NCBI GenBank assembly: GCA_000092065.1
Contig: CP000591.1
DNA: 64,000 bases
Source: Ostreococcus lucimarinus
Taxonomy: Eukaryota
Reading direction: 5' to 3' (one strand)
The notes under the pieces: model-generated
Databases searched by the model: none
The model's input: the letters and a program-made list of their open reading frames with translations, nothing else
Told to the model about the DNA's origin: nothing
Shown: in pieces, positions 1-64,000 of the stretch
How the letters are laid out: every line of letters begins with the position of its first letter
Position numbering within the stretch: position 1 is the stretch's first letter
Program-made: the position numbers and the translations under genes

Positions 1-1179
1 GCCCGCGATCGCGTCGTCGTCGGAGGAGACGTTGATGACTTCGTAACGCCAGACGACGGCGGGACCGTAGGCGGCGAAGACGTGGCGGCAGTGATCGACG
101 ACGGCGGCGGCGTGCACGACGCCAACGACGCGGAGGGGCTGGAGTTCGACGATGTTTTCGCCTGTGCGGGCGTCGTAGACGTAGACGACGCCAGAATCCG
201 TGCCGTCACCGCACGCGAGGAACTTGCCGTCGCTGGAGACGCCGAATCGGCACGCGGGACCGGTGTACTTGTGGTCGCGATACTTTTCGTTCGGCAGCGT
301 CCAACTGGCGATGGATTCGTTTCGCTTCAAATCGCACGTCTCGATTCGCCCGTCTCGCGTTTTGGCGAACAACACGTCGTCGACGATGCGCACGCATTCC
401 ACGGCGAAACGCGGCTTGAACGTGGCCAGCGGTAACGCCTTGGACTTTTGCGAGACGGCGCCCGAGAGATTCCACCTTCGCGCGACGCCGTCGGCGTGAC
501 CGGTGACGGCGAACGCGCCGTTCGCGTCGCACGCCACCGAACGCGCGTTCGTACCGACGTCAAACGTCCCTACGCACTCTCCCTCGCCGTCGGGCCCACC
601 GAAAACGTCCCAAGCCTTTAAAAATCCATCCTCGCCCACGGAGACGACGAATCCGTCTCGCGCGCACGCGCCGTCCGCGTCGACGACGCGCGATCCTGGA
701 TGCGCGTTCAATCGCCCCACCACGCGATTTTCCGCCACGCTAATCACACTTATCCACCCATGTTCATCTCCCGCGGTCACGATCGCGTCCCCGAACTCGT
801 GCCCCCCCCCCCTCGTCGTCGCCGTCTCGTTTTCCTTCTCGTCGTCCTCGCCCCGCGCGAAGCACACGCACGTAATCTCCCCCCCCGTCTGATGCGCCGT
901 CGTCTCGTGCGCGTACTGCGCCACGATCGCCGTGTGATCGCCGAAGTGCGCGTCATCGTACACCGTCACCGCGCTCCCGCCGCACGTCGCGTACAGATTC
1001 GACGTCCTCGCGCTTCCGCGCGCGAACTCCACGCGCGTCGTCCGCGCCGCGCCGTGGTTTTCGCGAATCACCGTCTTGAGTCGCAGCGCCCGGAGCGCGT
1101 CTCGCTTCGCGGCGTCGCGCGCGGCCTCGGTGAGGTCGTCGCCCTCGAGCGCCGCGCGCCGCTTCTTCAGCGAGTGCAT
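1..1179 (-). CDS. Polycomb PRC2 WD40 subunit FIE/EED/ESC-like, 3'-partial (runs off the window start with no stop). Not in the ORF track.
   Basis: I translated the reverse strand myself. It reads MHSLKKRRAALEGDD...ENHGAARTTRVEFA...NLYATCGGSAVTVYD...DAIVTAGDEHGWISVISVAENRVVGRLNAHPGS...VSVGEDGFLKAWDV. The WD-repeat pattern and block order resemble plant FIE / animal EED (PLYAVVFNF...VTAGGNRITLYN...YVAAGGVKGIIRVIDV...ITASKDESVRLWNV). The frame stays open to position 1. ATG position (about 1177-1179) was read by eye, so it may be off by a base or two. Confidence 0.55.
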   Translation of the reverse strand, partial: MHSLKKRRAALEGDDLTEAARDAAKRDALRALRLKTVIRENHGAARTTRVEFARGSARTSNLYATCGGSAVTVYDDAHFGDHTAIVAQYAHETTAHQTGGEITCVCFARGEDDEKENETATTRGGGHEFGDAIVTAGDEHGWISVISVAENRVVGRLNAHPGSRVVDADGACARDGFVVSVGEDGFLKAWDVFGGPDGEGECVGTFDVGTNARSVACDANGAFAVTGHADGVARRWNLSGAVSQKSKALPLATFKPRFAVECVRIVDDVLFAKTRDGRIETCDLKRNESIASWTLPNEKYRDHKYTGPACRFGVSSDGKFLACGDGTDSGVVYVYDARTGENIVELQPLRVVGVVHAAAVVDHCRHVFAAYGPAVVWRYEVINVSSDDDAIAG

Positions 1180-1503
1180 CGCGGGCGTCGCGCGTCGCCG
1201 TGCGCGGCGTCGCGACAGCTCGGCGATTTGAATCGATCGGCGGGGCGAAGACCCGGTCGGTGCCGTCGAGTCATGACTCGTGACGTATGCGTAAACAGTG
1301 CGGTGTATGAAAAGGGACCGAATCGCGCGGCGCGCCGCGCCGTTCGACGGCCGACGCGCCGGCGCGCGACTCGGAGACGCGCGCGCGAAGGGCCGTCGCG
1401 CGTGAATCCCGATCGCGCGCGGGCGTCGTCGAGACGCGACGCCGGGCGTCGCGAGACGAACGCGGCGACGCTCGGAAAAGGATTCGCGAAGGCGGCGATC
1501 GGC

Positions 1504-3189
1504 ATGGGCGACGGCGGCGGCGACGACGACGACGCGCGGGGACGGAAGCGCGCGCGAAAGTCGCGATGGGACACGACGGAGAGCGATGGTGGCGCGGACG
1601 CGGCGAACGCGAGCGCGAGGTTCGGGACGGGGAGCGGGGTGGTGCTGCCGGACGCGGCGGCGATTCACGCGCACCTGGCGTCCAAGGGCGTGGTGACGGC
1701 GAACGCGTTTCGAGCGCTGGAGACGGATGATCCGGAGACGGCGCGGAGGTACGCGAAATATCAAGACGTGCAGCAAAGGCTGACGATGCGGGATTTCGTG
1801 GATGAACGGCCGGAGAGCGATCGGAGTCCGTCGCCGCCGCCGAAGTATAACCGGTTCGGCGTCAAGGTGAACACGCGCGAGGCGCGGATGAAGGATAAGT
1901 TGTATCGCGAGCGCGACGAGCTCATCGAGTGGTTGATGGCGAACACGAAACCCGGGCAGTTTCAACCGCCGCACGATTGGCGGCCGAGGAAAAAGGAGAG
2001 AAAGTTGTACGTGCCAGAGGACGAGTATCCGGGGTATAACTTTATCGGGCTGATTTTGGGGCCGCGCGGGAACACGCAAAAGCGCATGGAACGAGAGACG
2101 AACACGCGCATCATGTTGCGAGGGAAAGGAAGCGTTAAACCGGGCGCGCATCGCGACCATAAGACGGATTATAAAGAGGATGAACCCCTGCACGTGGTGA
2201 TTTTAGGCGAGACGTGGGAAGGCGTGGACGCCGCGGCGGAGATGGTCGGACACATCTTGCGTCCGATCGACGAAGAGGCAAACGTGCACAAGCGCATGCA
2301 GCTTCGAGAATTGGCTTCGATCAACGGTACTTTCGTTGAGACGTTCGGGGCATGCAGATTCTGCGGCGTGCAAGGGCACGTGCAAGCGAACTGCCCCGAG
2401 TACGAAAAAGCCGTTTCCGAGGGCTATCGCGCGCCCGTGGAGCTCGTGACGTGTAAGATATGCGGTAACGGCGGGCACCCGACGCGAGATTGCCCGCTCG
2501 CCGGAAATACCGAGGCCGTGGGCGCGGCGAAGCAGGAAATGAATGAGGAGTACTCCGCATTTTTGAATGAAATTGGCGTGAGCAAGGACGACCTTCGCCA
2601 AGGCGGCGGCGCCGCGGGCGCTCCACCGATGCAACACCAGGGCGTTGGCGCACCGCAACGTGGAAACTACAACGCGCGACCGGGTGATTGGACGTGTGAA
2701 CCGTGTGGATACTCAAACTACGCATCGAGACAGTTTTGCAAACGGTGCAACGAGACGCGACCAGGCGTCGGCGGAGGCGGAGCGCCGCCGCTGCACGGGG
2801 GCGGGCATCACGGTCAACAAAACTACGGCGGCGCGCCGCCGCAATTCGGAGGTGGGTATCAACAACAAGCACCGCCGCCGCGCCGCGCGCCGCCGCCCCC
2901 GCCTCCGATCCCGGCCGGCATGCAGGTGCAAGGTGGATACGTGGTGCCCGCGGATGTGCCGCCTCCGCCTCCGGAGGACGGCTCCGCGGGCATGCCTCCG
3001 CCTCCGCCACCCGAGGATGGCTCCGCGGGCGTACCACCGCCCGCGATGGTGATGCAAGTGCCGCCACCGCCGGTGCAAAACGTCGCGGCGGTACCGGCAC
3101 CTCGAGCGGTCGCCGTTCCGCGGCCGCACGCCCCGATCGAAGAACCAGAGGAGGGCGAAGTCGGCGAGGTGCCTCCGCCGCCGCCATGA
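1504..3189 (+). CDS. SF1: Splicing factor 1 / branchpoint-binding protein
   Basis: Internal ATG (aa 269) of ORF 700..3189. The product has an RKRARKSRWD N-terminus, a KH domain (YNFIGLILGPRGNTQKRMERETNTRIMLRGKGS), two CCHC zinc knuckles (CRFCGVQGHVQANC, CKICGNGGHPTRDC), a RanBP2-type zinc finger (WTCEPCGYSNYASRQFCKRCN) and a Pro-rich C-terminus. The upstream 700..1503 part of the ORF is an Arg-rich shadow of the FIE gene. Confidence 0.85.
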   Translation: MGDGGGDDDDARGRKRARKSRWDTTESDGGADAANASARFGTGSGVVLPDAAAIHAHLASKGVVTANAFRALETDDPETARRYAKYQDVQQRLTMRDFVDERPESDRSPSPPPKYNRFGVKVNTREARMKDKLYRERDELIEWLMANTKPGQFQPPHDWRPRKKERKLYVPEDEYPGYNFIGLILGPRGNTQKRMERETNTRIMLRGKGSVKPGAHRDHKTDYKEDEPLHVVILGETWEGVDAAAEMVGHILRPIDEEANVHKRMQLRELASINGTFVETFGACRFCGVQGHVQANCPEYEKAVSEGYRAPVELVTCKICGNGGHPTRDCPLAGNTEAVGAAKQEMNEEYSAFLNEIGVSKDDLRQGGGAAGAPPMQHQGVGAPQRGNYNARPGDWTCEPCGYSNYASRQFCKRCNETRPGVGGGGAPPLHGGGHHGQQNYGGAPPQFGGGYQQQAPPPRRAPPPPPPIPAGMQVQGGYVVPADVPPPPPEDGSAGMPPPPPPEDGSAGVPPPAMVMQVPPPPVQNVAAVPAPRAVAVPRPHAPIEEPEEGEVGEVPPPPP

Positions 3190-3310
3190 ACAACCTTTAG
3201 TTTCGCCTAGTTAAGTTTGTCATTGGATTGTTTAGCGTCATGCTTGTTACATCACCCGTTCTCACACGTCTATGAGCTACATCTAAAGTGCCTAGGCCTA
3301 TCTATCTATC

Positions 3311-4455
3311 TTATCTCCCTCGCCGCATCTCGGCGTATTCGTCTTCGCTCGCGCGAAGCAGCGTTAGCATTCTCTTCGCGTTTTCGCCGCCGTCGTTGTT
3401 GACGTGCGGGAAAATGAACTTTGGGTTCATGAAGCGCACAAACTCGCGTAACTCGTTCAGGCTCGAGTGTTCGGAGTACGGCAAACCGTATTGAATCAGC
3501 CTCCCGCGCTGCCTTCGCGACGTTGCTCTCGCCGTTTTCTTCTGCGCGCTAAACGTCCAACCCGTCGGACGAAACGCGATAACGGTGTCGAATCGACTTT
3601 TATAATACTTCAAAATGGACGCCATCTTCATGAAACTCGTCGAGCCCATCGGAACGACGTGCAAGTTTGTTTTCGAGTCGTCGTGCGTCATGGCGCTTCT
3701 CTCCTCGGGATCGAGCGCTATGGCGTCCATGACGCTTCGCTTCGCCTTTCCGATGTACACCTTGCGATTCAACACCTTTGCAGCTTCTAAAAACACTTTC
3801 TCTTTTCCGATCGTGTACGTCCCGAACAAGAACAACTTGCGCGTCGAGAGCAAGTCCTCGTGCACCACGGCGTCGCGAACGGCTTTCAACACGCGCTCTT
3901 GCGTCGGAAAATCGTCGTGTTCGAGCGAACAATACGTCGTGTCGAGGATCAATATCGGCCTCGGCGCCGAAGGATCGCTCGTGATCCGCAAAAGCGTCGG
4001 ATCGTTCCGCATGCCGTCGTGAAATCTAAAATCTCCCGTGTGCAACACCGGCGACGCGTCGCGCCGATGCGGAAACTCGAAACAAATCATCGCCGCTCCC
4101 GGGCAATGATTCGCGCGCAAGAACGTCACGTCCACGCCATCCACGCGCACGACGACGCCGAACTCAACCACGCGCAACCGTTCGCGCGGCACCCCGATCT
4201 TCGTTCGCACCAACTCCGTCGTCGTCCGCGTTCCGTACACGACGCCGCGATCGAACGTTCGCGTCAACCCGCGGTGATGATCCGCGTGAAAGTGCGTCAG
4301 AAACCAGTGTTCGCACCGCGCTTCGCTCGACGCCGCGTACTCGAACCCATCGACGATGAACATCGTTCCCGGCGGCCGTATCCACGCCGGCGGTTTCGCC
4401 TTCGCCTTCGCCTTCGCCGGCGGTTTCGGTTTCGGTTTCGGTTTCGGTTTCGCCT

Positions 4456-4495
<40 letters not shown>

Positions 4496-4906
4496 GCCCG
4501 TCTCGCGCGCCGTCCCCGACGCGAACACCGGCGCGACGCGCGTCGCCTCGTCTCGCGCCTCCGATCGCGCCTCGCGCGCGATCCGAACCCGCGCGCCGAG
4601 CGTCTTCCCCCAACCGATCGCGCCCAGCGTCGTCGTCGCGTCCTTCGCGCGCAGCGCGTCCATCGTCGCTCGCGCGTCGCGCAGTCGCCCTCGAACGAGC
4701 TCGGTCGCGCCGCGCGCGCGCGCGAACGCGACGCACCGCGCGACGTCGTCGTCCATCACGGCGCGCGCGTCGACGCGATCATCGACGATTCGGCGTCGCG
4801 GAGTGCCACACGCCGACGCGCCGTTTGAAAGCGCCCGCGCGCGCTCGGCCCGCCGCGCGACGCGAAAAAACGGTCGACGAACCGACGCGATCGAGCGCGA
4901 GGGCAT
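3311..4906 (-). CDS. SNM1: DNA cross-link repair protein SNM1/PSO2 (metallo-beta-lactamase + DRMBL). The true start may be an internal ATG (4756 or 4663).
   Basis: HFHADHHRGL metallo-beta-lactamase motif, HTGDFR, and a C-terminal DRMBL-like block (KLFLFGTYTIGKEKVF...IAFRPTGWTF). The low-complexity linker is poly-Thr / (KP)n / (AK)n. The first ATG at 4906..4904 is a real ATG: the plus-strand ATG of the neighbouring gene sits at 4905..4907, so the two start codons share the tetranucleotide CATG. Confidence 0.8.
4400..4497. repeat. Coding microsatellites: (CTTCGC)3, (GGTTTC)5 and (GTC)13.
   Basis: Seen directly: gccttcgccttcgccttcgcc...ggtttcggtttcggtttcggtttcggtttc...gtcgtcgtc x13. On the minus strand this encodes TTTTTTTTTTTT-KAKPKPKPKPKPPAKAKAKAK inside SNM1. 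Confidence 0.7.
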
Positions 4907-5399
4907 GACGCCGCGCCGCGACGACGCGGCGTCGCCGAAGCGCGCGAAACGCGCGGTGGAGTGGGACGAGGCGAACCTGGCGAAAAACTTTGCCGAGCGG
5001 AGCGCGACGATGAAGATCGAGGAGATCGAGACGCCGTGGCACAGCCCGCCGAGGGAACTGTTTCATGACCTGCGCGCGGAGGACGAGGGGGAGGTGGCGC
5101 GGCGGGAGCGGGCGCACGAGGAGGTGATGCGGCGACTCGAGGCGTTGATTCGAGCGGACGCGCGAGGCGAGACGTCGACGCCGCCGACGACGAAGGATGC
5201 GGACGCGACGATGGGGGACGAGGGAAGCGAGGATGGGACGTCGAGGGTGGCGTTTCACGATCCGGACGCGAGGGACGAGGATTTCGAGGACGACGCGGAG
5301 GAGGTGGTGAAGAAGAGACTGTTCGACGCGAAGCGAAAGGCGTTTCAGTGCAAGGGACGGGCGACGGCGAGGTTTCTCGCGGACGAGGCGGGCGATTGA
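4905..5399 (+). CDS. Protein phosphatase 1 inhibitor-2 (IPP-2)-like protein
   Basis: Internal ATG (aa 184) of ORF 4356..5399. EWDEANLAKNF...MKIEEIETPWHSPP matches the IPP-2 KWDEMNIL...MKIDEPSTPYH core. Acidic tail ending FDAKRKAFQ. The upstream part of the ORF is the microsatellite read in another frame. Confidence 0.55.
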   Translation: MTPRRDDAASPKRAKRAVEWDEANLAKNFAERSATMKIEEIETPWHSPPRELFHDLRAEDEGEVARRERAHEEVMRRLEALIRADARGETSTPPTTKDADATMGDEGSEDGTSRVAFHDPDARDEDFEDDAEEVVKKRLFDAKRKAFQCKGRATARFLADEAGD

Positions 5400-5418
5400 T
5401 CGCGCGGGGCGCGAGCGT

Positions 5419-5423
5419 TGTAA
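5419..5423 (+). promoter_or_regulatory. TGTAA, candidate green-algal poly(A) signal, 20 nt after the IPP-2 stop.
   Basis: gcgttgTAATGatg lies immediately 3' of the stop at 5399. UGUAA is the polyadenylation signal described in Chlamydomonas and related green algae. Confidence 0.3.
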
Positions 5424-5450
5424 TGATGAAAATTTTACTGCTAGTAATTC

Positions 5451-8400
5451 TTAGGCGGAGGCGCGCGCGGCGAGGTCGACGAGATCGGCGTCGTCGCCGG
5501 CGCTGACGACGACGCCCGAGCCGAAGTCGGATTTGACAACCTTGTCAACGACGTCGAATAAGTGCGCGGTCGCGCTGTCGGCTTGACTCGTGAGTAATAC
5601 CGTACGCTTAGGGAGCGCGCGGAGGAGGGATGTGACTCGCGCGATGCCCTCGGCGTCGAGGTGCTGGAGAACTTCGTCGAGGACGAGGGCGTCGCACGCG
5701 ACGCCGCATCGCTCCGAGGCGAGATCGGCGTACGCCAAAGCGAGCGCCAAAGCGGCGCGTCGGCGTTCTCCGCCAGATAATTGTCGAAGCGAACGGGCGA
5801 TCAAACTGCCGTCGGGGCGACGGGCGTGGATCACGCGCTCGATGCGTTCGGCGGCGCTCGCGCTCGCGGGCGCCTTGGCCGATTTGCTCTTCGTCTTTCT
5901 CGTCGCCGTCTCGTCCGCGTCGACGTCGCTCTGCACGACGTCGTTATCGTCCCCGGTGAACGCCGCTCCCGCGGGACGAAGCTCGAGCGTCAAGGCACCG
6001 CCGGTGAGGGCGTCCATGTATTGACCCACGCGCGCGCTCAAATCTCCGAGCGCGCCTTCAAACAGATAACTCTGAATGCCCTTCGTGCTAAACGCTGTGT
6101 CTGCGGCTTGAGCGACGCCAAGGAGCTCTTTTGCGCCATTCAAGGATTCGATTCTCGCGCCGAGAGATTCGCTTTCACCCGCGAGTTGCGCGTCGAGCTC
6201 TTCGAGCGCGCTCGTGTGTGGATTTGAACGCGCCGAACGCGAGAACTCATTCAGCTCTTGCAAGCGTCGTGCCGCGTCACGCCCGGCGCGTTCGCCATCC
6301 ATGATGGCGTCTTCTGCACCTTTGACCAACTGTCGAACGAAATCCGCGTCGGCGACGTTCATTTGTTCGTCGCGAAGGAGCTGGATTTGCGGAGAGGCGT
6401 TCGACAAAGACGCAGACGACATCGATCCTCGCGTCAAGTCGGGATCGAGGCCCGCAAGCACGTTCGAGGACGCGCCGGATATACTGATCGTCGACTCGCT
6501 CATCGCAAATGCATCATCGATTGACATTGTCAGCGCTTCGTGGACGACGTCCTCGGGCGCTGAGTTTAACAACATTTCCGCCCTCGCCACCGCATTGCCG
6601 ATGAGGCTCAACGACCTCTGAGAATGTCGCAACTGATCTGTCGCGTTTGCGGAAGCTGTCGCGGTGGTTTCCGCGCGCATGCGTTCGGCTTTGCGTGCAA
6701 GCGCGGCTGCTTCGGTGAGATTGCGTCTATCATCCATTGCCTTGTTCAGAGCCGCCGTGGCGCGCTTGAGTTGCTCGATGGCGTTCCCGTGCTCAATCGC
6801 CGTCTTTCGCGCTTCATCCTTCAATTTTATGAGCGTTTCTTTGTGATGCGTCGGGTCGATGGCTTGTAAGCAACGATCGCACGTACCGACACCATCTGGA
6901 TGCGAGTGTGTGCCTCCAGCGCCCGCGAACATACCGACTGCGGCGTGACTTTGACGTCCGATGGCGCCCGCGCTCGCCTCCTTGGATTGCCACTCGCGTA
7001 CGACACCGTTAAGTCGTTCGATTTCGCCTTCGATGACGGACGTTTTGTGCTCGAACTCGGATTCTTTCACTTCAAAGCGACGTGCCGCATCATCAGAGTC
7101 ATTTCGTGACGAGTCTAGCACGCGTTCGGCGTGACTCGACGTCACTTCAAGTGCCTCGCTCGCGCGACTCAATCGTTGGAGGAAATGATTTGTCCTCGCT
7201 AAATACTTCGTGAAGGTTGTTGAAACCGCGCTCGAGCTCGTCTCAAGCTCGCTCACGCGGCGCCTGTACTCGAATTCCCACTTCTCACTCTCCACGTGCG
7301 CTTGATCGCGTCGAAGGCGCGTTCGAGCGATGTACTCTTCCCGCGCCTTGACTTCGGCGGCGATGGCGTTGACGTTTCCTCTCGCCTCGGTAACTCGCTT
7401 GCGAGAAATGTCCTTCGCCTTCGTCCACGTGTCCGCCTCGACGAGTTTACCCAGCGCCGCTTTCAACGAAGCGTCGTTCGCGTCGAGCAAAGCTCCTACA
7501 GTGTGCTGACCGTGAAACGTCGTGTTCGCGATGACGTCGGCGCCGAGATCATCGTTCAAGCCTTGCTGCGTCAGTTTTGACTCAGCCATCGTCTTTTCTT
7601 CGCCATCAATGGCGTACTTTAAGCTCACTAATTTCGTTCTGTTCACTTTACGTTCCACCCAAAACGGCGTGCCACCGTTCAAGAACCCTTCTAAGCGAAC
7701 GCGGCCGAATTTCGACGAATCGTTGACGACGTCCGACTTTGTGAGCGACTTGCCCGATCCCGCGCCGTCGATTCGCAAATCACTCTGTCCCGTAAGCGCC
7801 CACATCGGGGACATCACTAACGTCGTCTTCCCCGCACCATTAGAATCCGAACACGTGTCGGATTTGTTCTCTCCCACGACCACGCACACTCCTCTGGCGC
7901 CGAGCGGGTAACGCGTCGCCGACTGAAACGTTCCAAATCCCTCTACTTCCACCGTCTCAAAAGAAACGCTCACACCTTTCGATTGTCGGCGCGTTTCGGG
8001 CGCATCATCAGACGCGGCGACTTCTTGTAAAACTTTGCGCCCGAAAGCGCTGACGCTCGGTGCCATCTCGCTGGCGACGGCGTATGCATCGAACAGTCCC
8101 GCGGGCCCGAGCTCCTCCGCCTTTGGTATGCGCGCCGTGAGATCCTTGGTGACGTAGCACACCTCTACGATGAACCCCTGGTCCCGAGCTTTCTGCACCA
8201 CTGACGGTACGGCGTCGGAAACCGCATCCATGGCTTCGATCGGAAGCGTCCAGCGGATGATGTCTCCCGGACGCGCCGTCGGCGGCGCGCTCGCATCGAC
8301 GCCCTCGACGGCGAAATGTTTCGGCCCGATGTCCAAACTCACGCGCGCATTCGCGCCTTCGACCCACGTCTGCGAGTCAAGAACGATGAACTCTTTCTTT

Positions 8401-9359
8401 TGTCCAGCTTCAGACCGCGAGACTTCGTATGGCGACCCGACGTACGTAATGTTTGTGTTCGGAACGACGTGCGGTTTGTGATAGTGTCCCGTGTACGTGT
8501 TCGCGCCGCCGAAGAGCGCGGGGTCTAATCCATCTCGCGCTTGGAACGTCTCGTTCATGCTAGCTCCGACGACATCGGCGTGACAAAATATCGCGTTGAA
8601 CTCGCCTCGCGTGTCCTCGATCGCGCGCTTGAGTTCATCCGAGTTTCGGCGATACGGCAACCACAACGCGCCGCCGTAAAGCGTCGGCCCGTCAAAGACG
8701 ACGATGTTCGGATTAGCCTTCGCCAGCGGCGTGAGCGCGTGAGATAACCCTCCGGCGGTGACTTGATCGTGGTTCCCCGGAATCATGATCGTCGGCGCCG
8801 TCCACTTCGCGCTCGACATCAACGCCAGCGCCTCGTTGAGCGGTTCGACTGGAATCGCTCCGCGCGCGTGCCAAAAGTCTCCCAAAAATACCACTCCCGC
8901 CTCGCGTTTCAGCGCCTCTGCGTGCACGCGCTCGAGCACCCGTCGACACGTTTCCATGGTGCGTTTACTGACGTGCAAGTCACTGAACACGATCCATCGC
9001 TCGACGCTCGAGTGCGCCGGCGACAGCTCGCTCGCGCGAATCGTCGCGCCCCCACCCTCGCCGCCGACGTCCGCCACCGCGCGCGCAGGCGCCGCCCGCA
9101 CGACGCGCGGATCGATCACACGCCCGCGTCCGCCTCGCGCGGGCGTCGTCAACGCGCGCGCGCGCGCCGCACGCGCGATGGCAGTTTTCCCGCCAGAATG
9201 ATTGTTAGCGATCGATGACGACAGTTTCCTCGCGCCCTGCGTCGTCGTCATCGATGCCGCCCACGCGCGCGCGCCGAGCGTCACGAAACGCGTGTACGTA
9301 TCACTCGACGACGCGGTCGTGGACGCGAGGCGCAGCGCGTGCGTCACGCCGCGTCGCAT
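5451..9359 (-). CDS. Fusion protein: SbcD/Mre11-like metallophosphoesterase nuclease fused to an SbcC/Rad50-like SMC ATPase with a zinc hook. Start uncertain (in-frame ATGs at 9965, 9452, 9359 and 9251).
   Basis: One uninterrupted frame of 1504 codons (track ORF 5451..9965). Positions are aa indices from the 9965 ATG. Around aa 326-650 the calcineurin-like phosphoesterase motifs appear in canonical order: WIVFSDLHV, GDFWHARG, GNHDQV, GHYHKPH. The Rad50/SbcC N-lobe follows immediately with no intervening stop or Met: VEVEGFGTFQ...NGAGKTTLV (Walker A), then coiled coil, a CxxC hook (GVGTCDRCLQAIDP), more coiled coil, and a C-lobe LSGGERRRAALALALAYA signature plus DALVLDEVLQHLD. Aa 170-320 is Ser/Ala/Arg/Thr-rich and looks like a transit peptide. 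I chose 9359 (M203) because it leaves about 90 bp to the divergent neighbour. Confidence 0.75.
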   Translation of the reverse strand: MRRGVTHALRLASTTASSSDTYTRFVTLGARAWAASMTTTQGARKLSSSIANNHSGGKTAIARAARARALTTPARGGRGRVIDPRVVRAAPARAVADVGGEGGGATIRASELSPAHSSVERWIVFSDLHVSKRTMETCRRVLERVHAEALKREAGVVFLGDFWHARGAIPVEPLNEALALMSSAKWTAPTIMIPGNHDQVTAGGLSHALTPLAKANPNIVVFDGPTLYGGALWLPYRRNSDELKRAIEDTRGEFNAIFCHADVVGASMNETFQARDGLDPALFGGANTYTGHYHKPHVVPNTNITYVGSPYEVSRSEAGQKKEFIVLDSQTWVEGANARVSLDIGPKHFAVEGVDASAPPTARPGDIIRWTLPIEAMDAVSDAVPSVVQKARDQGFIVEVCYVTKDLTARIPKAEELGPAGLFDAYAVASEMAPSVSAFGRKVLQEVAASDDAPETRRQSKGVSVSFETVEVEGFGTFQSATRYPLGARGVCVVVGENKSDTCSDSNGAGKTTLVMSPMWALTGQSDLRIDGAGSGKSLTKSDVVNDSSKFGRVRLEGFLNGGTPFWVERKVNRTKLVSLKYAIDGEEKTMAESKLTQQGLNDDLGADVIANTTFHGQHTVGALLDANDASLKAALGKLVEADTWTKAKDISRKRVTEARGNVNAIAAEVKAREEYIARTRLRRDQAHVESEKWEFEYRRRVSELETSSSAVSTTFTKYLARTNHFLQRLSRASEALEVTSSHAERVLDSSRNDSDDAARRFEVKESEFEHKTSVIEGEIERLNGVVREWQSKEASAGAIGRQSHAAVGMFAGAGGTHSHPDGVGTCDRCLQAIDPTHHKETLIKLKDEARKTAIEHGNAIEQLKRATAALNKAMDDRRNLTEAAALARKAERMRAETTATASANATDQLRHSQRSLSLIGNAVARAEMLLNSAPEDVVHEALTMSIDDAFAMSESTISISGASSNVLAGLDPDLTRGSMSSASLSNASPQIQLLRDEQMNVADADFVRQLVKGAEDAIMDGERAGRDAARRLQELNEFSRSARSNPHTSALEELDAQLAGESESLGARIESLNGAKELLGVAQAADTAFSTKGIQSYLFEGALGDLSARVGQYMDALTGGALTLELRPAGAAFTGDDNDVVQSDVDADETATRKTKSKSAKAPASASAAERIERVIHARRPDGSLIARSLRQLSGGERRRAALALALAYADLASERCGVACDALVLDEVLQHLDAEGIARVTSLLRALPKRTVLLTSQADSATAHLFDVVDKVVKSDFGSGVVVSAGDDADLVDLAARASA

Positions 9360-9450
9360 TCTGATGTTGTCTTGACTTTTAAGCGTGCGGACGCGCCATC
9401 TTGCGCCGCGACGCGGCGCGGCGCGCGTCGTCGCGACCGCGCGCGCTGCC

Positions 9451-10440
9451 ATGGCGTCGATGCGACCGCTAGAAGCGCGCTCGCCGGACGTCGATCGCGC
9501 GAACGCGGCGCTGGAGCGGGAAATCGCGGCGCTGCAAAGACAGTCCGCGACGGCGACGACGCCGTCGTCGAAAGCGACGCCGTCGAACGACGCCGTCGTC
9601 GAGCGATCGCGCGCGAGGGTGCGCGCGCTCGAACGCGAGCTCGCGCTGGCGAACGAAGAGCGCGAGCGCGAGCGGGAGATGTGGATTTCGAGGTGCGAAC
9701 GGCAGGCGACGGAGCTTCGAGCGCTCGCGGCGAGCGCGGAGTCGCGAGCGCGAATCGCGAGCGAGGACGCCGAGGCGGCGATGCTCGAGCGAGATGAGAT
9801 TTTGAGAGAATTGAAAGCGTTGCGCGCGGAGGCGGCGAGACGGGCGATGCAGGACGCGGAGATTGAGCTGGAACGAGCGGCGTTCGCGAACGCGAAACGT
9901 TTCGCGGACGCGCGAACGATGAGACGCGCGCTCGTTCGGTGGATCGAAGGGTGCGTGTTCAACATCGCGGCTCGGCATGTGATTCAAAAGATGGACGTGA
10001 GACGAAAGCGAGATACGCTGATGGAGTGGCGCGATGCGGCGGCGTTTGAGCGACGCCTCCGCGAGACGCGTGCGCGCGGCGACCTTCGTCTCGCCGCGCG
10101 CGTGTTTCGACATTGGAGTTTGTTCGTGGAGGTCAGTGGAATGTGTGAGCGCTCTCGTCTCGCGCGCGCGCTAGCGCGGTGGAAATCATACGACGCGACG
10201 GATGAGGGTACATTAGATGACGTCGAGATACCGTCGATGCGAGAAAAGTATCTCGCGCTAGTCAATCGCGTCCGGCGGAGAGAAATCATGCGCGGCGCCT
10301 TCACCGCGTGGATAGTCGTGTTAGCGAACGCGAAGAGCGCGCGCGCACTGGCGATGGAAATTCTGCGCGATCGTGAGCGCGGCGAGGTGCGGTCGTCGCT
10401 CGCGAAATTAAAGGCGCGTCGCGTGGGCGCGATAGAATAG
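9451..10440 (+). CDS. Coiled-coil protein with Sfi1-like Trp-containing repeats (possible centrin-binding / basal-body protein).
   Basis: Internal ATG (aa 23) of ORF 9385..10440. Heptad-rich (ALEREIAALQRQ..., ELALANEERERE). Repeated A..[FL]..W spacing about every 23-33 aa (LVRWIEGCVF, LMEWRDAAAF, VFRHWSLFVE, LARWKSYD, FTAWIVVL). Weak motif-level call. Confidence 0.4.
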   Translation: MASMRPLEARSPDVDRANAALEREIAALQRQSATATTPSSKATPSNDAVVERSRARVRALERELALANEEREREREMWISRCERQATELRALAASAESRARIASEDAEAAMLERDEILRELKALRAEAARRAMQDAEIELERAAFANAKRFADARTMRRALVRWIEGCVFNIAARHVIQKMDVRRKRDTLMEWRDAAAFERRLRETRARGDLRLAARVFRHWSLFVEVSGMCERSRLARALARWKSYDATDEGTLDDVEIPSMREKYLALVNRVRRREIMRGAFTAWIVVLANAKSARALAMEILRDRERGEVRSSLAKLKARRVGAIE

Positions 10441-10522
10441 CCGATTAGTCGCGACGGAACTGCTTGTCGTTTATTTAACATAAGAATTGTTGCTCTACTG
10501 CGCAGCTTTCACGTGCGGCACC

Positions 10523-11521
10523 TCACGCGCGCGAGAAACCGCCGGCCGTTTCAATGAGACGCTTGGGTCTGTTCAACGTGCACTTCGTGCCGCAGGCGGA
10601 GCACTTGTGTTCAAACGTCTCCGCGGGCGACTCGCCGCCAAAGAATTGCTTGATCGGCATCTCGCAGCACGGGCATGCCCCGATCAAGATTTCAGCGTTT
10701 TGCAGGTTGGTGTAGTTGACTAACTTGTACGTCAAGCCCGCGCAAAGCGTCGCCGCGAACCCGAGCGAAAGGCCCGAGGGAACGTGCACGCCGAAAAAGC
10801 CGAGCAAGATGCTCGGAGACAATCCGAGCAACAACGGGACCGTGGCGAGCGCGGCGTACATGGTAAAGACCCCACTCGTGTCGGAGATGAGTTCCGTGCT
10901 CGTCTGCGACAACGTGCACGTCGCACCCTTCATGCCCACCTCGATTCCTAACTTTTTCATCTCCGCTCCCAAGAGTTCAAACTCCGCCTCGTCGAGGAGT
11001 TCCTTCCCCTTGGTGTAGAGCAACAGCGCAGTCACGTCCGTGCGCTTGCCTTCCGCCTTCACTCGTCGCTTCAACTCTTCGTACTTGTCGTCGTCCACGA
11101 CCGATTCCCCTCGCGAGTAAGAAATCGCCGCTTGCACGAATTCAATCTCATACCTTCGCAGCGTCGGGAACCCGCTCCCTTGCCAATTCAACTCCTCTCT
11201 CAATCGATCGTAATCCTCGTCGCTCAGCGTGAACTTACCACCGTTATAGTAATTCCACAGCGCGTCGACGTACATGAGCTCGAGATCGGCCAGCGAGCAC
11301 GAGCTCGGGTCGTCGATCGAGCACGAGACGCCGATGTCGGGGTTCACGTTGCTCCCTTCGCTCTTCATCACGATCTTTTGCGCCCGCGCACCGCCTTCGC
11401 GTCCGCCTCTGCGCATCACCACCGCGACGCGCGTTTCACGCATAGTCGCGCCGCGTCGCAAGCGCGTTTGACGCGCTGAAGCGCGCGTCAGCGTCGGCAT
11501 CTTGCTCGACGTCGTCATCAT
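10523..11521 (-). CDS. PGRL1: PGR5-like protein 1 (PGRL1), chloroplast cyclic-electron-flow protein
   Basis: ADLELMYVDALWNYYNGGKFTLSDEDYDRLREELNWQGS...FVQAAISYSRGESVVDDDKYEELKRRVKAEG aligns by eye with Arabidopsis PGRL1A (MEQEFLQALQSFYYDGKAIMSNEEFDNLKEELMWEGS...FLEASMAYVSGNPILNDEEYDKLK). Two TM helices and C-terminal Cys pairs (GACPCC...KCSACGT versus GPCPNCG...KCTNCGT). The track start at 11707 is GTG, so I moved the start to the first ATG (MMTTSS). The N-terminus is transit-peptide-like. Confidence 0.8.
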   Translation of the reverse strand: MMTTSSKMPTLTRASARQTRLRRGATMRETRVAVVMRRGGREGGARAQKIVMKSEGSNVNPDIGVSCSIDDPSSCSLADLELMYVDALWNYYNGGKFTLSDEDYDRLREELNWQGSGFPTLRRYEIEFVQAAISYSRGESVVDDDKYEELKRRVKAEGKRTDVTALLLYTKGKELLDEAEFELLGAEMKKLGIEVGMKGATCTLSQTSTELISDTSGVFTMYAALATVPLLLGLSPSILLGFFGVHVPSGLSLGFAATLCAGLTYKLVNYTNLQNAEILIGACPCCEMPIKQFFGGESPAETFEHKCSACGTKCTLNRPKRLIETAGGFSRA

Positions 11522-11897
11522 GGCGTCGGATCTCGTCGCGCGACTTTTCGTCGTTCGCGTCGCTCGCGCGCGTCGATTCGCGCGTCGGTTCGCGGCGTCG
11601 AGGCGTTCGGGCGCGTGCGCGTTCGATCGCGCGCGTCGTGCGTGCGCGCGCGCGTCGCGTCGGCGTGTGCGGGACAGATCGCGACGGCCGGATAAACAAG
11701 CCCCCACGTGCCCGTAGGGTTTGGGCGCGCGAAGGCGGACGGCGTGAAGCGCGACGAGCGCGTCGCGTTACAACTGGAAACTAAACGTGATTGGGAGCGA
11801 AACGCTCGATGGAACGAATGCGGATCATGCGACGACGACGACGTCGCGCGAGGGCGGGCGAACGGGCGGAGACGGGGGACGAGCGGCGGCGAGGAGG

Positions 11898-12596
11898 TCA
11901 CGCGCCGCCGTCGGCGGGATCGGCCGGCGGCGGCGCCGGCGGCGGCGCGCCCAGGACGTTTGGAAACCCCGGAACGCCCGGAAATCCCGGGAACACGGGA
12001 GGCATGGCGATCGCGGCGCCGAGCGCGGGCATATGATCCGCGTCGCCGCCGTCGCCGGGCTCTCGCGGGACTATGTCGACGAGAAAGTCGAAAATATCTG
12101 TCTTCGTGATCGCCGCCGCGACGTCGCTGCGTTGTAAAGTCCGCCGCTTATTCTCCTGCGCGTGCGCCCACGCGCGAGTGGTGAGCTCTAGAACGAACAT
12201 CTCGCACGCCTTGGCGAAGAGCACGGGCGCCTCGCTCGAAATCATCCGCACGTCCTCGTCGCTCTTCATAATCTTTTTAATCCTCGCCAGCGGTAACAAA
12301 TGATTCTTAAAATCGTTCGTCTGTTGAATCTCGATCATCATTTCCCTCCAGAACTGTCTCAACGCCACCTGTTGCGCCGCGTACGCGGGATTCGCCGCCG
12401 CCTGTGCCGCGTTCATCGCCACCGCGTGCGCGATTTGCGCTTGATGTTGCCGCAACTGCGCGCCGTACTGCTCTTGAAACTGTTCCGGCGTCAGCACCGG
12501 CGCCCCCGGCGGCGGTGCGAACGGCAGCGCCACGCCAGGGATTCCATGATACGTCGGCACGTTCGGGTGTTCGTTCGATCCGGGCGCGCCGCTCAT
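11898..12596 (-). CDS. NFYC: Nuclear transcription factor Y subunit gamma (NF-YC / HAP5), histone-fold
   Basis: [78 protein letters not shown] is the canonical NF-YC histone-fold core. Gln/Ala-rich N-terminus and Pro-rich C-terminus. ATG at 12596 checked. Confidence 0.85.
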
Positions 12597-13053
12597 CTGC
12601 GTCGTCGTTTCGCCCGCGTTCGCGTCGTCGTCAGTCTCGCGCCTAACCGCCGCGGTCGATCATCATCTCCGCGTCCCTCACGCGCCCGTCCGAGCGCCGC
12701 TCGCGCCGCCGCTTCCCTCACCGCGCGCGCGCGAAACCTTACGCCTTCGCCTTTCGCGCGCGCGCGCCTCGCGCGCGTCGAATCGCGCGTCGAATCGCGT
12801 CACTCTCCCTCGCGCGCGACGATTCTCGTTCGAACGCGCGACGACCGCGTTCGTCTCGTCGCGCGTCGTCGCGCGTCGCGCGCGCGCGACCGCGCGACGC
12901 ACCTCGCGGACCGTCGCTCGCGCGCGTCGCTCGCGTGCGCGAGGCGATCGTTCGCGCGCCCGCGACGCGCGTCGTCGAGTGCGGCGCGGCGCGGTCGACC
13001 GAGGGCGACGACGCGGCGCGCGCGTCGAGACGAACGCGCTCGCGACGCGCGCG

Positions 13054-13488
13054 ATGCGGTGGACGATTTTATTCGTCGCGATCGCGGCGCGCGCGATCGG
13101 CGCGGGCGCGAGCGCGGACGGACGGTTCGAGGCGGCGCTCGCGCTCGCGCGGCGGTTGGCGCGAAGCGTCGGCGGCGGCGACGACGAGAGGATCGCGCCG
13201 GTGAACGGACGCCTGTACGACGTGTTCGGCGTCGTCGCGGTGCCGAAGTGCTTTCCGAGATGCGCGGCGGCGGACGCGCCGAGGCCGGAGGTTCGAGAGA
13301 CGTGGGCGGCGACGCGCGACGATTTGCTCGCGTCGGCGCCGAACGAAATCGAGGCGGCCGTCGAACGATTTTTGTCGCGCTTCGAGACGGCGAAGGAACC
13401 GACGGGCGCGCACGGGGACGCGCTGTTGGTGAACGACGAGCGCGTGCGCGCGTTTTTTGCCGACGCGGTGGACGTTGAGAGTGTCTAG
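13054..13488 (+). CDS. Hypothetical small secreted protein (signal-peptide-like N-terminus).
   Basis: Internal ATG (aa 26) of ORF 12979..13488, followed by the hydrophobic MRWTILFVAIAARAIGAGASA and a conserved-looking acidic C-terminus. No recognisable domain. Confidence 0.3.
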   Translation: MRWTILFVAIAARAIGAGASADGRFEAALALARRLARSVGGGDDERIAPVNGRLYDVFGVVAVPKCFPRCAAADAPRPEVRETWAATRDDLLASAPNEIEAAVERFLSRFETAKEPTGAHGDALLVNDERVRAFFADAVDVESV

Positions 13489-13498
13489 AGGGTGCGAA

Positions 13499-15316
13499 TT
13501 AAATTTCTCCGTTTCGCGCGTCCTTGGGCGCGCGCCTCGAGCGATTTTTTCTGCCGCCGGAGCCCGACGCGCGCGAGGCGTGCCGCTGAACGCGCGGGTG
13601 TCCACCGCCGGCGACGGGAGCGTTCGCGACCGACGACAAGTCTTCGGTGGAGCCGAATTCGGCGCCTAGACTGGATGGTAAATCTCCCAAGCGTTCCGCC
13701 AGGTGCGAGACGTCCGCCGCCGCGCCGTACGTACCCGTGGCGTTTATGTCAAACGGCGCGTTCGCGGGAACGGTGACCGGCGCTTGATACGGATACGATG
13801 CGGCCGCGGACGCCGACGCGTCGGAGGCGGCCGACGCGGCTTCTTGCGTCCACGTCGCCGACGGCGGCGCGCTCGCGTAGCCGTAGTATCCGCTGTAACC
13901 GGCGGGATACCCCGCCGCGAACGTCGGGAACAATCCCGAGCCGTCGGCGAACGCCATTCCATACGCCGGCACGGCGCCTTCGACCGACGCGCCGTAGCCT
14001 CCGCCGTACTGTGAGCCGACCCAGTCGTTGTAGTTTGCCGCGGGCGGCGGCGCGTTTTTCATCCGCGACGCCGCCGTTTTATCCGAATCATTTTTCGACG
14101 ATCGCAGCACCCGGCGCTCTTCGCGCTCGCGAACGCGACGCCCACCGCGCTTTTTCCGCGCCTTATCTTCGCTCTCGGTCTCGTCCATTCGCTCGTCCGA
14201 CTCCGCGTCCTCGACCGGCGGCGGCGGTTTCCTGCGCAACACCATCGGCGCGGTGGCGCCGCGCGATTGCAACCAATCGCTCCCCGGCGTGTCGACCACG
14301 CGCGCGTCCTTCTCGCTCACGCTCTCATCCGGGGCGTTTCTCGCGGCGAGCAACGCCGACGATGGCAAAATCTTCGGCGGCGCGCGAGGATCGAATTTCT
14401 CGCGTCTCGCCGACGCCGTCGGCGGCGCCGCTTTCGCCCCCCCGCGCGTCTCGCGCACCGTTTCGCCGCGCGATCGCGCCCTTTCCGCCATCACGCGCGC
14501 GATTTCATCCTCGTACGCCGCGCGCGCTTCCGCGCTCGCGTCGTCGTCGTCTTCGTCTTCGCCGTCGTCCGCGCCCGCGCCTTCGTCTCGCCGCGGCGTC
14601 ATCCCCGGAATCGTCCCATCGCTCCCGATCCCTCCCTCGCGCGGCCGCGCGAGCACGCGCGGCGCGTACCCCTCTGCTCCTTTCCTCTGCCCTCGCCGCG
14701 CCGTCCCCGCCGCGCCTCCGAGCCCTCGTCCGCGTTCGTCCTCCGCCGGCGACGGCCCGACGTACCGCTCGTCCTCATCCTCCCGCGTCGTCCCCGCGCG
14801 TCGCCGCGCGCTCGCGTCGCCGTCCACGTACCGTCGCACCGCGCCCACGACCTCTCGCGCCACCCCTCGCGCGTCGTCGTCGTCGTCGTCTCGCGCTCGC
14901 GTCGTCCGTCCCCACGTCGCGCCCGCCGCGCGCAGCGTCTCCCGTTCGCCGTCGCTCTCCCGCGCCTCGCGCGCGTCGTCGCCCCACGTCCGCGCGCTCG
15001 CGAACGTCGTCGTCGTCGTCGTCGCGCTCGCGCCGGTCTCCTTGCGCACGCTCGGCAGCGCGACGGGCGCGAACACGGCGACGCGCTGCCGATGATGATT
15101 CGTCGTCGTCGCGCGCGCGCCCGCGCCGCGCGCGCCGCGCCCGCGCGCGCCCGCGACGCCGGCGCCGCGCCCGCGCGCGCTCGTTCGCGCGCGATCGTCG
15201 CGCTCGCGCGACATGACGCGACGAAGCGCGCGACGACGACGCGACGACGCGATGTGCCGCACATCGCGATGCGCGACGACGACGACGACGACGCGTGGAG
15301 CGACGACGACGCGCAT
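13499..15316 (-). CDS. Hypothetical low-complexity protein (acidic/Arg-rich, Tyr/Gly-rich C-terminus, possible basic region).
   Basis: 605-aa ORF starting at a true ATG. The C-terminus NYNDWVGSQYGGGYGASVEGAVPAYGMAF...GYPAGYSGYYGYASAPPS looks like a genuine low-complexity protein rather than a shadow frame. The basic stretch KARKKRGGRRVREREERRVLR is noted. The two overlapping plus-strand ORFs are Arg/Pro/Ser shadow frames. Confidence 0.35.
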   Translation of the reverse strand: MRVVVAPRVVVVVVAHRDVRHIASSRRRRALRRVMSRERDDRARTSARGRGAGVAGARGRGARGAGARATTTNHHRQRVAVFAPVALPSVRKETGASATTTTTTFASARTWGDDAREARESDGERETLRAAGATWGRTTRARDDDDDDARGVAREVVGAVRRYVDGDASARRRAGTTREDEDERYVGPSPAEDERGRGLGGAAGTARRGQRKGAEGYAPRVLARPREGGIGSDGTIPGMTPRRDEGAGADDGEDEDDDDASAEARAAYEDEIARVMAERARSRGETVRETRGGAKAAPPTASARREKFDPRAPPKILPSSALLAARNAPDESVSEKDARVVDTPGSDWLQSRGATAPMVLRRKPPPPVEDAESDERMDETESEDKARKKRGGRRVREREERRVLRSSKNDSDKTAASRMKNAPPPAANYNDWVGSQYGGGYGASVEGAVPAYGMAFADGSGLFPTFAAGYPAGYSGYYGYASAPPSATWTQEAASAASDASASAAASYPYQAPVTVPANAPFDINATGTYGAAADVSHLAERLGDLPSSLGAEFGSTEDLSSVANAPVAGGGHPRVQRHASRASGSGGRKNRSRRAPKDARNGEI

Positions 15317-16138
15317 CGCGCGACGCTCGACGACGGCGACGACGGGTGGGGACGCGCGGGCGCGCGCGCGTCGACGCGCGATTCGTGGGACGACGACGAC
15401 GACGACGACGACGAAGACGACGGGACGACGACGACGACGACGCGGGACGCGGCGCGGTGCTCGAGCGAGGACGACGACGACGACGACGACGACGAATTGA
15501 TGGACGACGATGCGTTGGCGCGACCGGCGGTGTTCGTGGAGGCGGAGCGACGGGCGAGCGCGGAGGCGGAGCGACGCGCGCGCGAGGCGCGCGCTCGACG
15601 AGAAGAAGCAGAAGCGGAAGAAGAAGCAGAAGCAGAAGACGACGACGAGATAGATTCAGACGCGACGGACGACGAGGAAGCGTTCGATTGGCGCGCGGTG
15701 CGCGCGAACGGGGACGGGAACGACGGGACGACGGCGCGCGAGGTCGAGGCGGACGCGGAGGCGAGCGCGCGGCGGTCGGCGACGCTCCCGACGCGAAACC
15801 TCGCGAAGACGCAGCCGTGGCGCGCGCGGTTGCCGAATTTCACGCCCGTGCGCGAGCTTCCGCCGCAGAGTTTTCACGACGGCGAGCTCGTGTTCGTGGA
15901 TTACGAGGCCCAGTTCGGCGGGCCGCGGAGCGCGGCGTCGAAGGCGTTCGCGAGGCGCGAGGCGAGGGCGTTCGGCGGCGTCGGCGCGCGAGACCGCGCG
16001 GCGGCGTCGACCGCGCCGACCGCCGCCGTCCCGCGCTGGTTCACGGACGAGCGCGGTCGCAAAACCTTCGTCGACGCGCGCGGGAAATCGCTCGTGGGCA
16101 AAGCCGCGTACGCGGCGTCGCAAAGGCTTCGCGCGTGA
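15269..16138 (+). CDS. Hypothetical acidic protein (poly-Asp/poly-Thr tracts) with a conserved-looking C-terminal domain. Alternative start at 15500.
   Basis: Internal ATG of ORF 14267..16138. (GAC)n and (ACG)n tracts encode D-runs and T-runs. The C-terminus is not low-complexity: LPNFTPVRELPPQSFHDGELVFVDYEAQFGGPRS...PRWFTDERGRKTFVDARGKSLVGKAAYAASQRL. Confidence 0.35.
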   Translation: MRDDDDDDAWSDDDAHRATLDDGDDGWGRAGARASTRDSWDDDDDDDDEDDGTTTTTTRDAARCSSEDDDDDDDDELMDDDALARPAVFVEAERRASAEAERRAREARARREEAEAEEEAEAEDDDEIDSDATDDEEAFDWRAVRANGDGNDGTTAREVEADAEASARRSATLPTRNLAKTQPWRARLPNFTPVRELPPQSFHDGELVFVDYEAQFGGPRSAASKAFARREARAFGGVGARDRAAASTAPTAAVPRWFTDERGRKTFVDARGKSLVGKAAYAASQRLRA

Positions 16139-16208
16139 CGCCGCGAGCCGAGCGTTCGACCGATCGACGCGCGCCGTCGTCGCGCGAGCGCAAACCTCCG
16201 CGCGCGCG

Positions 16209-16254
16209 TTCTCGTCTCGTCTCGTCTCGTCTCGTCTCTCATTCATTCATTCAA
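16209..16254. repeat. Microsatellite (TCTCG)5-6 followed by (ATTC)3 in a convergent intergenic / 3' UTR region.
   Basis: Seen directly: ttctcgtctcgtctcgtctcgtctcgtctctcattcattcattcaat. It is an AT-richer island between the 16138 stop (plus strand) and the RPB10 stop at 16367 (minus strand). Confidence 0.7.
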
Positions 16255-16366
16255 TATTCACACGCAAAAGTATTCCTACTAAAAACCCGCGCGTCGACCG
16301 CGCCGCGCTCGCCCCGCGCCCTAACGCGTCTCTTCGGTCTCTCGGTCGCCCGACGACTTCCGGCCC

Positions 16367-16582
16367 TCACGCGTCGTCCACGCGCTCGAGCGTGTTATAC
16401 CTCAGCAATTTCTCGATCAGATCGACGTGACACATCACCATTCGTCGACAGCAGTACCGATTCAGCCCGAGCGCGTCCAGCGCGTCGCGCTCGCTGTAGT
16501 CCGCCTGCAGCAGGTCGAGGTACGTGTCCCACTTGTTCCCGATCACCTTCCCGCACGTGAAGCATCGCACGGGAATGATCAT
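16367..16582 (-). CDS. RPB10: DNA-directed RNA polymerases I/II/III subunit RPABC5 (Rpb10/RpoN)
   Basis: Internal ATG (aa 81) of ORF 16367..16822. [67 protein letters not shown] is a near-exact match to the conserved 70-aa Rpb10 family (CxxC...CC zinc bundle). Confidence 0.9.
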
Positions 16583-16944
16583 CGCGCGTCGTCGCGGCGC
16601 GACGGACGGCGACCGCGCGCGCGACGACGCGTCGCGAAGTGCGATCGAGCGCGAGGCGGCGCGAATCGTCGACGACGCGATTCGCCCGCGCGTCGCCTCG
16701 CCGATGCGGGACGAGCGCGGGACGACGCGCGGGACCGAGCCCGCGCGCGTCGCGCGACCGGCGACGCGCTTGAGCGCGCGCGCGCGACCGCTGACGAAGG
16801 TTTTGAGGATCGAATTGATCAAGAGGCTCGATCGGTCGACGCGCGCGGTCGACGACGCGTTCGCGCGGTACGCGCGAAAGCTCGGGCGGTTGTTCGACGC
16901 GCCGGCGAACGGGAAGTGAGCGGACCGCGGCTCGACGACGTGCG

Positions 16945-18189
16945 ATGGAGGCGGACGACGCGGCGGCGGCGCGACGGCGAGGCGACGACGACGAAGCCGC
17001 GCGGCTGTACGCGGCGCGGCTGGGAGACGCGCGCGCGTCGTCGACGACGCACGTGCGGTACGCGCTCGCGGCGAAGGCGTGCGGACGCGCGGCGAGCGAC
17101 GCGGCGGCGTTCGAGGCGACGCTTCGTCAGGGACTCGAGCGAGCGATGCGCGAGGCGGCGGAGGACGGCGTCGAAGACGTCGGCCGGGACGCGCGCGCGC
17201 GCGCGATCGGAGGGCAGTTGGCGCTGAGTCTGTGTCAACGAGGGGCGAACGAAGACGCGAGCGATCTGTTGGAGTTTTTGGGGTACTCGCGAAGGCTTTC
17301 CGAGGAGGTGTTGAGGTACGCGGAGGAGGGCGCGCGCGAGCGAGCGCCGGAGGACGTCGCGCGCGTCTACGACGACGCGCTGGACGCGCGCGCGCTGCGG
17401 TTTCTCGGCGACGCGTTCGCGAGACGCGGCGCGTCGACGTTTTGGATCGAGCACGATTACTACGCGCCGGAGACTGGATTCTTTTCGTACGTGCACGACG
17501 TGCCGTCGCGGAGAGAGAATAAGATGGACGCCGTCGTGGACATGGTCAAAGACGTCGCGTCGCGCGCGTTTCCGGGCGTGAAACGCGCGAGGTACGCCGA
17601 GTGGTGGGCGCACTCGCGTCCGCACACCGACGGGCACCAACTCCACTTCGATTCGCACGACGAAGGGCTGGGCGAGGTGAGGCATCCGATTTGTTCCGCC
17701 GTCGTCTTCGTCGACGGATGTTGCGGCGGGCCGACGCTCGTGACGAATCAAAAGGACACGAGCGCCGAGCTCGCGAGCCGCGCGTGGCTCGTGTACCCCA
17801 AAACCGGGAGAGTCGCCGTTTTTAACGGCGACTATCTTCACGGCGTGGTTCCGGGACGCGTCGCGGACGACGGGTTCGATCCCGAGTTCGCGTCGCGCCG
17901 GCGAATCACGCTCATGATTTCGTTTTGGGAAGACACGGACGTGCACCACTCTTGGACGCCCGCGGGAAGCGCGCGACCGTTCCCTCCGCGAGACGCCCCG
18001 GGCGTCTCGTGGCGTTCGCGTTTCGATTTCGCCGCCGACGACGACTTCGCCGCCGAAGCCGCCGTCGGCGTGGAGGTCCTCCCCGTCGTCGTCGAGCGCC
18101 CGTGGGATCGCGTGCGCCGCGACGACGGCGACGACGACGACGACGCGTCCGCGCTCCCCGCCTACGACGACTGTTTTCAAGGCTTTTGA
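16945..18189 (+). CDS. 2-oxoglutarate/Fe(II)-dependent oxygenase superfamily protein (prolyl-hydroxylase-like fold) with an acidic C-terminal tail.
   Basis: True ATG at 16945. HxD...H facial-triad spacing: [10 protein letters not shown] ... [10 protein letters not shown], with the typical surrounding strands ([21 protein letters not shown]). The antisense ORF 16819..18366 is an Arg-rich shadow. Confidence 0.5.
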
Positions 18190-18200
18190 TTCGCTCGCGT

Positions 18201-18205
18201 TGTAA
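18201..18205 (+). promoter_or_regulatory. TGTAA, candidate poly(A) signal 12 nt after the oxygenase stop.
   Basis: tgattcgctcgcgtTGTAAcaaaaatc directly downstream of the stop at 18187-18189. Confidence 0.3.
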
Positions 18206-18265
18206 CAAAAATCAAACCAGCGCGCGAGCCGCCGCTCGACGTCACATCGCCCCGCGAGCGTCGAC

Positions 18266-20215
18266 ATGCCGGACGACGACGGCGACGGCGACGACGACGG
18301 CGACGTGATAATAGTGCGCTCGAAATATTTCGCCTCCACCGCGTCGGCGTCCCCGCGCGAGCGCACCGACGCGAAAACAGTCGCGATTACCGGAACAGAC
18401 GATGACTACAAACTGTCGACGCGACACGCGACGCTGCTCGACGCCGTGGACGCGGCGTCGGTCGCGTTGGAATCCTTCTTCGCGACCGCAAAGGTGAAGA
18501 ACGCGCACGAGGCGCACGAGCGCGCGGCGCACGAGGTGTTGCGGCATTTCAGAGGGACGCTCGGGACGCTCGGGACGCCGCGAGAAGAGACGACGGACGC
18601 TTTCGATGATCCACCGGAGAAACGAACGAAGACGGAGGACGGAGAGGCGGGGAAAAAGAAAAAGGACGAAGAGATGGACGCGGAGGCGCGCGAGGACGCG
18701 ATCGGACGGGCGGGAGATGTGTTGCAAAACATGTTGCGAGAGACGCATCGTTTGCACGTCAACGCGAGCTGTCGGGTGAACACGCGAGCGCCCGAGGTGA
18801 AGCGCGCGCGGGATAATTTGACGCGCATACGACGAGAGGCGAGGGAATTGTATAAGAAGATTGATCCGCGAGGGTACGAGCGCGATCGCGAACGAGTGCG
18901 GATGATGGCTGAGGAGACGCAGGCGGCGCTGGATTTTAAAATTACGCGATTCGAGACGCCGCCGAAGGATTTGGCCGAGCTTCGCGCGAAATGCCCGGTA
19001 ATGTCCAGCACCGGATCACCGCATCACTTGTGCGCACACTTGTGCTATTACCGCGAGTACGAGCCCGCGCGGCAGATGTACGTGTTGCGATGCCGCGCCG
19101 CCGAGGCAAACGGCAACGCCGCGGCGCTAGACGGTTGGCGCGCCGAGCTCGCGGTGCGGCCCGCGGAAGATATTCCCGCCTTCAATCGCTCTCGCGCAGA
19201 CACGCGCGGCACGGCGTCGGGAGCTTGCTCGCTCAAACACTTACCGTGGATGGTGGAGTTCATAGGCCCGGGCGGCGAGCGGTTCAAGGATGGCATGGAC
19301 GTGTTGAACTTTGTCGCCGTCGAGTGCGACAAGCTTTCGTGGCCACGGGCCAGTCACGGTGGTAACGGCGTTCGTGAGGCAAGAGTGAGCGAAGACGGGT
19401 TGAACGACCAGACCGAGCTCCTACGCGCGGCGTTGTGGGACGAAGACACCGACGGTACGGCCGGAACGACGCCCGTGCGTCGAAGCTTCACGCGCATCGC
19501 GCGATGCGTCGATGAGACGCGCACGCCGTTGCGTCTCGCTCCCGATCCGCTCGCGAACGAAAACGACGAGAACGATGACGGCGAGAAAATAAATGAGTCC
19601 GTCGTTCTTGCGGCGGCAAACGCGTTCGACGACGAAACGCCGGGGCAAACGCCGACGAAAACGCCGCTCAAAGACCAACAAGGCGGCGACGCCGCCGCGT
19701 CGCCGCCCGGAAGCGGCCCCGAACCCGTCCGTCATTGGTGGGCGCCGCCATTATCGCCATTCGGTTTACTAGAAGAAATTCTCTGGCAGGACGAGTGGAA
19801 ACTTCTCGTGTCGTGCATGATGCTCAACTGTACGACGCGTTTGCAAGTCGATCGCGTGCTTTGGCGTCTCTTCCTCCTGGCGCCCACGGCGGCGGCCGCC
19901 GTCGAGCTCGGCGACACGCACGAAGGACTCGAAGCCCTCGAGCGCATCATCGCCCCGCTCGGATTACACCGCAAACGCACGAATGCGTTCGTCAAGCTCT
20001 CGCGAGACGTCGAGGCACAGCGCGCAAAGTACGGAGGTCGCATTAAAAACGTCTCCGCGTGTCACGGCGTCGGCGTCTACGCCGCCGACGCCCACGCCCT
20101 CTTCGTCGACGGCGTCCTCGCCGGTCCACCGCGCGACCACGCGCTGCGTTGGTATCACGCCTGGGCGCACGAACGTCGCGAGAACGCGGCGAAAAGCGCC
20201 CCAAAGCGCACTTAG
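18266..20215 (+). CDS. MBD4-like HhH-GPD DNA glycosylase (C-terminal domain) with a long N-terminal extension.
   Basis: True ATG at 18266. The C-terminus WAPPLSPFGLLEEILWQDEWKLLVSCMMLNCTTRLQVDRVLWRLF...LGLHRKRTNAFVKLSRDV...HGVGVYAADAHALF...HALRWYHAW parallels the MBD4 glycosylase domain ([33 protein letters not shown]...LGLYDLRAKTIVKFSDEY...HGIGKYGNDSYRIF...HKLNKYHDW). The N-terminal 430 aa is mostly low-complexity and acidic. Confidence 0.7.
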   Translation: MPDDDGDGDDDGDVIIVRSKYFASTASASPRERTDAKTVAITGTDDDYKLSTRHATLLDAVDAASVALESFFATAKVKNAHEAHERAAHEVLRHFRGTLGTLGTPREETTDAFDDPPEKRTKTEDGEAGKKKKDEEMDAEAREDAIGRAGDVLQNMLRETHRLHVNASCRVNTRAPEVKRARDNLTRIRREARELYKKIDPRGYERDRERVRMMAEETQAALDFKITRFETPPKDLAELRAKCPVMSSTGSPHHLCAHLCYYREYEPARQMYVLRCRAAEANGNAAALDGWRAELAVRPAEDIPAFNRSRADTRGTASGACSLKHLPWMVEFIGPGGERFKDGMDVLNFVAVECDKLSWPRASHGGNGVREARVSEDGLNDQTELLRAALWDEDTDGTAGTTPVRRSFTRIARCVDETRTPLRLAPDPLANENDENDDGEKINESVVLAAANAFDDETPGQTPTKTPLKDQQGGDAAASPPGSGPEPVRHWWAPPLSPFGLLEEILWQDEWKLLVSCMMLNCTTRLQVDRVLWRLFLLAPTAAAAVELGDTHEGLEALERIIAPLGLHRKRTNAFVKLSRDVEAQRAKYGGRIKNVSACHGVGVYAADAHALFVDGVLAGPPRDHALRWYHAWAHERRENAAKSAPKRT

Positions 20216-20541
20216 CACCGTTAGTCGATAGAAATGTAGAACGCGCGCCGCGCGCCGAATGTCGGCGCGAGCGACGAAGCCGAACCACTCAACGCGTCCC
20301 AATAATCCACCTCACACGACGACTCGCGCGCGCCGCGCCCGCCGCGCGACGCGCCGAGCGCTCGACGCGAAGCGAACGCACCGCGCGATCGACAGCGGTA
20401 GCTCTCTCTCCCGCGCGCGACCGCGTCGACGTTCCGCGGCGCGTGAAAGTCGCGCCAAAAATAGTTGCGCGCGACACAGAAGACGCGCTCGCGGCGCGCG
20501 CCGACGCGCGCTCGGCTCGAGATCGCGAACAGACGCTCGTG

Positions 20542-23500
20542 ATGGACGCCTCGACGCGGGCGTACGCGCCGGGAGACGACGCGATCGCGGCGGCGAGCGC
20601 GCTGAGCGAACGGTTTCAGTTGGACTCGAGGACGAGCGGCGGGCGGGGAGGATTCTTCTCGCGCGTCGCGTCGAACGTGAAACGATCGCCGGGAGGGACG
20701 TCGAGTGGGGCGTCGAGTCCCGCGAGCTCGCCCGCGGGTGGATCAGGGCGAGGGATGACGATGGCGGACGCGCTATCGGTGGACGGCGCGCTGACGACGT
20801 CGCTGTTACGTTTGACGTCGGATCAAACGAATAAAAGCGTCAAGCTGCACGCGCTGCTCGTGGTGCTCGTGAGCGATACGGATGATGTGACTGGGGAGAC
20901 GTTCGCAGCGGGGGTGCAAAAGATTGCGAAGGAGGTGATCAAACGAGAGGAGTTGGCGGACGAGATGTACTTGCAGATTATTCGGGCGACGCGCTCGGCT
21001 GCTTCGGATCGCGGGCGTCGAAAGGCGTGGGAACTCGTGCGCGTGATCGCGGCATTGTTTGCGCCGTCGCGTGATTTCATTGGCTTCGTGTCAGAGTACA
21101 TAAACGAAGTCGCCGCGCGTGGTTCGAGTGACATTCAGCCCCTCGCGCGGAGCGCCTTGCAAACGATGAAGCGAACGAGCAAGAGCGCAATGCGCCGTCA
21201 CGAACCAACGGCTGAGGAAATCATCGCGTTTGCGCGTGGTGAAAAGCTCAGAGTGGTGATAACTTTCCTCGACGGCACGTTCGAAGATTTACCGTACGAC
21301 ATGTCGACCACGGCGAAGGAAGCTGTCGTTGCGCTCGCCACGTCGATCAATCTGCAAAACTACAGCACATTTTCGTTGTTCACGGTGCGCAAGTTCTTCG
21401 GTAAAGTCGCCCCGCTCATCAAGGAAGGATTACTTTCGGAAGAACACCATGAACTAGGCGATGTCTCGTTTCTCAGCGACGCCCTCGGCGATATTCGGGC
21501 GATGAAAACGGAGTCGACGCCGAGCAAGGCGACGTCGATGCAAACTGGATTGTTGTTCAAAAAGCGTATGTTCAGAGATGCAGATGAAACCATCGACGAG
21601 ACGACCTTCGTGCTTTTGTCGTACGTACAGGCGAAGCACGATTTTATGATGGGTAATTACCCAATCTCGCGTGACGACGCGGCGTTGCTCGCGGCATTGC
21701 AAGTGCAGGCGGAGGAGGGCCCGAGACTCGGTGAAGATCAAGCCGCGCTTGGCCTTGTGTTGGCGAAGTATCTGCCGCGCACAATGTGTAATACGCGCCC
21801 CACAAAGGAGTGGACCGAACACATCGCTGGGCAACACGCCTCGATACGCGGGTTGAGTGGCGACGAAGCGCGTCAGGCGTTGTTGCGCATGATTCGATCG
21901 CTTCCATACGGCAACTCCGCGTTTTTCCGCGCCAAACGCGTCGACGATCCAATCGGTTTGCTTCCTGGCAAGCTCATGATTGGAGTCAATAAGCGAGGCG
22001 TGCACTTTTTCCGCGAGACGCCGATGGAGTACTTATACACTGCAGATTTACGGGACATCATGCAGTTTGGTTCGGCACCGCACGCCATCTTTTTTAAGAT
22101 GCGCGTCTCGGGTGCGCTCCACGTCTTTCAATTCGAAACGAGCGACGGGGAGAATATTTGCATGGCGCTTCAAACGCACATCAACGATGTGATGATGAAG
22201 AAAATGGCGGATAAGAAGGCGGCGATGATGGCGGTGGAAGCGGTGACGCCGAGCAAAAAACCCGTGAGTTCGTCGTCTGACGCAGAGCTCGCAAACGCTT
22301 CAAACAAAGCCTTTGCGAACCAGACGAAACGCGGCGACATAGATGCCTCCGACGCGCAGAAAGAAATCAAAACGCTGAATGAAAAGTTGGCCAATATGAG
22401 GAACGAGCGTGCGGAATTGCGCGCGCAACTGGACCAAGCAAACGAGGCGTTTCACGAAGCGAACGATCGATTGGAAAGCGAAAGAGCGAGTAAAGCCGAC
22501 ATCGTGGATACCATTCAGATGCTCGAGCGACAGCTCAAGGAGTCGAAAGAAGCAGCAATCGCGAGCGACAACGCGACGACAGACAAGCTCGACGACTTGA
22601 CCGCGATTCAGTTGCAAGAGCTACGAGACGAGTTGGTGATTGAAACAGAACGCGCGAGATCGACAGAGGCACAGACGCACGAGTTGCAGCAGCAAGTGGT
22701 GGTTTTGGAGCAAAAACTCAAACGCGCGGAAGCGGCGCACGCGGAAGAGTTGAAAGAAACGGCGGAGCAAAATGGTGCCGACATTAGCGAATGGCAAAAC
22801 AAATTGCACGAAGCGGACTCAAGAGCTGGCGAGCTTGAGGCGGAAATTAGGGCGCTTCGGCTTGAGTACGAAGAGCAAAAGGCGATGGTGACGAAGGAGA
22901 TGCTCGACGAGCTCGAGCAATTGCGCGAGATGAAAAACACGTTTGAGGGACAGCAAGCAACAGCTCGCGAACTCATGGCGGGCCAGACGCAAAAGATCAA
23001 AGAGTTGGAAGAAAAGTACACTTCCGAGGTGACGCTGCGTCGACGCTACTTCAACATGCTGGAGGATCTGAAGGGTAAGATTCGAGTCTACGCCAGAACG
23101 CGTCCGCTGACGGAAATCGAAACGAGTCAAAATCAACAAGCTATACTCGCGACTCCGGATGAGTTCACGTGTTCGCATCCTTGGCGAGGAGAAAAGAAGG
23201 ATCGCTCGTACGAATTTGATGAAGTTTTTCCGGCAAACTCGACGCAAGAACAAGTCTTCGAAGACACCAAGTATCTCGTTCAAAGCGCCATGGACGGATA
23301 TAACGTGTGTATTTTCGCATACGGACAAACGGGGAGTGGGAAAACGTTCACGATTTACGGCGACGATGCGAACCCGGGATTGACGCCGCGCGCTATCGCC
23401 GAAGTGATGCGGTGCGTGCATCGCGACTCAAACAAGTCCTCGGTGAAGATGGAGTGTTACATGCTCGAATTGTACAGGGACGATTTGATTGATTTACTCC

Positions 23501-24204
23501 TGCCGGTCGGAACGTCTGATGCGCCTCGCCTGGACATCAAAAAGGACAAGAAAGGGTGGGTAACGGTGCCTAACGCTACTATCGTGCCGGTGACGTCTGA
23601 AGATGAGATCATCGAGGTCATTCACACGGGTTTGAAGGTTCGCAAAACCGCCGGGACGAAGATGAATGTCGAATCGAGTCGATCGCACTTGATCTTCTCG
23701 CTCGTCATGGAGACGACAGATTTGCAAACTGGGGCTTTGACGAAAGGAAAACTATCTTTCGTGGATTTAGCCGGAAGTGAGCGCGTGAAAAAGTCGGGTG
23801 CGGAAGGCGATACGCTCAAGGAGGCGCAAGCAATCAACAAATCGCTTTCCGCGCTCGGCGACGTCATTTCCGCCTTGGCGTCCGAACAACAGCACATTCC
23901 GTACAGAAATCACAAGCTGACGATGCTCATGAGCGATTCCCTGGGTGGTAACGCAAAGACGCTGATGTTTGTGAACGTCTCCCCGACGGACGGTAACGTT
24001 GAAGAAACACAAAACTCCTTGACGTACGCCACACGTGTTCGCACCATTAAGAACGACAACGGTAAGAGCGTGGAGAGTAAGGAAGTACAACATCTGAAGC
24101 AGCAAGTCGCGCATTGGCGTCAAAAAGCGGGCGAGGTAGAAGAATCGCACGTTGACATTGAAGATGAGCGCGTGGGCTTGGACCAGTTGAGCCTCAACCA
24201 GTGA
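20542..24204 (+). CDS. KCBP: Kinesin-like calmodulin-binding protein (KCBP, kinesin-14 with MyTH4 + FERM + C-terminal motor)
   Basis: Internal ATG (aa 162) of ORF 20059..24204. An N-terminal MyTH4/FERM-like region is followed by a long coiled coil and a C-terminal kinesin motor (IFAYGQTGSGKTFTIYG P-loop, SSRSHLIF, VDLAGSERVKKSGA) with a C-terminal extension. The upstream part of the ORF is an Arg-rich shadow. Confidence 0.85.
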   Translation: MDASTRAYAPGDDAIAAASALSERFQLDSRTSGGRGGFFSRVASNVKRSPGGTSSGASSPASSPAGGSGRGMTMADALSVDGALTTSLLRLTSDQTNKSVKLHALLVVLVSDTDDVTGETFAAGVQKIAKEVIKREELADEMYLQIIRATRSAASDRGRRKAWELVRVIAALFAPSRDFIGFVSEYINEVAARGSSDIQPLARSALQTMKRTSKSAMRRHEPTAEEIIAFARGEKLRVVITFLDGTFEDLPYDMSTTAKEAVVALATSINLQNYSTFSLFTVRKFFGKVAPLIKEGLLSEEHHELGDVSFLSDALGDIRAMKTESTPSKATSMQTGLLFKKRMFRDADETIDETTFVLLSYVQAKHDFMMGNYPISRDDAALLAALQVQAEEGPRLGEDQAALGLVLAKYLPRTMCNTRPTKEWTEHIAGQHASIRGLSGDEARQALLRMIRSLPYGNSAFFRAKRVDDPIGLLPGKLMIGVNKRGVHFFRETPMEYLYTADLRDIMQFGSAPHAIFFKMRVSGALHVFQFETSDGENICMALQTHINDVMMKKMADKKAAMMAVEAVTPSKKPVSSSSDAELANASNKAFANQTKRGDIDASDAQKEIKTLNEKLANMRNERAELRAQLDQANEAFHEANDRLESERASKADIVDTIQMLERQLKESKEAAIASDNATTDKLDDLTAIQLQELRDELVIETERARSTEAQTHELQQQVVVLEQKLKRAEAAHAEELKETAEQNGADISEWQNKLHEADSRAGELEAEIRALRLEYEEQKAMVTKEMLDELEQLREMKNTFEGQQATARELMAGQTQKIKELEEKYTSEVTLRRRYFNMLEDLKGKIRVYARTRPLTEIETSQNQQAILATPDEFTCSHPWRGEKKDRSYEFDEVFPANSTQEQVFEDTKYLVQSAMDGYNVCIFAYGQTGSGKTFTIYGDDANPGLTPRAIAEVMRCVHRDSNKSSVKMECYMLELYRDDLIDLLLPVGTSDAPRLDIKKDKKGWVTVPNATIVPVTSEDEIIEVIHTGLKVRKTAGTKMNVESSRSHLIFSLVMETTDLQTGALTKGKLSFVDLAGSERVKKSGAEGDTLKEAQAINKSLSALGDVISALASEQQHIPYRNHKLTMLMSDSLGGNAKTLMFVNVSPTDGNVEETQNSLTYATRVRTIKNDNGKSVESKEVQHLKQQVAHWRQKAGEVEESHVDIEDERVGLDQLSLNQ

Positions 24205-24248
24205 TCGTCTTTGTGTTTTATAGCCCGTTCCTTGGGGAGCGTTGCAAT

Positions 24249-27053
24249 CTAATCAAACGTGAGCACGCGCGTATTATAGCTTCTACAGTGCGCGCACGCG
24301 TGGTATACAAAATGAAACTTTGCATCCGAATCCTTCGCACAGTCGTTGCACGACACCTTTTGCGTCTTTCCCCGCAGCGCCTCTGGAACGCTGTCGTCGC
24401 TCTCATCCGCTAGGATGGCGTCGAGCATTCTAAAGTACATGGAAAAGTCGCCGAGCGATTTCCGACACAAAGGACACGTGTAGTAGTGCCGCGTATACGT
24501 GGTAAAGCACGTGGCGTGCATGATATGCCCGCACGGAAGCTCCTTAACCGGTGTCTCCGACTCGGCAAGAAATTCTTTGCACACTGGACATTCGCTATCC
24601 ATGCCTCGTTCTGAGCACTCATGCTTGCCGTGCTGTAAGCTCACGCACGCGTTACACTTCATGCAATGGAAGAAGTCAACGCCCAGACCTTTACCGCGTC
24701 GACAGACGTTGCAAAACGGGCAATGATAGATGGCTTCGCTCGAGTCGTCAAACAAGTTGCACACGTTGCAGTGATACTTTGCCATCGACGTCGAGCACCC
24801 CACGCATACCTCGTTCACGGGTTGACGCTTCTTGCACTCGTTACACACCATTTCTTTCACCGCGTAGCGATTCACGGTGTGATCACTCGCGTCGTCGTGA
24901 CAAAATCTGCACGTGAAAGCTTGGTCGCAGCACGGCGCGACGATTTTGCACCGACGCTTGTAATGCTTGCAACCGTCTTTGCCGTTCTCCTCGTCTTCGT
25001 CGACGGGCTGGCACAGAATCGCAGGCGCACCCGATTTTTGTGCGCTACCCACGCTTGACAGCTCCGTCGTCTTATCTTTTTGCGCTTGCAATTGATTTCC
25101 CACGATCCATCGCGACGCGAGCAAGTTTTGAATCAAGTATGCCTTCTTCGTCGGCGCGAGCGTGTCGTCGCGATTCACCGTGCGCACGGCGTCTTCGAGC
25201 TGGATCTGATTCATGCGAAAAATATCTTCCCAACCGGGCTTGAATGTTTCCTTATCCACATCGCCAGATCGACGGCTGAGGTACGCGTGTACCTGTCGCA
25301 TGCCGTCTTGGGACGAAACCGCGGCGGTATCGGCGGCGTTCGTCTTCGTCGTCGTCGCGGACGCGTCGTCGTCGTCCATCGCCGTAGACTTCACCCAATC
25401 GTCTCCGATCGTCTGTAAGTCTTCCACCTTTCCGCTGTACCACGTGTTCATCCACTGCGCGAACCTCGTGTTTTGCGTGGCGTGTCGCATCGATGAAATC
25501 ATCCCCTCGCGCTCGTCTTCGTTGAGCGCGTTTCGCACCCAAATCAACATCGACCGTAAAACTTCCGCCCCCGTGCGTCCGATGATTTGTCCGACAATCT
25601 TTTCTTGCTCTTCAAAACTAAAGTGTTTCTCGAACAAAGGCCAAAGCTCAGCTTCTTCTTTCGCGACGTGCGTCTCCATGGACACGCGCATCGCCACGCA
25701 CGCCTGCTGAATATCGTTGACTAAACCTTCGCGAAACCCGGAATGCGCCTTCTTGTTGTTACCACCCTTTTCCTTCCCTTGACCTTCTCCCGCCGTGGAG
25801 ACGGACGAACGCATCTCCGCGATGAGCTCGACGACGTATTTCATCAGCTCCGCCTCTTGCTTGTGATCGAGCGTGTAAGAGTGCGACACGTTGTGCAACG
25901 CGCTCTTCGCCTCGAGCGCGGGAAATACGATGTCGTCTTCCGACATCGAGTGCGCCTCGTACACGCCTCGCAAGAAGACGAACCGACCGTCAATCATGCG
26001 CACCAAGCGTGCGTCCTCTTCGTCCGTTCCCGTGCTCGAAATGGCCAAGATATCGTGCTCCAACCGACGAAGCTCGTGGCGCAGCGCGTTGTGAAACTGA
26101 AAAATGTGATCGATGGGTAACTTTTGTTGCGTCGTCGTCGTCGACGTCCCCGCGCCTCCGTTCGCAGCTTGTCGTCGTCGCTTCCGCGCGGGCTCCGAAT
26201 CGTTTCGTCGCGCGTTTGACGTCGTCGCGAGTTCGCCGTCATCGTCGTCGTCGTCGCCGCCGCCCGCGCCGTCGACGAAGAGCGCTCGCAAAATCGGCGT
26301 CGATTCCGCGCGTTTCCGATGCGCCCCCCTCAGCGACCGACGCAGCGCGATCGCGGCTTCAGAATCCACCGCGCTCGCCGCCATCGCGCGTTCGAGGTCA
26401 TCGTTCACGCTCGCATCGCTGCACGTCGCCGCCCAGGCGAGCATATCGCACGCCTCCTCCGCCGACAGCGCGCCCACGAATCGCCACACCAACTCCCGCT
26501 GTTCGTCCGCGCCGACCCGCGCCTCCAACATCGGCAGCACGTGTTCGCTCTCCTTCGCCAGGTGCGCCTTCAGCGTCGTCCGCGTCGCGTGCACGATCCT
26601 CGCCGCCTTCGCCGCCGCCCCAGATTCCCCGTCTCCCGCCGCCAGCGTCTCCAGGCATCCCGTCACCTCCTCGAACAACCACTCCTCCGCCTCGTGCTCG
26701 AATTCGTACGCGTACGCCACGTTCTCGATCCTCGACGCGACGAACGGAAACAGCACCTCGTCCTCCGCGCGCGTGTGCGCCGCGTACCGCTTCGCGAACG
26801 CGCGCCACGTCCCGCACAGCGCCATCGCGTCGCCGTCCTCCGCGCGCGCGCTCGCGCCGCCGCCCTCCGCCGCGTCGTCGCGTCGCCGCGCCAACCTCGC
26901 GCACGCGTTCGCGATCGCGTCGATCGATCCCTCGAACGCGCGTCGAAACACGGTGTGAAACTTGGACGCCGCCCCCGTCGCCGGCGCGACGTCGTCCGTC
27001 GCGCGCGCGCGCGCGCGCGTCGTCGGCACCCTTCGATCGCGCGGTTTCGTCAT
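24249..27053 (-). CDS. BRUTUS/HRZ-like iron-sensing E3 ubiquitin ligase (3 hemerythrin domains + CHY + CTCHY + RING + zinc ribbon)
   Basis: Three hemerythrin-like blocks (FHTVF...VLFPFVASRIE...FEHEAEE; IFQFHNALRHEL...IVFPALEAK...LDHKQEAEL; ...HVAKEEAELWPLFEKHFSFEEQ). C-terminal CHY zinc finger (CKHYKRRCKIVAPCCDQAFTCRFCHD), CTCHY, RING (CPVCKEFL...CGHIMHATC...CPLC) and zinc ribbon. Start set at the internal ATG 27053 (aa 114); the first ATG at 27392 is the alternative. Confidence 0.8.
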   Translation of the reverse strand: MTKPRDRRVPTTRARARATDDVAPATGAASKFHTVFRRAFEGSIDAIANACARLARRRDDAAEGGGASARAEDGDAMALCGTWRAFAKRYAAHTRAEDEVLFPFVASRIENVAYAYEFEHEAEEWLFEEVTGCLETLAAGDGESGAAAKAARIVHATRTTLKAHLAKESEHVLPMLEARVGADEQRELVWRFVGALSAEEACDMLAWAATCSDASVNDDLERAMAASAVDSEAAIALRRSLRGAHRKRAESTPILRALFVDGAGGGDDDDDDGELATTSNARRNDSEPARKRRRQAANGGAGTSTTTTQQKLPIDHIFQFHNALRHELRRLEHDILAISSTGTDEEDARLVRMIDGRFVFLRGVYEAHSMSEDDIVFPALEAKSALHNVSHSYTLDHKQEAELMKYVVELIAEMRSSVSTAGEGQGKEKGGNNKKAHSGFREGLVNDIQQACVAMRVSMETHVAKEEAELWPLFEKHFSFEEQEKIVGQIIGRTGAEVLRSMLIWVRNALNEDEREGMISSMRHATQNTRFAQWMNTWYSGKVEDLQTIGDDWVKSTAMDDDDASATTTKTNAADTAAVSSQDGMRQVHAYLSRRSGDVDKETFKPGWEDIFRMNQIQLEDAVRTVNRDDTLAPTKKAYLIQNLLASRWIVGNQLQAQKDKTTELSSVGSAQKSGAPAILCQPVDEDEENGKDGCKHYKRRCKIVAPCCDQAFTCRFCHDDASDHTVNRYAVKEMVCNECKKRQPVNEVCVGCSTSMAKYHCNVCNLFDDSSEAIYHCPFCNVCRRGKGLGVDFFHCMKCNACVSLQHGKHECSERGMDSECPVCKEFLAESETPVKELPCGHIMHATCFTTYTRHYYTCPLCRKSLGDFSMYFRMLDAILADESDDSVPEALRGKTQKVSCNDCAKDSDAKFHFVYHACAHCRSYNTRVLTFD

Positions 27054-27289
27054 CGATTCGATTCGTTTCGTTTCGGCTTTTTCGCGAGTCCCGCGCGCGA
27101 TCGAGCGCTGGGCGCGATGAACGCGATGGACGCGTCGTCGTCGAGCGCGCGCCGGACGCGATGGACGCGCGCGCCGATCGGCGTCGCGCTCTGACACCGC
27201 GACCGCGTCGATGAGTGAATGATTTCGCGTCACGATTTCGCGCCGCCGACGACACACCGCGCCGCGTCGCGCGCCGCGCCGTCGCTCGC

Positions 27290-30200
27290 ATGTCCGCGAC
27301 GCGTTCGGTCGTCGCGTCCGCGACGCCGCGCCGTCGCGCGTCGCGTCCTCGAGCGACGAATCGTCGTCGACGGCTTCGCGCGCGCGCTTCATCCATCGCG
27401 ACGCGCGACGACGACGACGACGACGACGCGCGATCGAGGACGCGACGCCGACGACGAGGCGACGGCGCCGGACACCAGAGCGACCGCGAGGCGTCCGCGC
27501 GTCCCGACCGCGCGGACGCGTCGGCGCGATGGCGAAGGCTCGAGCGGGACGCGACGACGACGCTCGGGACGCGCGACGCGCTGAGCAAAAGGACGCTGGG
27601 CGCGGACGACGGAGGGTACGAGTGGCTCAGACGCGCGTGCGATGACGTGGCGGAGGACGTCGTGCGAGGGGTGATCGAAGGCGGCGGCGAATGGTCGAGG
27701 GAGGACGGGATGGTGGGGTTCGATTTGACGGCGGCGACGACGGCGGCGGCGAGGCGCGGCGGCGAGGCGCCGAACGCGACGTGCGGCGCGGCGATAGCGC
27801 ATCGAGCGACGACGAATCCGATGTTTTTGCGAGCGGCGTTCGAGCGGTTGGTGAGAGATGGGTTCGACGGGGACGAGGCGCGGGCGAAGGAGAGCGCGGC
27901 GTGGGGGTGGATTCGAGGGGCGATTGCGAAGCGGTCGAGCGGCGGCGATCGCGCGGACGCGGCGCGGGCGAAGAGGATGGCGAAGACGGAGGACGATGGG
28001 ACCGCGGACGTCGCCGAGCGCGCGCGGGAGGCGACGCGTGTGCGTGTGTCGACGTTCGTCGAGCGCGGACGGGAGTTGTTGGCGATAGAGCGCGCGAGGG
28101 AGATGGAGATGGCGGCGGAGACGGCGGTGGATCGCGAAGACGTCGAAGACGTCGACGACGAATCGTCTGGATTCGTTTCCGAAGAGTCGAGCGAGTTCGG
28201 CGCCGCGGTTTCTGGTTTGCGCTTAGTCGGCGCTACGCGCGGGTCGGACGGCAAAGCGCTGGTGGTGTTGCGCGCCGCGGACGGCGAGGCCATCGCGGTG
28301 AACTCGCTCACCGTGGGCGATCGAGTGACGATTTCGGCGTACGGCGACGAATTCGCGAGCGCGGACGAGTCCGCGGATGGGAGCGCGGCGACGTTTTCGA
28401 GCGAGGCCACGGTTCGGTTTATGGGTGACGCTCTGAATGCGACGGCGAAAGGGCGTTACGGAGACGCGTCGTCGATTTCATTAGAGTACGCCGACGACGA
28501 GCAGGCGCTCGTGCGCGCGCTCTCGGGTCTCGAGATTTGTCTCTCGCGGGCGCCGGACGAGACGACGTACGAACGTCAGGCACGCGCCCTGGACATTCTC
28601 GAATCTATTCCAGCGGTGAAACGTTCAAAACCGGCGTGTCTGCGCGTCGTGAAGACGATTTTCAGTGAAGACCGGCCAGCGATGTGGCGCGACGCGCGCG
28701 ATTTTTACGGAGGCGACGGCGCCGGTTTCGCCGCCGTGCCGACGAAGTCGCTCAAACGCGTCGACGCTCAATCGCTCGCGACGAAGACGTCGTTCGACGA
28801 ATCTCAGGTTCTCGCGCTGCGCGCGGCGGCTTCGACAAACTACCCCGTGGTGTGCATTCAAGGCCCACCGGGGACTGGTAAAACGAGCGTGGTGGTGGAA
28901 ATCATCGCCCAAGCCGCGGCGAGGGGCGAGCGCGTACTCGCGTGCGCGCCGAGCAATTTAGCGGTGGATAACCTGGTCGAGCGCCTGGACGGCGTCACCG
29001 ACGTTCGAGCGGTACGTTTCGGCGCACCCGAACGCATCAGCGCCGCCGCGCTCTCGTGCTCGCTCGACGCCAAAGTTTCCGAGGCGACCGAGTTGTTTTT
29101 CCAAACGCAACGCGTGGAATCGAGCGAGACGTCTACGAAACTTCGCGCGTTGATGGACCGCTATCAAAAGGCGACCAACGTGCCGAAAAAGCAAAGGGAA
29201 AAGCTTCAGAGCGAAATAGAGGCGCTGAAAAAGAAGCTCAAAACCACGGTGAGCGCTGGTACGAAGCATCGTAAGGCGTCGCAGGCAAAGATTTTGCGAG
29301 AAGCCAACGTGGTGTTGGCGACGAACGCGGGCGCGGGAATGGACACGGTGCAACAGCTGCCGCCCTTTGATCTCGTCGTCGTAGACGAGGCGGCGCAAGC
29401 GAGCGAACCTTTGAGTTGGATTCCACTCGTGCGCGGCAGACGCGCTGTTTTGATCGGTGATCCGTGCCAGTTGGCGCCCGTCGTGCGCTCGCTCGAAGCC
29501 GTCGAGGCGGGATTGGCTCGCTCGCTCATGTCGAGATTGATGCCCGCACCAGAAAATTTAGACGACGAAGACGACGGATGGAACGCGCGTGCATATGCCT
29601 CATCGGGCGTGCTCACCCTGACGCTCTCGACGCAGTACCGCTCACACGAAACCATTAGCTCGTGGTCGAGTCGTGAGGCGTACGGGGGACGCCTGCGCGC
29701 CGCCGAAAGCGTTCGCGGCGCCTTGCTTCGCGACTTGCCCGGAGTGCAAGATACGCAAATCACGCGCATACCCATGCTCATGATTACTGCTCGTTCGCCT
29801 TACGGGCGCATTCCAGCAGAGTGTAACGAACGTCGCGTTGGTGGCTCCTACATCAACGAAGGCGAGGCGACGACGGCGGCGGCGCACGTACTGATGATGC
29901 TCAAGGCGGGCGTGCGCGCGTCAGACATTGCGGTGATTTCTCCCTACGCCGCCCAAGTTCGCTTGCTTCGAAGCGTTCTCGCGGTCGCGCTCGAGGACGT
30001 TGAAGGCGCTGATGCTGTGGAGATTTCCTCGATCGATTCGTTTCAAGGGCGCGAGGCGGAGTGCGTCATCATCAGCACGGTGCGCTCGAATGCTCGCCGC
30101 GGCGTCGGTTTCTTGTCCGATAACCGACGCATGAACGTAGCGGTGACGCGCGGAAAACGACACGTGACAATCATAGGAGACGACAAGACAATCATGGGAG

Positions 30201-30295
30201 ATGCGTTTTTGCGACGACTCGTCGAGCACATCGAAGCCACCGCCGCCGCCGTAATTCCTCGCGTCGATCTATTCGCGCCGGTTGCCGCGACGTAG
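27290..30295 (+). CDS. UPF1-like superfamily-1 helicase, SMUBP-2/IGHMBP2-like (DNA2/NAM7 family)
   Basis: VVCIQGPPGTGKTSVVVEIIAQAAARGERVLACAPSNLAVDNLVERL (Walker A), DLVVVDEAAQ (Walker B), QYRSHE, and VAVTRGKRHVTIIGD motif VI. The N-terminal 430 aa is an acidic/Arg-rich extension. The track ORF opens on GTG at 27215, so I moved the start to the first in-frame ATG. Confidence 0.8.
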   Translation: MSATRSVVASATPRRRASRPRATNRRRRLRARASSIATRDDDDDDDARSRTRRRRRGDGAGHQSDREASARPDRADASARWRRLERDATTTLGTRDALSKRTLGADDGGYEWLRRACDDVAEDVVRGVIEGGGEWSREDGMVGFDLTAATTAAARRGGEAPNATCGAAIAHRATTNPMFLRAAFERLVRDGFDGDEARAKESAAWGWIRGAIAKRSSGGDRADAARAKRMAKTEDDGTADVAERAREATRVRVSTFVERGRELLAIERAREMEMAAETAVDREDVEDVDDESSGFVSEESSEFGAAVSGLRLVGATRGSDGKALVVLRAADGEAIAVNSLTVGDRVTISAYGDEFASADESADGSAATFSSEATVRFMGDALNATAKGRYGDASSISLEYADDEQALVRALSGLEICLSRAPDETTYERQARALDILESIPAVKRSKPACLRVVKTIFSEDRPAMWRDARDFYGGDGAGFAAVPTKSLKRVDAQSLATKTSFDESQVLALRAAASTNYPVVCIQGPPGTGKTSVVVEIIAQAAARGERVLACAPSNLAVDNLVERLDGVTDVRAVRFGAPERISAAALSCSLDAKVSEATELFFQTQRVESSETSTKLRALMDRYQKATNVPKKQREKLQSEIEALKKKLKTTVSAGTKHRKASQAKILREANVVLATNAGAGMDTVQQLPPFDLVVVDEAAQASEPLSWIPLVRGRRAVLIGDPCQLAPVVRSLEAVEAGLARSLMSRLMPAPENLDDEDDGWNARAYASSGVLTLTLSTQYRSHETISSWSSREAYGGRLRAAESVRGALLRDLPGVQDTQITRIPMLMITARSPYGRIPAECNERRVGGSYINEGEATTAAAHVLMMLKAGVRASDIAVISPYAAQVRLLRSVLAVALEDVEGADAVEISSIDSFQGREAECVIISTVRSNARRGVGFLSDNRRMNVAVTRGKRHVTIIGDDKTIMGDAFLRRLVEHIEATAAAVIPRVDLFAPVAAT

Positions 30296-30362
30296 CACCG
30301 CAATATTATTAGCATGACTAGCTCACACGATGCACGCAACTTAGTGAAAGATTCACTCATCG

Positions 30363-30367
30363 TAGCT
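30363..30367 (-). promoter_or_regulatory. TGTAA (on the minus strand) about 32 nt downstream of the stop of the 30399..31643 gene.
   Basis: Plus strand cattacatgg is ccatgTAATg on the minus strand. Positions read by eye and may be off by one or two bases. Confidence 0.2.
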
Positions 30368-30398
30368 CATTACATGGTGCGCTAATCGTGAATCGCTC

Positions 30399-31643
30399 TT
30401 AAAACTTTCGCGAGAATTCCTGCTCGGCGATTTTCGCTCGCGCGATGACGTCGCCCGTGACGCGCGAAATGGCCACGCGCGCTTCGCGTTGCGTCGTCAC
30501 CAACTTTTCGCGTAAATCCTCGTTTTCGCGCCGCAACTCTCGAAGTGCCTTGCGCATGGCTTCCATGTCACTTCCATGGATCGCAGCGTCGACATCCACA
30601 CTCGACGCGCTCAGCGGCGAGTCAAACTTGAGCTGCGTGCCGCCCATGCGCGGCGAGTTGGAATCAATCGCCGCCAAATTTGCCATCTTTGAAGGCGCTG
30701 GGGACATGGACAGACGCCTGATCGCCTGCTGCACCTTTAAAATCGAATTCGTCACGCTCTCAGCCGTGTCTTCGCTCTTCGTGGGCTCGGGAGATTTCTC
30801 TGGCGCGCGCTTCGTTCCAGGAGGCGGCATGACGTCCCCAGATTTTCGCTTAGCCTTGCTCTTTGCCGCCACGACCGCGGGCGGCGCCGGTGCCGGCGCC
30901 GCGGCCGCCATACCGGGGAGGTTGGCAAACAAGTATCCACCGCCACCGCCGCCGAATCCGTTCAACGCAGCGCCGGACATCGTGGCGAGCGACGCTTGCT
31001 GCTTCGCCGCCTCGTCGAGCTTGGCCTTGTTCGCCGCCGCCGCCGCGTCGTTGGCACCTTGGTGTAATCGCTGCATGTGCGGCGGTCGTTGATTCGGTCG
31101 CGCGGGCGACGGTGACGCCATCTGCGCCATCAATCGCGCGTAGTATCCTTTCCCTTGCCACGACTCTTGCAGTTGCTCGCGCAAGCTCTTGGCGTGCAGC
31201 GATTTCGCCGGCGACGGCGCGTAGTCGGGCAACATTTCATCCGCCGCCTTCATGAGTTCCGCCACGCGACTGTGCACGTCGCTCACCGTGTCTTCGACCG
31301 CATGTCCGTTCGCCTTACGCTCGGCGAGCTCTTCTTCGTACCGAGCCTTGGCGTACGCCTCGAGGTACGCCTGGCGTTGCCTGGGATTCCCGACAAACGC
31401 CGGCGACGGCGGCACTTCATCCGCCGCCACGGATTCCCAGCTCTGAAACTCCCCGAACCGCGTCACGCCTTTGTGCGTCCTCCGGGATGATCTACGCTTG
31501 TTATTATTTCCTCCATCCACCCCCTCCTCGCTCGAATTCGTCATGTGCGAGCTCGTGCTATCGTTAAACGACGCGTCCGCGCGATTTCCCGGCGGCGTGC
31601 GTCCGCTCGACGAAGACCCCGCGCTCAGCTTTCTCCCCACCAT
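30399..31643 (-). CDS. Hypothetical protein (Ser/Gly/Ala-rich, C-terminal leucine-zipper-like coiled coil).
   Basis: The track ORF 30399..31805 opens on GTG; 31643 is the first in-frame ATG. The C-terminus MEAMRKALRELRRENEDLREKLVTTQREARVAI is zipper-like and the basic patch KSKAKRKSGD is noted. No canonical bZIP N-x7-R basic motif. Weak call. Confidence 0.35.
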   Translation of the reverse strand: MVGRKLSAGSSSSGRTPPGNRADASFNDSTSSHMTNSSEEGVDGGNNNKRRSSRRTHKGVTRFGEFQSWESVAADEVPPSPAFVGNPRQRQAYLEAYAKARYEEELAERKANGHAVEDTVSDVHSRVAELMKAADEMLPDYAPSPAKSLHAKSLREQLQESWQGKGYYARLMAQMASPSPARPNQRPPHMQRLHQGANDAAAAANKAKLDEAAKQQASLATMSGAALNGFGGGGGGYLFANLPGMAAAAPAPAPPAVVAAKSKAKRKSGDVMPPPGTKRAPEKSPEPTKSEDTAESVTNSILKVQQAIRRLSMSPAPSKMANLAAIDSNSPRMGGTQLKFDSPLSASSVDVDAAIHGSDMEAMRKALRELRRENEDLREKLVTTQREARVAISRVTGDVIARAKIAEQEFSRKF

Positions 31644-32303
31644 CGACGCCGGCGTCGGCTCCAATCCGGGCGGTGAGTTCGACGCCCCCGAAAATGACGC
31701 ATTCTTGCTCACATCCGGTATCGAGCTAAACGACAGATCCGCCGCGTCTCCCGACGCGCGTCCGCTCGACCGCCGTCTCGGCGCGTCGTCCCCCTTTTGC
31801 GTCACGTCCGAGTTCCGTTTCGCGTTCCCGCGCGTCGCGCGCCCGCTCGACGTCGACGATTTTCCCTGCGCGCGCGCGCGTCAGTCACCGCGTCGCGCGC
31901 GCGCGTCGAGGTTCGAAAACGTTCGTCGCGGGGGAACGTCATCGCGATGCGTCGTCGCGCGCGCATCGTCGCGCGCGCGCGATCCAGCCGTCCGCGCGCG
32001 CCGGCGCGCCGCGCCGCGATCGCGCGCGCACGTTCGCGTCGATCGCGACGCACCTTATTCGTCGCGTCGTTGAGCGCGGGCATGACGCGTCGTGTTTTGG
32101 CGATTTCGTGGAAGTGACGTTTTGCTTCCCCGTTGTTCCCCCGCGCGCGAGGCGCGAGACGTCGAGACGTCGAGACGTCTCGCCGAGCGATGCGCGCGGG
32201 CGCGAGCGGCGACGCGCGGGCGATGCGATGGATTACAACAGTGATGTACACGTACGGCGATGTACAGTCGATGCGCGGTATTGATGCGCGATACAGGTTC
32301 GAA

Positions 32304-33185
32304 TCAGTCGGCGGTCGGCCCTTCCCAAAAGCCGTCGACCATCCACTCGCTCGCGTCGTCGGCGAAGAAATCATCCCGCTCGCGATCCGCCGCCTCGCGC
32401 TCGTCCCACATTCGCTCGTAATCTTCCAAGCGGGTGTCGTCCTCGGACGCGCTGTCGAGGAGCATGTTTTGAATGCTGATGGGCAAGCTCTCGACGTAGT
32501 CGTACGAGTGGATGCGATATATAAGTTCTGGGAATTCGTCGACGACGGCGCGCGCGTCGCAATTCGGTTCCAAACTCGCCAGTTTTGCCACCGCGCGCTC
32601 AATGTGGGCGTGAATGTCATCCACCAGTAATAATTGCGGATGACGCTCGATCAATCCGGTGACATCGCGACACATATCGCTCGAGCACAAAACGTCTTGC
32701 AACTCGAGCACGCGTTTACTCGCGGCGACGAATTCAATTTTCAAAACCCCTGGGTCGCGTTCGAACACCGCGCACACGTCGATGTCCGGCAGAAGTCTTC
32801 GCAGGCGATCGCCCGCGATCGCGATCTGCGCTGGATCGCGCATTTCACGGTGCGTTTCGCCGACGTCGACGAGCGCGCGCACGACGCGATCTCTCGCGCC
32901 CGCGTACTCGCGCCAAAACGTCACCAGTTCCACCGCCCACGGTTCGGTGTAGCCGAGGTTGTCCACGTCGACCGCCGCATCGAGCGCGTTTTGAGCCTTG
33001 GCTTCGTCGCGGCGACGCGCGGACGCGCGGCACGCGCTGGGACGACGGACCGAGCGCGCCGAGTGCCTCGGCTGCGCGTTCAAAAGCGCGCCGGAAGACG
33101 CGCGCGCGCGGCGCGCTGAGTGAATCGAAGCGGGCGCGGGGGTGCGGACGCGCGCGCGCACGCCAGCGGCGATGACGCGAGGCAT
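32304..33185 (-). CDS. Hypothetical protein, probably organelle-targeted (Arg/Ser-rich presequence).
   Basis: True ATG at 33185. The N-terminus MPRVIAAGVRARVRTPAPASIHSARRARASSGALLNAQPRHSARSVRRPSA is transit-peptide-like. The mature part is acidic and not low-complexity (LGYTEPWAVELVTFWREYAG...ELIYRIHSYDYVESLPISIQNML). Confidence 0.4.
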   Translation of the reverse strand: MPRVIAAGVRARVRTPAPASIHSARRARASSGALLNAQPRHSARSVRRPSACRASARRRDEAKAQNALDAAVDVDNLGYTEPWAVELVTFWREYAGARDRVVRALVDVGETHREMRDPAQIAIAGDRLRRLLPDIDVCAVFERDPGVLKIEFVAASKRVLELQDVLCSSDMCRDVTGLIERHPQLLLVDDIHAHIERAVAKLASLEPNCDARAVVDEFPELIYRIHSYDYVESLPISIQNMLLDSASEDDTRLEDYERMWDEREAADRERDDFFADDASEWMVDGFWEGPTAD

Positions 33186-33366
33186 GGCGCCGACGCTCGC
33201 GCGGTCACCGCGCGCGGCGGTGTGACGAGGCGCGTCGCGGCGCGCGCGGGACGCGGCGGTTCGCGGCGGTTGGCGGTCGTTCGTATTATTCTATTCTCAA
33301 TCTCGAACGGTGGGCGTTCGCGCGCTATGGTTCGACGTCGATGTAATCGCGGGTCGTCGACGCCGT

Positions 33367-36243
33367 TCACTTGTGTTTGAGTTTGGAGACGAAATCGTCG
33401 ACGCTGAATTCTTCGGCGTATTGCGCCTCGTCCCACATTTCTTCGAGTCCGTTGACGATGTTGGAGAGACCGCCAGAAGCGGCGCCCGCGGCGGCGGCGG
33501 CCGCGCCCTTGGCGACGGGTGCACCGTCTTTGCCGAGTTTGACACCCTTCTCCGCGGTGAAGAGCTCGAGCATTTGACCGGTGTCCATGGCGCTCATGGA
33601 CGCGTTGTCGGCGTTCACCACGGCGTTGGCGACGTCGAGCTTGAAGCGCTGCAGAGACATGATTTTCTCTTCGAGCGTGCCGCGAGTGAGGATGCGGTAG
33701 ACGTTCACGGTCTTGCGTTGACCGAGTCGGTGTGCGCGATCCATGGCTTGCAAATCCTTCTGCGGGTTCCAGTCGTGCTCGAGGAAGACGACGGTGTCGG
33801 CGGATGTCAAGTTTAATCCCAAACCGCCGACGTGCGTCGTGAGCAAGAGCACGTCGATTGACGGGTCTGCGTTAAACTTGCGCACAACATCGAATCGCTG
33901 CGATGGTGGAATACTCCCATCGAGTCGTAACCAGCTTACGTCGCGCATTTGCGTCGTGAAAAGTTCGTTTTCTACCAAGTCGAGCAAGCTCTTGAGCTGG
34001 GAAAACACCAAGACGCGATGACCGGCGCCCGACGCCGGATTCGGCTTCCCCTCGTCCCCGTTGGACTTTTCTTCTTCTAAGTCTACTCCAATGCCACAAT
34101 CAATCAATATTTGCTTCAACGCATCGAATTTCGGCGAGCGCATCTCAGGATTGAACTTTTTGCTCGCGCCGTCAGACACGACGAGTTTCGGATGCGAGCA
34201 CAGCTTGCGCAAGTATTGCAGCGTCGTGAAGACGTGTTGCGCCGCGCCTTCGGCGCCTCCACCGCCTTCAATCGCGCTCACGGCTTGATCCTTTGCTTCG
34301 CTTGATTCGAACGCATCGTACATCTTGCGCTGCGCGTCCGTGAGTTCGACGTAGACGTCTTGAATAATCTTGGGCGGCAAATCCTTGAGCACTTCGTCCT
34401 TTGTGCGGCGCATGACGAAGGGCATGACTTGCTTGTGCAGTGCACCCGTGGCGAGCGCGCCTTGCTCGCTCAGTCCACCGCCTTTCTTCGCAGCCGCCGA
34501 TCTCGCCGCGGCGATGCCGTAAGTCTTCTTGAACTCGCGCTCGGTGCCTAAAAATCCAGGCATGAGAAAGTCGAACAAACTCCAAAGTTCCACGACGTCG
34601 TTTTGAATCGGCGTGCCGGAGAGCAACAATCGGTGCTCCGCGCGCACGCTCTTCACCGCTTGCGTCACGCGACTTTTTGGGTTGCGGATGGCGTGACCTT
34701 CGTCCAAGACGCAGTAACACCAGTCGAATTTGTCCAACGAATCGAAATCGGCGCGAACAGATTCATACGACATGATGACGACGTCGTACTTGCCAAAGTC
34801 CTTCTGTAACGCGCGACGGTCGGGTGGACTGCCGTGGTACTCAAGCGGGCGCAACACATCCGGTTCGACGTAAAGCCCGATCTCGTACGCCCAGTGACTG
34901 ACGAGGGTGCTCGGGCAGATCACCAAGTGCGGGAGTGTTTTCAATCCAGCTTCCTTGCGCTCCACCGTCGTCGCGGCGAGAATGCACGTCGATTGAAGCG
35001 TCTTTCCAAGACCCATGTCGTCCGCGAGCGCACCGTGCAACTTGAAGCGACGCAAGAACGCGAGCCAATTCACACCATCTTGCTGATACGGGCGCAGCGT
35101 GCGCGCACACTTGAACGGGAGTTTGAAGTCTTCAATCTTGCTGTTGTCCAAGAGCGCCTCGAGGAATTCGCCATCCTTCTTTGAGCGTTCTTTTTGCTTG
35201 GTCGTCAGATCGTTCGGCGGTTCTTTACCGACAGCGAGCGGAAGCAACGGTACCAGCTTTGCGAACGCACGGGTGGCGTTTCCACGAATTTTCAGATCCG
35301 GATCACTCATTCGACCCATCAGAGGAACGAGAAGTAAGACGCAATACGGCGCGAGCACGGCGCCGAGTGTGTCGACAAGTTCGCTCGCGAGGCCGACGGC
35401 ACCAGCACGCTTCGCCGTCTGCGAGGCCGCCTCTCCTTCTTCTAACTTCGGCACGATGAAGTCTAACAACGACGAAATGATTCGCTCGGGATGCTTCGAA
35501 GCGATGCTCGCTATGGTCTTTGCCGCAGTTTTCCGCACCGCGACGTCGGTGTACAACGCTGCGGCGAACGCCGTCTTGGTCGTTTCGATAACTTTCTCCT
35601 CCAAAGCTTCGTGCACCACGGGGCCTAAAATCTTGAACAACTGCAACGCATCGACGAGTGACTGCAGCGTTGCGGTGGGAGCATTTTCAGGCGGGGCTTG
35701 CGTGATCGGCTTCATCATGAGCGCGTCCAACGCGCCAAGTTGGTTGAAAACGTCCGCTCCGAAGAGCGAAGCCGCCGAACGAATCACCGCCTCGCCACCG
35801 CGTCTCGCGATTGTCGCGTCACTGATAACTTCTTCATCGACGATGCCCGCGACGGACTTCTTCTTCTTCCCATCATCTTCCTCTTCTTCTACTTCTTCCG
35901 TCAATCCAGCTTTGGGCGTCTCGGCTTCGTCGCCGCAAATCATCGACGTGATGTTCTTGAGAAGCTTATCGTTAGGCGACGGCGAGCGCGAAGTGCACAG
36001 CTTCATCATAGCCGCCACCGAAGCCGCGGCATGTGCTTGCAAATCTGCATCGCGTTCGCGACGCACAGACGACATCAACGGTTGAATGAATGGATTCAGT
36101 TTCGGAGGCAACGCGCCGAAACCGACAGCGGCACCCGCGGCGGCGGCGAGCACGGCGCCGTGAAGCTTCGCTTCGGTATCTCGCAAACGTTGCGCGGATG
36201 CATGAAGAGAACCTCGCGCCGTTTCCACGGCAGCTATCTCGGA
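33367..36243 (-). CDS. MOT1: TATA-binding-protein-associated factor Mot1/BTAF1, exon 2 (C-terminal HEAT repeats + SNF2-family ATPase).
   Basis: SNF2 motifs: LRPYQQDGVNWLAFL, LADDMGLGKTLQSTCILA, CYCVLDEGHAIRNPKS, LLLSGTPIQN, helicase-C (RVLVFSQLKSLLDLV...LLLTTHVGGLGLNLTSADTVVFLEHDWNPQKDLQAMDRAHRLGQ). The track ORF 33367..36300 opens on TTG. The real exon starts after the CAG acceptor at 36246..36244. Confidence 0.8.
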   Translation of the reverse strand, partial: SEIAAVETARGSLHASAQRLRDTEAKLHGAVLAAAAGAAVGFGALPPKLNPFIQPLMSSVRRERDADLQAHAAASVAAMMKLCTSRSPSPNDKLLKNITSMICGDEAETPKAGLTEEVEEEEDDGKKKKSVAGIVDEEVISDATIARRGGEAVIRSAASLFGADVFNQLGALDALMMKPITQAPPENAPTATLQSLVDALQLFKILGPVVHEALEEKVIETTKTAFAAALYTDVAVRKTAAKTIASIASKHPERIISSLLDFIVPKLEEGEAASQTAKRAGAVGLASELVDTLGAVLAPYCVLLLVPLMGRMSDPDLKIRGNATRAFAKLVPLLPLAVGKEPPNDLTTKQKERSKKDGEFLEALLDNSKIEDFKLPFKCARTLRPYQQDGVNWLAFLRRFKLHGALADDMGLGKTLQSTCILAATTVERKEAGLKTLPHLVICPSTLVSHWAYEIGLYVEPDVLRPLEYHGSPPDRRALQKDFGKYDVVIMSYESVRADFDSLDKFDWCYCVLDEGHAIRNPKSRVTQAVKSVRAEHRLLLSGTPIQNDVVELWSLFDFLMPGFLGTEREFKKTYGIAAARSAAAKKGGGLSEQGALATGALHKQVMPFVMRRTKDEVLKDLPPKIIQDVYVELTDAQRKMYDAFESSEAKDQAVSAIEGGGGAEGAAQHVFTTLQYLRKLCSHPKLVVSDGASKKFNPEMRSPKFDALKQILIDCGIGVDLEEEKSNGDEGKPNPASGAGHRVLVFSQLKSLLDLVENELFTTQMRDVSWLRLDGSIPPSQRFDVVRKFNADPSIDVLLLTTHVGGLGLNLTSADTVVFLEHDWNPQKDLQAMDRAHRLGQRKTVNVYRILTRGTLEEKIMSLQRFKLDVANAVVNADNASMSAMDTGQMLELFTAEKGVKLGKDGAPVAKGAAAAAAGAASGGLSNIVNGLEEMWDEAQYAEEFSVDDFVSKLKHK

Positions 36244-36550
36244 CTGCGATGGAAAGAGTCGATCGTGGTTGGTCAGTCTCGTACGAGTTCGGTGGCGCAA
36301 TGGGGGATGTTCGAGGACTTATACTTCTCTTCGGGCAATGCTAGCTCTGAGGAAACCTGTGAGCCTCGTTTTTATGTAGGAGCTGGACACGACGCAAGCG
36401 TTCGTCCGATGCCCGTGATACTAAACCCATGTGGTGAAACCGCATGAAATACCACGCGCAGAGTGCGCGCGGCGCCGATCGTACGTGTAGACGTCGCCGC
36501 CGCCGCGCGCGAACTCCGAAGCGAGAAAAAATCGAACACGTGAAACGTAC
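36244..36550 (-). other. MOT1: Spliceosomal intron in Mot1/BTAF1 (307 nt, phase 0): GTACGT donor, CTGAC branch-like site about 29 nt upstream, CAG acceptor.
   Basis: The upstream ORF (36341..38983, frame 1) and the downstream ORF (frame 0) are both Mot1 halves. The minus-strand read is ...GCG GCT GTG CCA CAG | gtacgtttcacgtgttcgatttttt ... gagactgaccaaccacgatcgactctttccatcgcag | TCC GAG ATA GCT. Junction coordinates were verified against the plus-strand ORF-track translations that cover them. The interval is visibly lower in GC than the flanking exons. Confidence 0.7.
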
Positions 36551-38983
36551 CTGTGGCACAGCCGCCGAGAGCGTCGCAGCCGAATCCGCACCAAAACCAT
36601 CTGCCTCGGGACTAGGAACTTCACCCGTGACGACGACGCCATTCGTCGCCGCCACACGCAAAAATGCCATCGATTCGCTTTTCACGTACTTGACCATTTG
36701 CGCCACCTCGCCGTACGGTGTCGGCGACGGTGCGCTGGGATATGCCGGATTCGTATTTGCTAAAATTGCCCCCAGTTGCGCACCAGGCGCTTGCAACGTC
36801 GGACGTTGCGGACCAGGCGGAACCACTCGAAGCCAAGAGGTGAGCAAGTGCGCGCCGGCGAGACGCGCGGTGGCGAGCTCGCCCGTGAGCATGCCCACGA
36901 TGTGCTGCTCCATACGAGCGACCGAACTCGAGCGTTCGTGCGCGCCGAACGCCGCGGCTAGACGCGCGAGGCACTCGAGTCCACGCATACGACCAGCGGT
37001 GGTGGCCGGCCAATCTTTCGCGACGGCGCGAATCTCACCCTTAACGCTCGGCGGCGTGGAGACGAAAATTAATTTGCCCTCGCCACGAGCGTTCGCCACC
37101 GTTGTCGCGAGTTCGCACCACTTCGCGCCGTGTACCGTGAACGTAGCCTCGATGATGGCGATCGGGACCGTGCGCAAAAGCGCCACCCACGCCTCGCTCG
37201 CCGCATCGGCGCTCGCCGCGTCGACGTCGAGCAGCGCGCCTTGAAATGCGTGACGCATCGCCGGCGCGCACGCCTCTTGCACCCACAACTGCGTCGACGC
37301 GTTCGGCTCGACGGCTAACAGTCGAGCAAGCGTCTGCCACACGGCCAGTCGTACGGCTGGGATCGGGTGCGCGGCGAACGGCCAAAGACGTGGGACGACT
37401 TCAGCGAGCGCGGCGGTGGACTTTGCGCGCGTCGATTCCAACGCGTACAGTTCGGCGATGAGCTTCATCACCGGTACCGCACTCGGTGACAAGTCGTCGA
37501 GCTCGTTGAGGAGCCCCCACAACGACGAAAGTAATTCGTTGAATTGCGGATGACTCGGCAAGTGCTCGACGGCAGGTAATAAGGATTCCGCCGCGGCGCC
37601 TCGCACGTCGTCGTCGGCGTCCACGAGCGCCTTGGTCGCCGCGGGTAGCGCTGCGGGCAAAAGCTCGACTGCCAACTCTGACTTTGCGGCGAGAATATAC
37701 TTCAACCCGAGCAACGCGGAGTGCCGCACTTCCCACTCGGGGCGCGACAGTAGTGTGAGCGTGCACGACACCACGGCGTCGACGGCTTGCGGCGACAACG
37801 GCAAAAGCGCCGCGCCGAGCGCCTGCGCGGACGTCTCACGGACGGGCGCCACCGCGCCGTCGCCCGCGAAATCACCGAAACGGTCAAGCGCTAGTATGCA
37901 CAGTAAGCGCACGCACATGTCCTCGAGCCAAGCGGCGTTGGACTCGCGAGCGATCTCCACCGTTCCCGGTTCTGGTTTCACTCCGGGCGGCGGCGCCCAA
38001 ATAGCCGCGCTCGCCGCCTGATGACGTAGCACCTCACGCAACGCCGCGGCGGCGCCGTGACGCTCTTCCCACCCCTCCGAAAACATCATGTACGCCAACG
38101 TCTCGCAGGTGCGCGCGAGCGGCCATCCGCCCGCGGCGACTTCCGCCTGTTCCTCGTCGTCCTCCTCCGCTTCCGCCTTCTCCTGTTCCAAACGCGCCGC
38201 TTCCTCGTCCTGCTTCGACCGCTTCGCGTCCAGCGGATTCGCGCCTTCGCGCAACATCCGTTTCGCCTTACGCTTCAACTTGTTCAGCTCTCGCGCGCTC
38301 AAATGACTGTAATCGACGTCGCCGGTCAACCCGTCCACCGCCTCCGCCGCGCTATCGCCAACCGCAACCTTCTCCTGCACGGTCACCTTCCCATCGTCCA
38401 GCAAATCCTCATCCTTCACCAAATCACTCATCTTCATGTTCTCGTCCATCATCGCTCCCGCCTCGGGGCCGAGCTCCATGCCTAACCTTCGCTTCAACGA
38501 CGCCTTGGCTTGCGCCAACCGTTCCGCCTTCGTCCCCGGTCCGTTTTCCAGCCGCCACCCGATCCCGCTCGAACTCAACAGTATCCCCGCCTTTTCCAGC
38601 ACGCGCTCGACGTCGAACTTCGCGAACGTGAGATCGAGCGCGTCCGAGCCCGCGTTCGCGTCCCGTCCCGTCTTCGCCTCGCTCGCGTCCCGTCCCGCGT
38701 CTCGTTCCGCCCCATCGCTCTCCATCGCGATCAGCGCGTCCACGCTCGGGTGTCGCAACCGCGACGCGATTTCACTCATCGTCGCGCTCGCCGCGACGCG
38801 GGTCTCCCATTTTTTGCTCCGCAGGTGCGCGCGAACGCGACGGAGGAGATTGGGCAACTGCGTCGAGTGCGACGCGGCGAGTTCGCCAATCTGACGCGCG
38901 GCCTCGCGCCTCGCGGCGGCGGTGGAGCCGGTGTCGAGGAGTTTGATCAGGCGGTCCAGGCGCGAGCCGCCGGATTCCGCCAT
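36551..38983 (-). CDS. MOT1: Mot1/BTAF1 exon 1 (N-terminal HEAT/ARM repeats).
   Basis: The N-terminus MAESGGSRLDRLIKLLDTGSTAAARREAARQIGELA matches the conserved Mot1/BTAF1 N-terminus (SRLDRL..LLDTGST...AA.QLG). After ...AAVPQ the track ORF reads through the intron into junk and a stop. Joined to exon 2 it gives about 1769 aa, which is Mot1-sized. Confidence 0.8.
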
Positions 38984-39121
38984 GGCGCGCGGTGACGGCG
39001 GCGCGATCTGACGCGAGAATGCGTCGACGCCGCGAGGAGGCGTCGACTTCGGCGCGACGCGTCAGCGAATCGAATGCGTCGGGTTCGTTACAGTTCGAGT
39101 CGAAGATTTGAGATTGAAGCG

Positions 39122-40237
39122 CTAATCCACGTCGTTCGCCGCGCCGCCGGGCGCGGCGCCGGCGCCCGGGAAGCCGCCCGGGAAGCCGCCCGGGAAGCCG
39201 CCGGGCGCGCCGCCCGGCATCGCGCCGCCCATCGAAGCCATCAATTTTTGCAACACCGGTCCGACTTCGGGGTCGCTCATGTACTGCATCGCCGCCATCG
39301 GGTTCTTCATCATCGTTTGAAGCGCTTGCATGACCTTGGGGTTCTGCATCGCGGCGATGAGATCGGGGTCGCTCATCAGCTTTTGCGCCATCTCGGGCGA
39401 AACGCCGGGCGGCAAGTCGCCGGCGCCGCCCGGGAATCCGGCGCCCGGTTGGCCGAACCCAGGCCCGCCGGCGTCTTTCGCCGCGGCTTCTTTGCGCGCC
39501 GCCTCCGCGGCGGCTCGGCGTTTTTCGAGCTCTTCTCTTTCCTTGGCCTCCTTCGCGGCGCGCGCCTTGCCCTCGCGCACGTGAAGCTCGTGCACGACGC
39601 TCAAGACTTTTTTATGCATCTCCCCGTACGTCTCGTCGAAGTCCTGAGACAATCCCGCGCTCAGATCCGCGTTGGCCTCGTTCCAGTGTCCCAAGTACCT
39701 GTGCGCCGCGCCTCGAACCTTCAACGCCTTGGCCGAATCCGGATTCAACTTCAACGCCGCCGTCCCGTCTCGAATCGCCGACAGCGGCTTTCGCAACTTG
39801 ATGAAACATTCCGCCCGTTTCGCGTACGTCAGCGCCGACGGCGCGATCATCAGCGCCTCCGTGTACCTCTCGATCGCCTCCTCCCACGCCTCGCGCGCGA
39901 ACGCCTCGCTCGCCAGTCGCTTCGCCTCGCTCGCCTTCGCCTCCTCCGCCTCCCCGAGCGTCTCCGGCGCCGTCTCCGCCCCCATCGCGATCGCGCTCAG
40001 ATCATCGCTCTCGGCCGCCATCGCCTCGTCGTCCTCGATCTCGATCGCGTCCGTCCCCGTCCCCGTCGTCGTCGTCGTCCGCGGCGCCGGAATCGTCGCC
40101 CCCAAATCCTCCTCGAGCCATCGTCGGAAGAATTCGAGCGCCGGCGCGTCCAGGATCGCGCTGTCTTCCTTCGCCGCGCGCACGAGGTGTCGCAGCGCCT
40201 CCAGCGTCGCCGTCGTCGGCGCGCGTTCGCGCGTCAT
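39122..40237 (-). CDS. Hsc70-interacting protein (Hip / ST13-like): TPR + GGMP-like repeats + STI1/DP domain
   Basis: Internal ATG at 40237 (checked arithmetically and by the plus-strand catcgc). TPR block (AKRLASEAFAREAWEEAIERYTEALMIAPSALTYAKRAECFIKL...ALKVRGAAHRYLGHWNEA), charged linker, Gly/Pro-rich region, an STI1 motif (PEMAQKLMSDPDLIAAMQNPKVMQALQTMMKNPMAAMQYMSDPEVGPVLQKLM) and a GGFPGGFPGGFPG tail. The upstream 1.6 kb of track ORF 39122..41833 is a shadow frame. Confidence 0.8.
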   Translation of the reverse strand: MTRERAPTTATLEALRHLVRAAKEDSAILDAPALEFFRRWLEEDLGATIPAPRTTTTTGTGTDAIEIEDDEAMAAESDDLSAIAMGAETAPETLGEAEEAKASEAKRLASEAFAREAWEEAIERYTEALMIAPSALTYAKRAECFIKLRKPLSAIRDGTAALKLNPDSAKALKVRGAAHRYLGHWNEANADLSAGLSQDFDETYGEMHKKVLSVVHELHVREGKARAAKEAKEREELEKRRAAAEAARKEAAAKDAGGPGFGQPGAGFPGGAGDLPPGVSPEMAQKLMSDPDLIAAMQNPKVMQALQTMMKNPMAAMQYMSDPEVGPVLQKLMASMGGAMPGGAPGGFPGGFPGGFPGAGAAPGGAANDVD

Positions 40238-40615
40238 CGCGCCCGGTCGTCGCGTCGTCGAGTGCCGCCGATGAATGAATCTTCGCGAACGACGATTCGA
40301 TCGACGCGCCCGTAAGTTTGCCGACATCACCCATCGCGGCCGCGCGGCGTCGCGCGCGCGCCGACGGGAATCGCTCGACGTCGAGCAACTCTCGAATTCG
40401 CGATTTTTTTTAACTCGCGCGCGATCGCGTCGAATCTTCGTCGCGACCGGTCGCCGCGTCGTCGCCCCCCCCGAGGTGGTTACGCCGCGCGTCCTTCGCG
40501 CGCGGCACTCGGCGACGCGTCGTCGACGGCGCGCGTCGCGCGCGACGTCGCGACCTCGCGGATGCGTCGCGCGACGCTCGATCGCGCGCGTCGCGCGCTC
40601 GCGTCGCGCGCGCCG

Positions 40616-41890
40616 ATGGAAACGGCGCTCGAGGATGCGAAATCGATGATCGAGTACGCGCGCGCGCGATGGCGCGTCGGCGCGCGAGGCGACGCGCGGG
40701 GGGTGCTGGAACACGCGAGCGTGGCGCTGAGGCGACGAGGCGAGGAACCGGCGACGTCGAGCGCGATCGCGCGCGCGCGCACGGCGTGGGCGCACCTGGC
40801 GCGGGAGCGAGGCGAGCGCGGGACGGCGCGAGACGCGGCGCGAGACGCGCGAGACGCGGCGCGCGAGAGCGGAGCGCCGGAGGACGGCGCTTCGGCGGAC
40901 GCGATGTGGACGCTCCTGGAGGCGCGGGAGGAAGCGAAGGAGGCGACGTGGGCGGACGTGGTCGAGGGCGCGCGGCGCGGCGCGGGAGGGGGAGCGGGAG
41001 GGCGGTGCGCGGCGGCGGGCGCGGAGACGCTGGCGGCGCTGACGCGAAGACGCGCGAGGGACGCGTTGGAGGCGGCGGAGACGTGCGAGATCGCGCTCAG
41101 GGGGATGTCGTCGGAGGAGTTGCGAGAGGCGAAGGACGCACCGCACGGGTGGGCGATCGCGAGCGCGATGAAGGCGCTGGGACACGTCGAGAGGTTGACG
41201 CCGAGCGGGTCGAGCGAACGCGCGTTGGAACTGTACGAACGCGCCGCCGAGTACGCCAAGGACGTGGCGCTGAGCGAGCACCCGGGGGCGATGGCGTCGA
41301 GGATGATCGCTGAGGATTTGCAAGCGGATTGCGCGTTGGCGCGCGCGCAGGCGTACGCGGCGCTCGGGGACGTGGAGAACGCCGAGACGTTCGCCGCGCG
41401 AGCGGTGAGCGCCGCGGAGGCGTTGGGCGACGAAAAGCATCCGCGCGTCGGAGCGGCGATCGCGGTGAGCGGGGACGTGTACGTGGCCAAAGCGCTCAGA
41501 TCGATGTCGAACGATGAGAAGACGTCTTTGGGCGACGGCGCGGGCGTGATGTTTGCCGAGGGGTTGTACAAGAGCGCCATAAAATTGATGCATTACCCGC
41601 ACGTCGTCGAGGATGGGAAAATCGTCCTCGATTACGAGGCGAGGCACTTGTGCGCGCTGTTGCACGCGCGCTACTCGAGCATTTTGCGCGCGTCTGGCGG
41701 TCAGCGCGAGCGTGAAGCCAACGCGTGGCTCGAAAGCGCAAAGATTTTGTGGCCAGATGAGCGCGGCGACGATGAAGGCGTCGACGGCGTCGACATCGTG
41801 ACCAAGGCGGCGACGAAGCTCGGCGTGAAGCACGGACCGTCGGTGTTGATCGATTTACAGCAAATGGCGCCTCTCACCATGGGCGCGTGA
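40616..41890 (+). CDS. Hypothetical TPR-like helical-repeat protein.
   Basis: Internal ATG (aa 19) of ORF 40562..41890. Ala/Arg/Glu-rich helical N-terminal half, then TPR-like pairs (ALELYERAAEYAKDVALSEHPGAMASRMIAEDLQADCALARAQAYAALGDVENAETFAARAVSAAEALGDEKHPRVGAAIAVSGDVYVAKA...AEGLYKSAIKLMHY). Lies antisense to the 5' shadow part of the Hip track ORF. Confidence 0.4.
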   Translation: METALEDAKSMIEYARARWRVGARGDARGVLEHASVALRRRGEEPATSSAIARARTAWAHLARERGERGTARDAARDARDAARESGAPEDGASADAMWTLLEAREEAKEATWADVVEGARRGAGGGAGGRCAAAGAETLAALTRRRARDALEAAETCEIALRGMSSEELREAKDAPHGWAIASAMKALGHVERLTPSGSSERALELYERAAEYAKDVALSEHPGAMASRMIAEDLQADCALARAQAYAALGDVENAETFAARAVSAAEALGDEKHPRVGAAIAVSGDVYVAKALRSMSNDEKTSLGDGAGVMFAEGLYKSAIKLMHYPHVVEDGKIVLDYEARHLCALLHARYSSILRASGGQREREANAWLESAKILWPDERGDDEGVDGVDIVTKAATKLGVKHGPSVLIDLQQMAPLTMGA

Positions 41891-41982
41891 GCGTTGGTGC
41901 GTGCGCCGTGTACTTTTACTCCTTCCTACGCTACGGTTTCGCGCACGCCTTTAGTTTAGACGATTCGTTAGACGAAGAAACA

Positions 41983-43092
41983 TCACGTTTTTCGCTCACT
42001 CGCCGCCTCCTCCGTCTCGACGTGCAACGAGTGATGTCGCCGCTCTGCCTTCGTGAACCCGAGCTCGCGATAGTTCACGCGCGCTTCCGCACTCGTCGTA
42101 CCCACCGGCGAGTTTGCGGTTTTCGACGAAGGACCGCTGAGGATGGCGGTTAGATCGCCTCCAGCCTCCGCCGCGCGCATCGCGGCTTCGAGTTTGGCTT
42201 CGAAATCGAGCGCACTCGTCGACGGCGTCGGTTTCGCCGCGGGTTCGTACTTTTCCGGTGACTTGACTTCTAATTTCGGCTTGAACTCGCGCTTCGGCAC
42301 CGCGCGATCGAGCGGTTGCTTCTCGATCGGCGTCGACGCGCCGCGCGTTTCCTTGAGCGCGGCGGATAACATGCGCTCAAACGCATCGTCCTCGGCGGCG
42401 CTCGCCGGCGGCGACGCCTCCACCGCGGGACTGTTCACGGGACTGTTCACGAACTCCACAGGCGCGTCGACGTCCATCGCGACGTCGTCTCGTGCGCTCA
42501 AATCGTCCTCAACCTTCGCCTCGCCGTCGCCTTCCGAATTCGCCTCCGCGTCGTCGTCGCCTCCGCTCGCCTTTGGCGGCGAATTCGCCAAACCGCCCTT
42601 GGCCGCGAGCATCCGCCCGACGTCCACTCCCGCCGCCTCCGCCGCCATCGCGCGCCGCAGCTGCGCCTCGAATAACGCGTTTCTATCCTCTTCGTAAATC
42701 ACGCCGTCGATCGCCCCACCGTCGTCGTCGTCGTCGTCGTTCGCCCGCGTCGCCGTCACCGTCGGCACCGTCGTCCGCGCGCGTCCCGCGTCCTGACTCT
42801 TCACCACCGCCGCCGCCTTCACCGGCGCTCTCGCGACGCGCGCGTCGTCGTCCTTCGCGCGTCGACCGCGCGTCGGCGCGAACACCGCCGCCGTCGGGCT
42901 CGCGTCGAACGGAAACGTTTCGTCTTCCACCGGGGGAACGACTTTTCCCGTCGCGCTCGACGCCGCGCGGAGCCACGACGCACGCGAGACGCATATCGGC
43001 GAGACGTTGGACAGGTCGAACAGCGCGAGAAGTCTGCTCGCGTCGGCGGCGCGCGCGGGCGTCGAGGCGTCGGTCGTTCGCTCGCGCGCCAT
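41983..43092 (-). CDS. Hypothetical acidic protein (poly-Asp tract, KxE-rich C-terminus).
   Basis: The track ORF opens on TTG at 43173, so I used the first ATG (aa 28). No recognisable domain. A (GTC)7 tract encodes DDDDDDD. Confidence 0.3.
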   Translation of the reverse strand: MARERTTDASTPARAADASRLLALFDLSNVSPICVSRASWLRAASSATGKVVPPVEDETFPFDASPTAAVFAPTRGRRAKDDDARVARAPVKAAAVVKSQDAGRARTTVPTVTATRANDDDDDDGGAIDGVIYEEDRNALFEAQLRRAMAAEAAGVDVGRMLAAKGGLANSPPKASGGDDDAEANSEGDGEAKVEDDLSARDDVAMDVDAPVEFVNSPVNSPAVEASPPASAAEDDAFERMLSAALKETRGASTPIEKQPLDRAVPKREFKPKLEVKSPEKYEPAAKPTPSTSALDFEAKLEAAMRAAEAGGDLTAILSGPSSKTANSPVGTTSAEARVNYRELGFTKAERRHHSLHVETEEAASERKT

Positions 43093-43263
43093 GGCGAGCG
43101 CGAGCGGCGAAGTGTCGCTCGCGAGCGGGACGCGAAGCGTCTCGGCGCGCGGGACTAATGGGCGGGGTAGCAATACAAAGAGGCGAATCGAGCCTCGCTA
43201 AAACACACAAATACGCAAACGCAACGCGGTGACGGTCGACGCGTCGATCGATCGGCGCGTCGA

Positions 43264-43746
43264 TCAGTCGTCCTTGGAGTACAGACGCTCGAGCGACGCG
43301 TTGATGAAATACCGCTCAGCCTTTTGCACGTCCAATCGACTGCCGTCCTTGCGATATCGCCCGCGCACGAGATTATACATCGTCGTCACGCGATTGACGA
43401 TGAACCATCCGTTGGCGCTCTCGTCGCCGTCCGCGTTCGTGGGCACTTCGATCGTCTCGCCGCACGCGATGTTCTTCGGCAGCTTGTGCAGTCCTAAATC
43501 CACCGGAGGGGGGGTGGCGACGCGCACGTTGTACGGCACGAGCTTTGGGCTCGATTCGCGCGCGCCCTGAGATTTGACGTCGTCGTTGGCGTCGCGTTCC
43601 GCGCCGTCATCGCTCGATGCGCGCGCTCCGACGGCGATCTTTGCGCGATGACGTGGAGGGAGGTGTCGATTTTTGAGTCTTTCGGCGACGCTCGCGCGCG
43701 ATGCGGGCGCGGATGGCGCGCGCGCGCATCGCGATGCGATTGACAT
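43264..43746 (-). CDS. Hypothetical small protein, probably organelle-targeted.
   Basis: The track ORF opens on GTG at 43881. The first ATG (aa 46) gives MSIASRCARAPSAPASRASVAERLKNRHLPP (transit-peptide-like). A conserved-looking C-terminal block follows (GWFIVNRVTTMYNLVRGRYRKDGSRLDVQKAERYFINASLERLY). Confidence 0.3.
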   Translation of the reverse strand: MSIASRCARAPSAPASRASVAERLKNRHLPPRHRAKIAVGARASSDDGAERDANDDVKSQGARESSPKLVPYNVRVATPPPVDLGLHKLPKNIACGETIEVPTNADGDESANGWFIVNRVTTMYNLVRGRYRKDGSRLDVQKAERYFINASLERLYSKDD

Positions 43747-43905
43747 GGTGTTCGCGCGTCGAGTGCGCGCGCGTGGCGGGGTGCGCTCGGTCACCGCGCG
43801 CTGCGATGTGACGCGGCGTTTCGGAGGGCGCGTTCGACGGGCTATCCTCGCGAAGCGAATAGAATTTCTATGAAAGTACACGCGTCAGGACGCGACGACG
43901 CTAGA

Positions 43906-45954
43906 CTAATCGGTAAACTGCGTTTTAGCCGCGACGTCGAGCTCGGCTAACGCGCGAAGGGCGGAACCGAGGGTCATGCCGTTCGAAGCGGCGCGGGATT
44001 TGTCGTCGCCGCCGACGGATTTATCGAGCTCGGCGCTCTGGTTCACGATGGAATCCGTAGAATCTTCCAACGCGGCGTCAAGGGGCAGCGGTCCGTCGAG
44101 ACTTCGTCGACGGAGCGTGCACGGGTTTTCGAGCAAGCTCAGCAGGTCCGCAGGGGTGTGTTCGACGTACGTCGCCGTCGCCGTCGCGTCGGCGTCGTCG
44201 ATGGCAAACGGGAACTCGTCTTGGTTGTCGATGGACTCGTCCGCGGCGTGCGGCGTCAAAGGCGACCCTGGTGCGGCGTCATCGCTCGCGCCGCTCATGC
44301 GTCGCGCGAAGTTGGAGACGCCACCGGGCGAGTGCGGGTATACGCCGATGACGTCGCGAATCGACGTGCCGAGGCTTGAGCTCGGCGACCAAGAGGAACG
44401 TGGAACGCTCCGAGGGTGCGCAAACGCCGCGCCTCCCGGGCTCGGAATTGGAGATTCAGGACACACGAAACCACCCCAAGGCGAAGGCGAACCGTGCGGC
44501 GCGGGGCCCGAGCGGCCGTCTTTCGGCGCTCGGACTCGCGGCGAGCACGCGATGGGCGCCGCCGTCGTGGGCGAGAAACCGATCGTCGTCATCGGCGAAG
44601 CCGGCGCTGGCGGTGGCGGTGGTTGCGCCACCGCGATCGAGGGGCTCGGCGCCCCGATGTCGTTCGCTCCTGGCGGTTTGGCGACGAAATCGTCTTTGTC
44701 GATGGATGTGCCGACGTCGATTTTCAAACACGACGCCATCGTCGAGCGTCTCGGCGGCGGACGCGGAGGTTCCACCAACGGCGACTCGATCGCGCTTTGC
44801 AGCGCATGTTTCGCGCCGACAGGCGCGGCGTTGAATCCGTATATCGGTGCCGGCCCGTTATTCGGCGCAGAACTCGGAGCGTTGTCGAATCGTTGATAAT
44901 TCGGGCTCGTGTAATCCGCCAACGGCACGACGGATGGGCTCACGGGAGGTTTCGCTTGTTGCTGAAGCGACCCCGACGATAACGACGCCGTCATTCCACC
45001 GCGAATCGGTGGCCGCGCGTTCGGCGACGGCGATGGCGAGGCTTCGTCGAAGAGTATCCCGCGCGACATCGGACTCGAATCCTCCTCGCGACGCGCGCGT
45101 TGAAGCGACTCGGGTGCGTCTGATTTCCCAGTCGGCGATGGCGAGAGCGACATTTCGCCGCCCGCGAGCGCGACGACGTCGGGACCGACGCTCGCGTCCA
45201 GGCGTTCGCACGGCGTCGGCGCCGTTTCGACGACGGCGACGCACTCGTCCTCCAACGCGCTCATCGCTACTTGGTCTAAAAAGTACACGCACGCGCTCAG
45301 TTTCCCGATGGACGTCGGCACGTCCGTGAACGCGTACGTGCGGTACCCCTCCGCTTTCCCCGGGTGCGCGCTCGCGATCGTCCCTCCGCGATCGACGTTC
45401 TTGATCTCAAAACTAAACCCGCCTCCTCCGCCGCCGTCTCGCGCGCCTCGTCGACGCATCGCTCGCAAGCGCGCGCCGTGCGCGGGAAGCGTCCGCAACA
45501 TCGCCACCACCGTGCGCACCATGATCACCGCTCGCTTATACACCACCGCCGTGTCCAAATCCTTGTTAAAATGATTGTTCCCACCGACTCGTTCTCCATC
45601 CGCGCCCGCGTGAAACGCCCATCGCTCGACGAGCGCGCGTTCGCCGCTCGTCGACGCGTCCCCCCCCCGTTCGAAATACACATCCACCGTCACCGCGCCC
45701 TCGACGAACGCGTCCACAGAATCGCCCTCCAGTTCTTTCACCGCGCGCGTCCCGCCGTCGCGCGCCGCTTCGTCGCGTTCCATCGCCCTCGTCGTCTCGC
45801 GTCGTCTCGCGCACGCGCAGTTGAACCACCTGTTCGCCTTCATCCCCCCATCCCTCGCGTCGCGCGGCGTCGCCGCGCGCGCGCGCGCGTCCAGCACGAC
45901 GTCCGCGCACTTCATCACCCACTCGCGCGCGATCTGTCGCGTGCGATCGCCCAT
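43906..45954 (-). CDS. ATG13: Autophagy-related protein 13 (ATG13)-like: N-terminal HORMA domain plus a long disordered Ser/Pro-rich C-terminus.
   Basis: True ATG at 45954. N-terminus: QIAREWVMKCADVVLDARA...ANRWFNCAC...ERALVERWAFHAG...TAVVYKRAVIMVRTVVAMLRTLPAH. This parallels the ATG13 HORMA region (KFTKFLALKTVQVIVQAR...SDWFNLAI...ELEIWCLEMNE...[26 protein letters not shown]). Confidence 0.55.
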   Translation of the reverse strand: MGDRTRQIAREWVMKCADVVLDARARAATPRDARDGGMKANRWFNCACARRRETTRAMERDEAARDGGTRAVKELEGDSVDAFVEGAVTVDVYFERGGDASTSGERALVERWAFHAGADGERVGGNNHFNKDLDTAVVYKRAVIMVRTVVAMLRTLPAHGARLRAMRRRGARDGGGGGGFSFEIKNVDRGGTIASAHPGKAEGYRTYAFTDVPTSIGKLSACVYFLDQVAMSALEDECVAVVETAPTPCERLDASVGPDVVALAGGEMSLSPSPTGKSDAPESLQRARREEDSSPMSRGILFDEASPSPSPNARPPIRGGMTASLSSGSLQQQAKPPVSPSVVPLADYTSPNYQRFDNAPSSAPNNGPAPIYGFNAAPVGAKHALQSAIESPLVEPPRPPPRRSTMASCLKIDVGTSIDKDDFVAKPPGANDIGAPSPSIAVAQPPPPPAPASPMTTIGFSPTTAAPIACSPRVRAPKDGRSGPAPHGSPSPWGGFVCPESPIPSPGGAAFAHPRSVPRSSWSPSSSLGTSIRDVIGVYPHSPGGVSNFARRMSGASDDAAPGSPLTPHAADESIDNQDEFPFAIDDADATATATYVEHTPADLLSLLENPCTLRRRSLDGPLPLDAALEDSTDSIVNQSAELDKSVGGDDKSRAASNGMTLGSALRALAELDVAAKTQFTD

Positions 45955-46197
45955 GACGGTCGCGCGGCGCGTCGTCGCCGCGCGCGCGAATCTCGAGCTG
46001 TCGCGATGTGAGCGCGCGCCGCGCCTTCACGCTCGCGCGCGCGCGCGTCGCGCGCCGCGCGCGGCGCGCGCGCGATCGTCGTCGGTCGGTGTCGCGGTCG
46101 CGCGCGTCGTTCGCCGCGCGCTCGCGCGTGCGGCGCGCCGTCCGTCGTCGCGCGATTCAAACGCGCCGTGTTTCAGCGCTTCAATACGGACGCGGTT

Positions 46198-46215
46198 CAT
46201 TATATATAGTATGAC
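46198..46215. promoter_or_regulatory. TATA-like AT-rich island in the 400-bp divergent promoter between ATG13 and TatC.
   Basis: cattatatatagtatgacactgtatgcac is the only AT-rich patch in an otherwise CGCG-saturated spacer, about 140 bp upstream of the TatC ATG at 46354. Confidence 0.25.
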
Positions 46216-46353
46216 ACTGTATGCACACACGCGACCGACCGCACGCGCGCGAGGGTCGCGCCGCGCGCGCGATTCCGCGCCGCAGCGCGCGCGCCGACGC
46301 GCGGGGGCTCGACATCGGCGCCGAAACGCGTCGCGGTTCCGACGCTCGCCTCG

Positions 46354-47544
46354 ATGTCCGTGCGCGCGGCGCCGCGACGCGCCGCGACGCGCGCGACGAC
46401 GCGAAAGATGCGCGCGGGGACGCGCGCGCGACGTCACGCGATGCGATCGCGCGAACGGGCGACGCGCGAGAAGCGCTGGACGCGGACGCGCGCGACGATG
46501 GACGACGCGGACGCGTCGCGCGCGAAAGAGGACGAGGACGTGTGGCCGGACGCGGATTTCGCGACGGGCGAGGGCGACGCGAGGACGTCGGGCGAGGGCG
46601 CGAGCGCGAGCGAGACGTTCAAGACGTCGCTCACGGATGATCCGGCGTTCGCGATGGCGCTGCGCGCGGAGGAAGACGAGAGCGTGGAGATGGTGCCGCT
46701 GGCGAGCGCGGCGGTGACGACGGTGAAGGAGAAACGGACGTTCGTGGAGGCGCCGCCGGAGGACGTGCAGCGGGAACAGGTTCGGAGTTTTCTGTACCCG
46801 GGAGAGGATGAGCTCCCGGACGACGTGTCGATGACGATATGGGAACACTTGGAGGAGCTTCGAGAGCGCGCGCTGATCTCCGCCGCGGCGGTGGGGGCGT
46901 TGATTTTGGTGTGTTTCTGCTTCGCGAAGGATTTGACGATTTTCTTGGAGGAACCCGTCAAGTCGCAGGGCGTGCGGTTTTTACAGCTCGGTCCCGGGGA
47001 GTACTTCTTCACCACGGTCAAGGTGGCGGGGTACACTGGATTGCTCGCGGGCGCGCCCGTGGTGCTTTACGAGGCGATCGCGTACGTGTTGCCGGGGTTG
47101 ACGCTGAACGAACGCAAGACGCTCGGCCCCATCGTAATCGGGTCCTCGGTGCTGTTTTACGGCGGCATCGCGTTCGCCTACTACGTGCTCGTCCCCGCGG
47201 CTTTGAAGTTCTTCGTCGGCTACGCCGACGGCGCCGTGGAGTCGCTGTGGTCGATCGACCAGTACTTTGAGTTCGTCCTCGTGTTGCTCTTCTCCACGGG
47301 TTTGTCCTTCCAAGTCCCCGTGATTCAGCTCTTGCTCGGACAATCCGGGATCGTGTCTTCCAAGCAAATGCTCAGCGTTTGGAAGTACGTCGTCGTCGGT
47401 TCCGTCGTCGCCGCCGCGGTGTTGACGCCGTCGACGGATCCGTTCACGCAAATGCTCCTCGCGGTGCCGCTGATGAGCCTGTACCTCGGCGGCGCCGCGC
47501 TCGTCGGCGTCTTCGAAAAAGACCGCGAGGGCGAGACCGCGTAA
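46354..47544 (+). CDS. TATC: Sec-independent protein translocase TatC, chloroplast-type, nuclear-encoded with a presequence
   Basis: True ATG at 46354. Six-TM TatC core: [17 protein letters not shown]...[77 protein letters not shown]...[32 protein letters not shown]...[31 protein letters not shown]. Preceded by about 150 aa of Arg/Thr-rich and then acidic sequence. Confidence 0.9.
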
Positions 47545-47630
47545 GCATAGCACGCACAACATTTAGCGCACCATTCATCAACGCTCCAAAGCATCGCTTC
47601 GCTTCAACAACGAACGATAATAATACAACA

Positions 47631-47697
47631 AACGAGCTACGTCGACTAAGCGGACGCGTCCAAAGAACGAGCTGCGTCGACTAAGCGGACGCGTCCA
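47631..47697. repeat. Tandem direct repeat, 2 x 32 nt with a 3-nt spacer, spanning the RPP30 stop codon and 3' UTR.
   Basis: aacgagctAcgtcgactaagcggacgcgtcca / aag / aacgagctGcgtcgactaagcggacgcgtcca. Copy 2 contains the last codons and the TAG stop of the minus-strand RPP30 CDS. Copy 1 is a duplicate further 3' in the UTR shared with convergent TatC. Confidence 0.6.
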
Positions 47698-48628
47698 TGC
47701 GTTCGACGACGCTGTCCGTCGCCGCGGCGTCTCTCCGACGTTTACACATCGCCAACATCGCGTGCACGTTCGTCGTCATCGCCGCCCTCGCCGCCTTTTC
47801 CGTCATCCCGAAAAATGTCGCCAAGTTCACCACGTCGTACATCGATCGCAACTCGATCGCGCGCTCCGCGCCGCTCGACAAGATGAACAGTTCGCGTCCG
47901 CCGCGCGTCGCCCGCGCGAGCGCGCTCGCGTTCGCGAAGAACCACATCCTCGAGTTCGAATCCCTCAGCGCCTCCCCGTAGCACAGCTCAAACGATATCC
48001 GATTCCCCGTCGCCGCCCTCACCGCGCTCGCCGTAAACTTGTACCTCAACCGCCGCCCCGCGCCGACGCTCACCACGTCCGCGTGTTTATTCGCGCACGC
48101 GCTCGCGAACGCCCGCTCGCTCGTCGGTTCCAGCGCCAGCACGTCAAACTTCTCCAGATCCTCTCCCAGCGCGAGCATCGCGCGCCGCAGCTCTCCCGGC
48201 TCCCCGAACGCGATCGTGCACCGCGCCAGCGTCCCCGCGCCGTCCCGTCCCTCGCTTTCCCTCACCGCGCGCGTCCGCGCCTCGAGCGCCGCGCGCGCCG
48301 TCGCGCGCTGTCGCTTTGCGTCGTCGCTCCCGTCCACGCGCGCGTCGATCGCGCACGTCCGGTACCCTGCGCGCGTCGTCGCTCGCGTCAGTCGCTTTTT
48401 CGCCCATCCATCCGCGCCTCCCCATCGCGCGTTCGCGTCGCGTGCGCGACGCACCGAGCGCGCGCGCGCGGTCGAGCGCGCGCGCCGTCGTCGCCGCGAT
48501 CGTCGCCGCGTCTCCCGCCGGCGCGCGCACCCGCGCGTCGCACGGCGCGCGCATGCGCGCGTCGCGCGATGCCGAGGGCACGCGTCGCGCCGCCGCCGCC
48601 GCACACGACGACGCGCGCGACTCGACAT
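47681..48628 (-). CDS. RPP30: Ribonuclease P/MRP protein subunit p30 (RPP30/Rpp1, PHP-like domain)
   Basis: GYRTCAIDARVDG...FDVLALEPTSERAFASACANKHADVVSVGAGRRLRYKFTASAVRAATGNRISFELCYGEALRDSNSRMWFFANASALARATRGGRELFILSSGAERAIELRSMYDVVNLATFFGMTEKAARAAMTTN is collinear with human RPP30 (GYSVVAINH...FDLISVKPTEKLFHIACTHLDVDLVCITVTEKLPFYFKRPPINVAIDRGLAFELVYSPAIKDSTMRRYTISSALNLMQICKGKNVIISSAAERPLEIRGPYDVANLGLLFGLSESDAKAAVSTN). The Arg-rich N-terminal 60 aa may be 5' leader. Confidence 0.65.
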   Translation of the reverse strand: MSSRARRRVRRRRRDACPRHRATRACARRATRGCARRRETRRRSRRRRRARSTARARSVRRARDANARWGGADGWAKKRLTRATTRAGYRTCAIDARVDGSDDAKRQRATARAALEARTRAVRESEGRDGAGTLARCTIAFGEPGELRRAMLALGEDLEKFDVLALEPTSERAFASACANKHADVVSVGAGRRLRYKFTASAVRAATGNRISFELCYGEALRDSNSRMWFFANASALARATRGGRELFILSSGAERAIELRSMYDVVNLATFFGMTEKAARAAMTTNVHAMLAMCKRRRDAAATDSVVERMDASA

Positions 48629-50261
48629 GCCGCTCGCGCTCGCGCGCGGCGCGCCCGCGCTCGGCGCGACGCGCGTCGCGCTCGAGCGACGCGAACGCGC
48701 GCGACGCGGCGGCGCGACGCGACGCGACGCGACGCCGCGCGCGATGGGGGCGATGGGCGCGACGCGCGCGGGCGATCGCGCGATGACGCGCTCGAGCGCG
48801 ACGCGCGGGTCGGGCGACGATTACGACCTCGACGCGGGCATCGCGGGCGCGACGCCGGGCGATGGATGGACGCCGACGTCGTACGACGGACGCGGGAGCA
48901 CGGGGGACGTGTACCAAGGGCCGGCGCGGCTGGCGGAGGGATTGCGAAGACACACCGTGCTGGTGTACGTCGCGGACGAGACCGGGATGATCAATCGCGT
49001 CGCGGGGGTGTTCGCGCGACGAGGGTACAACATCGAATCGCTCGCGGTGGGGCTGAACATCGACAAGGCGATTTTTACGATCTCGGTGATTTGCAGCGAC
49101 GGCGACGTGGGGAAGCTGATCAAGCAGGTGAATAAATTGGCCAAGGTGCGAAAGGTGGAGAACGTCACGGATAAGGAGTGCGTGGAACGAGGGTTGATGC
49201 TGCTGAAGGTGAAGTGCGAGCCCGAACAGCGGTCGCAGGTGCTGGAGATTAATCGGATTTTCCGAGCGAGCGTGGTGGACGTGGCGGAGCGGTCGCTGAC
49301 GATGTCGGTGGTGGGGGATCCCGGGAAGAATCGAGCGTTTCAGAGCGCGCTGATGAAGTTCGGGGTGATTCAAGTCGCGCGAACGGGGAAGTTGGCGCTG
49401 AAGAGAGAGCCCGTGTACAGCGAGGCTCGGTCTCGTCGAGTGAAACTCATGGAGGCGATGCGAAAGGCGAAGGACGCGGTGAGCGGATTAAACATCAAGG
49501 AGAAGAGCGCCAAGTACGAGAGCATCTTGGCGTCACGAATCGTTCGCGCGGTCGCGGGGATGGAACACGACGATGACGGCGACTTGCACGTCGGCGACGT
49601 GTACACGTCGCTCGAGAACGACGAAATCGGAGTGTGGGACGTCCCCGTGCTCAGCTCTTCCTTCTCGGGACTGGGGCACGGTAGCGACAAAGTCGACATC
49701 GACAAGATGGACGAAAACGCCAAGTACACGCCGCACACTATCTCTATTTTGGTCGATAACCGCCCGGGCGTGTTGGATTCCATCACCGGCGTGTTCGCTC
49801 GTCGCGGGTACAACATTCAGTCCCTCGGCGTCGGCCCGGAAAGAACTTTCGACATCTCTCGCATTTCCACCGTCGTTCCGGGCAGTACCGAAGACATCGC
49901 GATGCTGCTCAAGCAAATCTTAAAGGTGCCTTACGTCATCTCCGCCGAAGATATCACGATGACGCCGTTCACGGAGCGCGAACTCATGCTCATCAAGGTC
50001 GTCAGCTCTCGCGCGCAACGAGCAGAAATTATCGATTTGTGCGGCATGTTCCGAGCCAAGGTGTGCGACATCTCCGAAGACACCGTCACCATCGAAGTCA
50101 GCGGGCGCCAGCGTAAGATTAACGCCATTCAAGCGCTTCTCGAGCCGTACGGGATTCTGGAAGTTGCGCGCAGCGGTCGCGTCGCGCTCCCGCGCGATTC
50201 GGGCGTCGATTCCAAGCTCATGATGGCGATCGAGTCCGAAAGCGATCTCGACAAGTGGTAA
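48627..50261 (+). CDS. Acetolactate synthase small (regulatory) subunit, plant-type with tandem duplicated ACT-domain repeats and a presequence
   Basis: Internal ATG (aa 197) of ORF 48039..50261. Two ilvH-like repeats: HTVLVYVADETGMINRVAGVFARRGYNIESLAVG... and HTISILVDNRPGVLDSITGVFARRGYNIQSLGVGPE..., each followed by a C-terminal ACT-partner region. The upstream ORF portion overlaps RPP30 antisense and is shadow. Confidence 0.8.
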   Translation: MPLALARGAPALGATRVALERRERARRGGATRRDATPRAMGAMGATRAGDRAMTRSSATRGSGDDYDLDAGIAGATPGDGWTPTSYDGRGSTGDVYQGPARLAEGLRRHTVLVYVADETGMINRVAGVFARRGYNIESLAVGLNIDKAIFTISVICSDGDVGKLIKQVNKLAKVRKVENVTDKECVERGLMLLKVKCEPEQRSQVLEINRIFRASVVDVAERSLTMSVVGDPGKNRAFQSALMKFGVIQVARTGKLALKREPVYSEARSRRVKLMEAMRKAKDAVSGLNIKEKSAKYESILASRIVRAVAGMEHDDDGDLHVGDVYTSLENDEIGVWDVPVLSSSFSGLGHGSDKVDIDKMDENAKYTPHTISILVDNRPGVLDSITGVFARRGYNIQSLGVGPERTFDISRISTVVPGSTEDIAMLLKQILKVPYVISAEDITMTPFTERELMLIKVVSSRAQRAEIIDLCGMFRAKVCDISEDTVTIEVSGRQRKINAIQALLEPYGILEVARSGRVALPRDSGVDSKLMMAIESESDLDKW

Positions 50262-50297
50262 CGCGAAATTTATCAATCGAATACAACAACACAGATC

Positions 50298-51227
50298 CTA
50301 CGCCTCGCCGAGCGCCCCAGGAAACAGGCGTAAAAAGTTATCGCCTCTAATATTCGCGAGGAGCGCGGGATCGTCGTCGCCTATTTGCCGCTCGAGCACT
50401 CGAACCGCGTCGGCGTAGCCTCCCTCCTCGGCGGTGACGAAAGGGTAGTCCGACCCCCAGATCAATCGATGTGGACCGAACACCTTGACGAGCTCGCGCA
50501 ATTGCGTCGCGGTCGAGTCGCCTCCGTCGCTCGTTTCTATGCGCACGCGGAAATGCGCCGAAACCTTCACGCTCACTTGTGGGAAGTCTCGCCCGAGCGC
50601 CTGTAACAACTCAAAGTTCGGATCATCCACGCCCTTGGTGAATCCGAAGTGATCGATCAGCACCGGCACCGTCGGTTCCGCTTTGAGAAGAGCGCGAATT
50701 TCGTCCACGTGCAAATCAAGTCCGTTGAAGCACATGAAACCCACCACCGCGGGCGGCGTTCGCGCCGCGCACGCGCGCATCATTTTTCTCCCTATTTCGC
50801 CATCCATACCCTTGCCATTCGGCCATAGCCCTGGATTGAATCGGACGCCGCGAAAACGTCCCGCGAGGAGCTTCTCCAACGCCTCGACGCCGGCGTCTCC
50901 CGCGCTCGGGTTCGCCAGACACATCCCCACGAAGCGATTGGCGTGCGTCTCCAACGCACGCTCTACGTACGTGTGATCGAACCCTAGGTTTATCGGTTGC
51001 ACGATCATCGCCGCGCGCACGCCGTTGGCGTCCATCGCGGCGATGAGCTCATTCGCCGCCCCGGGAACTGGAGGCGCTTTGCCGTCTTCGTACGCGAAAT
51101 CCTCCGCGCTCGGCCACACGTGCACGTGCGCGTCGATTATGGACGCGCGCATCGCGATGCGCCGGCTCGAAACGCGCGTTGAGACGGTGACGCTCGGTCG
51201 AACTCGCCTCGCCGCGGCCGCGAGCAT
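50298..51227 (-). CDS. Amidohydrolase-2 family metal-dependent hydrolase (ACMSD/LigI/lactonase-like), presequence-like N-terminus
   Basis: IIDAHVHVW metal-binding N-terminus, then HANRFVGMC, VRFNPG, PVLIDHFG, LIWGSDYPF (TIM-barrel amidohydrolase_2 signature order). The track ORF opens on GTG at 51275. I used the ATG at aa 17 (51227); the next ATG (aa 42) is 51152. Confidence 0.75.
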   Translation of the reverse strand: MLAAAARRVRPSVTVSTRVSSRRIAMRASIIDAHVHVWPSAEDFAYEDGKAPPVPGAANELIAAMDANGVRAAMIVQPINLGFDHTYVERALETHANRFVGMCLANPSAGDAGVEALEKLLAGRFRGVRFNPGLWPNGKGMDGEIGRKMMRACAARTPPAVVGFMCFNGLDLHVDEIRALLKAEPTVPVLIDHFGFTKGVDDPNFELLQALGRDFPQVSVKVSAHFRVRIETSDGGDSTATQLRELVKVFGPHRLIWGSDYPFVTAEEGGYADAVRVLERQIGDDDPALLANIRGDNFLRLFPGALGEA

Positions 51228-51293
51228 GGTTATGCGGCTGCGCAGCTGCGGCGTCGAGAGGAACGCACTTCTCACGAGAGCGGTGAAACAGTT

Positions 51294-52403
51294 TTAAGCC
51301 TCTTCGATGAGCGCTAACACTTCCAGCGCGGTGCCTCGACACAGCGTCACGCCCGCGCCGCCGTGACCGTAGGCGTGGATGAGCGTCGCGTCCGCCGGGT
51401 CTCGTTCGCATCGAACTACGGTTCGCGAGGGGCGCAGACCGACGTTTGTGCCGATGACTTTCGTTTCATCGAGCTCAGGCCACAGCCGTTTACACTTCGC
51501 GATGATATCTCGCTCATCTGCGTCGTCTGGCTCGAGTGAATCGTTGTCGACTTGCGCCGTTCCGCCGAGAACCGTGCAGTCGGCTCGCGGGATCAAATAC
51601 GCGAGAGCGTTGGGATCGTCGTCGAATAATCCGTAGCCGCAATCTTGCTTCAGGTACACGACTTGTCCTCGCACCGGCTTGACGAGATCGTCGTTCACCA
51701 GGCGCCTCGCGCCGAGACCCGTGCAATTGACCACGAACGCTCGCTCGCTATTCGACGCGAACGCTCTCGCCTCCCGCACGTCTGCGAGCGTCCGCGTCTC
51801 AAATTTCACCCCCAGCGCTTCGCATCGCGTCCTGAGCCAAGGCAAGAATTTAGGCATCGCGATCACGGGCACGTCGAACTCGTATCCACCCGCGTATTTC
51901 TCGTCGTGCTCTCCCCGTTCGAGCGCGCGGTAGTGCTCCACCGCGTTCGCCCATCCCGCCGCCGGCGCCGGCGCCTTTAAAAATTCTCGACATCGTCGCA
52001 TCTCCACCCCGCACGCCCCGTCCTCGCGCGCGAGCTCGCGATACCACTCGTACGATTTAATCGCCCACGCGTCGCTCAGCGCCGCGGGTTCCGTGCGCAC
52101 GATGAACGGGAACCAAAACGCCGCCGCGACGCTCGACGTCGTCCGCTCGAACGACGCCGCGACGACGCGCACGTCCATCCCGCGCTCCGCCAGCGTCAGC
52201 GCGACCGTCAGTCCGATGACGCCGCCGCCGACGACGACCGCGGACGCGTCGCCGTCCGTCGCGTCGGCCCTCGCGCCGGCGCGCGCGCGCGCGCGACGCG
52301 CGACGGTTCTGGTCGCGCCGCGCCTCGCGACGTCCGCCGTCGCGCGCCGCGGCGCGCGCGCGTCGCGGCGCGACGACGCGCGAGGCGCGCCGCGCGCGCG
52401 CAT
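51294..52403 (-). CDS. D-amino-acid oxidase / D-aspartate oxidase family FAD-dependent oxidoreductase
   Basis: N-terminal dinucleotide fold VVVGGGVIGLTVALTLAERG. DAO-like internal blocks (AAAFWFPFIV, VPVIAMPKFLPWL, VVNCTGLGARRL, VRGQVVYL) and the C-terminal HAYGHGGAGVTL signature (DAAO YNYGHGGYG). Start set at the internal ATG (aa 95) to avoid running into the divergent neighbour at 52657. The first ATG is 52685. Confidence 0.75.
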   Translation of the reverse strand: MRARGAPRASSRRDARAPRRATADVARRGATRTVARRARARAGARADATDGDASAVVVGGGVIGLTVALTLAERGMDVRVVAASFERTTSSVAAAFWFPFIVRTEPAALSDAWAIKSYEWYRELAREDGACGVEMRRCREFLKAPAPAAGWANAVEHYRALERGEHDEKYAGGYEFDVPVIAMPKFLPWLRTRCEALGVKFETRTLADVREARAFASNSERAFVVNCTGLGARRLVNDDLVKPVRGQVVYLKQDCGYGLFDDDPNALAYLIPRADCTVLGGTAQVDNDSLEPDDADERDIIAKCKRLWPELDETKVIGTNVGLRPSRTVVRCERDPADATLIHAYGHGGAGVTLCRGTALEVLALIEEA

Positions 52404-52656
52404 GTCGCTCGACGCGCGCCGCGCGACGCGCGACGCGCGCGACGCCGCGCGGTGATTTGTACGGCGTCGATCCAACGGCCGACGGCGGTCGACGACGCCG
52501 CACACGACGACGCGACGCACGGTCGAGCCGAGGCGACGCGCGCGCGAAGGACGCGCCGAGGACGCGCCCGTCGCGCGCGAACGCCGCGAATCGACGCGCG
52601 CGCGAGGGAGATCGACGACGCGAGGGCGTTGAATTTGAAGGATTGGATTCGTCGAG

Positions 52657-54330
52657 ATGAATTCTGAATTCACGCCGGAAAACACGCGCTCGAACGCGCT
52701 GTTCGCGTCGGACGCGGCGCTGGACGCGGTGTCGACGCCGGGCGGCGACGCGCCGCGCGATGGGTTCGAATTCGAGGCGCTGAAAGACCCGAGGATCGAT
52801 TGGGGGGCGATCGCGCGGTGCGACTCGAGAGACGCGCGGCGACGACGCGATATCGACGCGCTGGAGAGCGTGCTCGAGGCGTGCGTGCGAGCGGACGTGG
52901 ACAGCGTGACGAATCAAGACATGTGCGAACCGAAACGGGGGCGGGAGCTGACGAAATTGCTGCAGATGTTGGTGGAATATTTGTTGCACGTGCAGGAGGC
53001 GCTGAGCGAGGGCAAGGCGAAGGCGGAGCGAGACGCGGAGGGGTGGAAGGATCGGGCGAGGACGGAGCGAGATGAGGCGAGAAAATCCGCGAGGGAGTTA
53101 AGGCTGGCGATGGAGGCGCACGAGGCGGAGTTGATCGCGGTTGCGGCGGAATACGCGAAGAAGAGGAATAATCCGGATAACGCCGAGCTCGAGGACGCGC
53201 GCAGGCGAGGGGAGTCGATGGCGGCTGAACGCGCGGCGAAAGACTTGGAAAAGCGATTGCGCGAACAAAGAGAGCTTTTCGATAGTGCCGTCGATCGCAT
53301 GCGCGCGGCGCACGCGGAGGCGCAGGCGGAGGCCGCGCGCGAGTTGTCGGCTCGAAAGGCGGAGCTCGCGTCGGCGCGCGCGCAGTACGTGGCGTCATCG
53401 ACGGAGTCCACGAAGGAGGCGAATAGGATGGTCGCTGACGCACAAGCGCTCATTCGTGAGGCACGCGAGAAGGCGGAGTTGGAAAAGTCCAACGTCGCGC
53501 GCGTGCGCTCCGAGCTCAACGCTGCGGTGGAGGCGACTCAAAGGCACAAGCGTTCGTTGGTCGACGTCAAGTCGGAGCTCACGCGACTCAAGGAAGATTT
53601 CAAATTCGAACACGAGTCGAACGCCGAGTTACGAAAAGCACTAGAGCGCCGCGACGAAGAGCGCAAGTTGATGCGCGAACAAATTGAGCGTCTCCACGGC
53701 AAGCAGAAATCGTCGATGACGGAGGAAATGGCCGAGTTGACGAACATGCGAGAACTGGCAAAGAACAACTACGCCGAAATCGAACGCCTGAAGCGCGAAA
53801 ACGAAGTGCTTCGCGAGGATAAGAATGCACAATCCACTTGGGTCGCGGAGGAAAAGAAGCGTTGGGTGTCGGCGAATGAGCAAATCTTACAAGCCGAGTT
53901 GACAGAGAAGGACAACGCCATCGCTCAGTTGCGCGAAGAGATTTCGCAATTGAGAAACGACATCGCCACGGAGCGTTCGCGCAAGATGATCACGATTAAA
54001 CCAATCATCGCAGAGTACGAGGCTCGAGCGCAAGCTGCGCCGCCCGTGGCCCCCAAACCCGCGGTGAAGGCAGCGAAAGCGCGCAAGACGCTCGAGCCCC
54101 CGCCGAGCGACGTCCAAGACATGGATGGGGCGCTCCACGCCGCCATGCTTGATCTCGACGTCGACTTGGACGCGGTCGCCGAGGCTGGTTTGGACGACGC
54201 CACGTTCCAGGAAGCTATGGCGAAGTTCGAAGCGGTTCAAATGCAAGACGTACCGAAGGAGTTGCGCGCAAAGTATGCGTTGTCGCGCGCTAAGATTCAA
54301 AAGGAACTCGACGGCGTCGCGGTTCGTTGA
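52657..54330 (+). CDS. Coiled-coil protein with a DZIP1/Iguana-like N-terminal domain (candidate cilium/basal-body protein)
   Basis: True ATG at 52657. N-terminus FEFEALKDPRIDWGAIARCDSRD...IDALESVLEACVRADVD...LTKLLQMLVEYLLHVQEAL resembles the Dzip-like N domain (F.F...IDW..I...D...LE..L...KLL.L.QL.IEYLL..Q). The remaining 400 aa is continuous heptad coiled coil. Moderate-to-weak call. Confidence 0.4.
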   Translation: MNSEFTPENTRSNALFASDAALDAVSTPGGDAPRDGFEFEALKDPRIDWGAIARCDSRDARRRRDIDALESVLEACVRADVDSVTNQDMCEPKRGRELTKLLQMLVEYLLHVQEALSEGKAKAERDAEGWKDRARTERDEARKSARELRLAMEAHEAELIAVAAEYAKKRNNPDNAELEDARRRGESMAAERAAKDLEKRLREQRELFDSAVDRMRAAHAEAQAEAARELSARKAELASARAQYVASSTESTKEANRMVADAQALIREAREKAELEKSNVARVRSELNAAVEATQRHKRSLVDVKSELTRLKEDFKFEHESNAELRKALERRDEERKLMREQIERLHGKQKSSMTEEMAELTNMRELAKNNYAEIERLKRENEVLREDKNAQSTWVAEEKKRWVSANEQILQAELTEKDNAIAQLREEISQLRNDIATERSRKMITIKPIIAEYEARAQAAPPVAPKPAVKAAKARKTLEPPPSDVQDMDGALHAAMLDLDVDLDAVAEAGLDDATFQEAMAKFEAVQMQDVPKELRAKYALSRAKIQKELDGVAVR

Positions 54331-54361
54331 AATATGTATTAAAGTCTCATATCAATCTCGT

Positions 54362-56080
54362 CTAAAGCTCGCAAAATTCACCCGTCTCCTCGGCAATCGA
54401 CTGCTCCGTGCGACGGACGATTTCAATCAAATCTTCTCCGCCGATCGCGCCGTAACGGAGGCAGTGCGTCTCGACCATGACGTTCGTCGCGTCGACGACT
54501 TCGCGCGAATCCTTACCGAACGTTCGCCGCGCGTTGTTCGCCAACATTGTGCTCTGTTTGCACGCCGCGAATCCACCGGCATCCACCGCGCTCAAATCCT
54601 CTATGATCGTCTTAACGAGCGCGTGCTTCATCTCGCCCGCTCCTGTGACCGAAAGCGCGAGCGAAAGAGATTCGTACATCGAGTAGCACGACATGCGCGC
54701 CATGGCGAGCTGCGCGCGACTGAGATTGAGCGCCGCGAGGCGACTCTCGTACCACCCTCGAAGCTCGATCAACGGGTTCACGTTCGGCACCGTCTTGCCC
54801 TTCGTTTTCTTCATCTCCGCCAACTCTTCCTTGAAATCCTTGAGCACGGGCTTGAGCTTGCGCTTGAGCTCGTTGACCGCGCACGTAATCGGCCCGGCGC
54901 CCTCATCGTTTTCTTCCGCCTCGTCGGCTTTCTTTTCCTCGCTCACGTCGCCCGTGGATTCGAAAGCGCATCGCGCGCAGTTGCACATGTACCCGCGTCG
55001 ACTGGCGAACGCGTCGCGGTCTTTCTTCGGCATGAGCGTGTCGTAGTACTTCATCGTAATCTCCGCCCCCGCCGGGAGATTTTGCGAGGCGAAGACGAGC
55101 ATGATTTGCCCGACGTTGATGCGATGGCAATTCGGCGCGCACGAGTGGTTGATGAAGCTCGGCAGCGGCCAGACGCCGCACAGACGGCGCCCAGAGATGG
55201 CGCAGTTGGCGACGACTTTCGGGATGAACGCCAGTTCTTCCGGGCTCTCGGGCGCGGGTGCGTTTTCCTTATTCGCCGCGCTGATGTGCTTGCGAAACAC
55301 GCTCATCTCCGGCGCGTCTTTTTGTTCATCCTCGCTCGACGCCGGCAGAGCCTTGAGAATCGCCCAATCGGCCGGGTGCGCGCGCGCAGCCTCGTAAAGA
55401 CCGCGGACGAGGTTTTGTTCCACCGTCTTGCCGAACGACGCCGAGCTCAGCGGGCTCTGCACCATGAGCAAATCTCCCGCCGCGACGGCGCTCGTCGTCA
55501 CCAAGCCGCGACGACCGTCGGAGAGCTTGGACACTCGAACCACACCGATGTAATCCGCACAACGGCGGAAACTCGCACCCATGCGGTTCAAATACAACGC
55601 TCCGAGATCGTACGCCCCCGTGAACGCTTGCGCCGTGAGCATATCGCATTCGAGCTTGACTTTTTCCAGCGTCGCCCGAACCGCCGCGTCCTCCGGCGCG
55701 TCGGCGAGACGCGATCCCTCATCTGCCGTCTTCGCCGCATCCACGTATCGCGCCATCCCGTTCAACGCCATGCTCTTCTTATAAATCGCCTTCAGTTCCA
55801 TCGCCTTATCCCCCTTCGAGCACTCCAACGCCTTCGTCGCGCACTCCAACGCCTTCTCGAACACTCGCGCTCGCAAGTAGCACTCCGCCTTGTTCGCGTA
55901 CGCGCTCGCGTCCGACCCATTCAACTTCAGCGCCGCGTCATACGCCGCGATCGCGCCGAGATAATCCCCCTTCGCAAACTTTTCGTTTCCTTCCACTCGA
56001 ATCGCGTCCGCTTCGTCCACTTTCTGCGCCTTCTTCGACTTCGGCAGCGCCGCGCCCATGCCGCCCAGTCCGAACGGCAT
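54362..56080 (-). CDS. TPR + SET domain lysine methyltransferase-like protein
   Basis: Internal ATG (aa 367) of ORF 54362..57178. N-terminal TPR triplet (ADAIRVEGNEKFAKGDYLGAIAAYDAALKLNGSDASAYANKAECYLRARVFEKALECATKALE). SET core (GRRGLVTTSAVAAGDLL...FINHSCAPNC...MLVFASQNLPAGAEITMKYYD) and a post-SET Cys cluster (GYMCNCARC). The upstream part of the track ORF is Ser/Ala/Arg shadow. Confidence 0.7.
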   Translation of the reverse strand: MPFGLGGMGAALPKSKKAQKVDEADAIRVEGNEKFAKGDYLGAIAAYDAALKLNGSDASAYANKAECYLRARVFEKALECATKALECSKGDKAMELKAIYKKSMALNGMARYVDAAKTADEGSRLADAPEDAAVRATLEKVKLECDMLTAQAFTGAYDLGALYLNRMGASFRRCADYIGVVRVSKLSDGRRGLVTTSAVAAGDLLMVQSPLSSASFGKTVEQNLVRGLYEAARAHPADWAILKALPASSEDEQKDAPEMSVFRKHISAANKENAPAPESPEELAFIPKVVANCAISGRRLCGVWPLPSFINHSCAPNCHRINVGQIMLVFASQNLPAGAEITMKYYDTLMPKKDRDAFASRRGYMCNCARCAFESTGDVSEEKKADEAEENDEGAGPITCAVNELKRKLKPVLKDFKEELAEMKKTKGKTVPNVNPLIELRGWYESRLAALNLSRAQLAMARMSCYSMYESLSLALSVTGAGEMKHALVKTIIEDLSAVDAGGFAACKQSTMLANNARRTFGKDSREVVDATNVMVETHCLRYGAIGGEDLIEIVRRTEQSIAEETGEFCEL

Positions 56081-56486
56081 CGCTCTCGCGCGCGCGCGTC
56101 GACGCCCTCGCCTCGAGTCTCGCTCGCGTCTGCGTCGCGCGTTCGATCGCGCGTCAGTCATCGCGCCGCTTCGTCGCGCGCACCGTTCGCCGTTCCGCGT
56201 CGCGTCGCCGTCGCCGTCGCCGTCGCGCGCGATATCTCGCGCGCTGTATTCGTTATCCACAACGTCGCGCGCGTTCGAGCCTCGCGCGTCGCGCGTCGCG
56301 CGCCTCGCGCGTCGCTCGCGCGCGCACCCGCTCGATGATTCGCTCGCGCTCGCGCTCGACCTCGCGTTCGCGCTCGTCGCGCGCCGCGCGTCGTCGTCGT
56401 GTGCCGTCGCGCGCGTCGTCGACTGTCGCGAAAGATCGTCTCGATTCGTATGGGTAAACAGTGAGACACCCAGCACACGTCCGCAC

Positions 56487-57224
56487 ATGTCCGCGCCCGT
56501 CGACGTCGCGCGCGCCGCCGCCGCGCGCGTTCGCGCGGACGCGTCCAGCACCTCGCGCGCGGGCTCCGGCGTCGTCGTGCGCCACCGCGGCGTCGCGTGC
56601 GTGCTCACCGCCGCGCACGTCGCGTCGTTCGCGGGCGCGAAGAATGCGCTTCGCGTCGAGCTCGCGAGCGGCGCCGCGCGGCGCGGGCGCGTCGTCGGCG
56701 TGCACGACGCGCTCGACCTCGCCGTCGTGTACCTCGACGGCGACCTCGACGGCGCGGCGACGATGGAGCCGGGCGAGGCGCGCGTCGGCGACGAGGCGCG
56801 CGCGCTGGGGACGGCGCAGCGGTACGCGGCGGCGACGGCGGCGTGCGCGGACGCGATCCGAGGACGACGCGAGACCGGACGCGTGTTGAAGATACACCGC
56901 GATGACCGCGGTGACGACACGCACGCGATGCACGACGCGCGCGTGCTGGCGGGACAGTCGGGCGGGGCGCTCGTGCGCGAGACGGATGGGAAACTGTTGG
57001 GCGTGCACAGTTTCGGCGACGCGTTTTGGGGCGGGAGCAGGGACGTGTGCGTGCTGGTGAACGCGGCGACGCTGGACGCGATCGAGATCGCGCGCGATGG
57101 CGTCGATCCCGAGGTGTACGCGACGGCGCGGGTGAACGCGATGATTTTTCGTTCGAGCGACGAGGCGCTGAAGCGCATGGCGCCCGAGTTGTCGGCGAAG
57201 CAGCGCGCGTCGTGGATCTTTTGA
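56487..57224 (+). CDS. Trypsin-like (S1/chymotrypsin-fold) serine protease domain protein, small (245 aa)
   Basis: Internal ATG (aa 144) of ORF 56058..57224. Catalytic-triad context in order: GSGVVVRHRGVACVLTAAHV (His), DLAVVYLDGD (Asp), VLAGQSGGALVRETDGKLLGVHSFG (GDSGG-type Ser). The antisense ORFs are Arg-rich shadows. Confidence 0.5.
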   Translation: MSAPVDVARAAAARVRADASSTSRAGSGVVVRHRGVACVLTAAHVASFAGAKNALRVELASGAARRGRVVGVHDALDLAVVYLDGDLDGAATMEPGEARVGDEARALGTAQRYAAATAACADAIRGRRETGRVLKIHRDDRGDDTHAMHDARVLAGQSGGALVRETDGKLLGVHSFGDAFWGGSRDVCVLVNAATLDAIEIARDGVDPEVYATARVNAMIFRSSDEALKRMAPELSAKQRASWIF

Positions 57225-57244
57225 TCGGTCGCGTCGATCGGTGA

Positions 57245-57249
57245 TGTAA
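57245..57249 (+). promoter_or_regulatory. TGTAA, candidate poly(A) signal 21 nt after the protease stop.
   Basis: tcggtgatGTAATactagtgattgttg directly 3' of the stop at 57224 (the TGTAA reads gaTGTAAtac). Confidence 0.3.
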
Positions 57250-57310
57250 TACTAGTGATTGTTGTTTGTTGATTGCGCTAAACGATGCGGCGAGGTGCCG
57301 CGCTAGGAGG

Positions 57311-58384
57311 TCACGCGTCTTCGTCTCGCGCGCCGTACGCGGGACGCACGGCGTAATTTTCTAGATACGCGACGTCGGCCAAATATAACCCGTGCGCGGG
57401 CGCCATTTGCGGCGCGCGCGCGACGTCTTTCGCTTCGAGAAGCTCCTGAACGTCTTTCACGGTGAGGTCGTTCGCGCCGACGGCTTTGAGCGCGCCGGCG
57501 AGGAGACGGACTTGATGGTAAAGAAAACTGGGCGCGGCGACGGCGATGGAAATCTTTTGCTTCGTACCGCGCGCCTCCGCGGCGGGCCACTCCGTGAGCT
57601 CTTCCTTGACGTCGATGGACGTCAGCGTGCGCACGGGCGAGCTCGCTTGACACCCGTTCGCGCGAAAAGAACTGAAATCGTGCGTGCCCGTCAGCGCCGC
57701 CGCCGCGTCTCGCATCGCGTCCACGTTTAAACGCCCGTCGCACGTCTGATATCGACGCACCGACTTCACCTTATCCCCGCGCTCGCTATTATTCACCGCG
57801 CGCACGTACCACGCGCGCTCGGCGTCGAACAAGCTCCCCCCGTCGTCGCGTTCGCCGACCAATATATCGTATCTATACCGCCTCGCCACCGCGTCGTGCC
57901 GCGCGTGAAATTTTGGATTCATCTCATCCACCCTGACGCACTCCGTCACCCGCACCGCCGCGCCGAGCTTTCTCAAGTGATAATTCACCCCTCTTCGCAC
58001 GCTCGCGCCGTCGTGCGGTTCGACCGTCGTCCCATCCTTCGTCGTTCTCGCGAAGTCGAAGTGCGCCGAGTTTCGCAGCGCGTGCACGCCGACGTCCGTC
58101 CTCGAGCTACCGACGCACTCGATCGCTCCGCGCGCGCCCGTGAAAGCCGTGAGCGCTTCATCCAGCGCGCCTTGCACCGTCGCCGCGACGCCGCACTGCC
58201 TCTGGAAGCCGCGGAAGCGCGCGCCGTCGTACTCCAAAAAGGCGAGGTAGCGCGGGACAGCGGCGGCGATTCGCTTCGACGCCACCATCTCCGCGCTCTG
58301 CGCGCTCACGGGACGCTTGCGAGACGCGTCGGGGTCGTTCGAGCGGCTCGGGCGTCGACGAGCGACGGTTGCGCTCTCGGGCAT
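57311..58384 (-). CDS. TRUA: tRNA pseudouridine synthase A (TruA / PUS1 family)
   Basis: YLAFLEYDGARFRGFQRQ...GSSRTDVGVHALRNSAHFD (catalytic-Asp RTDxGVHA motif), ...HDFSSFRA..., LYHQVRLLAG. Start placed at the internal ATG (aa 48, MPESATVARRRPS). The first ATG is 58525. Confidence 0.8.
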   Translation of the reverse strand: MPESATVARRRPSRSNDPDASRKRPVSAQSAEMVASKRIAAAVPRYLAFLEYDGARFRGFQRQCGVAATVQGALDEALTAFTGARGAIECVGSSRTDVGVHALRNSAHFDFARTTKDGTTVEPHDGASVRRGVNYHLRKLGAAVRVTECVRVDEMNPKFHARHDAVARRYRYDILVGERDDGGSLFDAERAWYVRAVNNSERGDKVKSVRRYQTCDGRLNVDAMRDAAAALTGTHDFSSFRANGCQASSPVRTLTSIDVKEELTEWPAAEARGTKQKISIAVAAPSFLYHQVRLLAGALKAVGANDLTVKDVQELLEAKDVARAPQMAPAHGLYLADVAYLENYAVRPAYGARDEDA

Positions 58385-58499
58385 CGAGGTGTGAAGCGCG
58401 AGTCGACGCGCGGGACAAATGCGGGACGCGACGGACGAGGGACTTTGACATCTGTGTATCGTGAATGTCATCGAAAACGCGATGTTTCGCGCGTGTTTA

Positions 58500-59963
58500 C
58501 TATTCGTACGCGCTGTCGGATGCACCGCACACGGCGACGCGGACGACGGCGGAATGTTCGCCGTTACTTATGGCGTCGAATTCGTCGCAAATGCGACGGC
58601 GTTCGTCTTCGCTCAATCTCGAACGCAAACCCACGGAGAGCATGTCTAGCTCCGGAGCGTCTGGCGTGAAAGGGAACGTGTTGAATAAGTCAACGAGCTT
58701 GTTGAGCTCGAGCATGGTGGCGACGCTGTCGTTACTTCGAAGTCCCGCTCCGGCTTGAACGACGGCGCCGCGCACGCGAACGGCGACGTCCGCCATGACG
58801 ATGGAGACGCACTTGTGCGCATCTAGGCTCAGATCATCCGAAAGACCGACTAAAAATGGTCCAACAGGAGTGTTAAATGCGCTCGTCGCGCCCGCTTGGC
58901 CGCGCATGGCGTCCGTGACGGCGAAATCAGCGGCGGCTCGAAAGATGGCGACTCGCGCGCTCTCCGGTCCGACCGACTTTACCGCGCACCCTCGCTCGCC
59001 CGCCGCCGCGCACGCGGCGCGAAAATCGGCGATATCATCCGCACTGAATCCCGCGCCGCTGACTCGCTTCGCCGCGAGCGTTGCTCCTTGCGCTTTCGCG
59101 ACTTGAATCAGCGCCTCCTTGCGTCCCGGCGGCACGTACTGCGGCGACGGCGGCGTCCACCACGCCGGCAACGCCTTCGCCGCGCCGCTCGTTTTCTTCT
59201 CGTTTCCCCGCGCCTTCGTCGCGGATCCCGGCTTTACGTTCGCGTCTTCGGGAACGTCGTCCAAAGCCCCCTCTAAACGTTTGCGTTCGTCCCGAAACCG
59301 ATCCGCCGTCGCCGGCACCCAAACCTGCCGCCCGCCGAGACTGCGGTCGCCGACCCACCGCCCCGGTCCCGTCGCCCCCGGCGGCGGCGCCCGACGACCC
59401 ACGCCCTTGAACGCGCTCCCGATCGCTCGAAGCGGGTTCTCGCGATTGATGACCTTGAGCGCGATCCACGCGCACGCGAACAGCGTCCCCCACGCCGCCG
59501 CCGCCCGCCCGTACGCCGACGCCGGGTTCGGTCGCTGCGGCCTGTACACCGTCGCGTACGTCCCGGGCGCGCCGACGCGCGCCGGAACGTCCGCGCGCGG
59601 CCTGAACGCGCCCGCGTCGCGCGGCAGCAGCGCGTCGACGGCTTTTTGCGACGCCTTTTTCACTTTTCGCTGCACTTTTCGGATAAATCGTTGCGCGTCG
59701 CTCCGTCGCTCCGGACGCGCGCGCGCGGCGTCGAGCGCGCGCGTCGCCGGCGCGACGTGCTTTTCGACGTAATCGTCCATCTCGCGCTCGTAATCGCGCG
59801 CGCTGGACGATCGTTTCTTGGCTTCTTTCTCGCGAAGGCGATTCTTGGGGCCGGCGCGCGGGACGACGTCGACGCGACCGGGACGGGCGCGGCGTCGCGC
59901 GAGCGTCGCGCGCGCGCTCGCGACGCGCGCGCCGAAGCGTGGATTCGTCGCGCGAAGCGACAT
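58500..59963 (-). CDS. Hypothetical protein (basic N-terminus, one predicted TM helix, conserved-looking C-terminal domain)
   Basis: True ATG at 59963. Hydrophobic span WGTLFACAWIALKVI. The C-terminal 200 aa is not low-complexity (AIFRAAADFAVTDAMRGQAGATSAFNTPVGPFLVGLSDDLSLDAHKCVSIVMADVAVRVRGAVVQAG...LELNKLVDLFNTFPFTPDAPELDMLSVGLRS). No family recognised. Confidence 0.35.
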   Translation of the reverse strand: MSLRATNPRFGARVASARATLARRRARPGRVDVVPRAGPKNRLREKEAKKRSSSARDYEREMDDYVEKHVAPATRALDAARARPERRSDAQRFIRKVQRKVKKASQKAVDALLPRDAGAFRPRADVPARVGAPGTYATVYRPQRPNPASAYGRAAAAWGTLFACAWIALKVINRENPLRAIGSAFKGVGRRAPPPGATGPGRWVGDRSLGGRQVWVPATADRFRDERKRLEGALDDVPEDANVKPGSATKARGNEKKTSGAAKALPAWWTPPSPQYVPPGRKEALIQVAKAQGATLAAKRVSGAGFSADDIADFRAACAAAGERGCAVKSVGPESARVAIFRAAADFAVTDAMRGQAGATSAFNTPVGPFLVGLSDDLSLDAHKCVSIVMADVAVRVRGAVVQAGAGLRSNDSVATMLELNKLVDLFNTFPFTPDAPELDMLSVGLRSRLSEDERRRICDEFDAISNGEHSAVVRVAVCGASDSAYE

Positions 59964-60051
59964 CTCGGTCGCTCGCGCGAGACGCGCGCGATGCAGTGAA
60001 GGGCGCGCGAGTCGGTTTCGTCTTTGATGCTACAAGCCGCGGCGCGCGCGC

Positions 60052-60732
60052 TTAAATTTCCAATTTGGACGTCGTGCGCTCGAACGAGGCGTCGCTCAGC
60101 GGCGTTCCACCGTCGCCCGCGCTCGAAAACGCCGCTATCGGCGACACCGTCGCGCCGTCGAACCTCCCGCCGCCGTCAAACTTCCCCGGCGTCTCGTCCA
60201 CGCTTTGGTCGAGCAGCCAATCGCTCCCGTTCAACGACGCCTCCAATTTCGCCTCCATCGCCGCGATGTCGCTCATGACGCCCATCGACGCCACCTCATT
60301 CTTAATCATTATCTCCACATCGCTCACCCCGAGATCGGCGGCGATGTTCTCCGTCTTGACCGTCAATTCCATCGCTCGAACGCGCGTCTCCGCGTCGTCG
60401 TCGCCGAGCGCCGCGCGCTTCGCCCTCGCCAGGACGCCTCGCAGCCCGCGCTCTGGGGACGGCGTCCCCAGTTCGCGCATGTACGGCTGCTTCAGCAACG
60501 CCGCGACCGTGTCCAGGTCTCCCTTTCGAGTCTCGGGTCGCCGCGCGCGTCGTCCGAGGAGAAACGCGCCGACGAGCGACGCGCCGACGAGGATGAATTG
60601 CGTCGCGCTGATGTCGTCGATTTCGTCGCGGATTTCTTTCGTTTTCTCGCGCACGCGCGCGCGGGCGTCGTCGGCGACGCTTCGCGCGGGTTTCTTTCGC
60701 GTCGGCGCGCGCGCGCGGTCGAAGACGCCCAT
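60052..60732 (-). CDS. Hypothetical single-pass membrane protein
   Basis: True ATG at 60732. TM helix ISATQFILVGASLVGAFLLG followed by a soluble acidic domain (VSDVEIMIKNEVASMGVMSDIAAMEAKLEAS...). No family recognised. Confidence 0.35.
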   Translation of the reverse strand: MGVFDRARAPTRKKPARSVADDARARVREKTKEIRDEIDDISATQFILVGASLVGAFLLGRRARRPETRKGDLDTVAALLKQPYMRELGTPSPERGLRGVLARAKRAALGDDDAETRVRAMELTVKTENIAADLGVSDVEIMIKNEVASMGVMSDIAAMEAKLEASLNGSDWLLDQSVDETPGKFDGGGRFDGATVSPIAAFSSAGDGGTPLSDASFERTTSKLEI

Positions 60733-60792
60733 CGCCGCGCGATCTCAGCGTCGGCGAATGACGACGACGATTGGCTGGTCGGTCGAGACTTT

Positions 60793-62241
60793 TTACGACG
60801 CCGCCGAGCGAACGCGACGCGGAAACGGGACGAAGGACTCGTGATCGGACTTGTCCTTGCCGGGCAGCGGCGGCGACGAGGGAATCCCAAAGTCGCGAGA
60901 TCGAAACGCGCGGAATTCGCGCTTGATGGCGGCGTACGGTTTGTTCTCCATCGCCCGACGCGCGCGGGGCGGGAGACGGGATAAAACGTCGGCGTCGAAG
61001 GAGGCGCACAGCTCTCGCGCGCACAGGGCGGAGGACGCCGCGCCGGAGGCGCGACACTTTTTGCCGTAGCCGTGGAGGAAACCGATGGCGCCGAGAAGGC
61101 GCTCGACGCGGCCGGATGCGATGTCGACGGCGCCGACGGCGTCGTTGAACTCAAACGTCGATCGCGACGGCGCGACGTACGTCACGCACGTCGGCGACGC
61201 GACGCGATCGCCGTCGACGACGGCGCGATAGGACGAGAGATCGTCGCTCGGTGCGTCGACGGCGACGCATCGTGGTTCGACCCGGTCGTCGGATTGTGAG
61301 TCGTCCAATCGCGCTCGTTTGACGATCGCGCGTTTCAACGCGAGAGCGACGACGCGTTTCGTCTCTTCGGCGCGCTCTTCGCGAACGTTTGGAATGGACA
61401 CGCAGATCGACCGTGGCTTGATCGCTTCGCGCGCGACGAGGCGCATGAGCGTGCCCTGTAAACCATGCATCTGCCAGCGACACATTTTATCCGAACAGCT
61501 CAAACAAAACGATGGCGCGCCTCTGCCCGGCTTCCATCGCACGGCGCCGACTTCTTGCGTCGGGCGATCGCGTTCGGGATCCGCGCCGCCGCCGCCACCG
61601 CCGCCACCGTTCATGTCCGTCAATATTTTCGCACCCGTCACCCCCGCACCTCCGCCCGCACCCCCCGTCGTCTTCGCTCGCTTCACCGTCGCCGTCGAAG
61701 CCTCCGCGCCGCCGTCGCTCCGCCTCGCCTCGCTCGGCAACTCGAACACGCTCGCGTCGCCGCACGGCGACTGACTGCAATACGCGTGCACCTCCACCCC
61801 CGCGCGCATTCGCACCCGATTCCCAGCGCCTAATATCTCATCCCACGCCGTCTCTTCGTCGCACCCAGCGCCGCGTTCGCGCGTCACCTCGAACACGCTC
61901 GCTCGTCCGTCCCTCGCCTCGGCGTACTCGCGCTGCAACCACCGCGTCAACGCGCGTCTCGCCAACACCTCCGCGTGACAGTCCCCGATCGCGCCCCCGT
62001 CGCGCGCGCGGTTCGCCATCGGCACGCACTTCGTCCCCGTCGCGAACGCCGCGACGTAGCACGTCCCTCGCGCGCTCGCCGCGTCGTTTCGCTCGACGAT
62101 GCAAAAAGCGCACAGCGTCGTGTACGCATCCTTCGACGTTTTCTCGCGTCCGCGCGCGTCGTACGTCGCCAGCGCGCACGCGCGCACGACTGCGGCGACG
62201 CGTTCGACGTCGTCGACGTCGTCGACGGCGTGCGCGCGCAT
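60793..62241 (-). CDS. ADAT1: tRNA-specific adenosine deaminase 1 (ADAT1/Tad1, ADAR-type deaminase domain)
   Basis: True ATG at 62241. A_deamin motifs in order: GTKCV, AIGDCHAEVLARRAL (zinc-ligand HAE), YCSQSPCGDASV (PCG), FCLSCSDKMCRWQMHGLQG (SCSDK). Gly-rich insertion. Confidence 0.8.
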   Translation of the reverse strand: MRAHAVDDVDDVERVAAVVRACALATYDARGREKTSKDAYTTLCAFCIVERNDAASARGTCYVAAFATGTKCVPMANRARDGGAIGDCHAEVLARRALTRWLQREYAEARDGRASVFEVTRERGAGCDEETAWDEILGAGNRVRMRAGVEVHAYCSQSPCGDASVFELPSEARRSDGGAEASTATVKRAKTTGGAGGGAGVTGAKILTDMNGGGGGGGGADPERDRPTQEVGAVRWKPGRGAPSFCLSCSDKMCRWQMHGLQGTLMRLVAREAIKPRSICVSIPNVREERAEETKRVVALALKRAIVKRARLDDSQSDDRVEPRCVAVDAPSDDLSSYRAVVDGDRVASPTCVTYVAPSRSTFEFNDAVGAVDIASGRVERLLGAIGFLHGYGKKCRASGAASSALCARELCASFDADVLSRLPPRARRAMENKPYAAIKREFRAFRSRDFGIPSSPPLPGKDKSDHESFVPFPRRVRSAAS

Positions 62242-62294
62242 GCGCGCGCGCGAGACTGCCGATTCGCGCGCGCGTCTCGTCGCGCGCGTCGCCG

Positions 62295-62328
<34 letters not shown>

Positions 62329-62609
62329 AGTCGAGCGCGTTCGAGCGCCCTCACTGTTCGCGTATACGCCATGTGTCCGAACATCGCGCGCGCTTTTCGC
62401 GTTTCGCGCCGCGCGCGTCGTATTGCGCGACGACGCGTCCCATCGATCGCGACGCGCGATCGCTAAGCGCGATCGCGACGCGCGCGACCGACCGACCGAC
62501 CGCCGTTACATGCGCCAACACCATAAATGAGGTTGCGCATCGCATCTTTCGCCAGATCGCGACGCGCGTCGCCCGCGACGCCGCGAACGAGGACGGCGAA
62601 CGACCGGCG

Positions 62610-64000
62610 ATGACGCGCGTCGAGCGCGTCGCGCTGCTCGGACGCGCGCGCGACGTCGAGGACGGCACGCTCGGCGCGGGAGGCGCGTTCTTCGGGACGA
62701 ACACCGCGCGCGACGGCGACGGCGACGACGACGGCGCGCGAGAGCGCGCGCGCGAGCGCGGCGGCGCGCGGCGAGGACGGGGGACGATCGCGGTGGGAGC
62801 GATGTGCGTCGCGATCGGGGTCGCGATCGGATCGGTGACGACGTCGACGCGGGAGGGAGGACGGACGACGGGCGACGTCGCGAGCGTCGGCGCGAACGCG
62901 CCGAGCGGAGCGACGAGTCGCGCGGCGCGGGGCGCGGAAGAGGCGAATTTGGGCGACGCGACGTCGTTGGCGATCGCGAGCGTTCCCGCGGATTCGTGGA
63001 TGTCGTTCTCGACGGGGAAAGTGCGAAAGCGAAAGTATCCGGATTCGTTTTATTACGTCGTCGCGCCGGAGGCGGACGAGGAGGTCGGGTATTTGGGCGC
63101 GCCGAGCGACTGGCCGACCGGGGATCGGGTGACGGTGGATCTGCACACCGGGTGCTCGCCGATCGACGCTCTGCCGTTCCAGCGTCCCGGGTTTGATTTC
63201 GACACCGTTCAGGCCCGCTTTGTGAGCAAGAAGCTCAGCATGGAGTTCATGTTTGAGGACTCGCAGCCGATGACCAAAGTCGGGTGCGGACATTTCCGGG
63301 CCACGGTAGAGCTCTCGAAAGGATGGGAGTTTGGGTTCTATCTTCATGCGAATGGCGACGACAGCGACGAGAACACGATGCTCGACATCGGGTGCGAAAC
63401 CGCGGTGCCGGGCGCCAACAACACCAAGTGTCCGGATTTCGCTTCACCGGCGATGCTCGCGACTTCGGAGTGCACGGACAAATTCGTGTGTAATCATGGT
63501 CTGTACACGTTCTGGAATCGAAGATACGATGGCGAACAAACGTCGTTCCTGTGGGGGGCTTGCGGAAGCGAGTGTCCGCACCAGGACTGCGGCCACATGT
63601 ACTGCGCGGCGAACGAGCGCGTGCAGAACCAAGCGTGCGCGTCGTGTCCGCCTGGGACGACGAACGATGCGGGCGATAAGAACGTCGGCGCCGATACGCA
63701 GTGTGATCCGGTCATCTGCGGAGCGCACATGCGCGTGCAAGATCACAACTGCGTGCAGTGCGTCGCCGGTAAGGAGAACGAAGCCGGCGACGACGCCTCA
63801 CAAAGTAACACCGAGTGCGACGCCGTCATTTGCGAGCCGAATCATCACGTGGCGGGCAATGTGTGCACGGCGTGTCCCGCCGGTCACGCGCACGCCGGCG
63901 GCGACGTGCAGCACGGCCCTGATACGTCGTGCGACGAAGTGCTTTGCCACACGAACGAGCGCGTTCTCGGCCACCAGTGCGTGGCGTGTCCTCCGGGCTC
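62610..64000 (+). CDS. Type-II-like membrane protein with tandem ~37-aa cysteine-rich repeats, 3'-partial (runs off the window end). Not in the ORF track.
   Basis: I translated frame 0 myself. ATG at 62610 gives MTRVERVALLGRAR..., a TM span GTIAVGAMCVAIGVAIGSVTT, and a Cys-containing globular region (CGHFRATVELSKGWEFGFYLHANGDDSDENTMLDIGCE...CPDFASPAMLATSECTDKFVCNHGLYTFWNRRYDGEQTSFLWGACGSECPHQDC). At least four repeats follow with spacing C-x2-[NH]-x-[RH]-V-x4-C-x2-C-x2-G-x3-AGD-x6-T-x-CD-x-V-x-C (CAANERVQNQACASCPPGTTNDAGD..., CGAHMRVQDHNCVQCVAGKENEAGDD..., CEPNHHVAGNVCTACPAGHAHAGGD..., CHTNERVLGHQCVACPPG). The frame is still open at 64000. The track's 62099..62530 (+) stop fixes the local coordinates. 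Confidence 0.5.
   Translation, partial: MTRVERVALLGRARDVEDGTLGAGGAFFGTNTARDGDGDDDGARERARERGGARRGRGTIAVGAMCVAIGVAIGSVTTSTREGGRTTGDVASVGANAPSGATSRAARGAEEANLGDATSLAIASVPADSWMSFSTGKVRKRKYPDSFYYVVAPEADEEVGYLGAPSDWPTGDRVTVDLHTGCSPIDALPFQRPGFDFDTVQARFVSKKLSMEFMFEDSQPMTKVGCGHFRATVELSKGWEFGFYLHANGDDSDENTMLDIGCETAVPGANNTKCPDFASPAMLATSECTDKFVCNHGLYTFWNRRYDGEQTSFLWGACGSECPHQDCGHMYCAANERVQNQACASCPPGTTNDAGDKNVGADTQCDPVICGAHMRVQDHNCVQCVAGKENEAGDDASQSNTECDAVICEPNHHVAGNVCTACPAGHAHAGGDVQHGPDTSCDEVLCHTNERVLGHQCVACPPG

Follow-up and report, generated by a model that had tools for sequence, protein, structure and literature searches.

Does Ostreococcus lucimarinus encode an Mre11/SbcD-type nuclease and a Rad50/SbcC-type ATPase as one polypeptide and, if so, where would such a protein come from and where in the cell would it act? 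The question is raised by an open reading frame (5451..9965, minus strand) in a 64,000-nucleotide stretch of contig CP000591.1, here called the window, which an initial annotation made from the DNA letters had correctly described as running for 1504 codons with zero internal stops. The best explanation overall is that the frame contains an orthologue of a fusion group published in 2011, and that its product, a single-chain Mre11-Rad50 protein, is probably imported into an organelle, where it would process DNA ends.

A nuclease and an ATPase in one open frame

The proposal that a nuclease and a zinc-hook ATPase are combined in a single natural chain is borne out. Both halves lie in one frame, there is no stop or change of frame at their junction, and the linker region aligns unbroken. 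Furthermore, the nuclease and both ATPase lobes are found in one chain in all 120 listed homologues, which come from independent genomes and metagenomes, and because this layout is shared throughout, the fusion is neither a chance product nor an assembly artefact. GC-rich DNA does yield long spurious frames here, as in the first 202 codons of the ORF, but the idea that adjacent nuclease and ATPase genes were joined by a sequencing error, or that the frame itself is spurious, is extremely improbable given the intact junction, the continuous linker alignment and the layout of the homologues. Every motif quoted in the initial annotation is present; numbered along the ORF, the nuclease motifs are SDLHV (aa 328-332), GDFWHARG (362-369), GNHDQ (397-401) and GHYHKPH (493-499), and the ATPase motifs are NGAGKTT (709-715), the CDRC hook (1029-1032), LSGGERRR (1396-1403) and LVLDEV (1427-1432). 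All amino acid positions below are numbered from the ATG at 9359, which opens a protein of 1302 aa. The domain families anticipated for it were partly recovered: Metallophos (aa 123-205, 26.4 bits against a cut-off of 21.5), AAA_23 (470-620, 28.4 against 27) and SbcC_Walker_B (1181-1247, 30.4 against 27) exceed their Pfam gathering scores, whereas the Rad50_zn_hook model matched only one of 15 members. The AF2 model has the expected domain order, with a mean pLDDT of 78.8.

The coding sequence of the fused protein most likely spans 5451..9359 on the minus strand (1302 aa plus stop). On a contig that is 99.3% identical, the called gene (1302 aa) uses the ATG at 9359 as its start, and an 'MRR...' start is also seen in Ostreococcus-type orthologues; the other ATGs put forward as candidates (9965, 9452 and 9251) are, like this one, correctly positioned. 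Upstream, the 202 codons of open frame (9360..9965, minus strand) run opposite a neighbouring gene or fall into the space between genes. They are probably not translated, because they run antisense to a conserved gene on the plus strand (9451..10440); in O. tauri this stretch is not conserved and only 77 open codons precede the annotated ATG. The plus-strand gene is transcribed divergently, encodes a helical protein of 329 aa and is called in both syntenic loci; its orthologue in O. tauri is 39% identical (E 6e-37), and a Pfam search with its product matched no family. It is outside the system and sets the 5' limit of the fusion gene. The syntenic O. tauri locus, on chromosome 11, encodes an unannotated fusion orthologue of 1268 aa that is 75% identical.

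Conserved machinery of the fused protein

The Mre11/SbcD-type phosphodiesterase core (aa 121-317; 8409..8999, minus strand) is supported by Pfam Metallophos and Foldseek. It contains all five nuclease motifs (I SDLHV, II GDFWH, III GNHDQ, IV CHADV and V GHYHKPH), and the catalytic residues D127, H129, D161, N196, H197, H260, H292 and H294 are invariant in an alignment of 15 diverse members. Foldseek matched the model to Mre11 of M. jannaschii (4tug; target TM 0.65, rmsd 4.8 over 329 columns) and also to E. coli SbcD (4lty, 6s6v, 7yzo) and T. maritima Mre11 (3tho, 4nzv), with target TM-scores for the three species of 0.50-0.65 over 327-413 columns, and its top 50 matches included no metallophosphatase besides Mre11/SbcD. 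When the family profile was compared with PDB sequences, the nuclease matched SbcD 7dog (1.7e-8) and Mre11 3qg5 (3.7e-6). As modelled, the nuclease fold is that of Mre11/SbcD and not of another metallophosphatase. The Foldseek alignments to SbcD and Mre11 are longer than the core of about 200 residues. The core is followed by a beta-rich domain located where Mre11 has its capping domain (aa 322-403; 8151..8396, minus strand), seen as strands in the AF2 model (model residues 220-301, pLDDT mostly 67-94), and then by two helices immediately before the ATPase (aa 419-449; 8013..8105, minus strand; model residues 317-327 and 332-347). From the model we infer that these helices occupy the position of the Rad50-binding helix-loop-helix of Mre11; such an element between nuclease and ATPase has been inferred for the fusion family too (PMC3175470).

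The ATPase half, likewise encoded on the minus strand, begins with a Rad50/SbcC N-lobe (aa 463-642; 7434..7973; Pfam AAA_23 and SMC_N) that carries the Walker A motif NGAGKTT (7821-7841), in which N507, G510 and K511 are invariant, and the Q-loop FHGQH (7503-7517). Long AF2 helices then form an antiparallel coiled coil between the lobes, each arm counting about 170 residues, with an ascending arm (aa 642-813; 6921..7436; model residues 540-711) and a descending arm (aa 836-1119; 6003..6854; model residues 734-1017), the latter with a disordered insert at about aa 953-994 (model residues 851-892, pLDDT <50). At the modelled apex between the two long helices sits the zinc hook (aa 822-835; 6855..6896; CDRC at 6870-6881). 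Its C827, C830 and Q832 are invariant in alignments of both 15 and 48 sequences, and a CxxC occurs at the equivalent site in every member where the motif scan could be anchored. The C-lobe (aa 1123-1287; 5499..5993) is supported by Pfam SbcC_Walker_B and by profile matches to Rad50 structures, and contains the signature LSGGERRR (5757-5780), the Walker B/D-loop LVLDEVLQHLD (5655-5687) and the sequence LLTSQ (5583-5597), where Gln replaces the H-loop His. In a motif survey this Gln was found in green and ochrophyte members and the His was retained in most red-algal and in all virus-like members scored; because of the replacement, the kinetics of the ATPase may differ from those of canonical Rad50.

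The initial annotation had called the ATPase SbcC-like and unlike canonical nuclear RAD50; setting it apart as SbcC-like from Rad50 in general would be too sharp. The top Foldseek match is C. thermophilum Rad50 (E 1e-16), and the family profile finds archaeal Rad50 (1e-17) and Thermotoga Rad50 (4e-13) ahead of E. coli SbcC (2.6e-6) among PDB sequences. The curated NCBIfam cut-offs for the bacterial proteins (TIGR00618, TIGR00619 and PRK10966) were not reached by a wide margin, the scores being 30.6 bits against 478.5 for sbcc and 18.1 against 77.65 for sbcd. The low Pfam and NCBIfam scores mark the family as highly divergent, so that its activity is a presumption. With bacterial SbcCD the algal protein shares the Mre11-type motifs, a Rad50-type ABC head, the CxxC zinc hook, the LSGGE signature and a domain order that follows the sbcD-sbcC operon, and it matches the E. 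coli SbcD/SbcC structures (PDB 6s6v, 7yzo and 4lty). However, bacterial SbcCD consists of two subunits instead of one chain, E. coli SbcC (1048 aa) is longer than the ATPase part of the algal protein, and the latter differs further in its Gln for the H-loop His, its N-terminal extension and its nuclear gene.

The protein was also expected to differ from the canonical MRE11 and RAD50 of eukaryotes, and the results agree: it is fused, and neither Mre11_DNA_bind nor the eukaryotic Rad50 and Mre11 models gave a listed match at E up to 1 in the first Pfam and NCBIfam runs or 0.01 in later ones. The canonical MRE11-RAD50(-NBS1) complex belongs to the same superfamily and presumably works by the same ATP-gated nuclease principle, but its MRE11 and RAD50 are encoded by separate genes. 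The algal fusion implies no NBS1 partner. The eukaryotic Rad50 signature is of the S-A-G-Q-K type as opposed to LSGGE in the fusion, and RAD50 of humans and of C. thermophilum (1312-1315 aa) is much longer than the ATPase part of the algal protein.

Relatives and origin of the fusion

The fused Mre11-Rad50 architecture is not new. The initial annotation had regarded it as not being a described component, but Yoshida, Claverie and Ogata (2011, Virol J 8:427; PMC3175470) had already published a family of Mre11/Rad50 fusions that includes proteins of Micromonas, Physcomitrella and Phaeodactylum (UniProt C1N0B1, C1FJU6, A9RK34 and B7FXD6 for the moss-diatom-prasinophyte group). They assigned the group to none of the canonical clades, whether bacterial, archaeal or eukaryotic, reported that canonical Mre11 and Rad50 coexist with the fusion in these three genera, and read the distribution as lateral transfer; their paper is without an Ostreococcus member, N-terminal extensions or organelle targeting (PMC3175470). 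Judged by sequence comparison, the 1302-aa protein is the Ostreococcus-type orthologue of this group. Membership was assessed on homologues from Physcomitrium patens (E 2.9e-162), Marchantia (E 4e-179) and Skeletonema (E 2e-104). All three align over the nuclease and both ATPase lobes, the Physcomitrium and diatom members being direct homologues (E 1e-104 to 1e-162), and the published fusions have the same layout, with the nuclease first, then a putative capping and helix region and then the coiled-coil ATPase. The family was found in green, streptophyte, red and brown algae, diatoms, bryophytes including liverworts, and one lycophyte, and no seed plant was among the homologue matches listed. 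The group is wider than reported in 2011, with red, brown and streptophyte algae, liverworts and a lycophyte added, and every named member belongs to a lineage with plastids (red, green or ochrophyte).

A probable endosymbiont origin had been suggested for the gene, i.e. a cyanobacterial or α-proteobacterial sbcD-sbcC pair that moved to the nucleus, became a single gene and had its product directed back to the organelle. The operon-like domain order is in keeping with this, as are the confinement of the family to plastid lineages and the weak matches of the bacterial NCBIfam sbcc and sbcd models in 14 of 15 members. However, when 185,579 prokaryotic genomes (GTDB species genomes) were scanned by pattern, no close relative was found and there were just three weak matches at 24-25% identity, although the scan is of limited sensitivity because only two peptide patterns were used. 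Two of the matches are Spirulina SbcC proteins (24% identity, ATPase part only). The third, from a Clostridiaceae MAG, covers both halves, but sbcD and sbcC are separate there and overlap by 4 nt, an arrangement from which a one-step fusion would be easy. In the published tree the fused proteins do not fall within the clade of bacterial SbcCD (PMC3175470), and the profile matches E. coli SbcC less closely than the Rad50 proteins of archaea and Thermotoga. Endosymbiont inheritance is quite unlikely. A cyanobacterial source in particular is not supported, since the Spirulina matches are weak and restricted to the ATPase and the nearest non-algal relatives are virus-like.

These nearest relatives are fused proteins of about 1000-1047 aa, encoded on contigs of 50-520 kb that resemble large DNA viruses and also encode MutS with domains I and V, a histone, a Ras-type GTPase, a mitochondrial-carrier protein, dUTPase and terminase. 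They are 30% identical over 621 aligned columns and share the motifs 'IMIPGNHD', 'YTGHYH' and 'SNGAGK' with the algal protein. Whole-length Foldseek matches were likewise obtained to fused viral proteins of Listeria phage LMTA-57, Tupanvirus and TetV-1 (E 1e-43 to 1e-26). The family lies outside the canonical clades, with fused proteins of apparent large DNA viruses as its nearest non-algal relatives. The fusions of large DNA viruses and phages (the Mimivirus R555 family, Pyramimonas orientalis virus etc.) have the same fused layout but begin at the nuclease motif, keep the H-loop His and form their own clade. Capture from a large DNA virus was proposed by Yoshida et al. (PMC3175470), and fused proteins are widespread among relatives of mimivirus and in certain phages (the Foldseek matches; PMC3175470). 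In its full form this reading gives the protein a nuclear or cytoplasmic role, for example in nuclear break repair or against invading DNA, and takes the N-terminal extension for a low-complexity tail. The virus-like clade is monophyletic in 100% of 200 neighbour-joining bootstraps, yet the red, green and ochrophyte members each cluster as well, albeit weakly (bootstraps 14-37%), which would fit old vertical descent and spread with secondary plastids better than repeated transfers, and the signal-peptide-like starts of ochrophyte members would be unexpected in a nuclear or cytosolic protein. Capture with such a role is unlikely; moreover, as the tree gives the viral clade no firm position, the gene could equally well have passed from an alga to a virus.

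Predicted targeting and role

The preferred reading, an organelle-imported end-processing protein, depends in part on the N-terminus. The first 200-320 aa of the ORF had been described as presequence-like, and what stands of this is a basic, acid-poor extension of about 117 aa (aa 1-117; 9009..9359, minus strand), about two thirds of the Ser/Ala/Arg/Thr-rich region being antisense of GC-rich DNA because the start is most likely at 9359. The extension consists of 13.7% R, 4.3% D+E, 21% S+T and 20.5% A, compared with 7.3% R and 14.1% D+E in the rest of the protein, and contains the motif 'IDPRVVRAAP', which Ostreococcus-type orthologues have conserved. Most of the 24 named orthologues examined have an extension that is likewise basic and acid-poor, 65-340 aa in length; the exceptions have short or acid-richer N-termini, among them Coccomyxa (31 aa) and Chlamydomonas sp. 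UWO241 (38 aa), whose gene models may be truncated. The virus-like relatives have no N-terminal extension and start at the nuclease motif. Several ochrophyte members begin with a signal-peptide-like stretch followed by Phe (matched by eye), and in diatoms a Phe after a hydrophobic stretch marks plastid import. Targeting of the fused protein to an organelle is plausible on these features.

In green algae, presequences for plastids and for mitochondria resemble each other, which gives mitochondrial or dual targeting some chance of being correct, and the Arg- and Ala-rich, acid-poor extension of Ostreococcus-type members would also fit a mitochondrial presequence. It remains the less probable destination, however, since the named members are all from plastid-bearing lineages, the ochrophyte starts look bipartite with their Phe, and 'VRAAP' may resemble the V-x-A motif at which stromal proteins of green algae are cleaved. 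With N-termini and phyletic distribution both considered, the nuclear-encoded protein would be imported most likely into the plastid.

By analogy with Mre11-Rad50 and SbcCD, two chains would pair through their nuclease domains, their ATP-engaged heads and the zinc hook. Binding and hydrolysis of ATP would clamp the DNA so that ends, hairpins and blocked termini reach the Mn-dependent nuclease site, and the covalent link would replace or reinforce the usual tether, in which the helix-loop-helix of Mre11 holds the coiled coil of Rad50. Within the organelle the substrates of the protein would be DNA ends or palindrome-derived hairpins, processed in the course of recombination-dependent genome maintenance. 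No paper proposing or testing a role of fused Mre11-Rad50 in plastid end resection was found in the literature searched. It is suggested, tentatively and at somewhat less than even confidence, that in this protein the plastid has a machine of its own for end resection and hairpin cleavage, already present in the ancestor of red and green algae, passed to ochrophytes with secondary red plastids, kept by bryophytes and a lycophyte and lost by seed plants. If so, the fused protein would supply the as yet unassigned nuclease that acts before RecA-type recombination in the maintenance of plastid genomes.

Extent and architecture of the fused gene

The fused gene lies within a minus-strand ORF (5451..9965) of 1504 codons that is free of stops. 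The initial annotation described this frame accurately and named four genuine candidate ATGs, but a reading of the whole frame as a single 1504-aa protein is ruled out by antisense overlap with a neighbouring gene and by the start sites of orthologues. A database protein of 1302 aa, encoded on a contig with 99.3% DNA identity to the window, is 100% identical across the 1266-aa query and its start maps to the ATG at 9359, which gives a fused gene at 9359..5451 (minus strand). The upstream, divergently transcribed gene (9451..10440, plus strand) is also found in the 99.3%-identical contig and on O. tauri chromosome 11, where the neighbour's product shares 39% identity (E 6e-37). Up to about codon 172 the long ORF is nothing but the antisense strand of this gene, in DNA of 65% GC, and the O. 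tauri frame is open for just 77 codons upstream of the annotated start. Taking together the antisense overlap, the orthologue start and the limited opening of the frame in O. tauri, the first 202 codons are almost certainly non-coding and the ORF reaches too far in the 5' direction.

The gene is real and well conserved. The domain reading of the initial annotation was correct, and translation of the ORF located every motif that had been quoted, in canonical order. Counting residues from the ATG at 9359, the nuclease motifs are I (SDLHV, aa 126-130), II (GDFWHARG, aa 160-167), III (GNHDQ, aa 195-199), IV (CHADV, aa 259-263) and V (GHYHKPH, aa 291-297). They are followed by the Walker A motif NGAGKTT (aa 507-513), the Q-loop FHGQH (aa 615-619), the zinc hook CDRC (aa 827-830), the signature LSGGERRR (aa 1194-1201) and the Walker B and D-loop LVLDEVLQHLD (aa 1225-1235). 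At the H-loop position (LLTSQ, window 5583-5597, minus strand) Gln stands in place of His. In Pfam, Metallophos, AAA_23 and SbcC_Walker_B scored above their gathering scores and SMC_N covered both ATPase lobes, while the single protein gave weak matches among PDB sequences to T. maritima Mre11/SbcD (4e-5) and to Rad50/SbcC (C-terminal lobe). These Pfam and PDB signals are singly weak and jointly consistent with the assignment. GC content is 0.57 across window 6001-8000, which holds the ATPase N-lobe and coiled coil, versus 0.65-0.67 in the 2-kb bins on either side.

Residues 103-1302 were modelled with AlphaFold2 from an alignment of 48 sequences (mean pLDDT 78.8). The model predicts a nuclease core (about aa 121-317), a beta-rich domain (aa 322-403), two helices (aa 419-449), an ATPase N-lobe (aa 463-642), a long helical arm (aa 642-813), a short apex with the CxxC (aa 822-835), a return arm (aa 836-1119) and an ATPase C-lobe (aa 1123-1287). 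The return arm and C-lobe each carry a disordered insert with pLDDT below 50, at aa 953-994 and aa 1135-1164 (window about 5870-5960, minus strand) respectively, the latter being charged. Both inserts differ greatly in length among Ostreococcus, Bathycoccus and other lineages.

The best Foldseek match in the PDB was C. thermophilum Rad50 (E 1e-16), with SMC-type ATPases next. The nuclease half matched E. coli SbcD, M. jannaschii Mre11 and T. maritima Mre11 with target TM-scores of 0.50-0.65, over alignments of 327-413 columns that exceed the nuclease core of ~200 residues. A family profile recovered the Rad50 heads of M. jannaschii (1e-17) and T. maritima (4e-13), SbcD (1.7e-8), T. maritima Mre11 (3.7e-6) and E. 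coli SbcC (2.6e-6). When a 15-sequence set of aligned members was scanned with Pfam and NCBIfam, the NCBIfam sbcc and sbcd models matched 14 of the 15, far under their cut-offs. Given the structure, the profile matches and these sub-cut-off scores, the fused protein belongs to the Mre11/SbcD and Rad50/SbcC superfamilies, but is a member of neither canonical SbcCD nor canonical eukaryotic MRE11/RAD50.

A previously described family with a wide distribution

Yoshida, Claverie and Ogata (2011; PMC3175470), starting from Mimivirus R555, reported natural Mre11/Rad50 (SbcD/SbcC) fusions in Micromonas pusilla CCMP1545, Micromonas sp. RCC299, Physcomitrella and Phaeodactylum, as well as in two slime moulds, a few Firmicutes, a Deferribacter megaplasmid and a Bacillus phage. 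Their tree united the proteins of moss, diatom and prasinophytes with 91% bootstrap support and placed them outside the three canonical clades, and canonical Mre11 and Rad50 were present in the same organisms (PMC3175470). Going by the Micromonas result, the genome of the window may carry canonical copies as well. The authors noted a region the size of a capping or helix-loop-helix domain, argued that fusion is compatible with the geometry of the T. maritima complex and favoured a viral origin with lateral transfer; N-terminal extensions and organelle targeting were not discussed (PMC3175470). The gene in the window is an orthologue from a sister genus and hence an additional member of the 2011 family with a known architecture, so the suggestion that the fusion is an undescribed component does not stand. 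The gene itself is therefore no discovery; nevertheless, the family has remained uncharacterised. No later functional or organelle-localisation study of it was found in the literature searched, where work on SMC evolution and on viruses did not treat the host gene. Most members still carry the annotation 'hypothetical' or 'P-loop NTPase'.

The nuclease, ATPase N-lobe and C-lobe are on one chain in all 120 homologues listed, and the catalytic residues of both halves and both hook cysteines are invariant in alignments of 15 and 48 diverse members. Among green algae, named members come from Ostreococcus tauri, Bathycoccus, trebouxiophytes, chlorophyceans, Chloropicon, Tetraselmis and Bryopsis, and streptophyte algae are represented by Mesostigma, Chlorokybus and Closterium. 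Liverworts, mosses and the lycophyte Diphasiastrum also carry the gene, as do red algae (Cyanidium, Cyanidiococcus, Galdieria, Gracilaria and Agarophyton) and ochrophytes (diatoms, Triparma and brown algae). The lycophyte protein shares 54% identity with a Marchantia query, and no seed plant was among the best 120 matches to that query, a pattern of sequence matches that suggests loss of the fused gene in seed plants.

Green-lineage and ochrophyte members have Gln at the H-loop position, and most red-algal proteins and every virus-like one that was scored retain His. The substitution may mean that ATP turnover is differently tuned and hydrolysis altered, and it is possibly a shared derived character. 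The signature also varies by lineage: greens have LSGGERRR, ochrophytes share [LM]SGGQWRR with the virus-like clade, and reds mostly have LSGGQRRR.

In ochrophyte proteins (P0229, P0114, P0148, P0146, P0173 and others) the presequence and the nuclease are separated by an additional small conserved domain, with the pattern 'VGDxVxV...G.I.E.RGSGWYSV.L'. A Pfam scan of this domain returned nothing above threshold, with hints of small beta-barrel (OB/SH3-like) domains.

N-terminal extensions and proposed organelle targeting

The idea of organelle targeting is the part that still looks new. About 117 aa precede the first nuclease strand, and this extension is Arg/Ala/Ser/Thr-rich and acid-poor, with 13.7% R and 4.3% D+E compared with 7.3% and 14.1% in the remainder of the protein. 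Most of the 24 named orthologues examined have 65-340 residues ahead of the nuclease, the first 60 of which usually include 5-16 Arg+Lys and 0-6 Asp+Glu. Among the exceptions are the short N-termini of Coccomyxa (31 aa) and Chlamydomonas sp. UWO241 (38 aa), whose gene models may be truncated. Within the otherwise variable extension, 'IDPRVVRAAP' is conserved in Ostreococcus-type orthologues and may resemble V-x-A, the motif at which stromal proteins of green algae are cleaved. By eye, several ochrophyte N-termini show a hydrophobic stretch followed by Phe, e.g. MCLTAAAVLIVVFVTS-FQQ and ...LIPRS-FQF. Such an arrangement is a hallmark of diatom plastid presequences, and a signal peptide is unexpected on a nuclear or cytosolic protein. 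Mitochondrial or dual targeting would be another way to read presequence-like N-termini, albeit a less likely one; the N-terminal sequences and the restriction of the family to plastid-bearing lineages make plastid import the best guess.

Origin of the fused family

A probable endosymbiont origin, as initially proposed, received no positive support. A scan of GTDB (one genome per species), using just two peptide patterns and hence of limited sensitivity, detected no close cyanobacterial or other prokaryotic relative and only three weak ones, at 24-25% identity. A Clostridiaceae locus covers both halves as separate sbcD (370 aa) and sbcC (633 aa) genes with a 4-nt overlap, and the remaining two hits are sbcC genes of Spirulina.

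The nuclease half also served as query for an exhaustive HMMER search, which gave 212 cluster representatives below E 1e-30. Algal sequences were among them, as was a large clade of fused proteins of ~1000-1047 aa that start right at the nuclease motif and have no N-terminal extension. The members of this virus-like clade are the closest non-algal relatives of the algal family, and one of them shares 30% identity with the window protein over 621 aligned columns, with diagnostic motifs in common. They sit on metagenomic contigs of 50-520 kb with short, tightly packed genes (L006-L010; contigs of P0228, P0372 and P0350), encoding MutS with domains I and V, a histone, a Ras-type GTPase, a mitochondrial-carrier protein, dUTPase, a DNA methylase, a viral-type helicase and a terminase-like protein. 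Large DNA viruses of marine eukaryotes are the probable source of L006-L010; the clade was not found in IMG/VR with exact peptide patterns.

A neighbour-joining tree of 105 sequences over 478 columns (200 bootstraps) has an unreliable root, as it depends on a single very distant outgroup. In this tree the virus-like clade was monophyletic in 100% of bootstraps and its placement was supported by 3% or less. With such a placement, the gene may have passed from virus to alga or from alga to virus, and the signature motif states give mixed hints on origin. Red, green and ochrophyte sequences each grouped in the same tree, with weak support (14-37%). Repeated, sporadic lateral transfer, the published view, is a possible account of the distribution, although an old gene that spread with secondary plastids fits such a broad, lineage-structured pattern at least as well. 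The presence of the gene in reds, greens and ochrophytes, the lack of any seed plant among the matches listed and the presequence-like N-termini without counterpart in the virus-like relatives fit an old, vertically inherited and probably organelle-targeted protein, shifting the likely story away from sporadic lateral transfer.

Proposed mechanism

If the protein works like the Mre11-Rad50 and SbcCD complexes of solved structure, two chains would pair as a nuclease dimer and, when ATP-bound, as an engaged head, with the coiled-coil tips joined through the zinc hook; ATP hydrolysis would then make the Mn site accessible to DNA ends, hairpins or blocked termini. Fusion sets a 1:1 stoichiometry of nuclease and ATPase, and one presequence would be enough to import a chain bearing both activities. 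If an old, organelle-targeted protein were confirmed, the organelles of algae and bryophytes would have an identified nuclease for DNA-end and palindrome processing, and structural studies would gain a naturally single-chain Mre11-Rad50.

Neighbouring genes

The divergent gene at 9451-10440 (plus strand) begins ~90 bp from the start of the fused gene, has an O. tauri orthologue and encodes a conserved 329-aa product that is Arg/Glu/Ala-rich, probably helical and without a Pfam family. A gene for IPP-2 (protein phosphatase inhibitor 2; window about 4900-5399, plus strand) and the fused gene converge at their 3' ends, with ~50 bp between the stop codons. Past the IPP-2 gene, ~0.5 kb downstream of the fused gene, is an SNM1/Artemis-type DNA cross-link repair gene (window 3311-4906, minus strand; Pfam DRMBL, 4.5e-35). 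The N-terminal third of its ORF contains low-complexity sequence, a tract of poly-Thr and (Lys-Pro)n, although the genes called at the syntenic loci are shorter, at 382-478 aa. Its arrangement with the fused gene is syntenic with O. tauri, and the proximity of two DNA-repair nuclease genes is probably coincidence. On the other side, an ORF at window 10523-11707 (minus strand), with no Pfam match, has hydrophobic stretches and two CxxC pairs ('CPCCEMP...CSACGTKC') in its C-terminal half and may resemble the thylakoid protein PGRL1.

What the first reader, a model, noticed from the sequence alone, without database searches (positions are those of the whole stretch)
51152..52403. D-amino-acid oxidase and an amidohydrolase-2 enzyme are co-directional, in the same reading frame, and separated by a single stop codon plus 18 nt
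The DAO-family CDS (frame ending at TAA 51296..51294) and the downstream amidohydrolase ORF (51275..50298) are on the same strand and in the same codon phase. Between them: ...LALIEEA * N C F T A L then (GTG)RSAFLSTPQLRSRITM-LAAAARR... The first in-frame ATG of the amidohydrolase is only 66 nt after the DAO stop; the next is 141 nt. A gap that small leaves no room for an independent promoter. There are three possibilities: a translational fusion disrupted by a sequencing error or a recent nonsense mutation; a stop-codon readthrough or bicistronic arrangement; or two very tightly packed genes that form a metabolic pair (oxidase then hydrolase/lactonase). Same-frame placement happens by chance one time in three, so the frame coincidence alone is weak evidence.
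Basis: seen in the sequence. Interest (0 to 1): 0.5.

Follow-up and report, generated by a model that had tools for sequence, protein, structure and literature searches.

The report
Two tightly packed Ostreococcus genes
A D-amino-acid oxidase gene and an amidohydrolase gene lie 66 bases apart in the very compact genome of the alga Ostreococcus lucimarinus, and their shared reading frame is a coincidence, not a broken fusion or a read-through.

Summary
The DAO CDS (52403..51294, minus strand) ends at TAA 51296-51294. The amidohydrolase-2 ORF follows in the same frame, with ATGs 66 and 141 nt downstream.

The interpretation as something special fails.
- The window is Ostreococcus lucimarinus CCE9901 or a near-identical strain.
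- The TAA is present in six assemblies of this lineage. DAO ends at the family's natural C-terminus.
- No DAO+amidohydrolase fusion turned up in the searches run.
- Five related lineages keep the two genes adjacent with 47-66 nt spacers, but the relative frame is 0, 2, 1, 1, 2. The closest relative (DAO 93% identical) has +1/-2 indels in the spacer.
- Substitutions are non-coding in pattern up to ATG 51227 and synonymous after it. The amidohydrolase therefore starts at 51227 with a 25-residue presequence, and the public 284-aa model is probably 25 codons short.
- Gaps of 60-88 nt between same-strand genes, and 10-44 nt between convergent stops, are routine in this window.
- DAO carries nine internal ATGs, which argues against an algal-type bicistron.

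Best reading: two independent genes with abutting or overlapping transcripts. It is ordinary and of low interest.

The parts
51294..52403 (-). D-amino-acid oxidase family gene: 369 aa with an Arg/Ala-rich N-terminal extension of about 54 residues, then the GxGxxG FAD fold. Stop TAA at 51296-51294.
   Evidence: PF01266 at 151 bits against a cutoff of 27.9, covering profile 2-350 of 353. Best solved relatives are human D-aspartate oxidase 6rkf (E 3e-36) and D-amino-acid oxidases. The C-terminus coincides with that of archaeal, bacterial and algal homologues. The exact protein is on independent ENA and Logan contigs.
51228..51293 (-). 66-nt non-coding spacer between the DAO stop and the amidohydrolase start. 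It has no ATG and no in-frame stop.
   Evidence: Against the closest relative L007 it shows 5 substitutions, none at a third codon position, plus +1 and -2 indels that shift the frame. Spacers in other lineages are 65, 58, 63, 64 and 47 nt and are not alignable in sequence. The RNA fold is no more stable than shuffles, z = -0.22.
51280..51288 (-). TTTCACCGC, a possible initiator-like element and candidate start of the amidohydrolase mRNA. This is a lead only.
   Evidence: Related motifs sit in the spacers of three other lineages: TTTCACCGC (A'), TTTCATTCACGCG (B1) and TTTCATTCGCGCG (B2). TCACA and CATTC are the most enriched 5-mers in the 100 nt upstream of ATGs in this window, but the counts are small (5 against 1.1 expected, 6 against 1.9) and not significant after correction.
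51153..51227 (-). 25-codon presequence of the amidohydrolase, MLAAAARRVRPSVTVSTRVSSRRIA. It is basic, has no acidic residue, and is probably an organelle-targeting peptide. The public gene model omits it.
   Evidence: Against L007 there are 6 substitutions, 5 of them third-position synonymous, and no indels. Compared with the spacer, Fisher p is about 0.013 by my own calculation from the counts. All five lineages, and more distant green-lineage homologues, carry an N-terminal extension ahead of the DAHxHVW motif.
50298..51227 (-). Amidohydrolase-2 gene (COG3618, LigI-like lactonase branch), 309 aa from ATG 51227. The public model XP_001420419.1 starts at ATG 51152 (284 aa).
   Evidence: PF04909 at 98.6 bits against a cutoff of 26.4. 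The 284-aa part is 100% identical to the O. lucimarinus CCE9901 protein. The nearest solved structures are a putative 2-pyrone-4,6-dicarboxylate hydrolase 2ffi (E 3e-13) and LigI 4d8l (E 4e-8). NCBIfam equivalog cutoffs are not reached.
48627..50261 (+). Convergent neighbour: acetolactate synthase small subunit. Its stop lies only 36 nt from the amidohydrolase stop.
   Evidence: ORF list. ACT and ALS_ss_C domains are recorded on the orthologous genes of related contigs. A 36-nt stop-to-stop distance means the 3' UTRs are very short or overlap.
52657..54330 (+). Divergent neighbour: Dzip-like coiled-coil protein. Its ATG is 253 nt from the DAO ATG, across a stretch of about 80% G+C.
   Evidence: PF13815 on the orthologous called gene.

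Best explanation
These are two separate nuclear genes of Ostreococcus lucimarinus, packed as tightly as this genome usually packs genes.

DAO is translated from ATG 52403 to its natural end at TAA 51296-51294. The amidohydrolase is translated on its own from ATG 51227, not from GTG 51275 and not from the annotated ATG 51152. Its product is a 309-aa precursor with a 25-residue basic presequence.

The shared reading frame is a coincidence confined to this lineage.

Shown here:
- the stop is real;
- the DAO C-terminus is the natural one;
- the frame varies between lineages;
- the boundary between non-coding and coding DNA lies at 51227;
- gaps this small are routine in the window.

Inferred:
- each gene has its own capped, polyadenylated mRNA;
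- the amidohydrolase mRNA starts inside the ATG-free 183 nt upstream of 51227, that is the spacer plus the last 115 nt of the DAO CDS, possibly at TTTCACCGC;
- the DAO mRNA ends in the spacer or inside the amidohydrolase gene, so the two transcripts abut or overlap, as reported for Ostreococcus in general.
For: Identity: the amidohydrolase is 100% identical to XP_001420419.1 of O. lucimarinus CCE9901.

The stop is real:
- the junction with TAA and a 66-nt spacer is shared by the window, L001, L002, L014, L015 and L016;
- the other four lineages have TAA, TAG or TGA at the same place.

The DAO C-terminus is natural: Pfam profile 350 of 353, and homologues from algae, archaea and bacteria end within a few residues of it.

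The frame is not conserved:
- A (this window): 66 nt, frame 0;
- A' (L007-9, L017; DAO 93% identical): 65 nt, frame 2, through +1 and -2 indels;
- B1: 58 nt, frame 1;
- a B1 variant (L022): 63 nt, frame 0, but with an in-frame TAG in the spacer;
- B2: 64 nt, frame 1;
- C: 47 nt, frame 2.

The coding boundary is at 51227. Substitutions by codon position against L007 are: spacer 3/2/0 plus indels, presequence 0/1/5, amidohydrolase core 6/0/11, DAO core 13/4/32.

Packing is normal for this genome:
- same-strand gaps in this window are 25, 28, 60, 66, 76, 88, 138... nt;
- convergent stop-to-stop gaps are 10, 31, 36, 44... nt;
- in a lineage with a different upstream neighbour (L006, DEAD-box helicase) the amidohydrolase homologue sits 69 nt behind it.

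Literature:
- Ostreococcus intergenic regions average under 200 bp (PMC2367439, PMC2850359);
Against: No transcript data could be examined, so one long DAO-amidohydrolase RNA is not excluded.

The spacer has stayed at 47-66 nt across five lineages whose DAO identity falls to 48%. That could reflect a constraint rather than plain compaction.

There is no TGTA within 700 nt downstream of the DAO stop (0.85 expected), although TGTA is 4-fold enriched after stops in this window. This is weak, because 21 of 34 genes also lack TGTA within 100 nt.

No promoter or initiator motif is established for Ostreococcus, so the proposed transcription start is only a lead.
Confidence: 0.85

Rival explanations
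1. Bicistronic unit. One capped mRNA starting at the DAO promoter carries both ORFs, as at the polycistronic loci described in Chlamydomonas, Chromochloris and Auxenochlorella, and the amidohydrolase is translated from that RNA.
For: The inter-ORF distance is very short (66 nt) and stays at 47-66 nt in five lineages. Polycistronic expression is established in green algae, and about one third of those pairs are in frame by chance (PMC7896298). No TGTA follows the DAO stop until the amidohydrolase 3' end. In L087, L089 and L091 the same gene block lacks DAO, and there the amidohydrolase faces the Dzip gene directly. DAO may therefore have been inserted between the amidohydrolase and its former promoter.
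Against: The demonstrated mechanism is leaky scanning. It needs a weak ORF1 start context and few AUGs before ORF2 (PMC11291117). Here the DAO CDS plus spacer holds 10 ATGs, 9 of them internal, against 11.8 +/- 3.2 expected, so there is no depletion. ORF1 is 1,110 nt, against medians of 444-600 nt for upstream ORFs (PMC7896298). From general knowledge, reinitiation after a 369-codon ORF is very inefficient. The spacer has no conserved sequence between distant lineages and no unusual structure. In this genome short gaps are the rule, not a mark of special loci.
Confidence: 0.08
2. Functionally coupled pair. The adjacency is kept by selection because the oxidase and the hydrolase act in one pathway or must be co-regulated. 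This could hold together with the main explanation.
For: DAO followed by the amidohydrolase, same strand, is found in five lineages with DAO identity down to 48%. Both proteins have basic N-terminal extensions, so both may be sent to an organelle.
Against: The whole block SET / Dzip / DAO / amidohydrolase / ALS small subunit / RNase P p30 is conserved in those lineages, so the adjacency is simply inherited synteny. L087, L089 and L091 keep the block without DAO. O. tauri, L006 and L026 have the amidohydrolase homologue behind a DEAD-box helicase, and L013 has a DAO between EamA and a glucan-water dikinase. Contigs with Bathycoccus-like and Micromonas-like G+C have no DAO within 6 kb of the amidohydrolase. 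No DAO fusion appears among the 66 close amidohydrolase relatives or the 150 best representatives out of 1.84 billion proteins. Of those 150, the ten I scanned with Pfam carry only NADAR, HAD or no other domain. I know of no pathway that joins a D-amino-acid oxidase to a LigI-like lactonase; that is my own knowledge, not a test.
Confidence: 0.1
3. Single fusion protein, made by stop-codon read-through or by a 75-nt in-frame intron (GT at 51320 to AG at 51246) that removes the stop.
For: The two ORFs share a frame and there is no second stop in the spacer. A GT...AG pair 75 nt apart can be drawn across the stop (read from the sequence). Gene fusions have been reported in Ostreococcus genomes (PMC2850359).
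Against: The frame differs in four of the five other spacer versions. The fifth (L022) has an in-frame TAG. The closest relative differs by a net 1 nt. Spacer substitutions show no codon pattern. The stop is UAA followed by A, the tightest termination context in eukaryotes (general knowledge). The DAO residues that such an intron would delete belong to the conserved C-terminal helix and end where all homologues end. A fusion would bury the amidohydrolase presequence inside the protein.
Confidence: 0.02
4. Artefact or very recent event. The TAA is a sequencing error or a fresh nonsense mutation in what was a fusion gene.
For: None beyond the shared frame.
Against: The same TAA is present in the reference-like window, in two ENA or JGI metagenome lineage copies, in two Logan assemblies from different runs and in further JGI contigs. 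All related lineages have a stop there too. No fused relative was found.
Confidence: 0.01

Closest known systems
Gene packing and overlapping UTRs in Ostreococcus genomes (O. tauri, O. lucimarinus), and overlapping transcription in other compacted eukaryotic genomes (Williams et al. 2005, as cited in PMC2367439)
   Same: Same-strand gaps run to tens of bases and convergent stops lie 10-44 nt apart. There is no room for classical separate promoter and terminator regions. Published averages are under 200 bp, and overlapping UTRs are reported (PMC2367439, PMC2850359, PMC4378021).
   Different: Nothing differs in kind. At 66 nt the gap is in the lower third of the same-strand gaps in this window, not an outlier. 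Overlap of these two particular transcripts is inferred, not observed.
Polycistronic (bicistronic) nuclear loci of green algae (Gallaher et al. 2021, PMC7896298; leaky-scanning mechanism, PMC11291117)
   Same: Two co-directional ORFs in a green alga with a short inter-ORF distance. An in-frame arrangement is seen in about one third of the known cases, by chance.
   Different: ORF1 is long (1,110 nt) and is not depleted of AUGs (10 observed, 11.8 expected). In Ostreococcus a short distance does not set a locus apart. No transcript evidence is available. The pair is not among the conserved small-ORF1 types (TOM22, OST4, CDC26/TTM3) named in those papers.
D-amino-acid / D-aspartate oxidase family (PF01266; solved structures 6rkf, 2du8, 1dao, 1c0i)
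   Same: Full-length match, the GxGxxG motif and the conserved HGGAGVT motif near the C-terminus.
   Different: It has a basic N-terminal extension of about 54 residues and ends in -IEEA, not in a -S/A-K/H-L-type peroxisomal signal like the animal and yeast enzymes (the comparison is from general knowledge). The nearest relatives outside the algae are marine group II archaeal and actinobacterial proteins at 45-47% identity.
Amidohydrolase-2 superfamily, COG3618 / LigI-like lactonase branch (PF04909; 2ffi, 4d8l)
   Same: TIM-barrel hydrolase signature across the full profile. An N-terminal DAHxHVW motif, and conserved His and Asp in the C-terminal half.
   Different: It falls far below the cutoffs for named enzymes: 4-sulfomuconolactone hydrolase 57 bits against 500, and L-fucono-1,5-lactonase 19 against 400. 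It belongs to a green-lineage clade of uncharacterised proteins that carry targeting-like extensions (Selaginella, Diphasiastrum, Cryptomeria, prasinophytes).

Membership tests
D-amino-acid oxidase family (PF01266, DAAO/DDO branch) | Full-length match to the family profile above the curated cutoff | tested here: met
   151.4 bits against a cutoff of 27.9. Residues 55-362 cover profile positions 2-350 of 353.
D-amino-acid oxidase family (PF01266, DAAO/DDO branch) | N-terminal GxGxxG dinucleotide-binding motif and the conserved C-terminal HGGxG motif | tested here: met
   VVVGGGVIGL at residues 55-64. H347 G348 G349 A350 G351 V352 T353 are invariant in the 11-sequence alignment.
D-amino-acid oxidase family (PF01266, DAAO/DDO branch) | Closest characterised relatives are DAAO or DDO rather than glycine oxidase, sarcosine oxidase or MnmC | tested here: met
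   Solved structures: D-aspartate oxidase E 3e-36 and D-amino-acid oxidases E about 1e-32, against glycine oxidase E about 1e-7. ThiO equivalog 94 bits against a cutoff of 250.8.
D-amino-acid oxidase family (PF01266, DAAO/DDO branch) | Oxidase activity on D-amino acids and its substrate range | not testable with these tools
   Needs an enzyme assay.
Amidohydrolase-2 (PF04909), LigI-like / COG3618 lactonases | Full-length profile match above the cutoff | tested here: met
   98.6 bits against a cutoff of 26.4, profile 1-288 of 289.
Amidohydrolase-2 (PF04909), LigI-like / COG3618 lactonases | Conserved catalytic-site residues of the barrel: N-terminal HxH, a later His, and a C-terminal Asp | tested here: met
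   D48, H50 and H52 are nearly invariant. H209 is invariant. D276, in WGSDYPF, is nearly invariant. Numbering is that of the GTG-ORF in a 17-sequence alignment.
Amidohydrolase-2 (PF04909), LigI-like / COG3618 lactonases | Assignment to a named enzyme (4-sulfomuconolactone hydrolase, L-fucono-1,5-lactonase, LigI, ACMSD) | tested here: not met
   NCBIfam 57.2 bits against 500, and 18.7 against 400. The best solved relatives reach only E 3e-13 and E 4e-8. The substrate is unknown.
Green-algal polycistronic loci (leaky-scanning type) | One mature mRNA carries both ORFs | not testable with these tools
Contigs L002 and L014 span the junction, but their library type is unknown.
Green-algal polycistronic loci (leaky-scanning type) | Few or no AUGs between the 5' end and the ORF2 start | tested here: not met
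   10 ATGs in the DAO CDS plus spacer against 11.8 +/- 3.2 in shuffles. Several are in a good context, for example GGGATGG. Criterion from PMC11291117.
Green-algal polycistronic loci (leaky-scanning type) | Small upstream ORF (medians 444-600 nt) | tested here: not met
   ORF1 is 1,110 nt. Medians from PMC7896298.
Green-algal polycistronic loci (leaky-scanning type) | Weak start context at ORF1 and a stronger one at ORF2 | tested here: inconclusive
   DAO has GCGACATGC and the amidohydrolase has ATAACCATGC, with A at -3. No Ostreococcus consensus was built to score them.
Programmed stop-codon read-through | The downstream frame is conserved and evolves as coding sequence | tested here: not met
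   Relative frames are 0, 2, 1, 1, 2 across the lineages. Spacer substitutions by codon position are 3/2/0, plus indels.
Programmed stop-codon read-through | Leaky stop context or a stimulatory RNA structure | tested here: not met
   The stop is UAA followed by A. The fold z-score is -0.22. The ranking of stop contexts is general knowledge.
Fusion protein (Rosetta-stone link between DAO and Amidohydro_2) | Fused homologues exist in some genome | tested here: not met
   None among 66 close amidohydrolase hits, the 120 best DAO hits, or the 150 best representatives of 1.84 billion proteins. Of those 150, ten long ones were scanned with Pfam and carry NADAR, HAD or nothing extra.

The most novel reading that the evidence does not exclude
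The DAO-amidohydrolase pair is a conserved nested or bicistronic transcription unit. The amidohydrolase has no promoter of its own outside DAO. Either its mRNA starts from an element embedded in the last ~115 nt of the DAO coding sequence or in the 47-66-nt spacer, or it is made from a DAO read-through transcript by a mechanism other than leaky scanning. The arrangement may have arisen when DAO was inserted between the amidohydrolase and the bidirectional promoter it still shares with the Dzip gene in the L087 lineage.
Probability: 0.1. Interest if true: 0.4.

Novelty: already known. Interest (0 to 1): 0.12.

Why it matters
It matters little beyond annotation hygiene.

What the work does show:
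- An in-frame single-stop junction in a compact algal genome should not be read as a broken fusion without comparative data.
- The public model of the O. lucimarinus amidohydrolase (XP_001420419.1) probably lacks its first 25 codons. Those codons form a likely targeting peptide, which affects localisation predictions.
- The locus is a clean case for asking where transcripts start and end when only 47-66 nt separate same-strand genes.

If the pair proved to be co-transcribed, it would extend algal polycistrons to long upstream ORFs and to the Mamiellophyceae. The evidence points the other way.

Tried and rejected
- The GTG 51275 start is rejected. It comes from a bacterial ORF rule, and the region upstream of 51227 evolves as non-coding DNA and takes a 2-nt deletion in L007.
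- A 75-nt intron across the stop is rejected because the frame varies between lineages and the DAO C-terminus is conserved.
- RNA structure in the spacer: no signal, z = -0.22.
- The bacterial-type promoter and terminator scan found nothing. It is not relevant to a eukaryote anyway.
- TGTA as a poly(A) signal. It is 4-fold enriched after stops (17 against 4.1) but absent for 700 nt after the DAO stop. With 0.85 expected and most genes lacking it, no conclusion follows.
- Upstream 5-mer enrichment. TCACA and CATTC top the list, but counts of 5-6 are too small, so this stays a lead only.
- ATG-free leader. The nearest upstream ATG is 175-203 nt away in every lineage, but it sits in a conserved DAO codon context, so it says nothing about where transcription starts.
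- Transcript ends from short JGI contigs. Eleven partial cluster members are all C-terminal amidohydrolase fragments. The one contig read in full (L095) joins such a fragment to the convergent ALS small-subunit gene. It has no poly(A/T) end and its library type is unknown.
- Naming the metagenomic lineages. Cluster look-ups gave O. lucimarinus, O. tauri and Bathycoccus only.
- An exact look-up of the 309-aa amidohydrolase found nothing, because gene callers used the second ATG.
Full report
**Observation**

On the minus strand the DAO ORF runs from ATG 52403 to TAA 51296-51294. After the stop the same frame stays open through GTG 51275, ATG 51227 (66 nt after the stop) and ATG 51152 (141 nt after it), and ends at TAG 50300-50298. 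Pfam assigns PF01266 DAO (E 6e-44, profile 2-350 of 353) and PF04909 Amidohydro_2 (E 7e-28, full profile, starting at residue 47 of the GTG-ORF). Every coordinate in the finding is correct.

**Source and gene identities**

The 284-aa amidohydrolase that starts at ATG 51152 is 100% identical to XP_001420419.1 of Ostreococcus lucimarinus CCE9901. The window, at 64% G+C, is therefore that genome or a near-identical strain.

DAO is closest among solved structures to human D-aspartate oxidase and to D-amino-acid oxidases (E 3e-36 to 1e-29).

The amidohydrolase is only distantly related to LigI-type lactonases (E 3e-13 to 4e-8). It fails the cutoffs of all named NCBIfam enzymes. It belongs to an uncharacterised green-lineage clade.

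**Is the stop real, and was there ever a fusion?**

- The junction is the same in the window, L001, L002, L014, L015 and L016 (TAA stop, 66-nt spacer). These come from different metagenomes and sequencing runs.
- DAO ends within a few residues of where algal, archaeal and bacterial homologues end.
- No protein combining the two domains appears among 66 close amidohydrolase relatives or the 120 best DAO relatives.
- None appears among the 150 best representatives from 1.84 billion proteins either. The ten longest-looking of these that I scanned carry NADAR, HAD or no extra domain.

A sequencing error, a recent nonsense mutation and an ancestral fusion are all rejected.

**Comparative test of the frame**

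A scan of metagenome contigs, plus exact look-ups, gave five lineages in which DAO lies directly upstream of the amidohydrolase on the same strand.

| Lineage | Loci | DAO stop | Spacer | Relative frame |
|---|---|---|---|---|
| A | window, L001, L002, L014-16 | TAA | 66 nt | 0 |
| A' (DAO 93%, amidohydrolase 97% identical) | L007-9, L017 | TAA | 65 nt | 2 |
| B1 | L004, L010-12, L018, L020 | TAG | 58 nt | 1 |
| B1 variant | L022 | TAG | 63 nt | 0, with an in-frame TAG in the spacer |
| B2 | L019, L024 | TAG | 64 nt | 1 |
| C (DAO 48% identical) | L027-29, L086 | TGA | 47 nt | 2 |

In A' the frame change comes from a +1 and a -2 indel inside the spacer. The shared frame is therefore peculiar to one lineage, which is what a one-in-three coincidence predicts.

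Within the window, 6 of 18 same-strand pairs in my gene list have spacers divisible by 3. Three of those 18 actually have an omitted opposite-strand gene between them. About 1.4 short 'in-frame and open' cases are expected, and one is seen.

**Where the amidohydrolase starts**

Substitutions between the window and L007, counted by codon position:

| Segment | Position 1 / 2 / 3 | Indels |
|---|---|---|
| DAO core | 13 / 4 / 32 | 3 nt (one event) |
| Spacer 51293-51228 | 3 / 2 / 0 | frame-breaking |
| 51227-51153 | 0 / 1 / 5 | none |
| Amidohydrolase core | 6 / 0 / 11 | none |

The switch from a non-coding to a coding pattern falls at ATG 51227. Fisher p is about 0.013 for presequence against spacer, by my own calculation from these counts.

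All five lineages begin with a basic extension free of acidic residues (MLAAAARR... or MRLA...). More distant green-lineage homologues carry longer extensions, some with no Met next to the catalytic domain.

The gene therefore encodes a 309-aa precursor with a probable targeting peptide. The public 284-aa model is probably truncated. GTG 51275 is irrelevant.

**Is the gap unusual?**

It is not.

- Using the first-ATG rule with G+C by codon position (GC3) as the coding test, same-strand gaps in this window are 25, 28, 60, 66, 76, 88, 138, 159, 171, 181... nt.
- Convergent stop-to-stop gaps are 10, 31, 36, 44... nt. The 36-nt gap is the one between the amidohydrolase and the ALS small-subunit gene.
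- Independent gene calls on related contigs give 77, 88 and 115 nt for the neighbouring same-strand pairs.
- In L006 the amidohydrolase homologue has a different upstream neighbour, a DEAD-box helicase, and the gap is 69 nt.
- Published work gives average intergenic regions under 200 bp for Ostreococcus. It also reports overlapping transcripts, and a trial RNA-seq assembly that concatenated genes 'due to overlapping UTRs' (PMC2367439, PMC2850359, PMC4378021).

**Bicistron test**

Green algae do have polycistronic mRNAs (PMC7896298). The demonstrated mechanism is leaky scanning, which needs a weak ORF1 start and few AUGs before ORF2 (PMC11291117).

- DAO plus the spacer contains 10 ATGs against 11.8 +/- 3.2 expected.
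- ORF1 is 1,110 nt, against medians of 444-600 nt.
- The spacer has no unusual fold and no sequence conserved between distant lineages.

Co-transcription cannot be excluded without RNA data. Productive translation of ORF2 from such an RNA is unlikely.

**Read-through and splicing**

- The stop is UAA followed by A, the tightest termination context (general knowledge).
- The frame is not conserved, and the spacer evolves as non-coding DNA.
- A 75-nt GT...AG interval can be drawn across the stop. It would delete conserved DAO C-terminal residues, and it is out of frame in the sister lineage.

Both ideas are rejected.

**Metabolic pair**

- The adjacency is conserved, but so is the whole block SET / Dzip / DAO / amidohydrolase / ALS small subunit / RNase P p30. 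It is inherited synteny.
- L087, L089 and L091 keep the block without DAO.
- O. tauri, L006 and L026 have the amidohydrolase homologue elsewhere, and L013 has a DAO elsewhere.
- Contigs with Bathycoccus-like and Micromonas-like G+C show no linkage.
- There is no fusion link and no pathway rationale.

**Mechanism**

Shown: two complete, separately terminated and separately initiated coding sequences.

Inferred: two mRNAs whose ends abut or overlap.
- The amidohydrolase transcription start must lie in the ATG-free 183 nt upstream of 51227.
- A TTTCAC / TTTCATTC element shared by four spacers, together with TCACA and CATTC enrichment upstream of ATGs in the window, is a weak lead for an initiator.

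**Verdict**

The by-products are a probable start-codon correction, a DAO presence/absence difference within a conserved block, and DAO's closeness to marine archaeal homologues.

Noticed in passing
window 51153-51227 (-): The public O. lucimarinus amidohydrolase model (XP_001420419.1, 284 aa) starts at the second ATG. Substitution pattern and homologues indicate a start at 51227, which adds a 25-residue basic presequence.
   Followed up: yes
L087:1903-4760, L089, L091 compared with window 50298-54330: A related lineage keeps the block SET / Dzip / amidohydrolase / ALS small subunit / RNase P p30 but has no DAO. There the amidohydrolase (50% identical) faces the Dzip gene across about 230 nt. 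DAO was either inserted into the block or lost from it.
   Followed up: partly
window 51294-52403 (-): The nearest non-algal relatives of this DAO are marine group II archaeal MAG proteins (Poseidoniales, Thalassarchaeaceae) and actinobacterial oxidases at 45-47% identity. That is about as close as the most distant Ostreococcus-like DAO (48%). Horizontal transfer is possible.
   Followed up: no
L003:8001-9015 (O. tauri CAID01000003.2): The O. tauri RCC4221 gene model P0051 is a chimera of a DctP-like part (PF03480) and only the C-terminal third of the amidohydrolase. Another O. tauri strain has an intact 284-aa protein (OUS44042.1).
   Followed up: no
window 13488/13499, 24204/24249, 50261/50298, 54330/54362: Convergent gene pairs have stop codons only 10-44 nt apart. 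Their 3' UTRs must therefore be tiny or run into the opposite coding sequence.
   Followed up: partly
window 48400-48800, 52200-52500, 56500-56800: G+C peaks of 0.8 or more mark divergent 5' ends and Arg/Ala-rich N-terminal coding regions. G+C falls to about 0.5 at convergent 3' ends (50200-50300, 54200-54400). The DAO-amidohydrolase junction shows only a small bump of 0.66-0.68.
   Followed up: no
window, 100 nt downstream of 34 stop codons: TGTA is about 4-fold enriched after stops (17 against 4.1 expected). This recalls the UGUAA poly(A) signal of other green algae. It is present for only 13 of 34 genes and is absent for 700 nt after the DAO stop.
   Followed up: partly
window, 100 nt upstream of 34 start codons; spacer 51280-51288: TCACA and CATTC are the most enriched upstream 5-mers. 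TCACATCGC-like strings recur 13-65 nt before several ATGs (for example upstream of 18266, 43746 and 45954). This may be an initiator-like element, but the counts are small.
   Followed up: partly
L095:1-1893, L096 (JGI contigs): Many 1-2.2-kb JGI contigs carry only a C-terminal fragment of the amidohydrolase (67-245 aa). The two that were read (L095, L096) join that fragment to the convergent ALS small-subunit gene. They could be ALS transcripts whose 3' ends overlap the amidohydrolase. The library type is unknown and no poly(A/T) end was seen.
   Followed up: partly
window 52243-52403 (-): The DAO N-terminal extension diverges very fast from the 93%-identical relative: 24.8 substitutions per 100 nt, with no codon-position bias (16/13/11) and with indels. 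That fits a weakly constrained targeting peptide, or poor alignment in CG-rich low-complexity sequence.
   Followed up: no

What the first reader, a model, noticed from the sequence alone, without database searches (positions are those of the whole stretch)
62610..64000. Untracked gene running off the window end: membrane-anchored protein with tandem cysteine-rich ~37-aa repeats
Plus-strand frame 0 is open from before 62523 to 64000, so it is absent from the ORF track, which needs a stop. From the ATG at 62610 it encodes a short basic/acidic cytoplasmic tail, a TM anchor (IAVGAMCVAIGVAIGSV), a globular Cys-containing domain and then at least four tandem repeats. The repeats share the pattern C-x2-N/H-x-R/H-V-x4-C-x2-C-x2-G-x3-AGD-x5-6-T-x-CD-x-V-x-C (CAANERVQNQACASCPPGTTNDAGDKNVGADTQCDPVIC / GAHMRVQDHNCVQCVAGKENEAGDDASQSNTECDAVIC / EPNHHVAGNVCTACPAGHAHAGGDVQHGPDTSCDEVLC / HTNERVLGHQCVACPPG...). 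This resembles the extracellular Cys-repeat modules of the GCC2/GCC3, TNFR or furin-like type found in surface receptors. The gene is lower in GC than its neighbours, and the repeat count and full length are unknown because the gene runs off the window.
Basis: seen in the sequence. Interest (0 to 1): 0.5.

Follow-up and report, generated by a model that had tools for sequence, protein, structure and literature searches.

The report
Algal membrane protein with cysteine repeats
The open frame at the window's end is a real gene of a tiny marine green alga; it encodes a membrane-anchored protein with a sugar-binding-like domain and a stiff rod of cysteine-rich repeats, and it belongs to a widespread but undescribed protein family of unknown function.

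Summary
The + strand frame is open to base 64000. The first in-frame ATG is at 62610. The product has a charged tail, one membrane span, a Cys-containing domain and tandem four-Cys repeats. The period is exactly 38 aa, not about 37.

Near-identical metagenome contigs carry the ORF 184 nt further, giving 524 aa and 5 repeats. This is a minimum, because short-read assemblies demonstrably collapse the array: a homologue in a long-read contig has about 95 units.

The repeats only resemble TNFR, ELAPOR1 and ephrin-receptor modules. Every Pfam score is below cut-off, and hhalign gives 26% probability. They are not GCC2_GCC3, TNFR_c6 or furin-like members.

- Its N-terminal tail carries a conserved acidic dileucine motif, in 39 of 50 members against 5.2 expected.
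- The repeat also occurs in bacterial lipoproteins.

I read it as an adaptor-sorted type II membrane protein that binds a ligand at the cell surface or in an endomembrane compartment. Function is inferred, not shown. Interest is moderate.

The parts
62242..62609 (.). Intergenic region and 5' leader, shared with the divergently transcribed ADAT1-like gene (60793-62241, - strand). No in-frame ATG.
   Evidence: There is no Met in frame between 62241 and 62609. Compared with the 99%-identical contig L001, this stretch carries a 26-bp indel (62444-62469), a 3-bp indel and 10 substitutions in 62525-62545. The 1455 bases from 62546 to 64000 carry only 4 substitutions. The ATG that the gene caller used upstream in L001 is ATA in the window.
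62610..64000 (+). Coding sequence, 463 codons and cut by the window end, of a type II single-pass membrane protein. The full length is at least 524 aa in near-identical contigs.
   Evidence: P0090 and P0091 match the window protein and end ...IRYYGLG*. dN/dS values and GC3 are.
62610..62780 (+). N-terminal cytosolic tail (aa 1-57), rich in R, D, E and G.
   Evidence: Positive-inside rule: 6 K/R before the TM against 2 after it. The tail is disordered in the AF2 model.
62622..62639 (+). Acidic dileucine-type motif E-R-V-A-L-L (aa 5-10), matching [DE]xxxL[LI].
   Evidence: E, R, L, L and G are invariant in P0001, P0002 and P0003. The motif is present in the N-terminal region of 39 of 50 family members, against 5.2 expected from shuffles.
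62781..62837 (+). The single transmembrane signal-anchor (aa 58-76, GTIAVGAMCVAIGVAIGSV).
   Evidence: It is the only 19-aa window with Kyte-Doolittle above 1.6 (2.04). A hydrophobic segment sits at the same place in homologues.
62838..63110 (+). Low-complexity linker rich in S, T, A and G (aa 77-167). The membrane-distal part is conserved only with P0002.
   Evidence: pLDDT is below 50. dN/dS of tail plus linker is 0.46. Alignment A1.
63111..63602 (+). Conserved domain of about 155-164 aa with 8 invariant Cys. It has a CBM20-like beta-sandwich core plus a Cys-rich C-terminal extension. This is the family-defining module.
63417..63425 (+). The only N-glycosylation sequon (N-N-T, aa 270-272), inside the conserved domain.
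   Evidence: Sequence scan.
63603..63716 (+). Cys repeat unit 1 (aa 332-369): CAANERVQNQACASCPPGTTNDAGDKNVGADTQCDPVI.
   Evidence: hmmsearch with the repeat profile on the six-frame translation gives E 1.2e-29.
63717..63830 (+). Cys repeat unit 2 (aa 370-407): CGAHMRVQDHNCVQCVAGKENEAGDDASQSNTECDAVI.
63831..63944 (+). Cys repeat unit 3 (aa 408-445): CEPNHHVAGNVCTACPAGHAHAGGDVQHGPDTSCDEVL.
63945..64000 (+). Cys repeat unit 4, first 18 residues (CHTNERVLGHQCVACPPG...), cut by the window end.
   Evidence: In L001 and P0090 the unit continues and is followed by a fifth, degenerate unit and a TAG.

Best explanation
This is a real, intron-less protein-coding gene of a GC-rich picoprasinophyte (Mamiellophyceae-like). 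It encodes a type II single-pass membrane protein.

Shown:
- The N-terminal tail of about 57 aa faces the cytosol and carries a conserved acidic dileucine motif (ERVALL).
- One TM segment anchors the protein.
- A disordered Ser/Thr/Ala/Gly linker follows.
- Next comes a 155-aa domain with eight invariant cysteines and a CBM20-like beta-sandwich core.
- Last comes a rod of at least 5 tandem 38-aa units with four cysteines each. The predicted hairpins resemble TNFR, ELAPOR1 and ephrin-receptor cysteine-rich modules.
- Domain and repeats are under purifying selection. Each repeat unit is conserved position for position between homologues.

Inferred:
- The disulfide-rich part lies outside the cell or in the lumen of an endomembrane compartment.
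- The dileucine motif is read by clathrin adaptor complexes (AP-1, AP-2 or AP-3), so the protein is sorted or recycled between the Golgi, endosomes or vacuole, and the plasma membrane.
- The CBM20-like domain and the non-equivalent repeat units bind a ligand, possibly a glycan.

On this reading the protein acts as an adhesion, recognition or cargo receptor rather than an enzyme.
For: Gene and reading frame:
- The open frame, the ATG at 62610 and the polymorphic non-coding upstream region are.
- GC3 > GC1 > GC2.
- dN/dS is 0.08 for the domain and 0.17 for the repeats.
- Seven independent contigs encode the same protein.

Topology:
- There is a single hydrophobic segment, with 6 K/R before it against 2 after it.
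- 29 of the 30 cysteines lie after the TM.

Sorting motif:
- It is invariant in the three closest homologues.
- It occurs in 39 of 50 family members against 5.2 expected.
- A type I subgroup instead ends in Y-G-A-I/V after a C-terminal TM.

Central domain:
- 66 family representatives and 8 invariant Cys.
- A confident model.

Repeats:
- A strict 38-aa period and a clear consensus.
- pLDDT of 80-90, mostly two-stranded hairpins.
- The best PDB fold hits are ELAPOR1 (E 4.6e-3) and 4-1BB (probability 0.97).
- Paralogues carry genuine TNFR_ELAPOR1_6th and Ephrin_rec_like modules at the same position.
- Units are 79% identical unit for unit between genes, but only 32-53% identical within one protein.

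Other family members attach only extracellular-type modules to the same domain: Kringle, C-type lectin, FG-GAP_2, DUF285 and RCC1.

ELAPOR1/inceptor is a precedent for a receptor with cysteine-rich domains that associates with AP-1, AP-2 and AP-3 (PMC11659164).
Against: - There is no expression, localisation or binding evidence for this gene or any family member. No paper mentions the O. tauri member.
- All similarities to characterised families are below significance at sequence level.
- A CBM20-like fold does not prove carbohydrate binding, and I did not map the aromatic binding residues.
- A dileucine-type motif can be non-functional. The motif here is followed by G rather than an acidic or polar residue.
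- The fifth unit of the short allele is degenerate (PYQHY in place of PxGxx) and ends abruptly. The window allele could therefore be a truncated form.
Confidence: 0.6

Rival explanations
1. It is an endomembrane sorting or cargo receptor, resident in the TGN, endosomes or vacuole, and working like ELAPOR1/inceptor or plant vacuolar sorting receptors. It is not a cell-surface protein. The Cys-rich luminal part would bind cargo and the dileucine tail would direct it to the vacuole or lysosome.
For: - The conserved [DE]xxxLL motif.
- The best PDB fold hit of the repeat region is ELAPOR1.
- Pfam's only hit, below threshold, is TNFR_ELAPOR1_6th.
- Inceptor co-precipitates with AP-1, AP-2 and AP-3 and sorts ligand to lysosomes (PMC11659164).
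- From general knowledge, acidic dileucine motifs direct tonoplast proteins in plants.
Against: - The ELAPOR1 match is weak (E 4.6e-3, TM-score 0.11). There is no MRH domain, and the topology is type II rather than type I.
- A homologue with about 95 units, roughly 3,900 aa, is hard to reconcile with a shuttling cargo receptor.
- Partner modules in paralogues (lectin, kringle, FG-GAP, DUF285) are typical of surface proteins.
Confidence: 0.2
2. It is mainly a structural surface fibril or coat protein. The repeat rod is the functional part, acting as a spacer or protective layer. The true array in the source organism is much longer than 5 units, and the short form is an assembly collapse.
For: - The L002 homologue has about 95 tandem 114-bp units (TRF 18.1 + 70.6 copies). 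Its array ends exactly like the 566-aa short-read ORFs, which shows that collapse occurs.
- P0111 has an intermediate count.
- P0093, more than 90% identical to the window protein, follows a different path after unit 4, with an intact unit 5 running into a sixth.
Against: - Seven independent contigs, including ones of 108 kb and 97 kb, give the same 5-unit end, followed by a unique AT-rich 3' region and an unrelated gene.
- The five units are too diverged at DNA level for TRF to detect, so the collapse would have to involve additional near-identical copies that have not been seen.
- Unit-specific conservation (79% against 32-53%) argues for specific surfaces rather than a generic spacer.
Confidence: 0.15
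3. The open frame is not a functional gene. It is either a GC-driven chance ORF or a decaying, truncated pseudogene copy of a longer family member.
For: - High-GC DNA gives long ORFs in several frames, for example the 294-aa ORF on the opposite strand at 62463-63347.
- The last unit of the short allele is degenerate, and P0092 is a frameshifted variant.
Against: - Strong purifying selection (dN/dS 0.08-0.17).
- Invariant cysteines across 66 clusters.
- A codon-position GC pattern typical of coding sequence.
- Only 4 substitutions in 1455 coding bases, against dense changes and indels just upstream.
- Confident AF2 models.
Confidence: 0.03

Closest known systems
TNFR-type and ELAPOR1-type cysteine-rich modules (Pfam PF23091 TNFR_ELAPOR1_6th; 4-1BB/TNFRSF9 CRDs; ELAPOR1/inceptor)
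   Same: - Tandem modules of about 40 aa, disulfide-stabilised and hairpin-based, forming an elongated ectodomain.
- PF23091 is the only Pfam model that scores at all.
- The best PDB fold hits are ELAPOR1 and 4-1BB.
- A paralogue (P0059) has a PF23091 module above cut-off directly after the same central domain.
- Like inceptor, the protein combines a Cys-rich ectodomain with an adaptor-type sorting signal.
   Different: - The score of 9.1 bits is far below the 33.2 cut-off.
- There are four Cys per unit with a strict 38-aa period, and a conserved N-x-A-G-D-D-A-S-G-x-D-T loop that I do not know from TNFR CRDs.
- The topology is type II rather than type I.
- There is no MRH domain, death domain or TRAF motif.
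Ephrin_rec_like / GCC2_GCC3 (PF07699)
   Same: It shares the C-x2-C-P-x-G-[TY] hairpin motif. Genuine PF07699 modules sit at the equivalent place in paralogues P0049, P0059 and P0067.
   Different: There is no PF07699 hit even at E<=10. hhalign probability is 26% over 15 columns only. Unit length and Cys spacing differ.
CBM20 starch-binding domains (PF00686; glucoamylase, CGTase, laforin, STBD1)
- The one segment hhalign aligns, HFRATVELSKGWEFGFYLH against LWYVTVTLPAGESFEYKFI, is the same strand pair.
   Different: - There is no sequence-level significance (hhalign probability 6.5%; no Pfam hit in 33 members).
- The domain has four disulfides and a Cys-rich extension of about 60 aa that CBM20 lacks.
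- It is membrane-tethered in the secretory pathway of an alga whose starch is plastidial.
- Conservation of the glucan-binding aromatic residues has not been established.
Ostreococcus tauri OT_ostta09g00975 (UniProt A0A090MA47), 'uncharacterized protein'
   Same: It is a member of the same central-domain family, with the same layout: ERAPLL motif, TM, linker, domain.
   Different: It is only 319 aa and ends right after the central domain, with no Cys repeats. It is about 40% identical in the domain.
Repeat-bearing bacterial lipoproteins of marine Myxococcota (for example a Polyangiales MAG protein; P0004-P0012)
   Same: They carry the same 38-aa four-Cys unit, 43-49% identical to the window's units, in tandem arrays of 4-8.
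   Different: They have lipobox signal peptides and are fused to FG-GAP_2, RCC1 or DUF1554-like domains. They sit in a bacterial genomic context. They lack the central domain, the type II anchor and the dileucine motif.

Membership tests
Ephrin_rec_like / GCC2_GCC3 (PF07699) | Score at or above the Pfam gathering threshold (23.1 bits). | tested here: not met
   hmmscan of the window protein at E<=10 lists no PF07699 hit. P0001-P0003 give none at E<=0.1. The paralogues P0049, P0059 and P0067 do pass, at 36-39 bits.
Ephrin_rec_like / GCC2_GCC3 (PF07699) | Profile-level similarity to genuine family members. | tested here: not met
   hhalign of the repeat profile A4 against A5 (Ephrin_rec_like/TNFR_ELAPOR1 segments of three paralogues) gives probability 26%. 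Only 15 columns align, around CxxCPxGT.
TNFR cysteine-rich domains (PF00020 TNFR_c6; PF23091 TNFR_ELAPOR1_6th) | Score at or above the Pfam gathering threshold. | tested here: not met
   PF23091 scores 9.1 bits against a 33.2 cut-off for the window protein. The best score in any repeat protein is 28.7 bits, in P0004. PF00020 is not listed.
TNFR cysteine-rich domains (PF00020 TNFR_c6; PF23091 TNFR_ELAPOR1_6th) | An elongated ladder of disulfide-linked hairpin modules of about 40 aa (fold level). | tested here: inconclusive
TNFR cysteine-rich domains (PF00020 TNFR_c6; PF23091 TNFR_ELAPOR1_6th) | A canonical CRD has six cysteines forming three disulfides (general knowledge). | tested here: not met
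   Each 38-aa unit has exactly four cysteines, at positions 1, 12, 15 and 34. The pairing could not be read because the tool returns no model coordinates.
Furin-like cysteine-rich region (PF00757) | A match to the Pfam model. | tested here: not met
   No hit at E<=10.
CBM20 starch-binding domain (PF00686) | A match to the Pfam model, or profile-level sequence homology. | tested here: not met
   No PF00686 hit in the window protein or in any of 33 domain sequences at E<=1. hhalign of A3 against the A. niger glucoamylase SBD gives probability 6.5%. I recalled that sequence from memory and verified it as PF00686 at 125 bits.
CBM20 starch-binding domain (PF00686) | The CBM20 beta-sandwich fold. 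| tested here: met
CBM20 starch-binding domain (PF00686) | Conserved aromatic residues of the two glucan-binding sites (W543/W590 and Y527/Y556 in A. niger glucoamylase; general knowledge). | not tested
   No residue-level structural alignment was available. By eye, a near-invariant D-F may correspond to D542-W543, and W590 appears not to be conserved. This is a lead only.
Membrane proteins sorted by acidic dileucine signals ([DE]xxxL[LI]) | The motif is present in a cytosolic segment. | tested here: met
   ERVALL lies at aa 5-10, upstream of the only TM, on the positive-inside side. It is conserved in 39 of 50 family N-termini against 5.2 expected.
Membrane proteins sorted by acidic dileucine signals ([DE]xxxL[LI]) | Binding to AP-1, AP-2 or AP-3, and motif-dependent localisation. 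| not testable with these tools
   This needs pull-down or yeast three-hybrid assays and LL-to-AA mutants.
Uncurated 'central domain' family (this work; includes O. tauri A0A090MA47) | A domain of about 155 aa with eight invariant Cys and the motifs TxCSP, GEEFGFYLY, DIGC, FYNRxxDG and WGxC. | tested here: met
   phmmer finds 66 representatives at E<=1e-3. Alignment A3 shows the invariant columns, and the window sequence has all of them. An HMM built from the family scores the window frame at E 5e-63.

The most novel reading that the evidence does not exclude
The gene belongs to an undescribed class of adaptor-sorted membrane receptors of marine protists. A membrane-proximal, disulfide-locked CBM20-like domain would bind a glycan. 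It would carry interchangeable distal modules. In this lineage the distal module is a rod of four-Cys repeats whose copy number runs from 5 to about 95 between close relatives. The rod could therefore be a fast-evolving surface fibril involved in virus, grazer or bacterial recognition. The repeat unit would have been exchanged horizontally between picoalgae and marine Polyangiales bacteria.
Probability: 0.15. Interest if true: 0.65.

Novelty: new variant of a known kind. Interest (0 to 1): 0.38.

Why it matters
Surface and endomembrane receptors of picophytoplankton are almost unknown. Yet they control contact with viruses, bacteria and grazers in some of the most abundant marine eukaryotes.

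This locus gives an entry point to a conserved, unannotated family: 66 clusters at 50% identity, including an O. tauri gene that can be manipulated genetically. The family has a recognisable sorting signal, a new CBM20-like ectodomain and swappable adhesive modules.

There is also a practical warning. Short-read assemblies collapse these 114-bp arrays (566 aa against roughly 3,900 aa for the same gene). Gene models and copy numbers for such proteins in metagenome catalogues are therefore unreliable.

Taken alone, the window gene is an ordinary 'hypothetical membrane protein'.

Tried and rejected
Searches that found nothing:
- Pfam on the window protein at E<=10. NCBIfam on the full-length near-identical P0001 and three repeat proteins at E<=1.
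- PDB sequence searches with the protein, the domain profile and the repeat profile.
- Pfam on 33 domain sequences, which gave only noise.
- TRF on the L001 gene found no 114-bp DNA repeat, so the units are old and diverged.
- A viral-contig scan with the central-domain profile found no relatives.
- tblastn for the roughly 330-aa C-terminal domain of P0061 and P0003, downstream of the gene in L001, found nothing. The window-type protein lacks that domain.
- Six literature searches found no paper on the family, the repeat or ostta09g00975. Only ELAPOR1 background was useful.

Searches that were unavailable or uninformative:
- The afdb50 fold library was not available.
- The repeat-profile search of the big protein database scored only 145 candidates, all short fragments. 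It added one named hit, from Polyangiales.

Organism identification from the ADAT1 neighbour stopped at 'closest named relative is O. tauri, 51% identity'. I did not resolve the genus.

Readings I rejected:
- A GC-driven ORF artefact.
- The upstream start that the gene caller used in L001; it is ATA in the window.
- Membership of GCC2_GCC3, TNFR_c6 or furin-like families.
- The 'lower GC' of the gene as a meaningful signal.
Full report
**1. The observation**

The + strand frame that contains base 62610 has no stop codon from at least 62241 to the window end. It therefore cannot appear in an ORF list that needs a stop. The first in-frame ATG is at 62610; there is no methionine codon in frame between 62241 and 62609.

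From that ATG the product has a tail of about 57 aa rich in R, D, E and G. It has one strongly hydrophobic segment at aa 58-76 (Kyte-Doolittle 2.04). Six K/R lie in the 15 residues before that segment and two in the 15 after it. The full-length protein has 30 cysteines, 29 of them after the membrane span.

From aa 332 the sequence repeats with a period of exactly 38 aa. At lag 38, 38 of 94 positions are identical, against a shuffle maximum of 13.2 +/- 1.6, and 0 of 20000 shuffles reach the observed value. The window holds three full units and 18 residues of a fourth.

The remark that the gene is lower in GC than its neighbours is not meaningful. The tail-coding third is 0.725, the domain part 0.59 and the repeats 0.66. 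The window mean is 0.642 with sd 0.063, and 30% of 500-bp windows are at or below 0.60.

**2. It is a real gene, and where it ends**

Window 52454-64000 is 98.98% identical to a 108-kb Tara Oceans metagenome contig, L001. Between 62546 and 64000 the two differ by four substitutions. Just upstream (62444-62545) they differ by a 26-bp indel, a 3-bp indel and ten substitutions. That contrast marks the coding boundary. The ATG the gene caller used upstream in L001 is ATA in the window.

In the called frame GC3 (0.76-0.86) exceeds GC1, which exceeds GC2. Against a 63%-identical homologue (L002), Nei-Gojobori dN/dS is 0.08 for the central domain, 0.17 for the repeats and 0.46 for tail plus linker. 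The alignment to homologues is continuous, so there is no sign of an intron.

In L001 the ORF runs 184 nt past the window end to a TAG. An AT-rich stretch and an unrelated 167-aa gene follow. Seven independent contigs encode the same end...IRYYGLG*. One of them (P0090) carries the window's own L-G variant in unit 4, and one (P0091) was called from the 62610-equivalent ATG at 524 aa. The inferred product is therefore 524 aa with five units. The fifth unit is degenerate (CPYQHY instead of CPxGxx).

**3. Why five units is only a minimum**

A homologue that is 63% identical overall lies on a 1.17-Mb polished long-read contig (L002). It has the same tail, TM and central domain. About 95 tandem 114-bp units then follow, from about 7950 to 18844. 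TRF reports 18.1 + 70.6 copies and my motif scan found 86. A few frame changes interrupt the array; these may be long-read indel errors.

The array ends ...TNAAGDDASGADTQCV*. That is exactly the C-terminus of the 566-aa ORFs that many short-read contigs give for the same gene (P0002 and others), and P0111 has an intermediate count. Short-read assembly therefore collapses this array.

In the window's own 90% cluster, one contig (P0093) leaves the common path after unit 4. It has an intact fifth unit that runs into a sixth before the contig ends. Whether this is a second haplotype or the trace of a longer array cannot be decided here.

Against a collapse: the five units are only 32-53% identical to one another, and TRF does not detect them at DNA level.

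The window's units 1-4 correspond one to one with the first units of L002. They are 79% identical across genes, against 32-53% within a gene. So the units are individually conserved and not interchangeable.

**4. The repeat**

From 145 distinct units the consensus is C-x2-N-E-[RH]-V-x4-C-V-x-C-P-[PA]-G-T-T-N-x-A-G-D-D-A-S-G-x-D-T-x-C-D-x3. The four cysteines are invariant. V7, G18, G24 and T32 are above 90%; D25 (87%), D31 (84%), G29 (80%) and N21 (71%) are also strongly conserved.

AF2 models the repeat region at pLDDT 80-90, with short hairpins in every unit.

At sequence level nothing curated matches:
- Pfam lists only TNFR_ELAPOR1_6th, at 9.1 bits against a cut-off of 33.2. The best score in any repeat protein is 28.7 bits.
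- NCBIfam, run on P0001 and three repeat proteins, has nothing for the repeat.
- The PDB sequence set has nothing, even with a profile.
- hhalign against genuine Ephrin_rec_like/TNFR_ELAPOR1 segments from three paralogues gives 26% probability, over the CxxCPxGT hairpin alone.

At fold level Foldseek finds nothing at E<=1e-3. The best hits are ELAPOR1 (4.6e-3), 4-1BB (probability 0.97) and the EphA2 cysteine-rich region.

Membership of GCC2_GCC3, TNFR_c6 or furin-like families was tested and is not met.

The same unit, 43-49% identical, occurs in tandem in proteins with lipobox signal peptides fused to FG-GAP_2, RCC1 or DUF1554-like domains. One such gene sits in a plainly bacterial 210-kb contig, next to PIN/PhdYeFM toxin-antitoxin genes, a sigma-54 activator and Wzy_C. 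One fragment is from a Polyangiales MAG. The unit also occurs with DUF285 in a protist transcriptome and with reprolysin domains.

**5. The central domain is the family signature**

A full HMMER scan of 1.84 billion representatives with aa 113-331 found 66 proteins at E<=1e-3 and 43 at <=1e-10. All match a core of about 155 aa.

The core has eight invariant cysteines and the motifs TxCSP, GEEFGFYLY, DIGC, FYNRxxDG and WGxC. None of 33 members hits a Pfam family.

One member is Ostreococcus tauri OT_ostta09g00975 (A0A090MA47), annotated as uncharacterised. No paper in the library mentions it.

Sequence-level homology to CBM20 is not demonstrable. hhalign gives 6.5% probability, although the one aligned segment is the structurally equivalent strand pair. 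I therefore call the domain CBM20-like in fold, with four added disulfides and a Cys-rich C-terminal extension. I do not call it a CBM20 member.

**6. Family architecture and the sorting signal**

Most full-length members share one layout: a short N-terminal tail, one TM, a linker, the domain, then variable distal modules. Those modules are:
- the 38-aa repeats (P0003, P0039, P0061);
- Ephrin_rec_like, and in P0059 TNFR_ELAPOR1_6th above cut-off;
- Kringle;
- a C-type lectin;
- RCC1;
- DUF285.

In P0051 FG-GAP_2 lies on the N-terminal side of the domain.

Near the N-terminus nearly all carry E-x-x-[PA]-L-L; the window protein has ERVALL at aa 5-10. The pattern [DE]xxxL[LIV] occurs in 39 of 50 N-terminal regions, against 5.2 expected from shuffles.

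A minority is type I instead. There the domain precedes a C-terminal TM, and a short tail ends Y-G-A-I/V, which fits the tyrosine signal YxxPhi.

From established cell biology, [DE]xxxL[LI] and YxxPhi are the two classical signals read by the clathrin adaptors AP-1, AP-2 and AP-3. That both topologies place such a signal in the cytosolic tail is the strongest functional clue available.

**7. The mechanism I consider most likely**

Shown:
- the gene;
- its topology, as far as sequence can show it;
- the two ectodomain modules;
- purifying selection;
- conservation of the motif.

Inferred:
- The disulfide-rich part faces the outside of the cell or the lumen.
- The tail signal causes adaptor-dependent sorting or recycling.
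- The CBM20-like base and the individually conserved repeat units bind a ligand.

On this reading the protein is a receptor or adhesin, not an enzyme. ELAPOR1/inceptor is a functional analogy only. It has cysteine-rich domains, co-precipitates with AP-1, AP-2 and AP-3, and sorts a ligand between the TGN, plasma membrane and lysosomes (PMC11659164).

Rivals:
- A purely endomembrane cargo receptor.
- A structural surface fibril whose true array is much longer.
- A non-functional or truncated copy. Selection and conservation largely exclude this one.

**8. Organism**

The flanking genes are eukaryotic: ADAT1-like, BRCA2, SET, Toc75-like Omp85. The ADAT1-like neighbour's closest named relative is O. 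tauri, at 51% identity.

The window's GC of 0.64 and its compact, divergently arranged genes fit a Mamiellophyceae picoalga. No named genome contains this protein. I did not resolve the genus.

**9. Verdict**

The finding is correct as an observation and largely correct as an architectural reading. What is there is a new, uncurated variant of a familiar kind of thing: a modular, cysteine-rich, single-pass membrane protein.

Three features lift it above a routine hypothetical protein:
- the widespread CBM20-like family with a conserved sorting motif;
- the 5 to about 95-unit range of the repeat array, and its collapse in short-read assemblies;
- the sharing of the repeat with marine myxobacteria.

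None of these is backed by experiment, so interest is moderate.

Noticed in passing
L002 6916-18850 (ENA ERZ28548074, contig_20801_pilon, 2-23 kb from the end of a 1.17-Mb contig): A homologue of the window gene carries about 95 tandem 114-bp units, roughly 3,900 aa if read through. The units are organised in higher-order blocks, and a few frame changes interrupt the array. Its neighbours (PAN2, an ion channel, 6PF2K) differ from the window locus, so it may be a paralogue rather than the ortholog.
   Followed up: partly
L002 18600-18860, compared with P0002 and P0111: The long-read array ends with exactly the C-terminus of the 566-aa ORFs found on many short-read contigs. Short-read metagenome assemblies therefore collapse the array to 6-8 units. 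Catalogue gene models for such proteins are unreliable.
   Followed up: yes
P0093 (602 aa, 2.5-kb contig; same 90% cluster as the window protein): This is an alternative continuation after repeat unit 4. Unit 5 is intact and runs into a sixth unit at the contig end. It is either a second haplotype or evidence of a longer array in the window's population.
   Followed up: partly
L003 6001-7368 (JGI 3300035633, 210-kb contig); also P0005, P0006, P0007, P0010 and P0306: The same 38-aa four-Cys unit occurs in bacterial lipoproteins with FG-GAP_2, RCC1 or DUF1554-like domains. One gene lies among toxin-antitoxin, sigma-54 activator and Wzy genes. One fragment is from a Polyangiales MAG. Horizontal exchange between algae and bacteria is possible.
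   Followed up: partly
P0051-P0053, P0060, P0064, P0065 (central-domain family): A type I subgroup places the domain before a C-terminal TM. Its short tail ends Y-G-A-I/V, YGAAR or YGSTV, which fits a tyrosine-type sorting signal in place of the N-terminal dileucine motif.
   Followed up: partly
L004 9950-12120 (ENA ERZ10646672, contig_19450): The repeats of P0003 continue past its called stop in two other frames. They end in a C-terminal domain of about 330 aa that is shared with P0061 and has no Pfam match. The 653-aa model is therefore truncated by frameshifts or introns.
   Followed up: partly
P0103 = NCBI MAK95759.1: A partial copy of the P0002-type algal protein is deposited as a hypothetical protein of a 'Euryarchaeota archaeon' MAG. 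This is most likely eukaryotic contamination of that bin.
   Followed up: no
window 60793-62241 (- strand) and 62242-62609: An ADAT1-like tRNA adenosine deaminase gene (PF02137) is transcribed divergently from the gene. Only 368 bp separate the two start codons, and this spacer is the most polymorphic stretch between the window and L001.
   Followed up: partly
window 63603-64000; repeat positions 21-32: The loop N-x-A-G-D-D-A-S-G-x-D-T is the best conserved non-Cys part of the unit. Its acidic residues look like a possible Ca2+ site. No tool here could test that.
   Followed up: no
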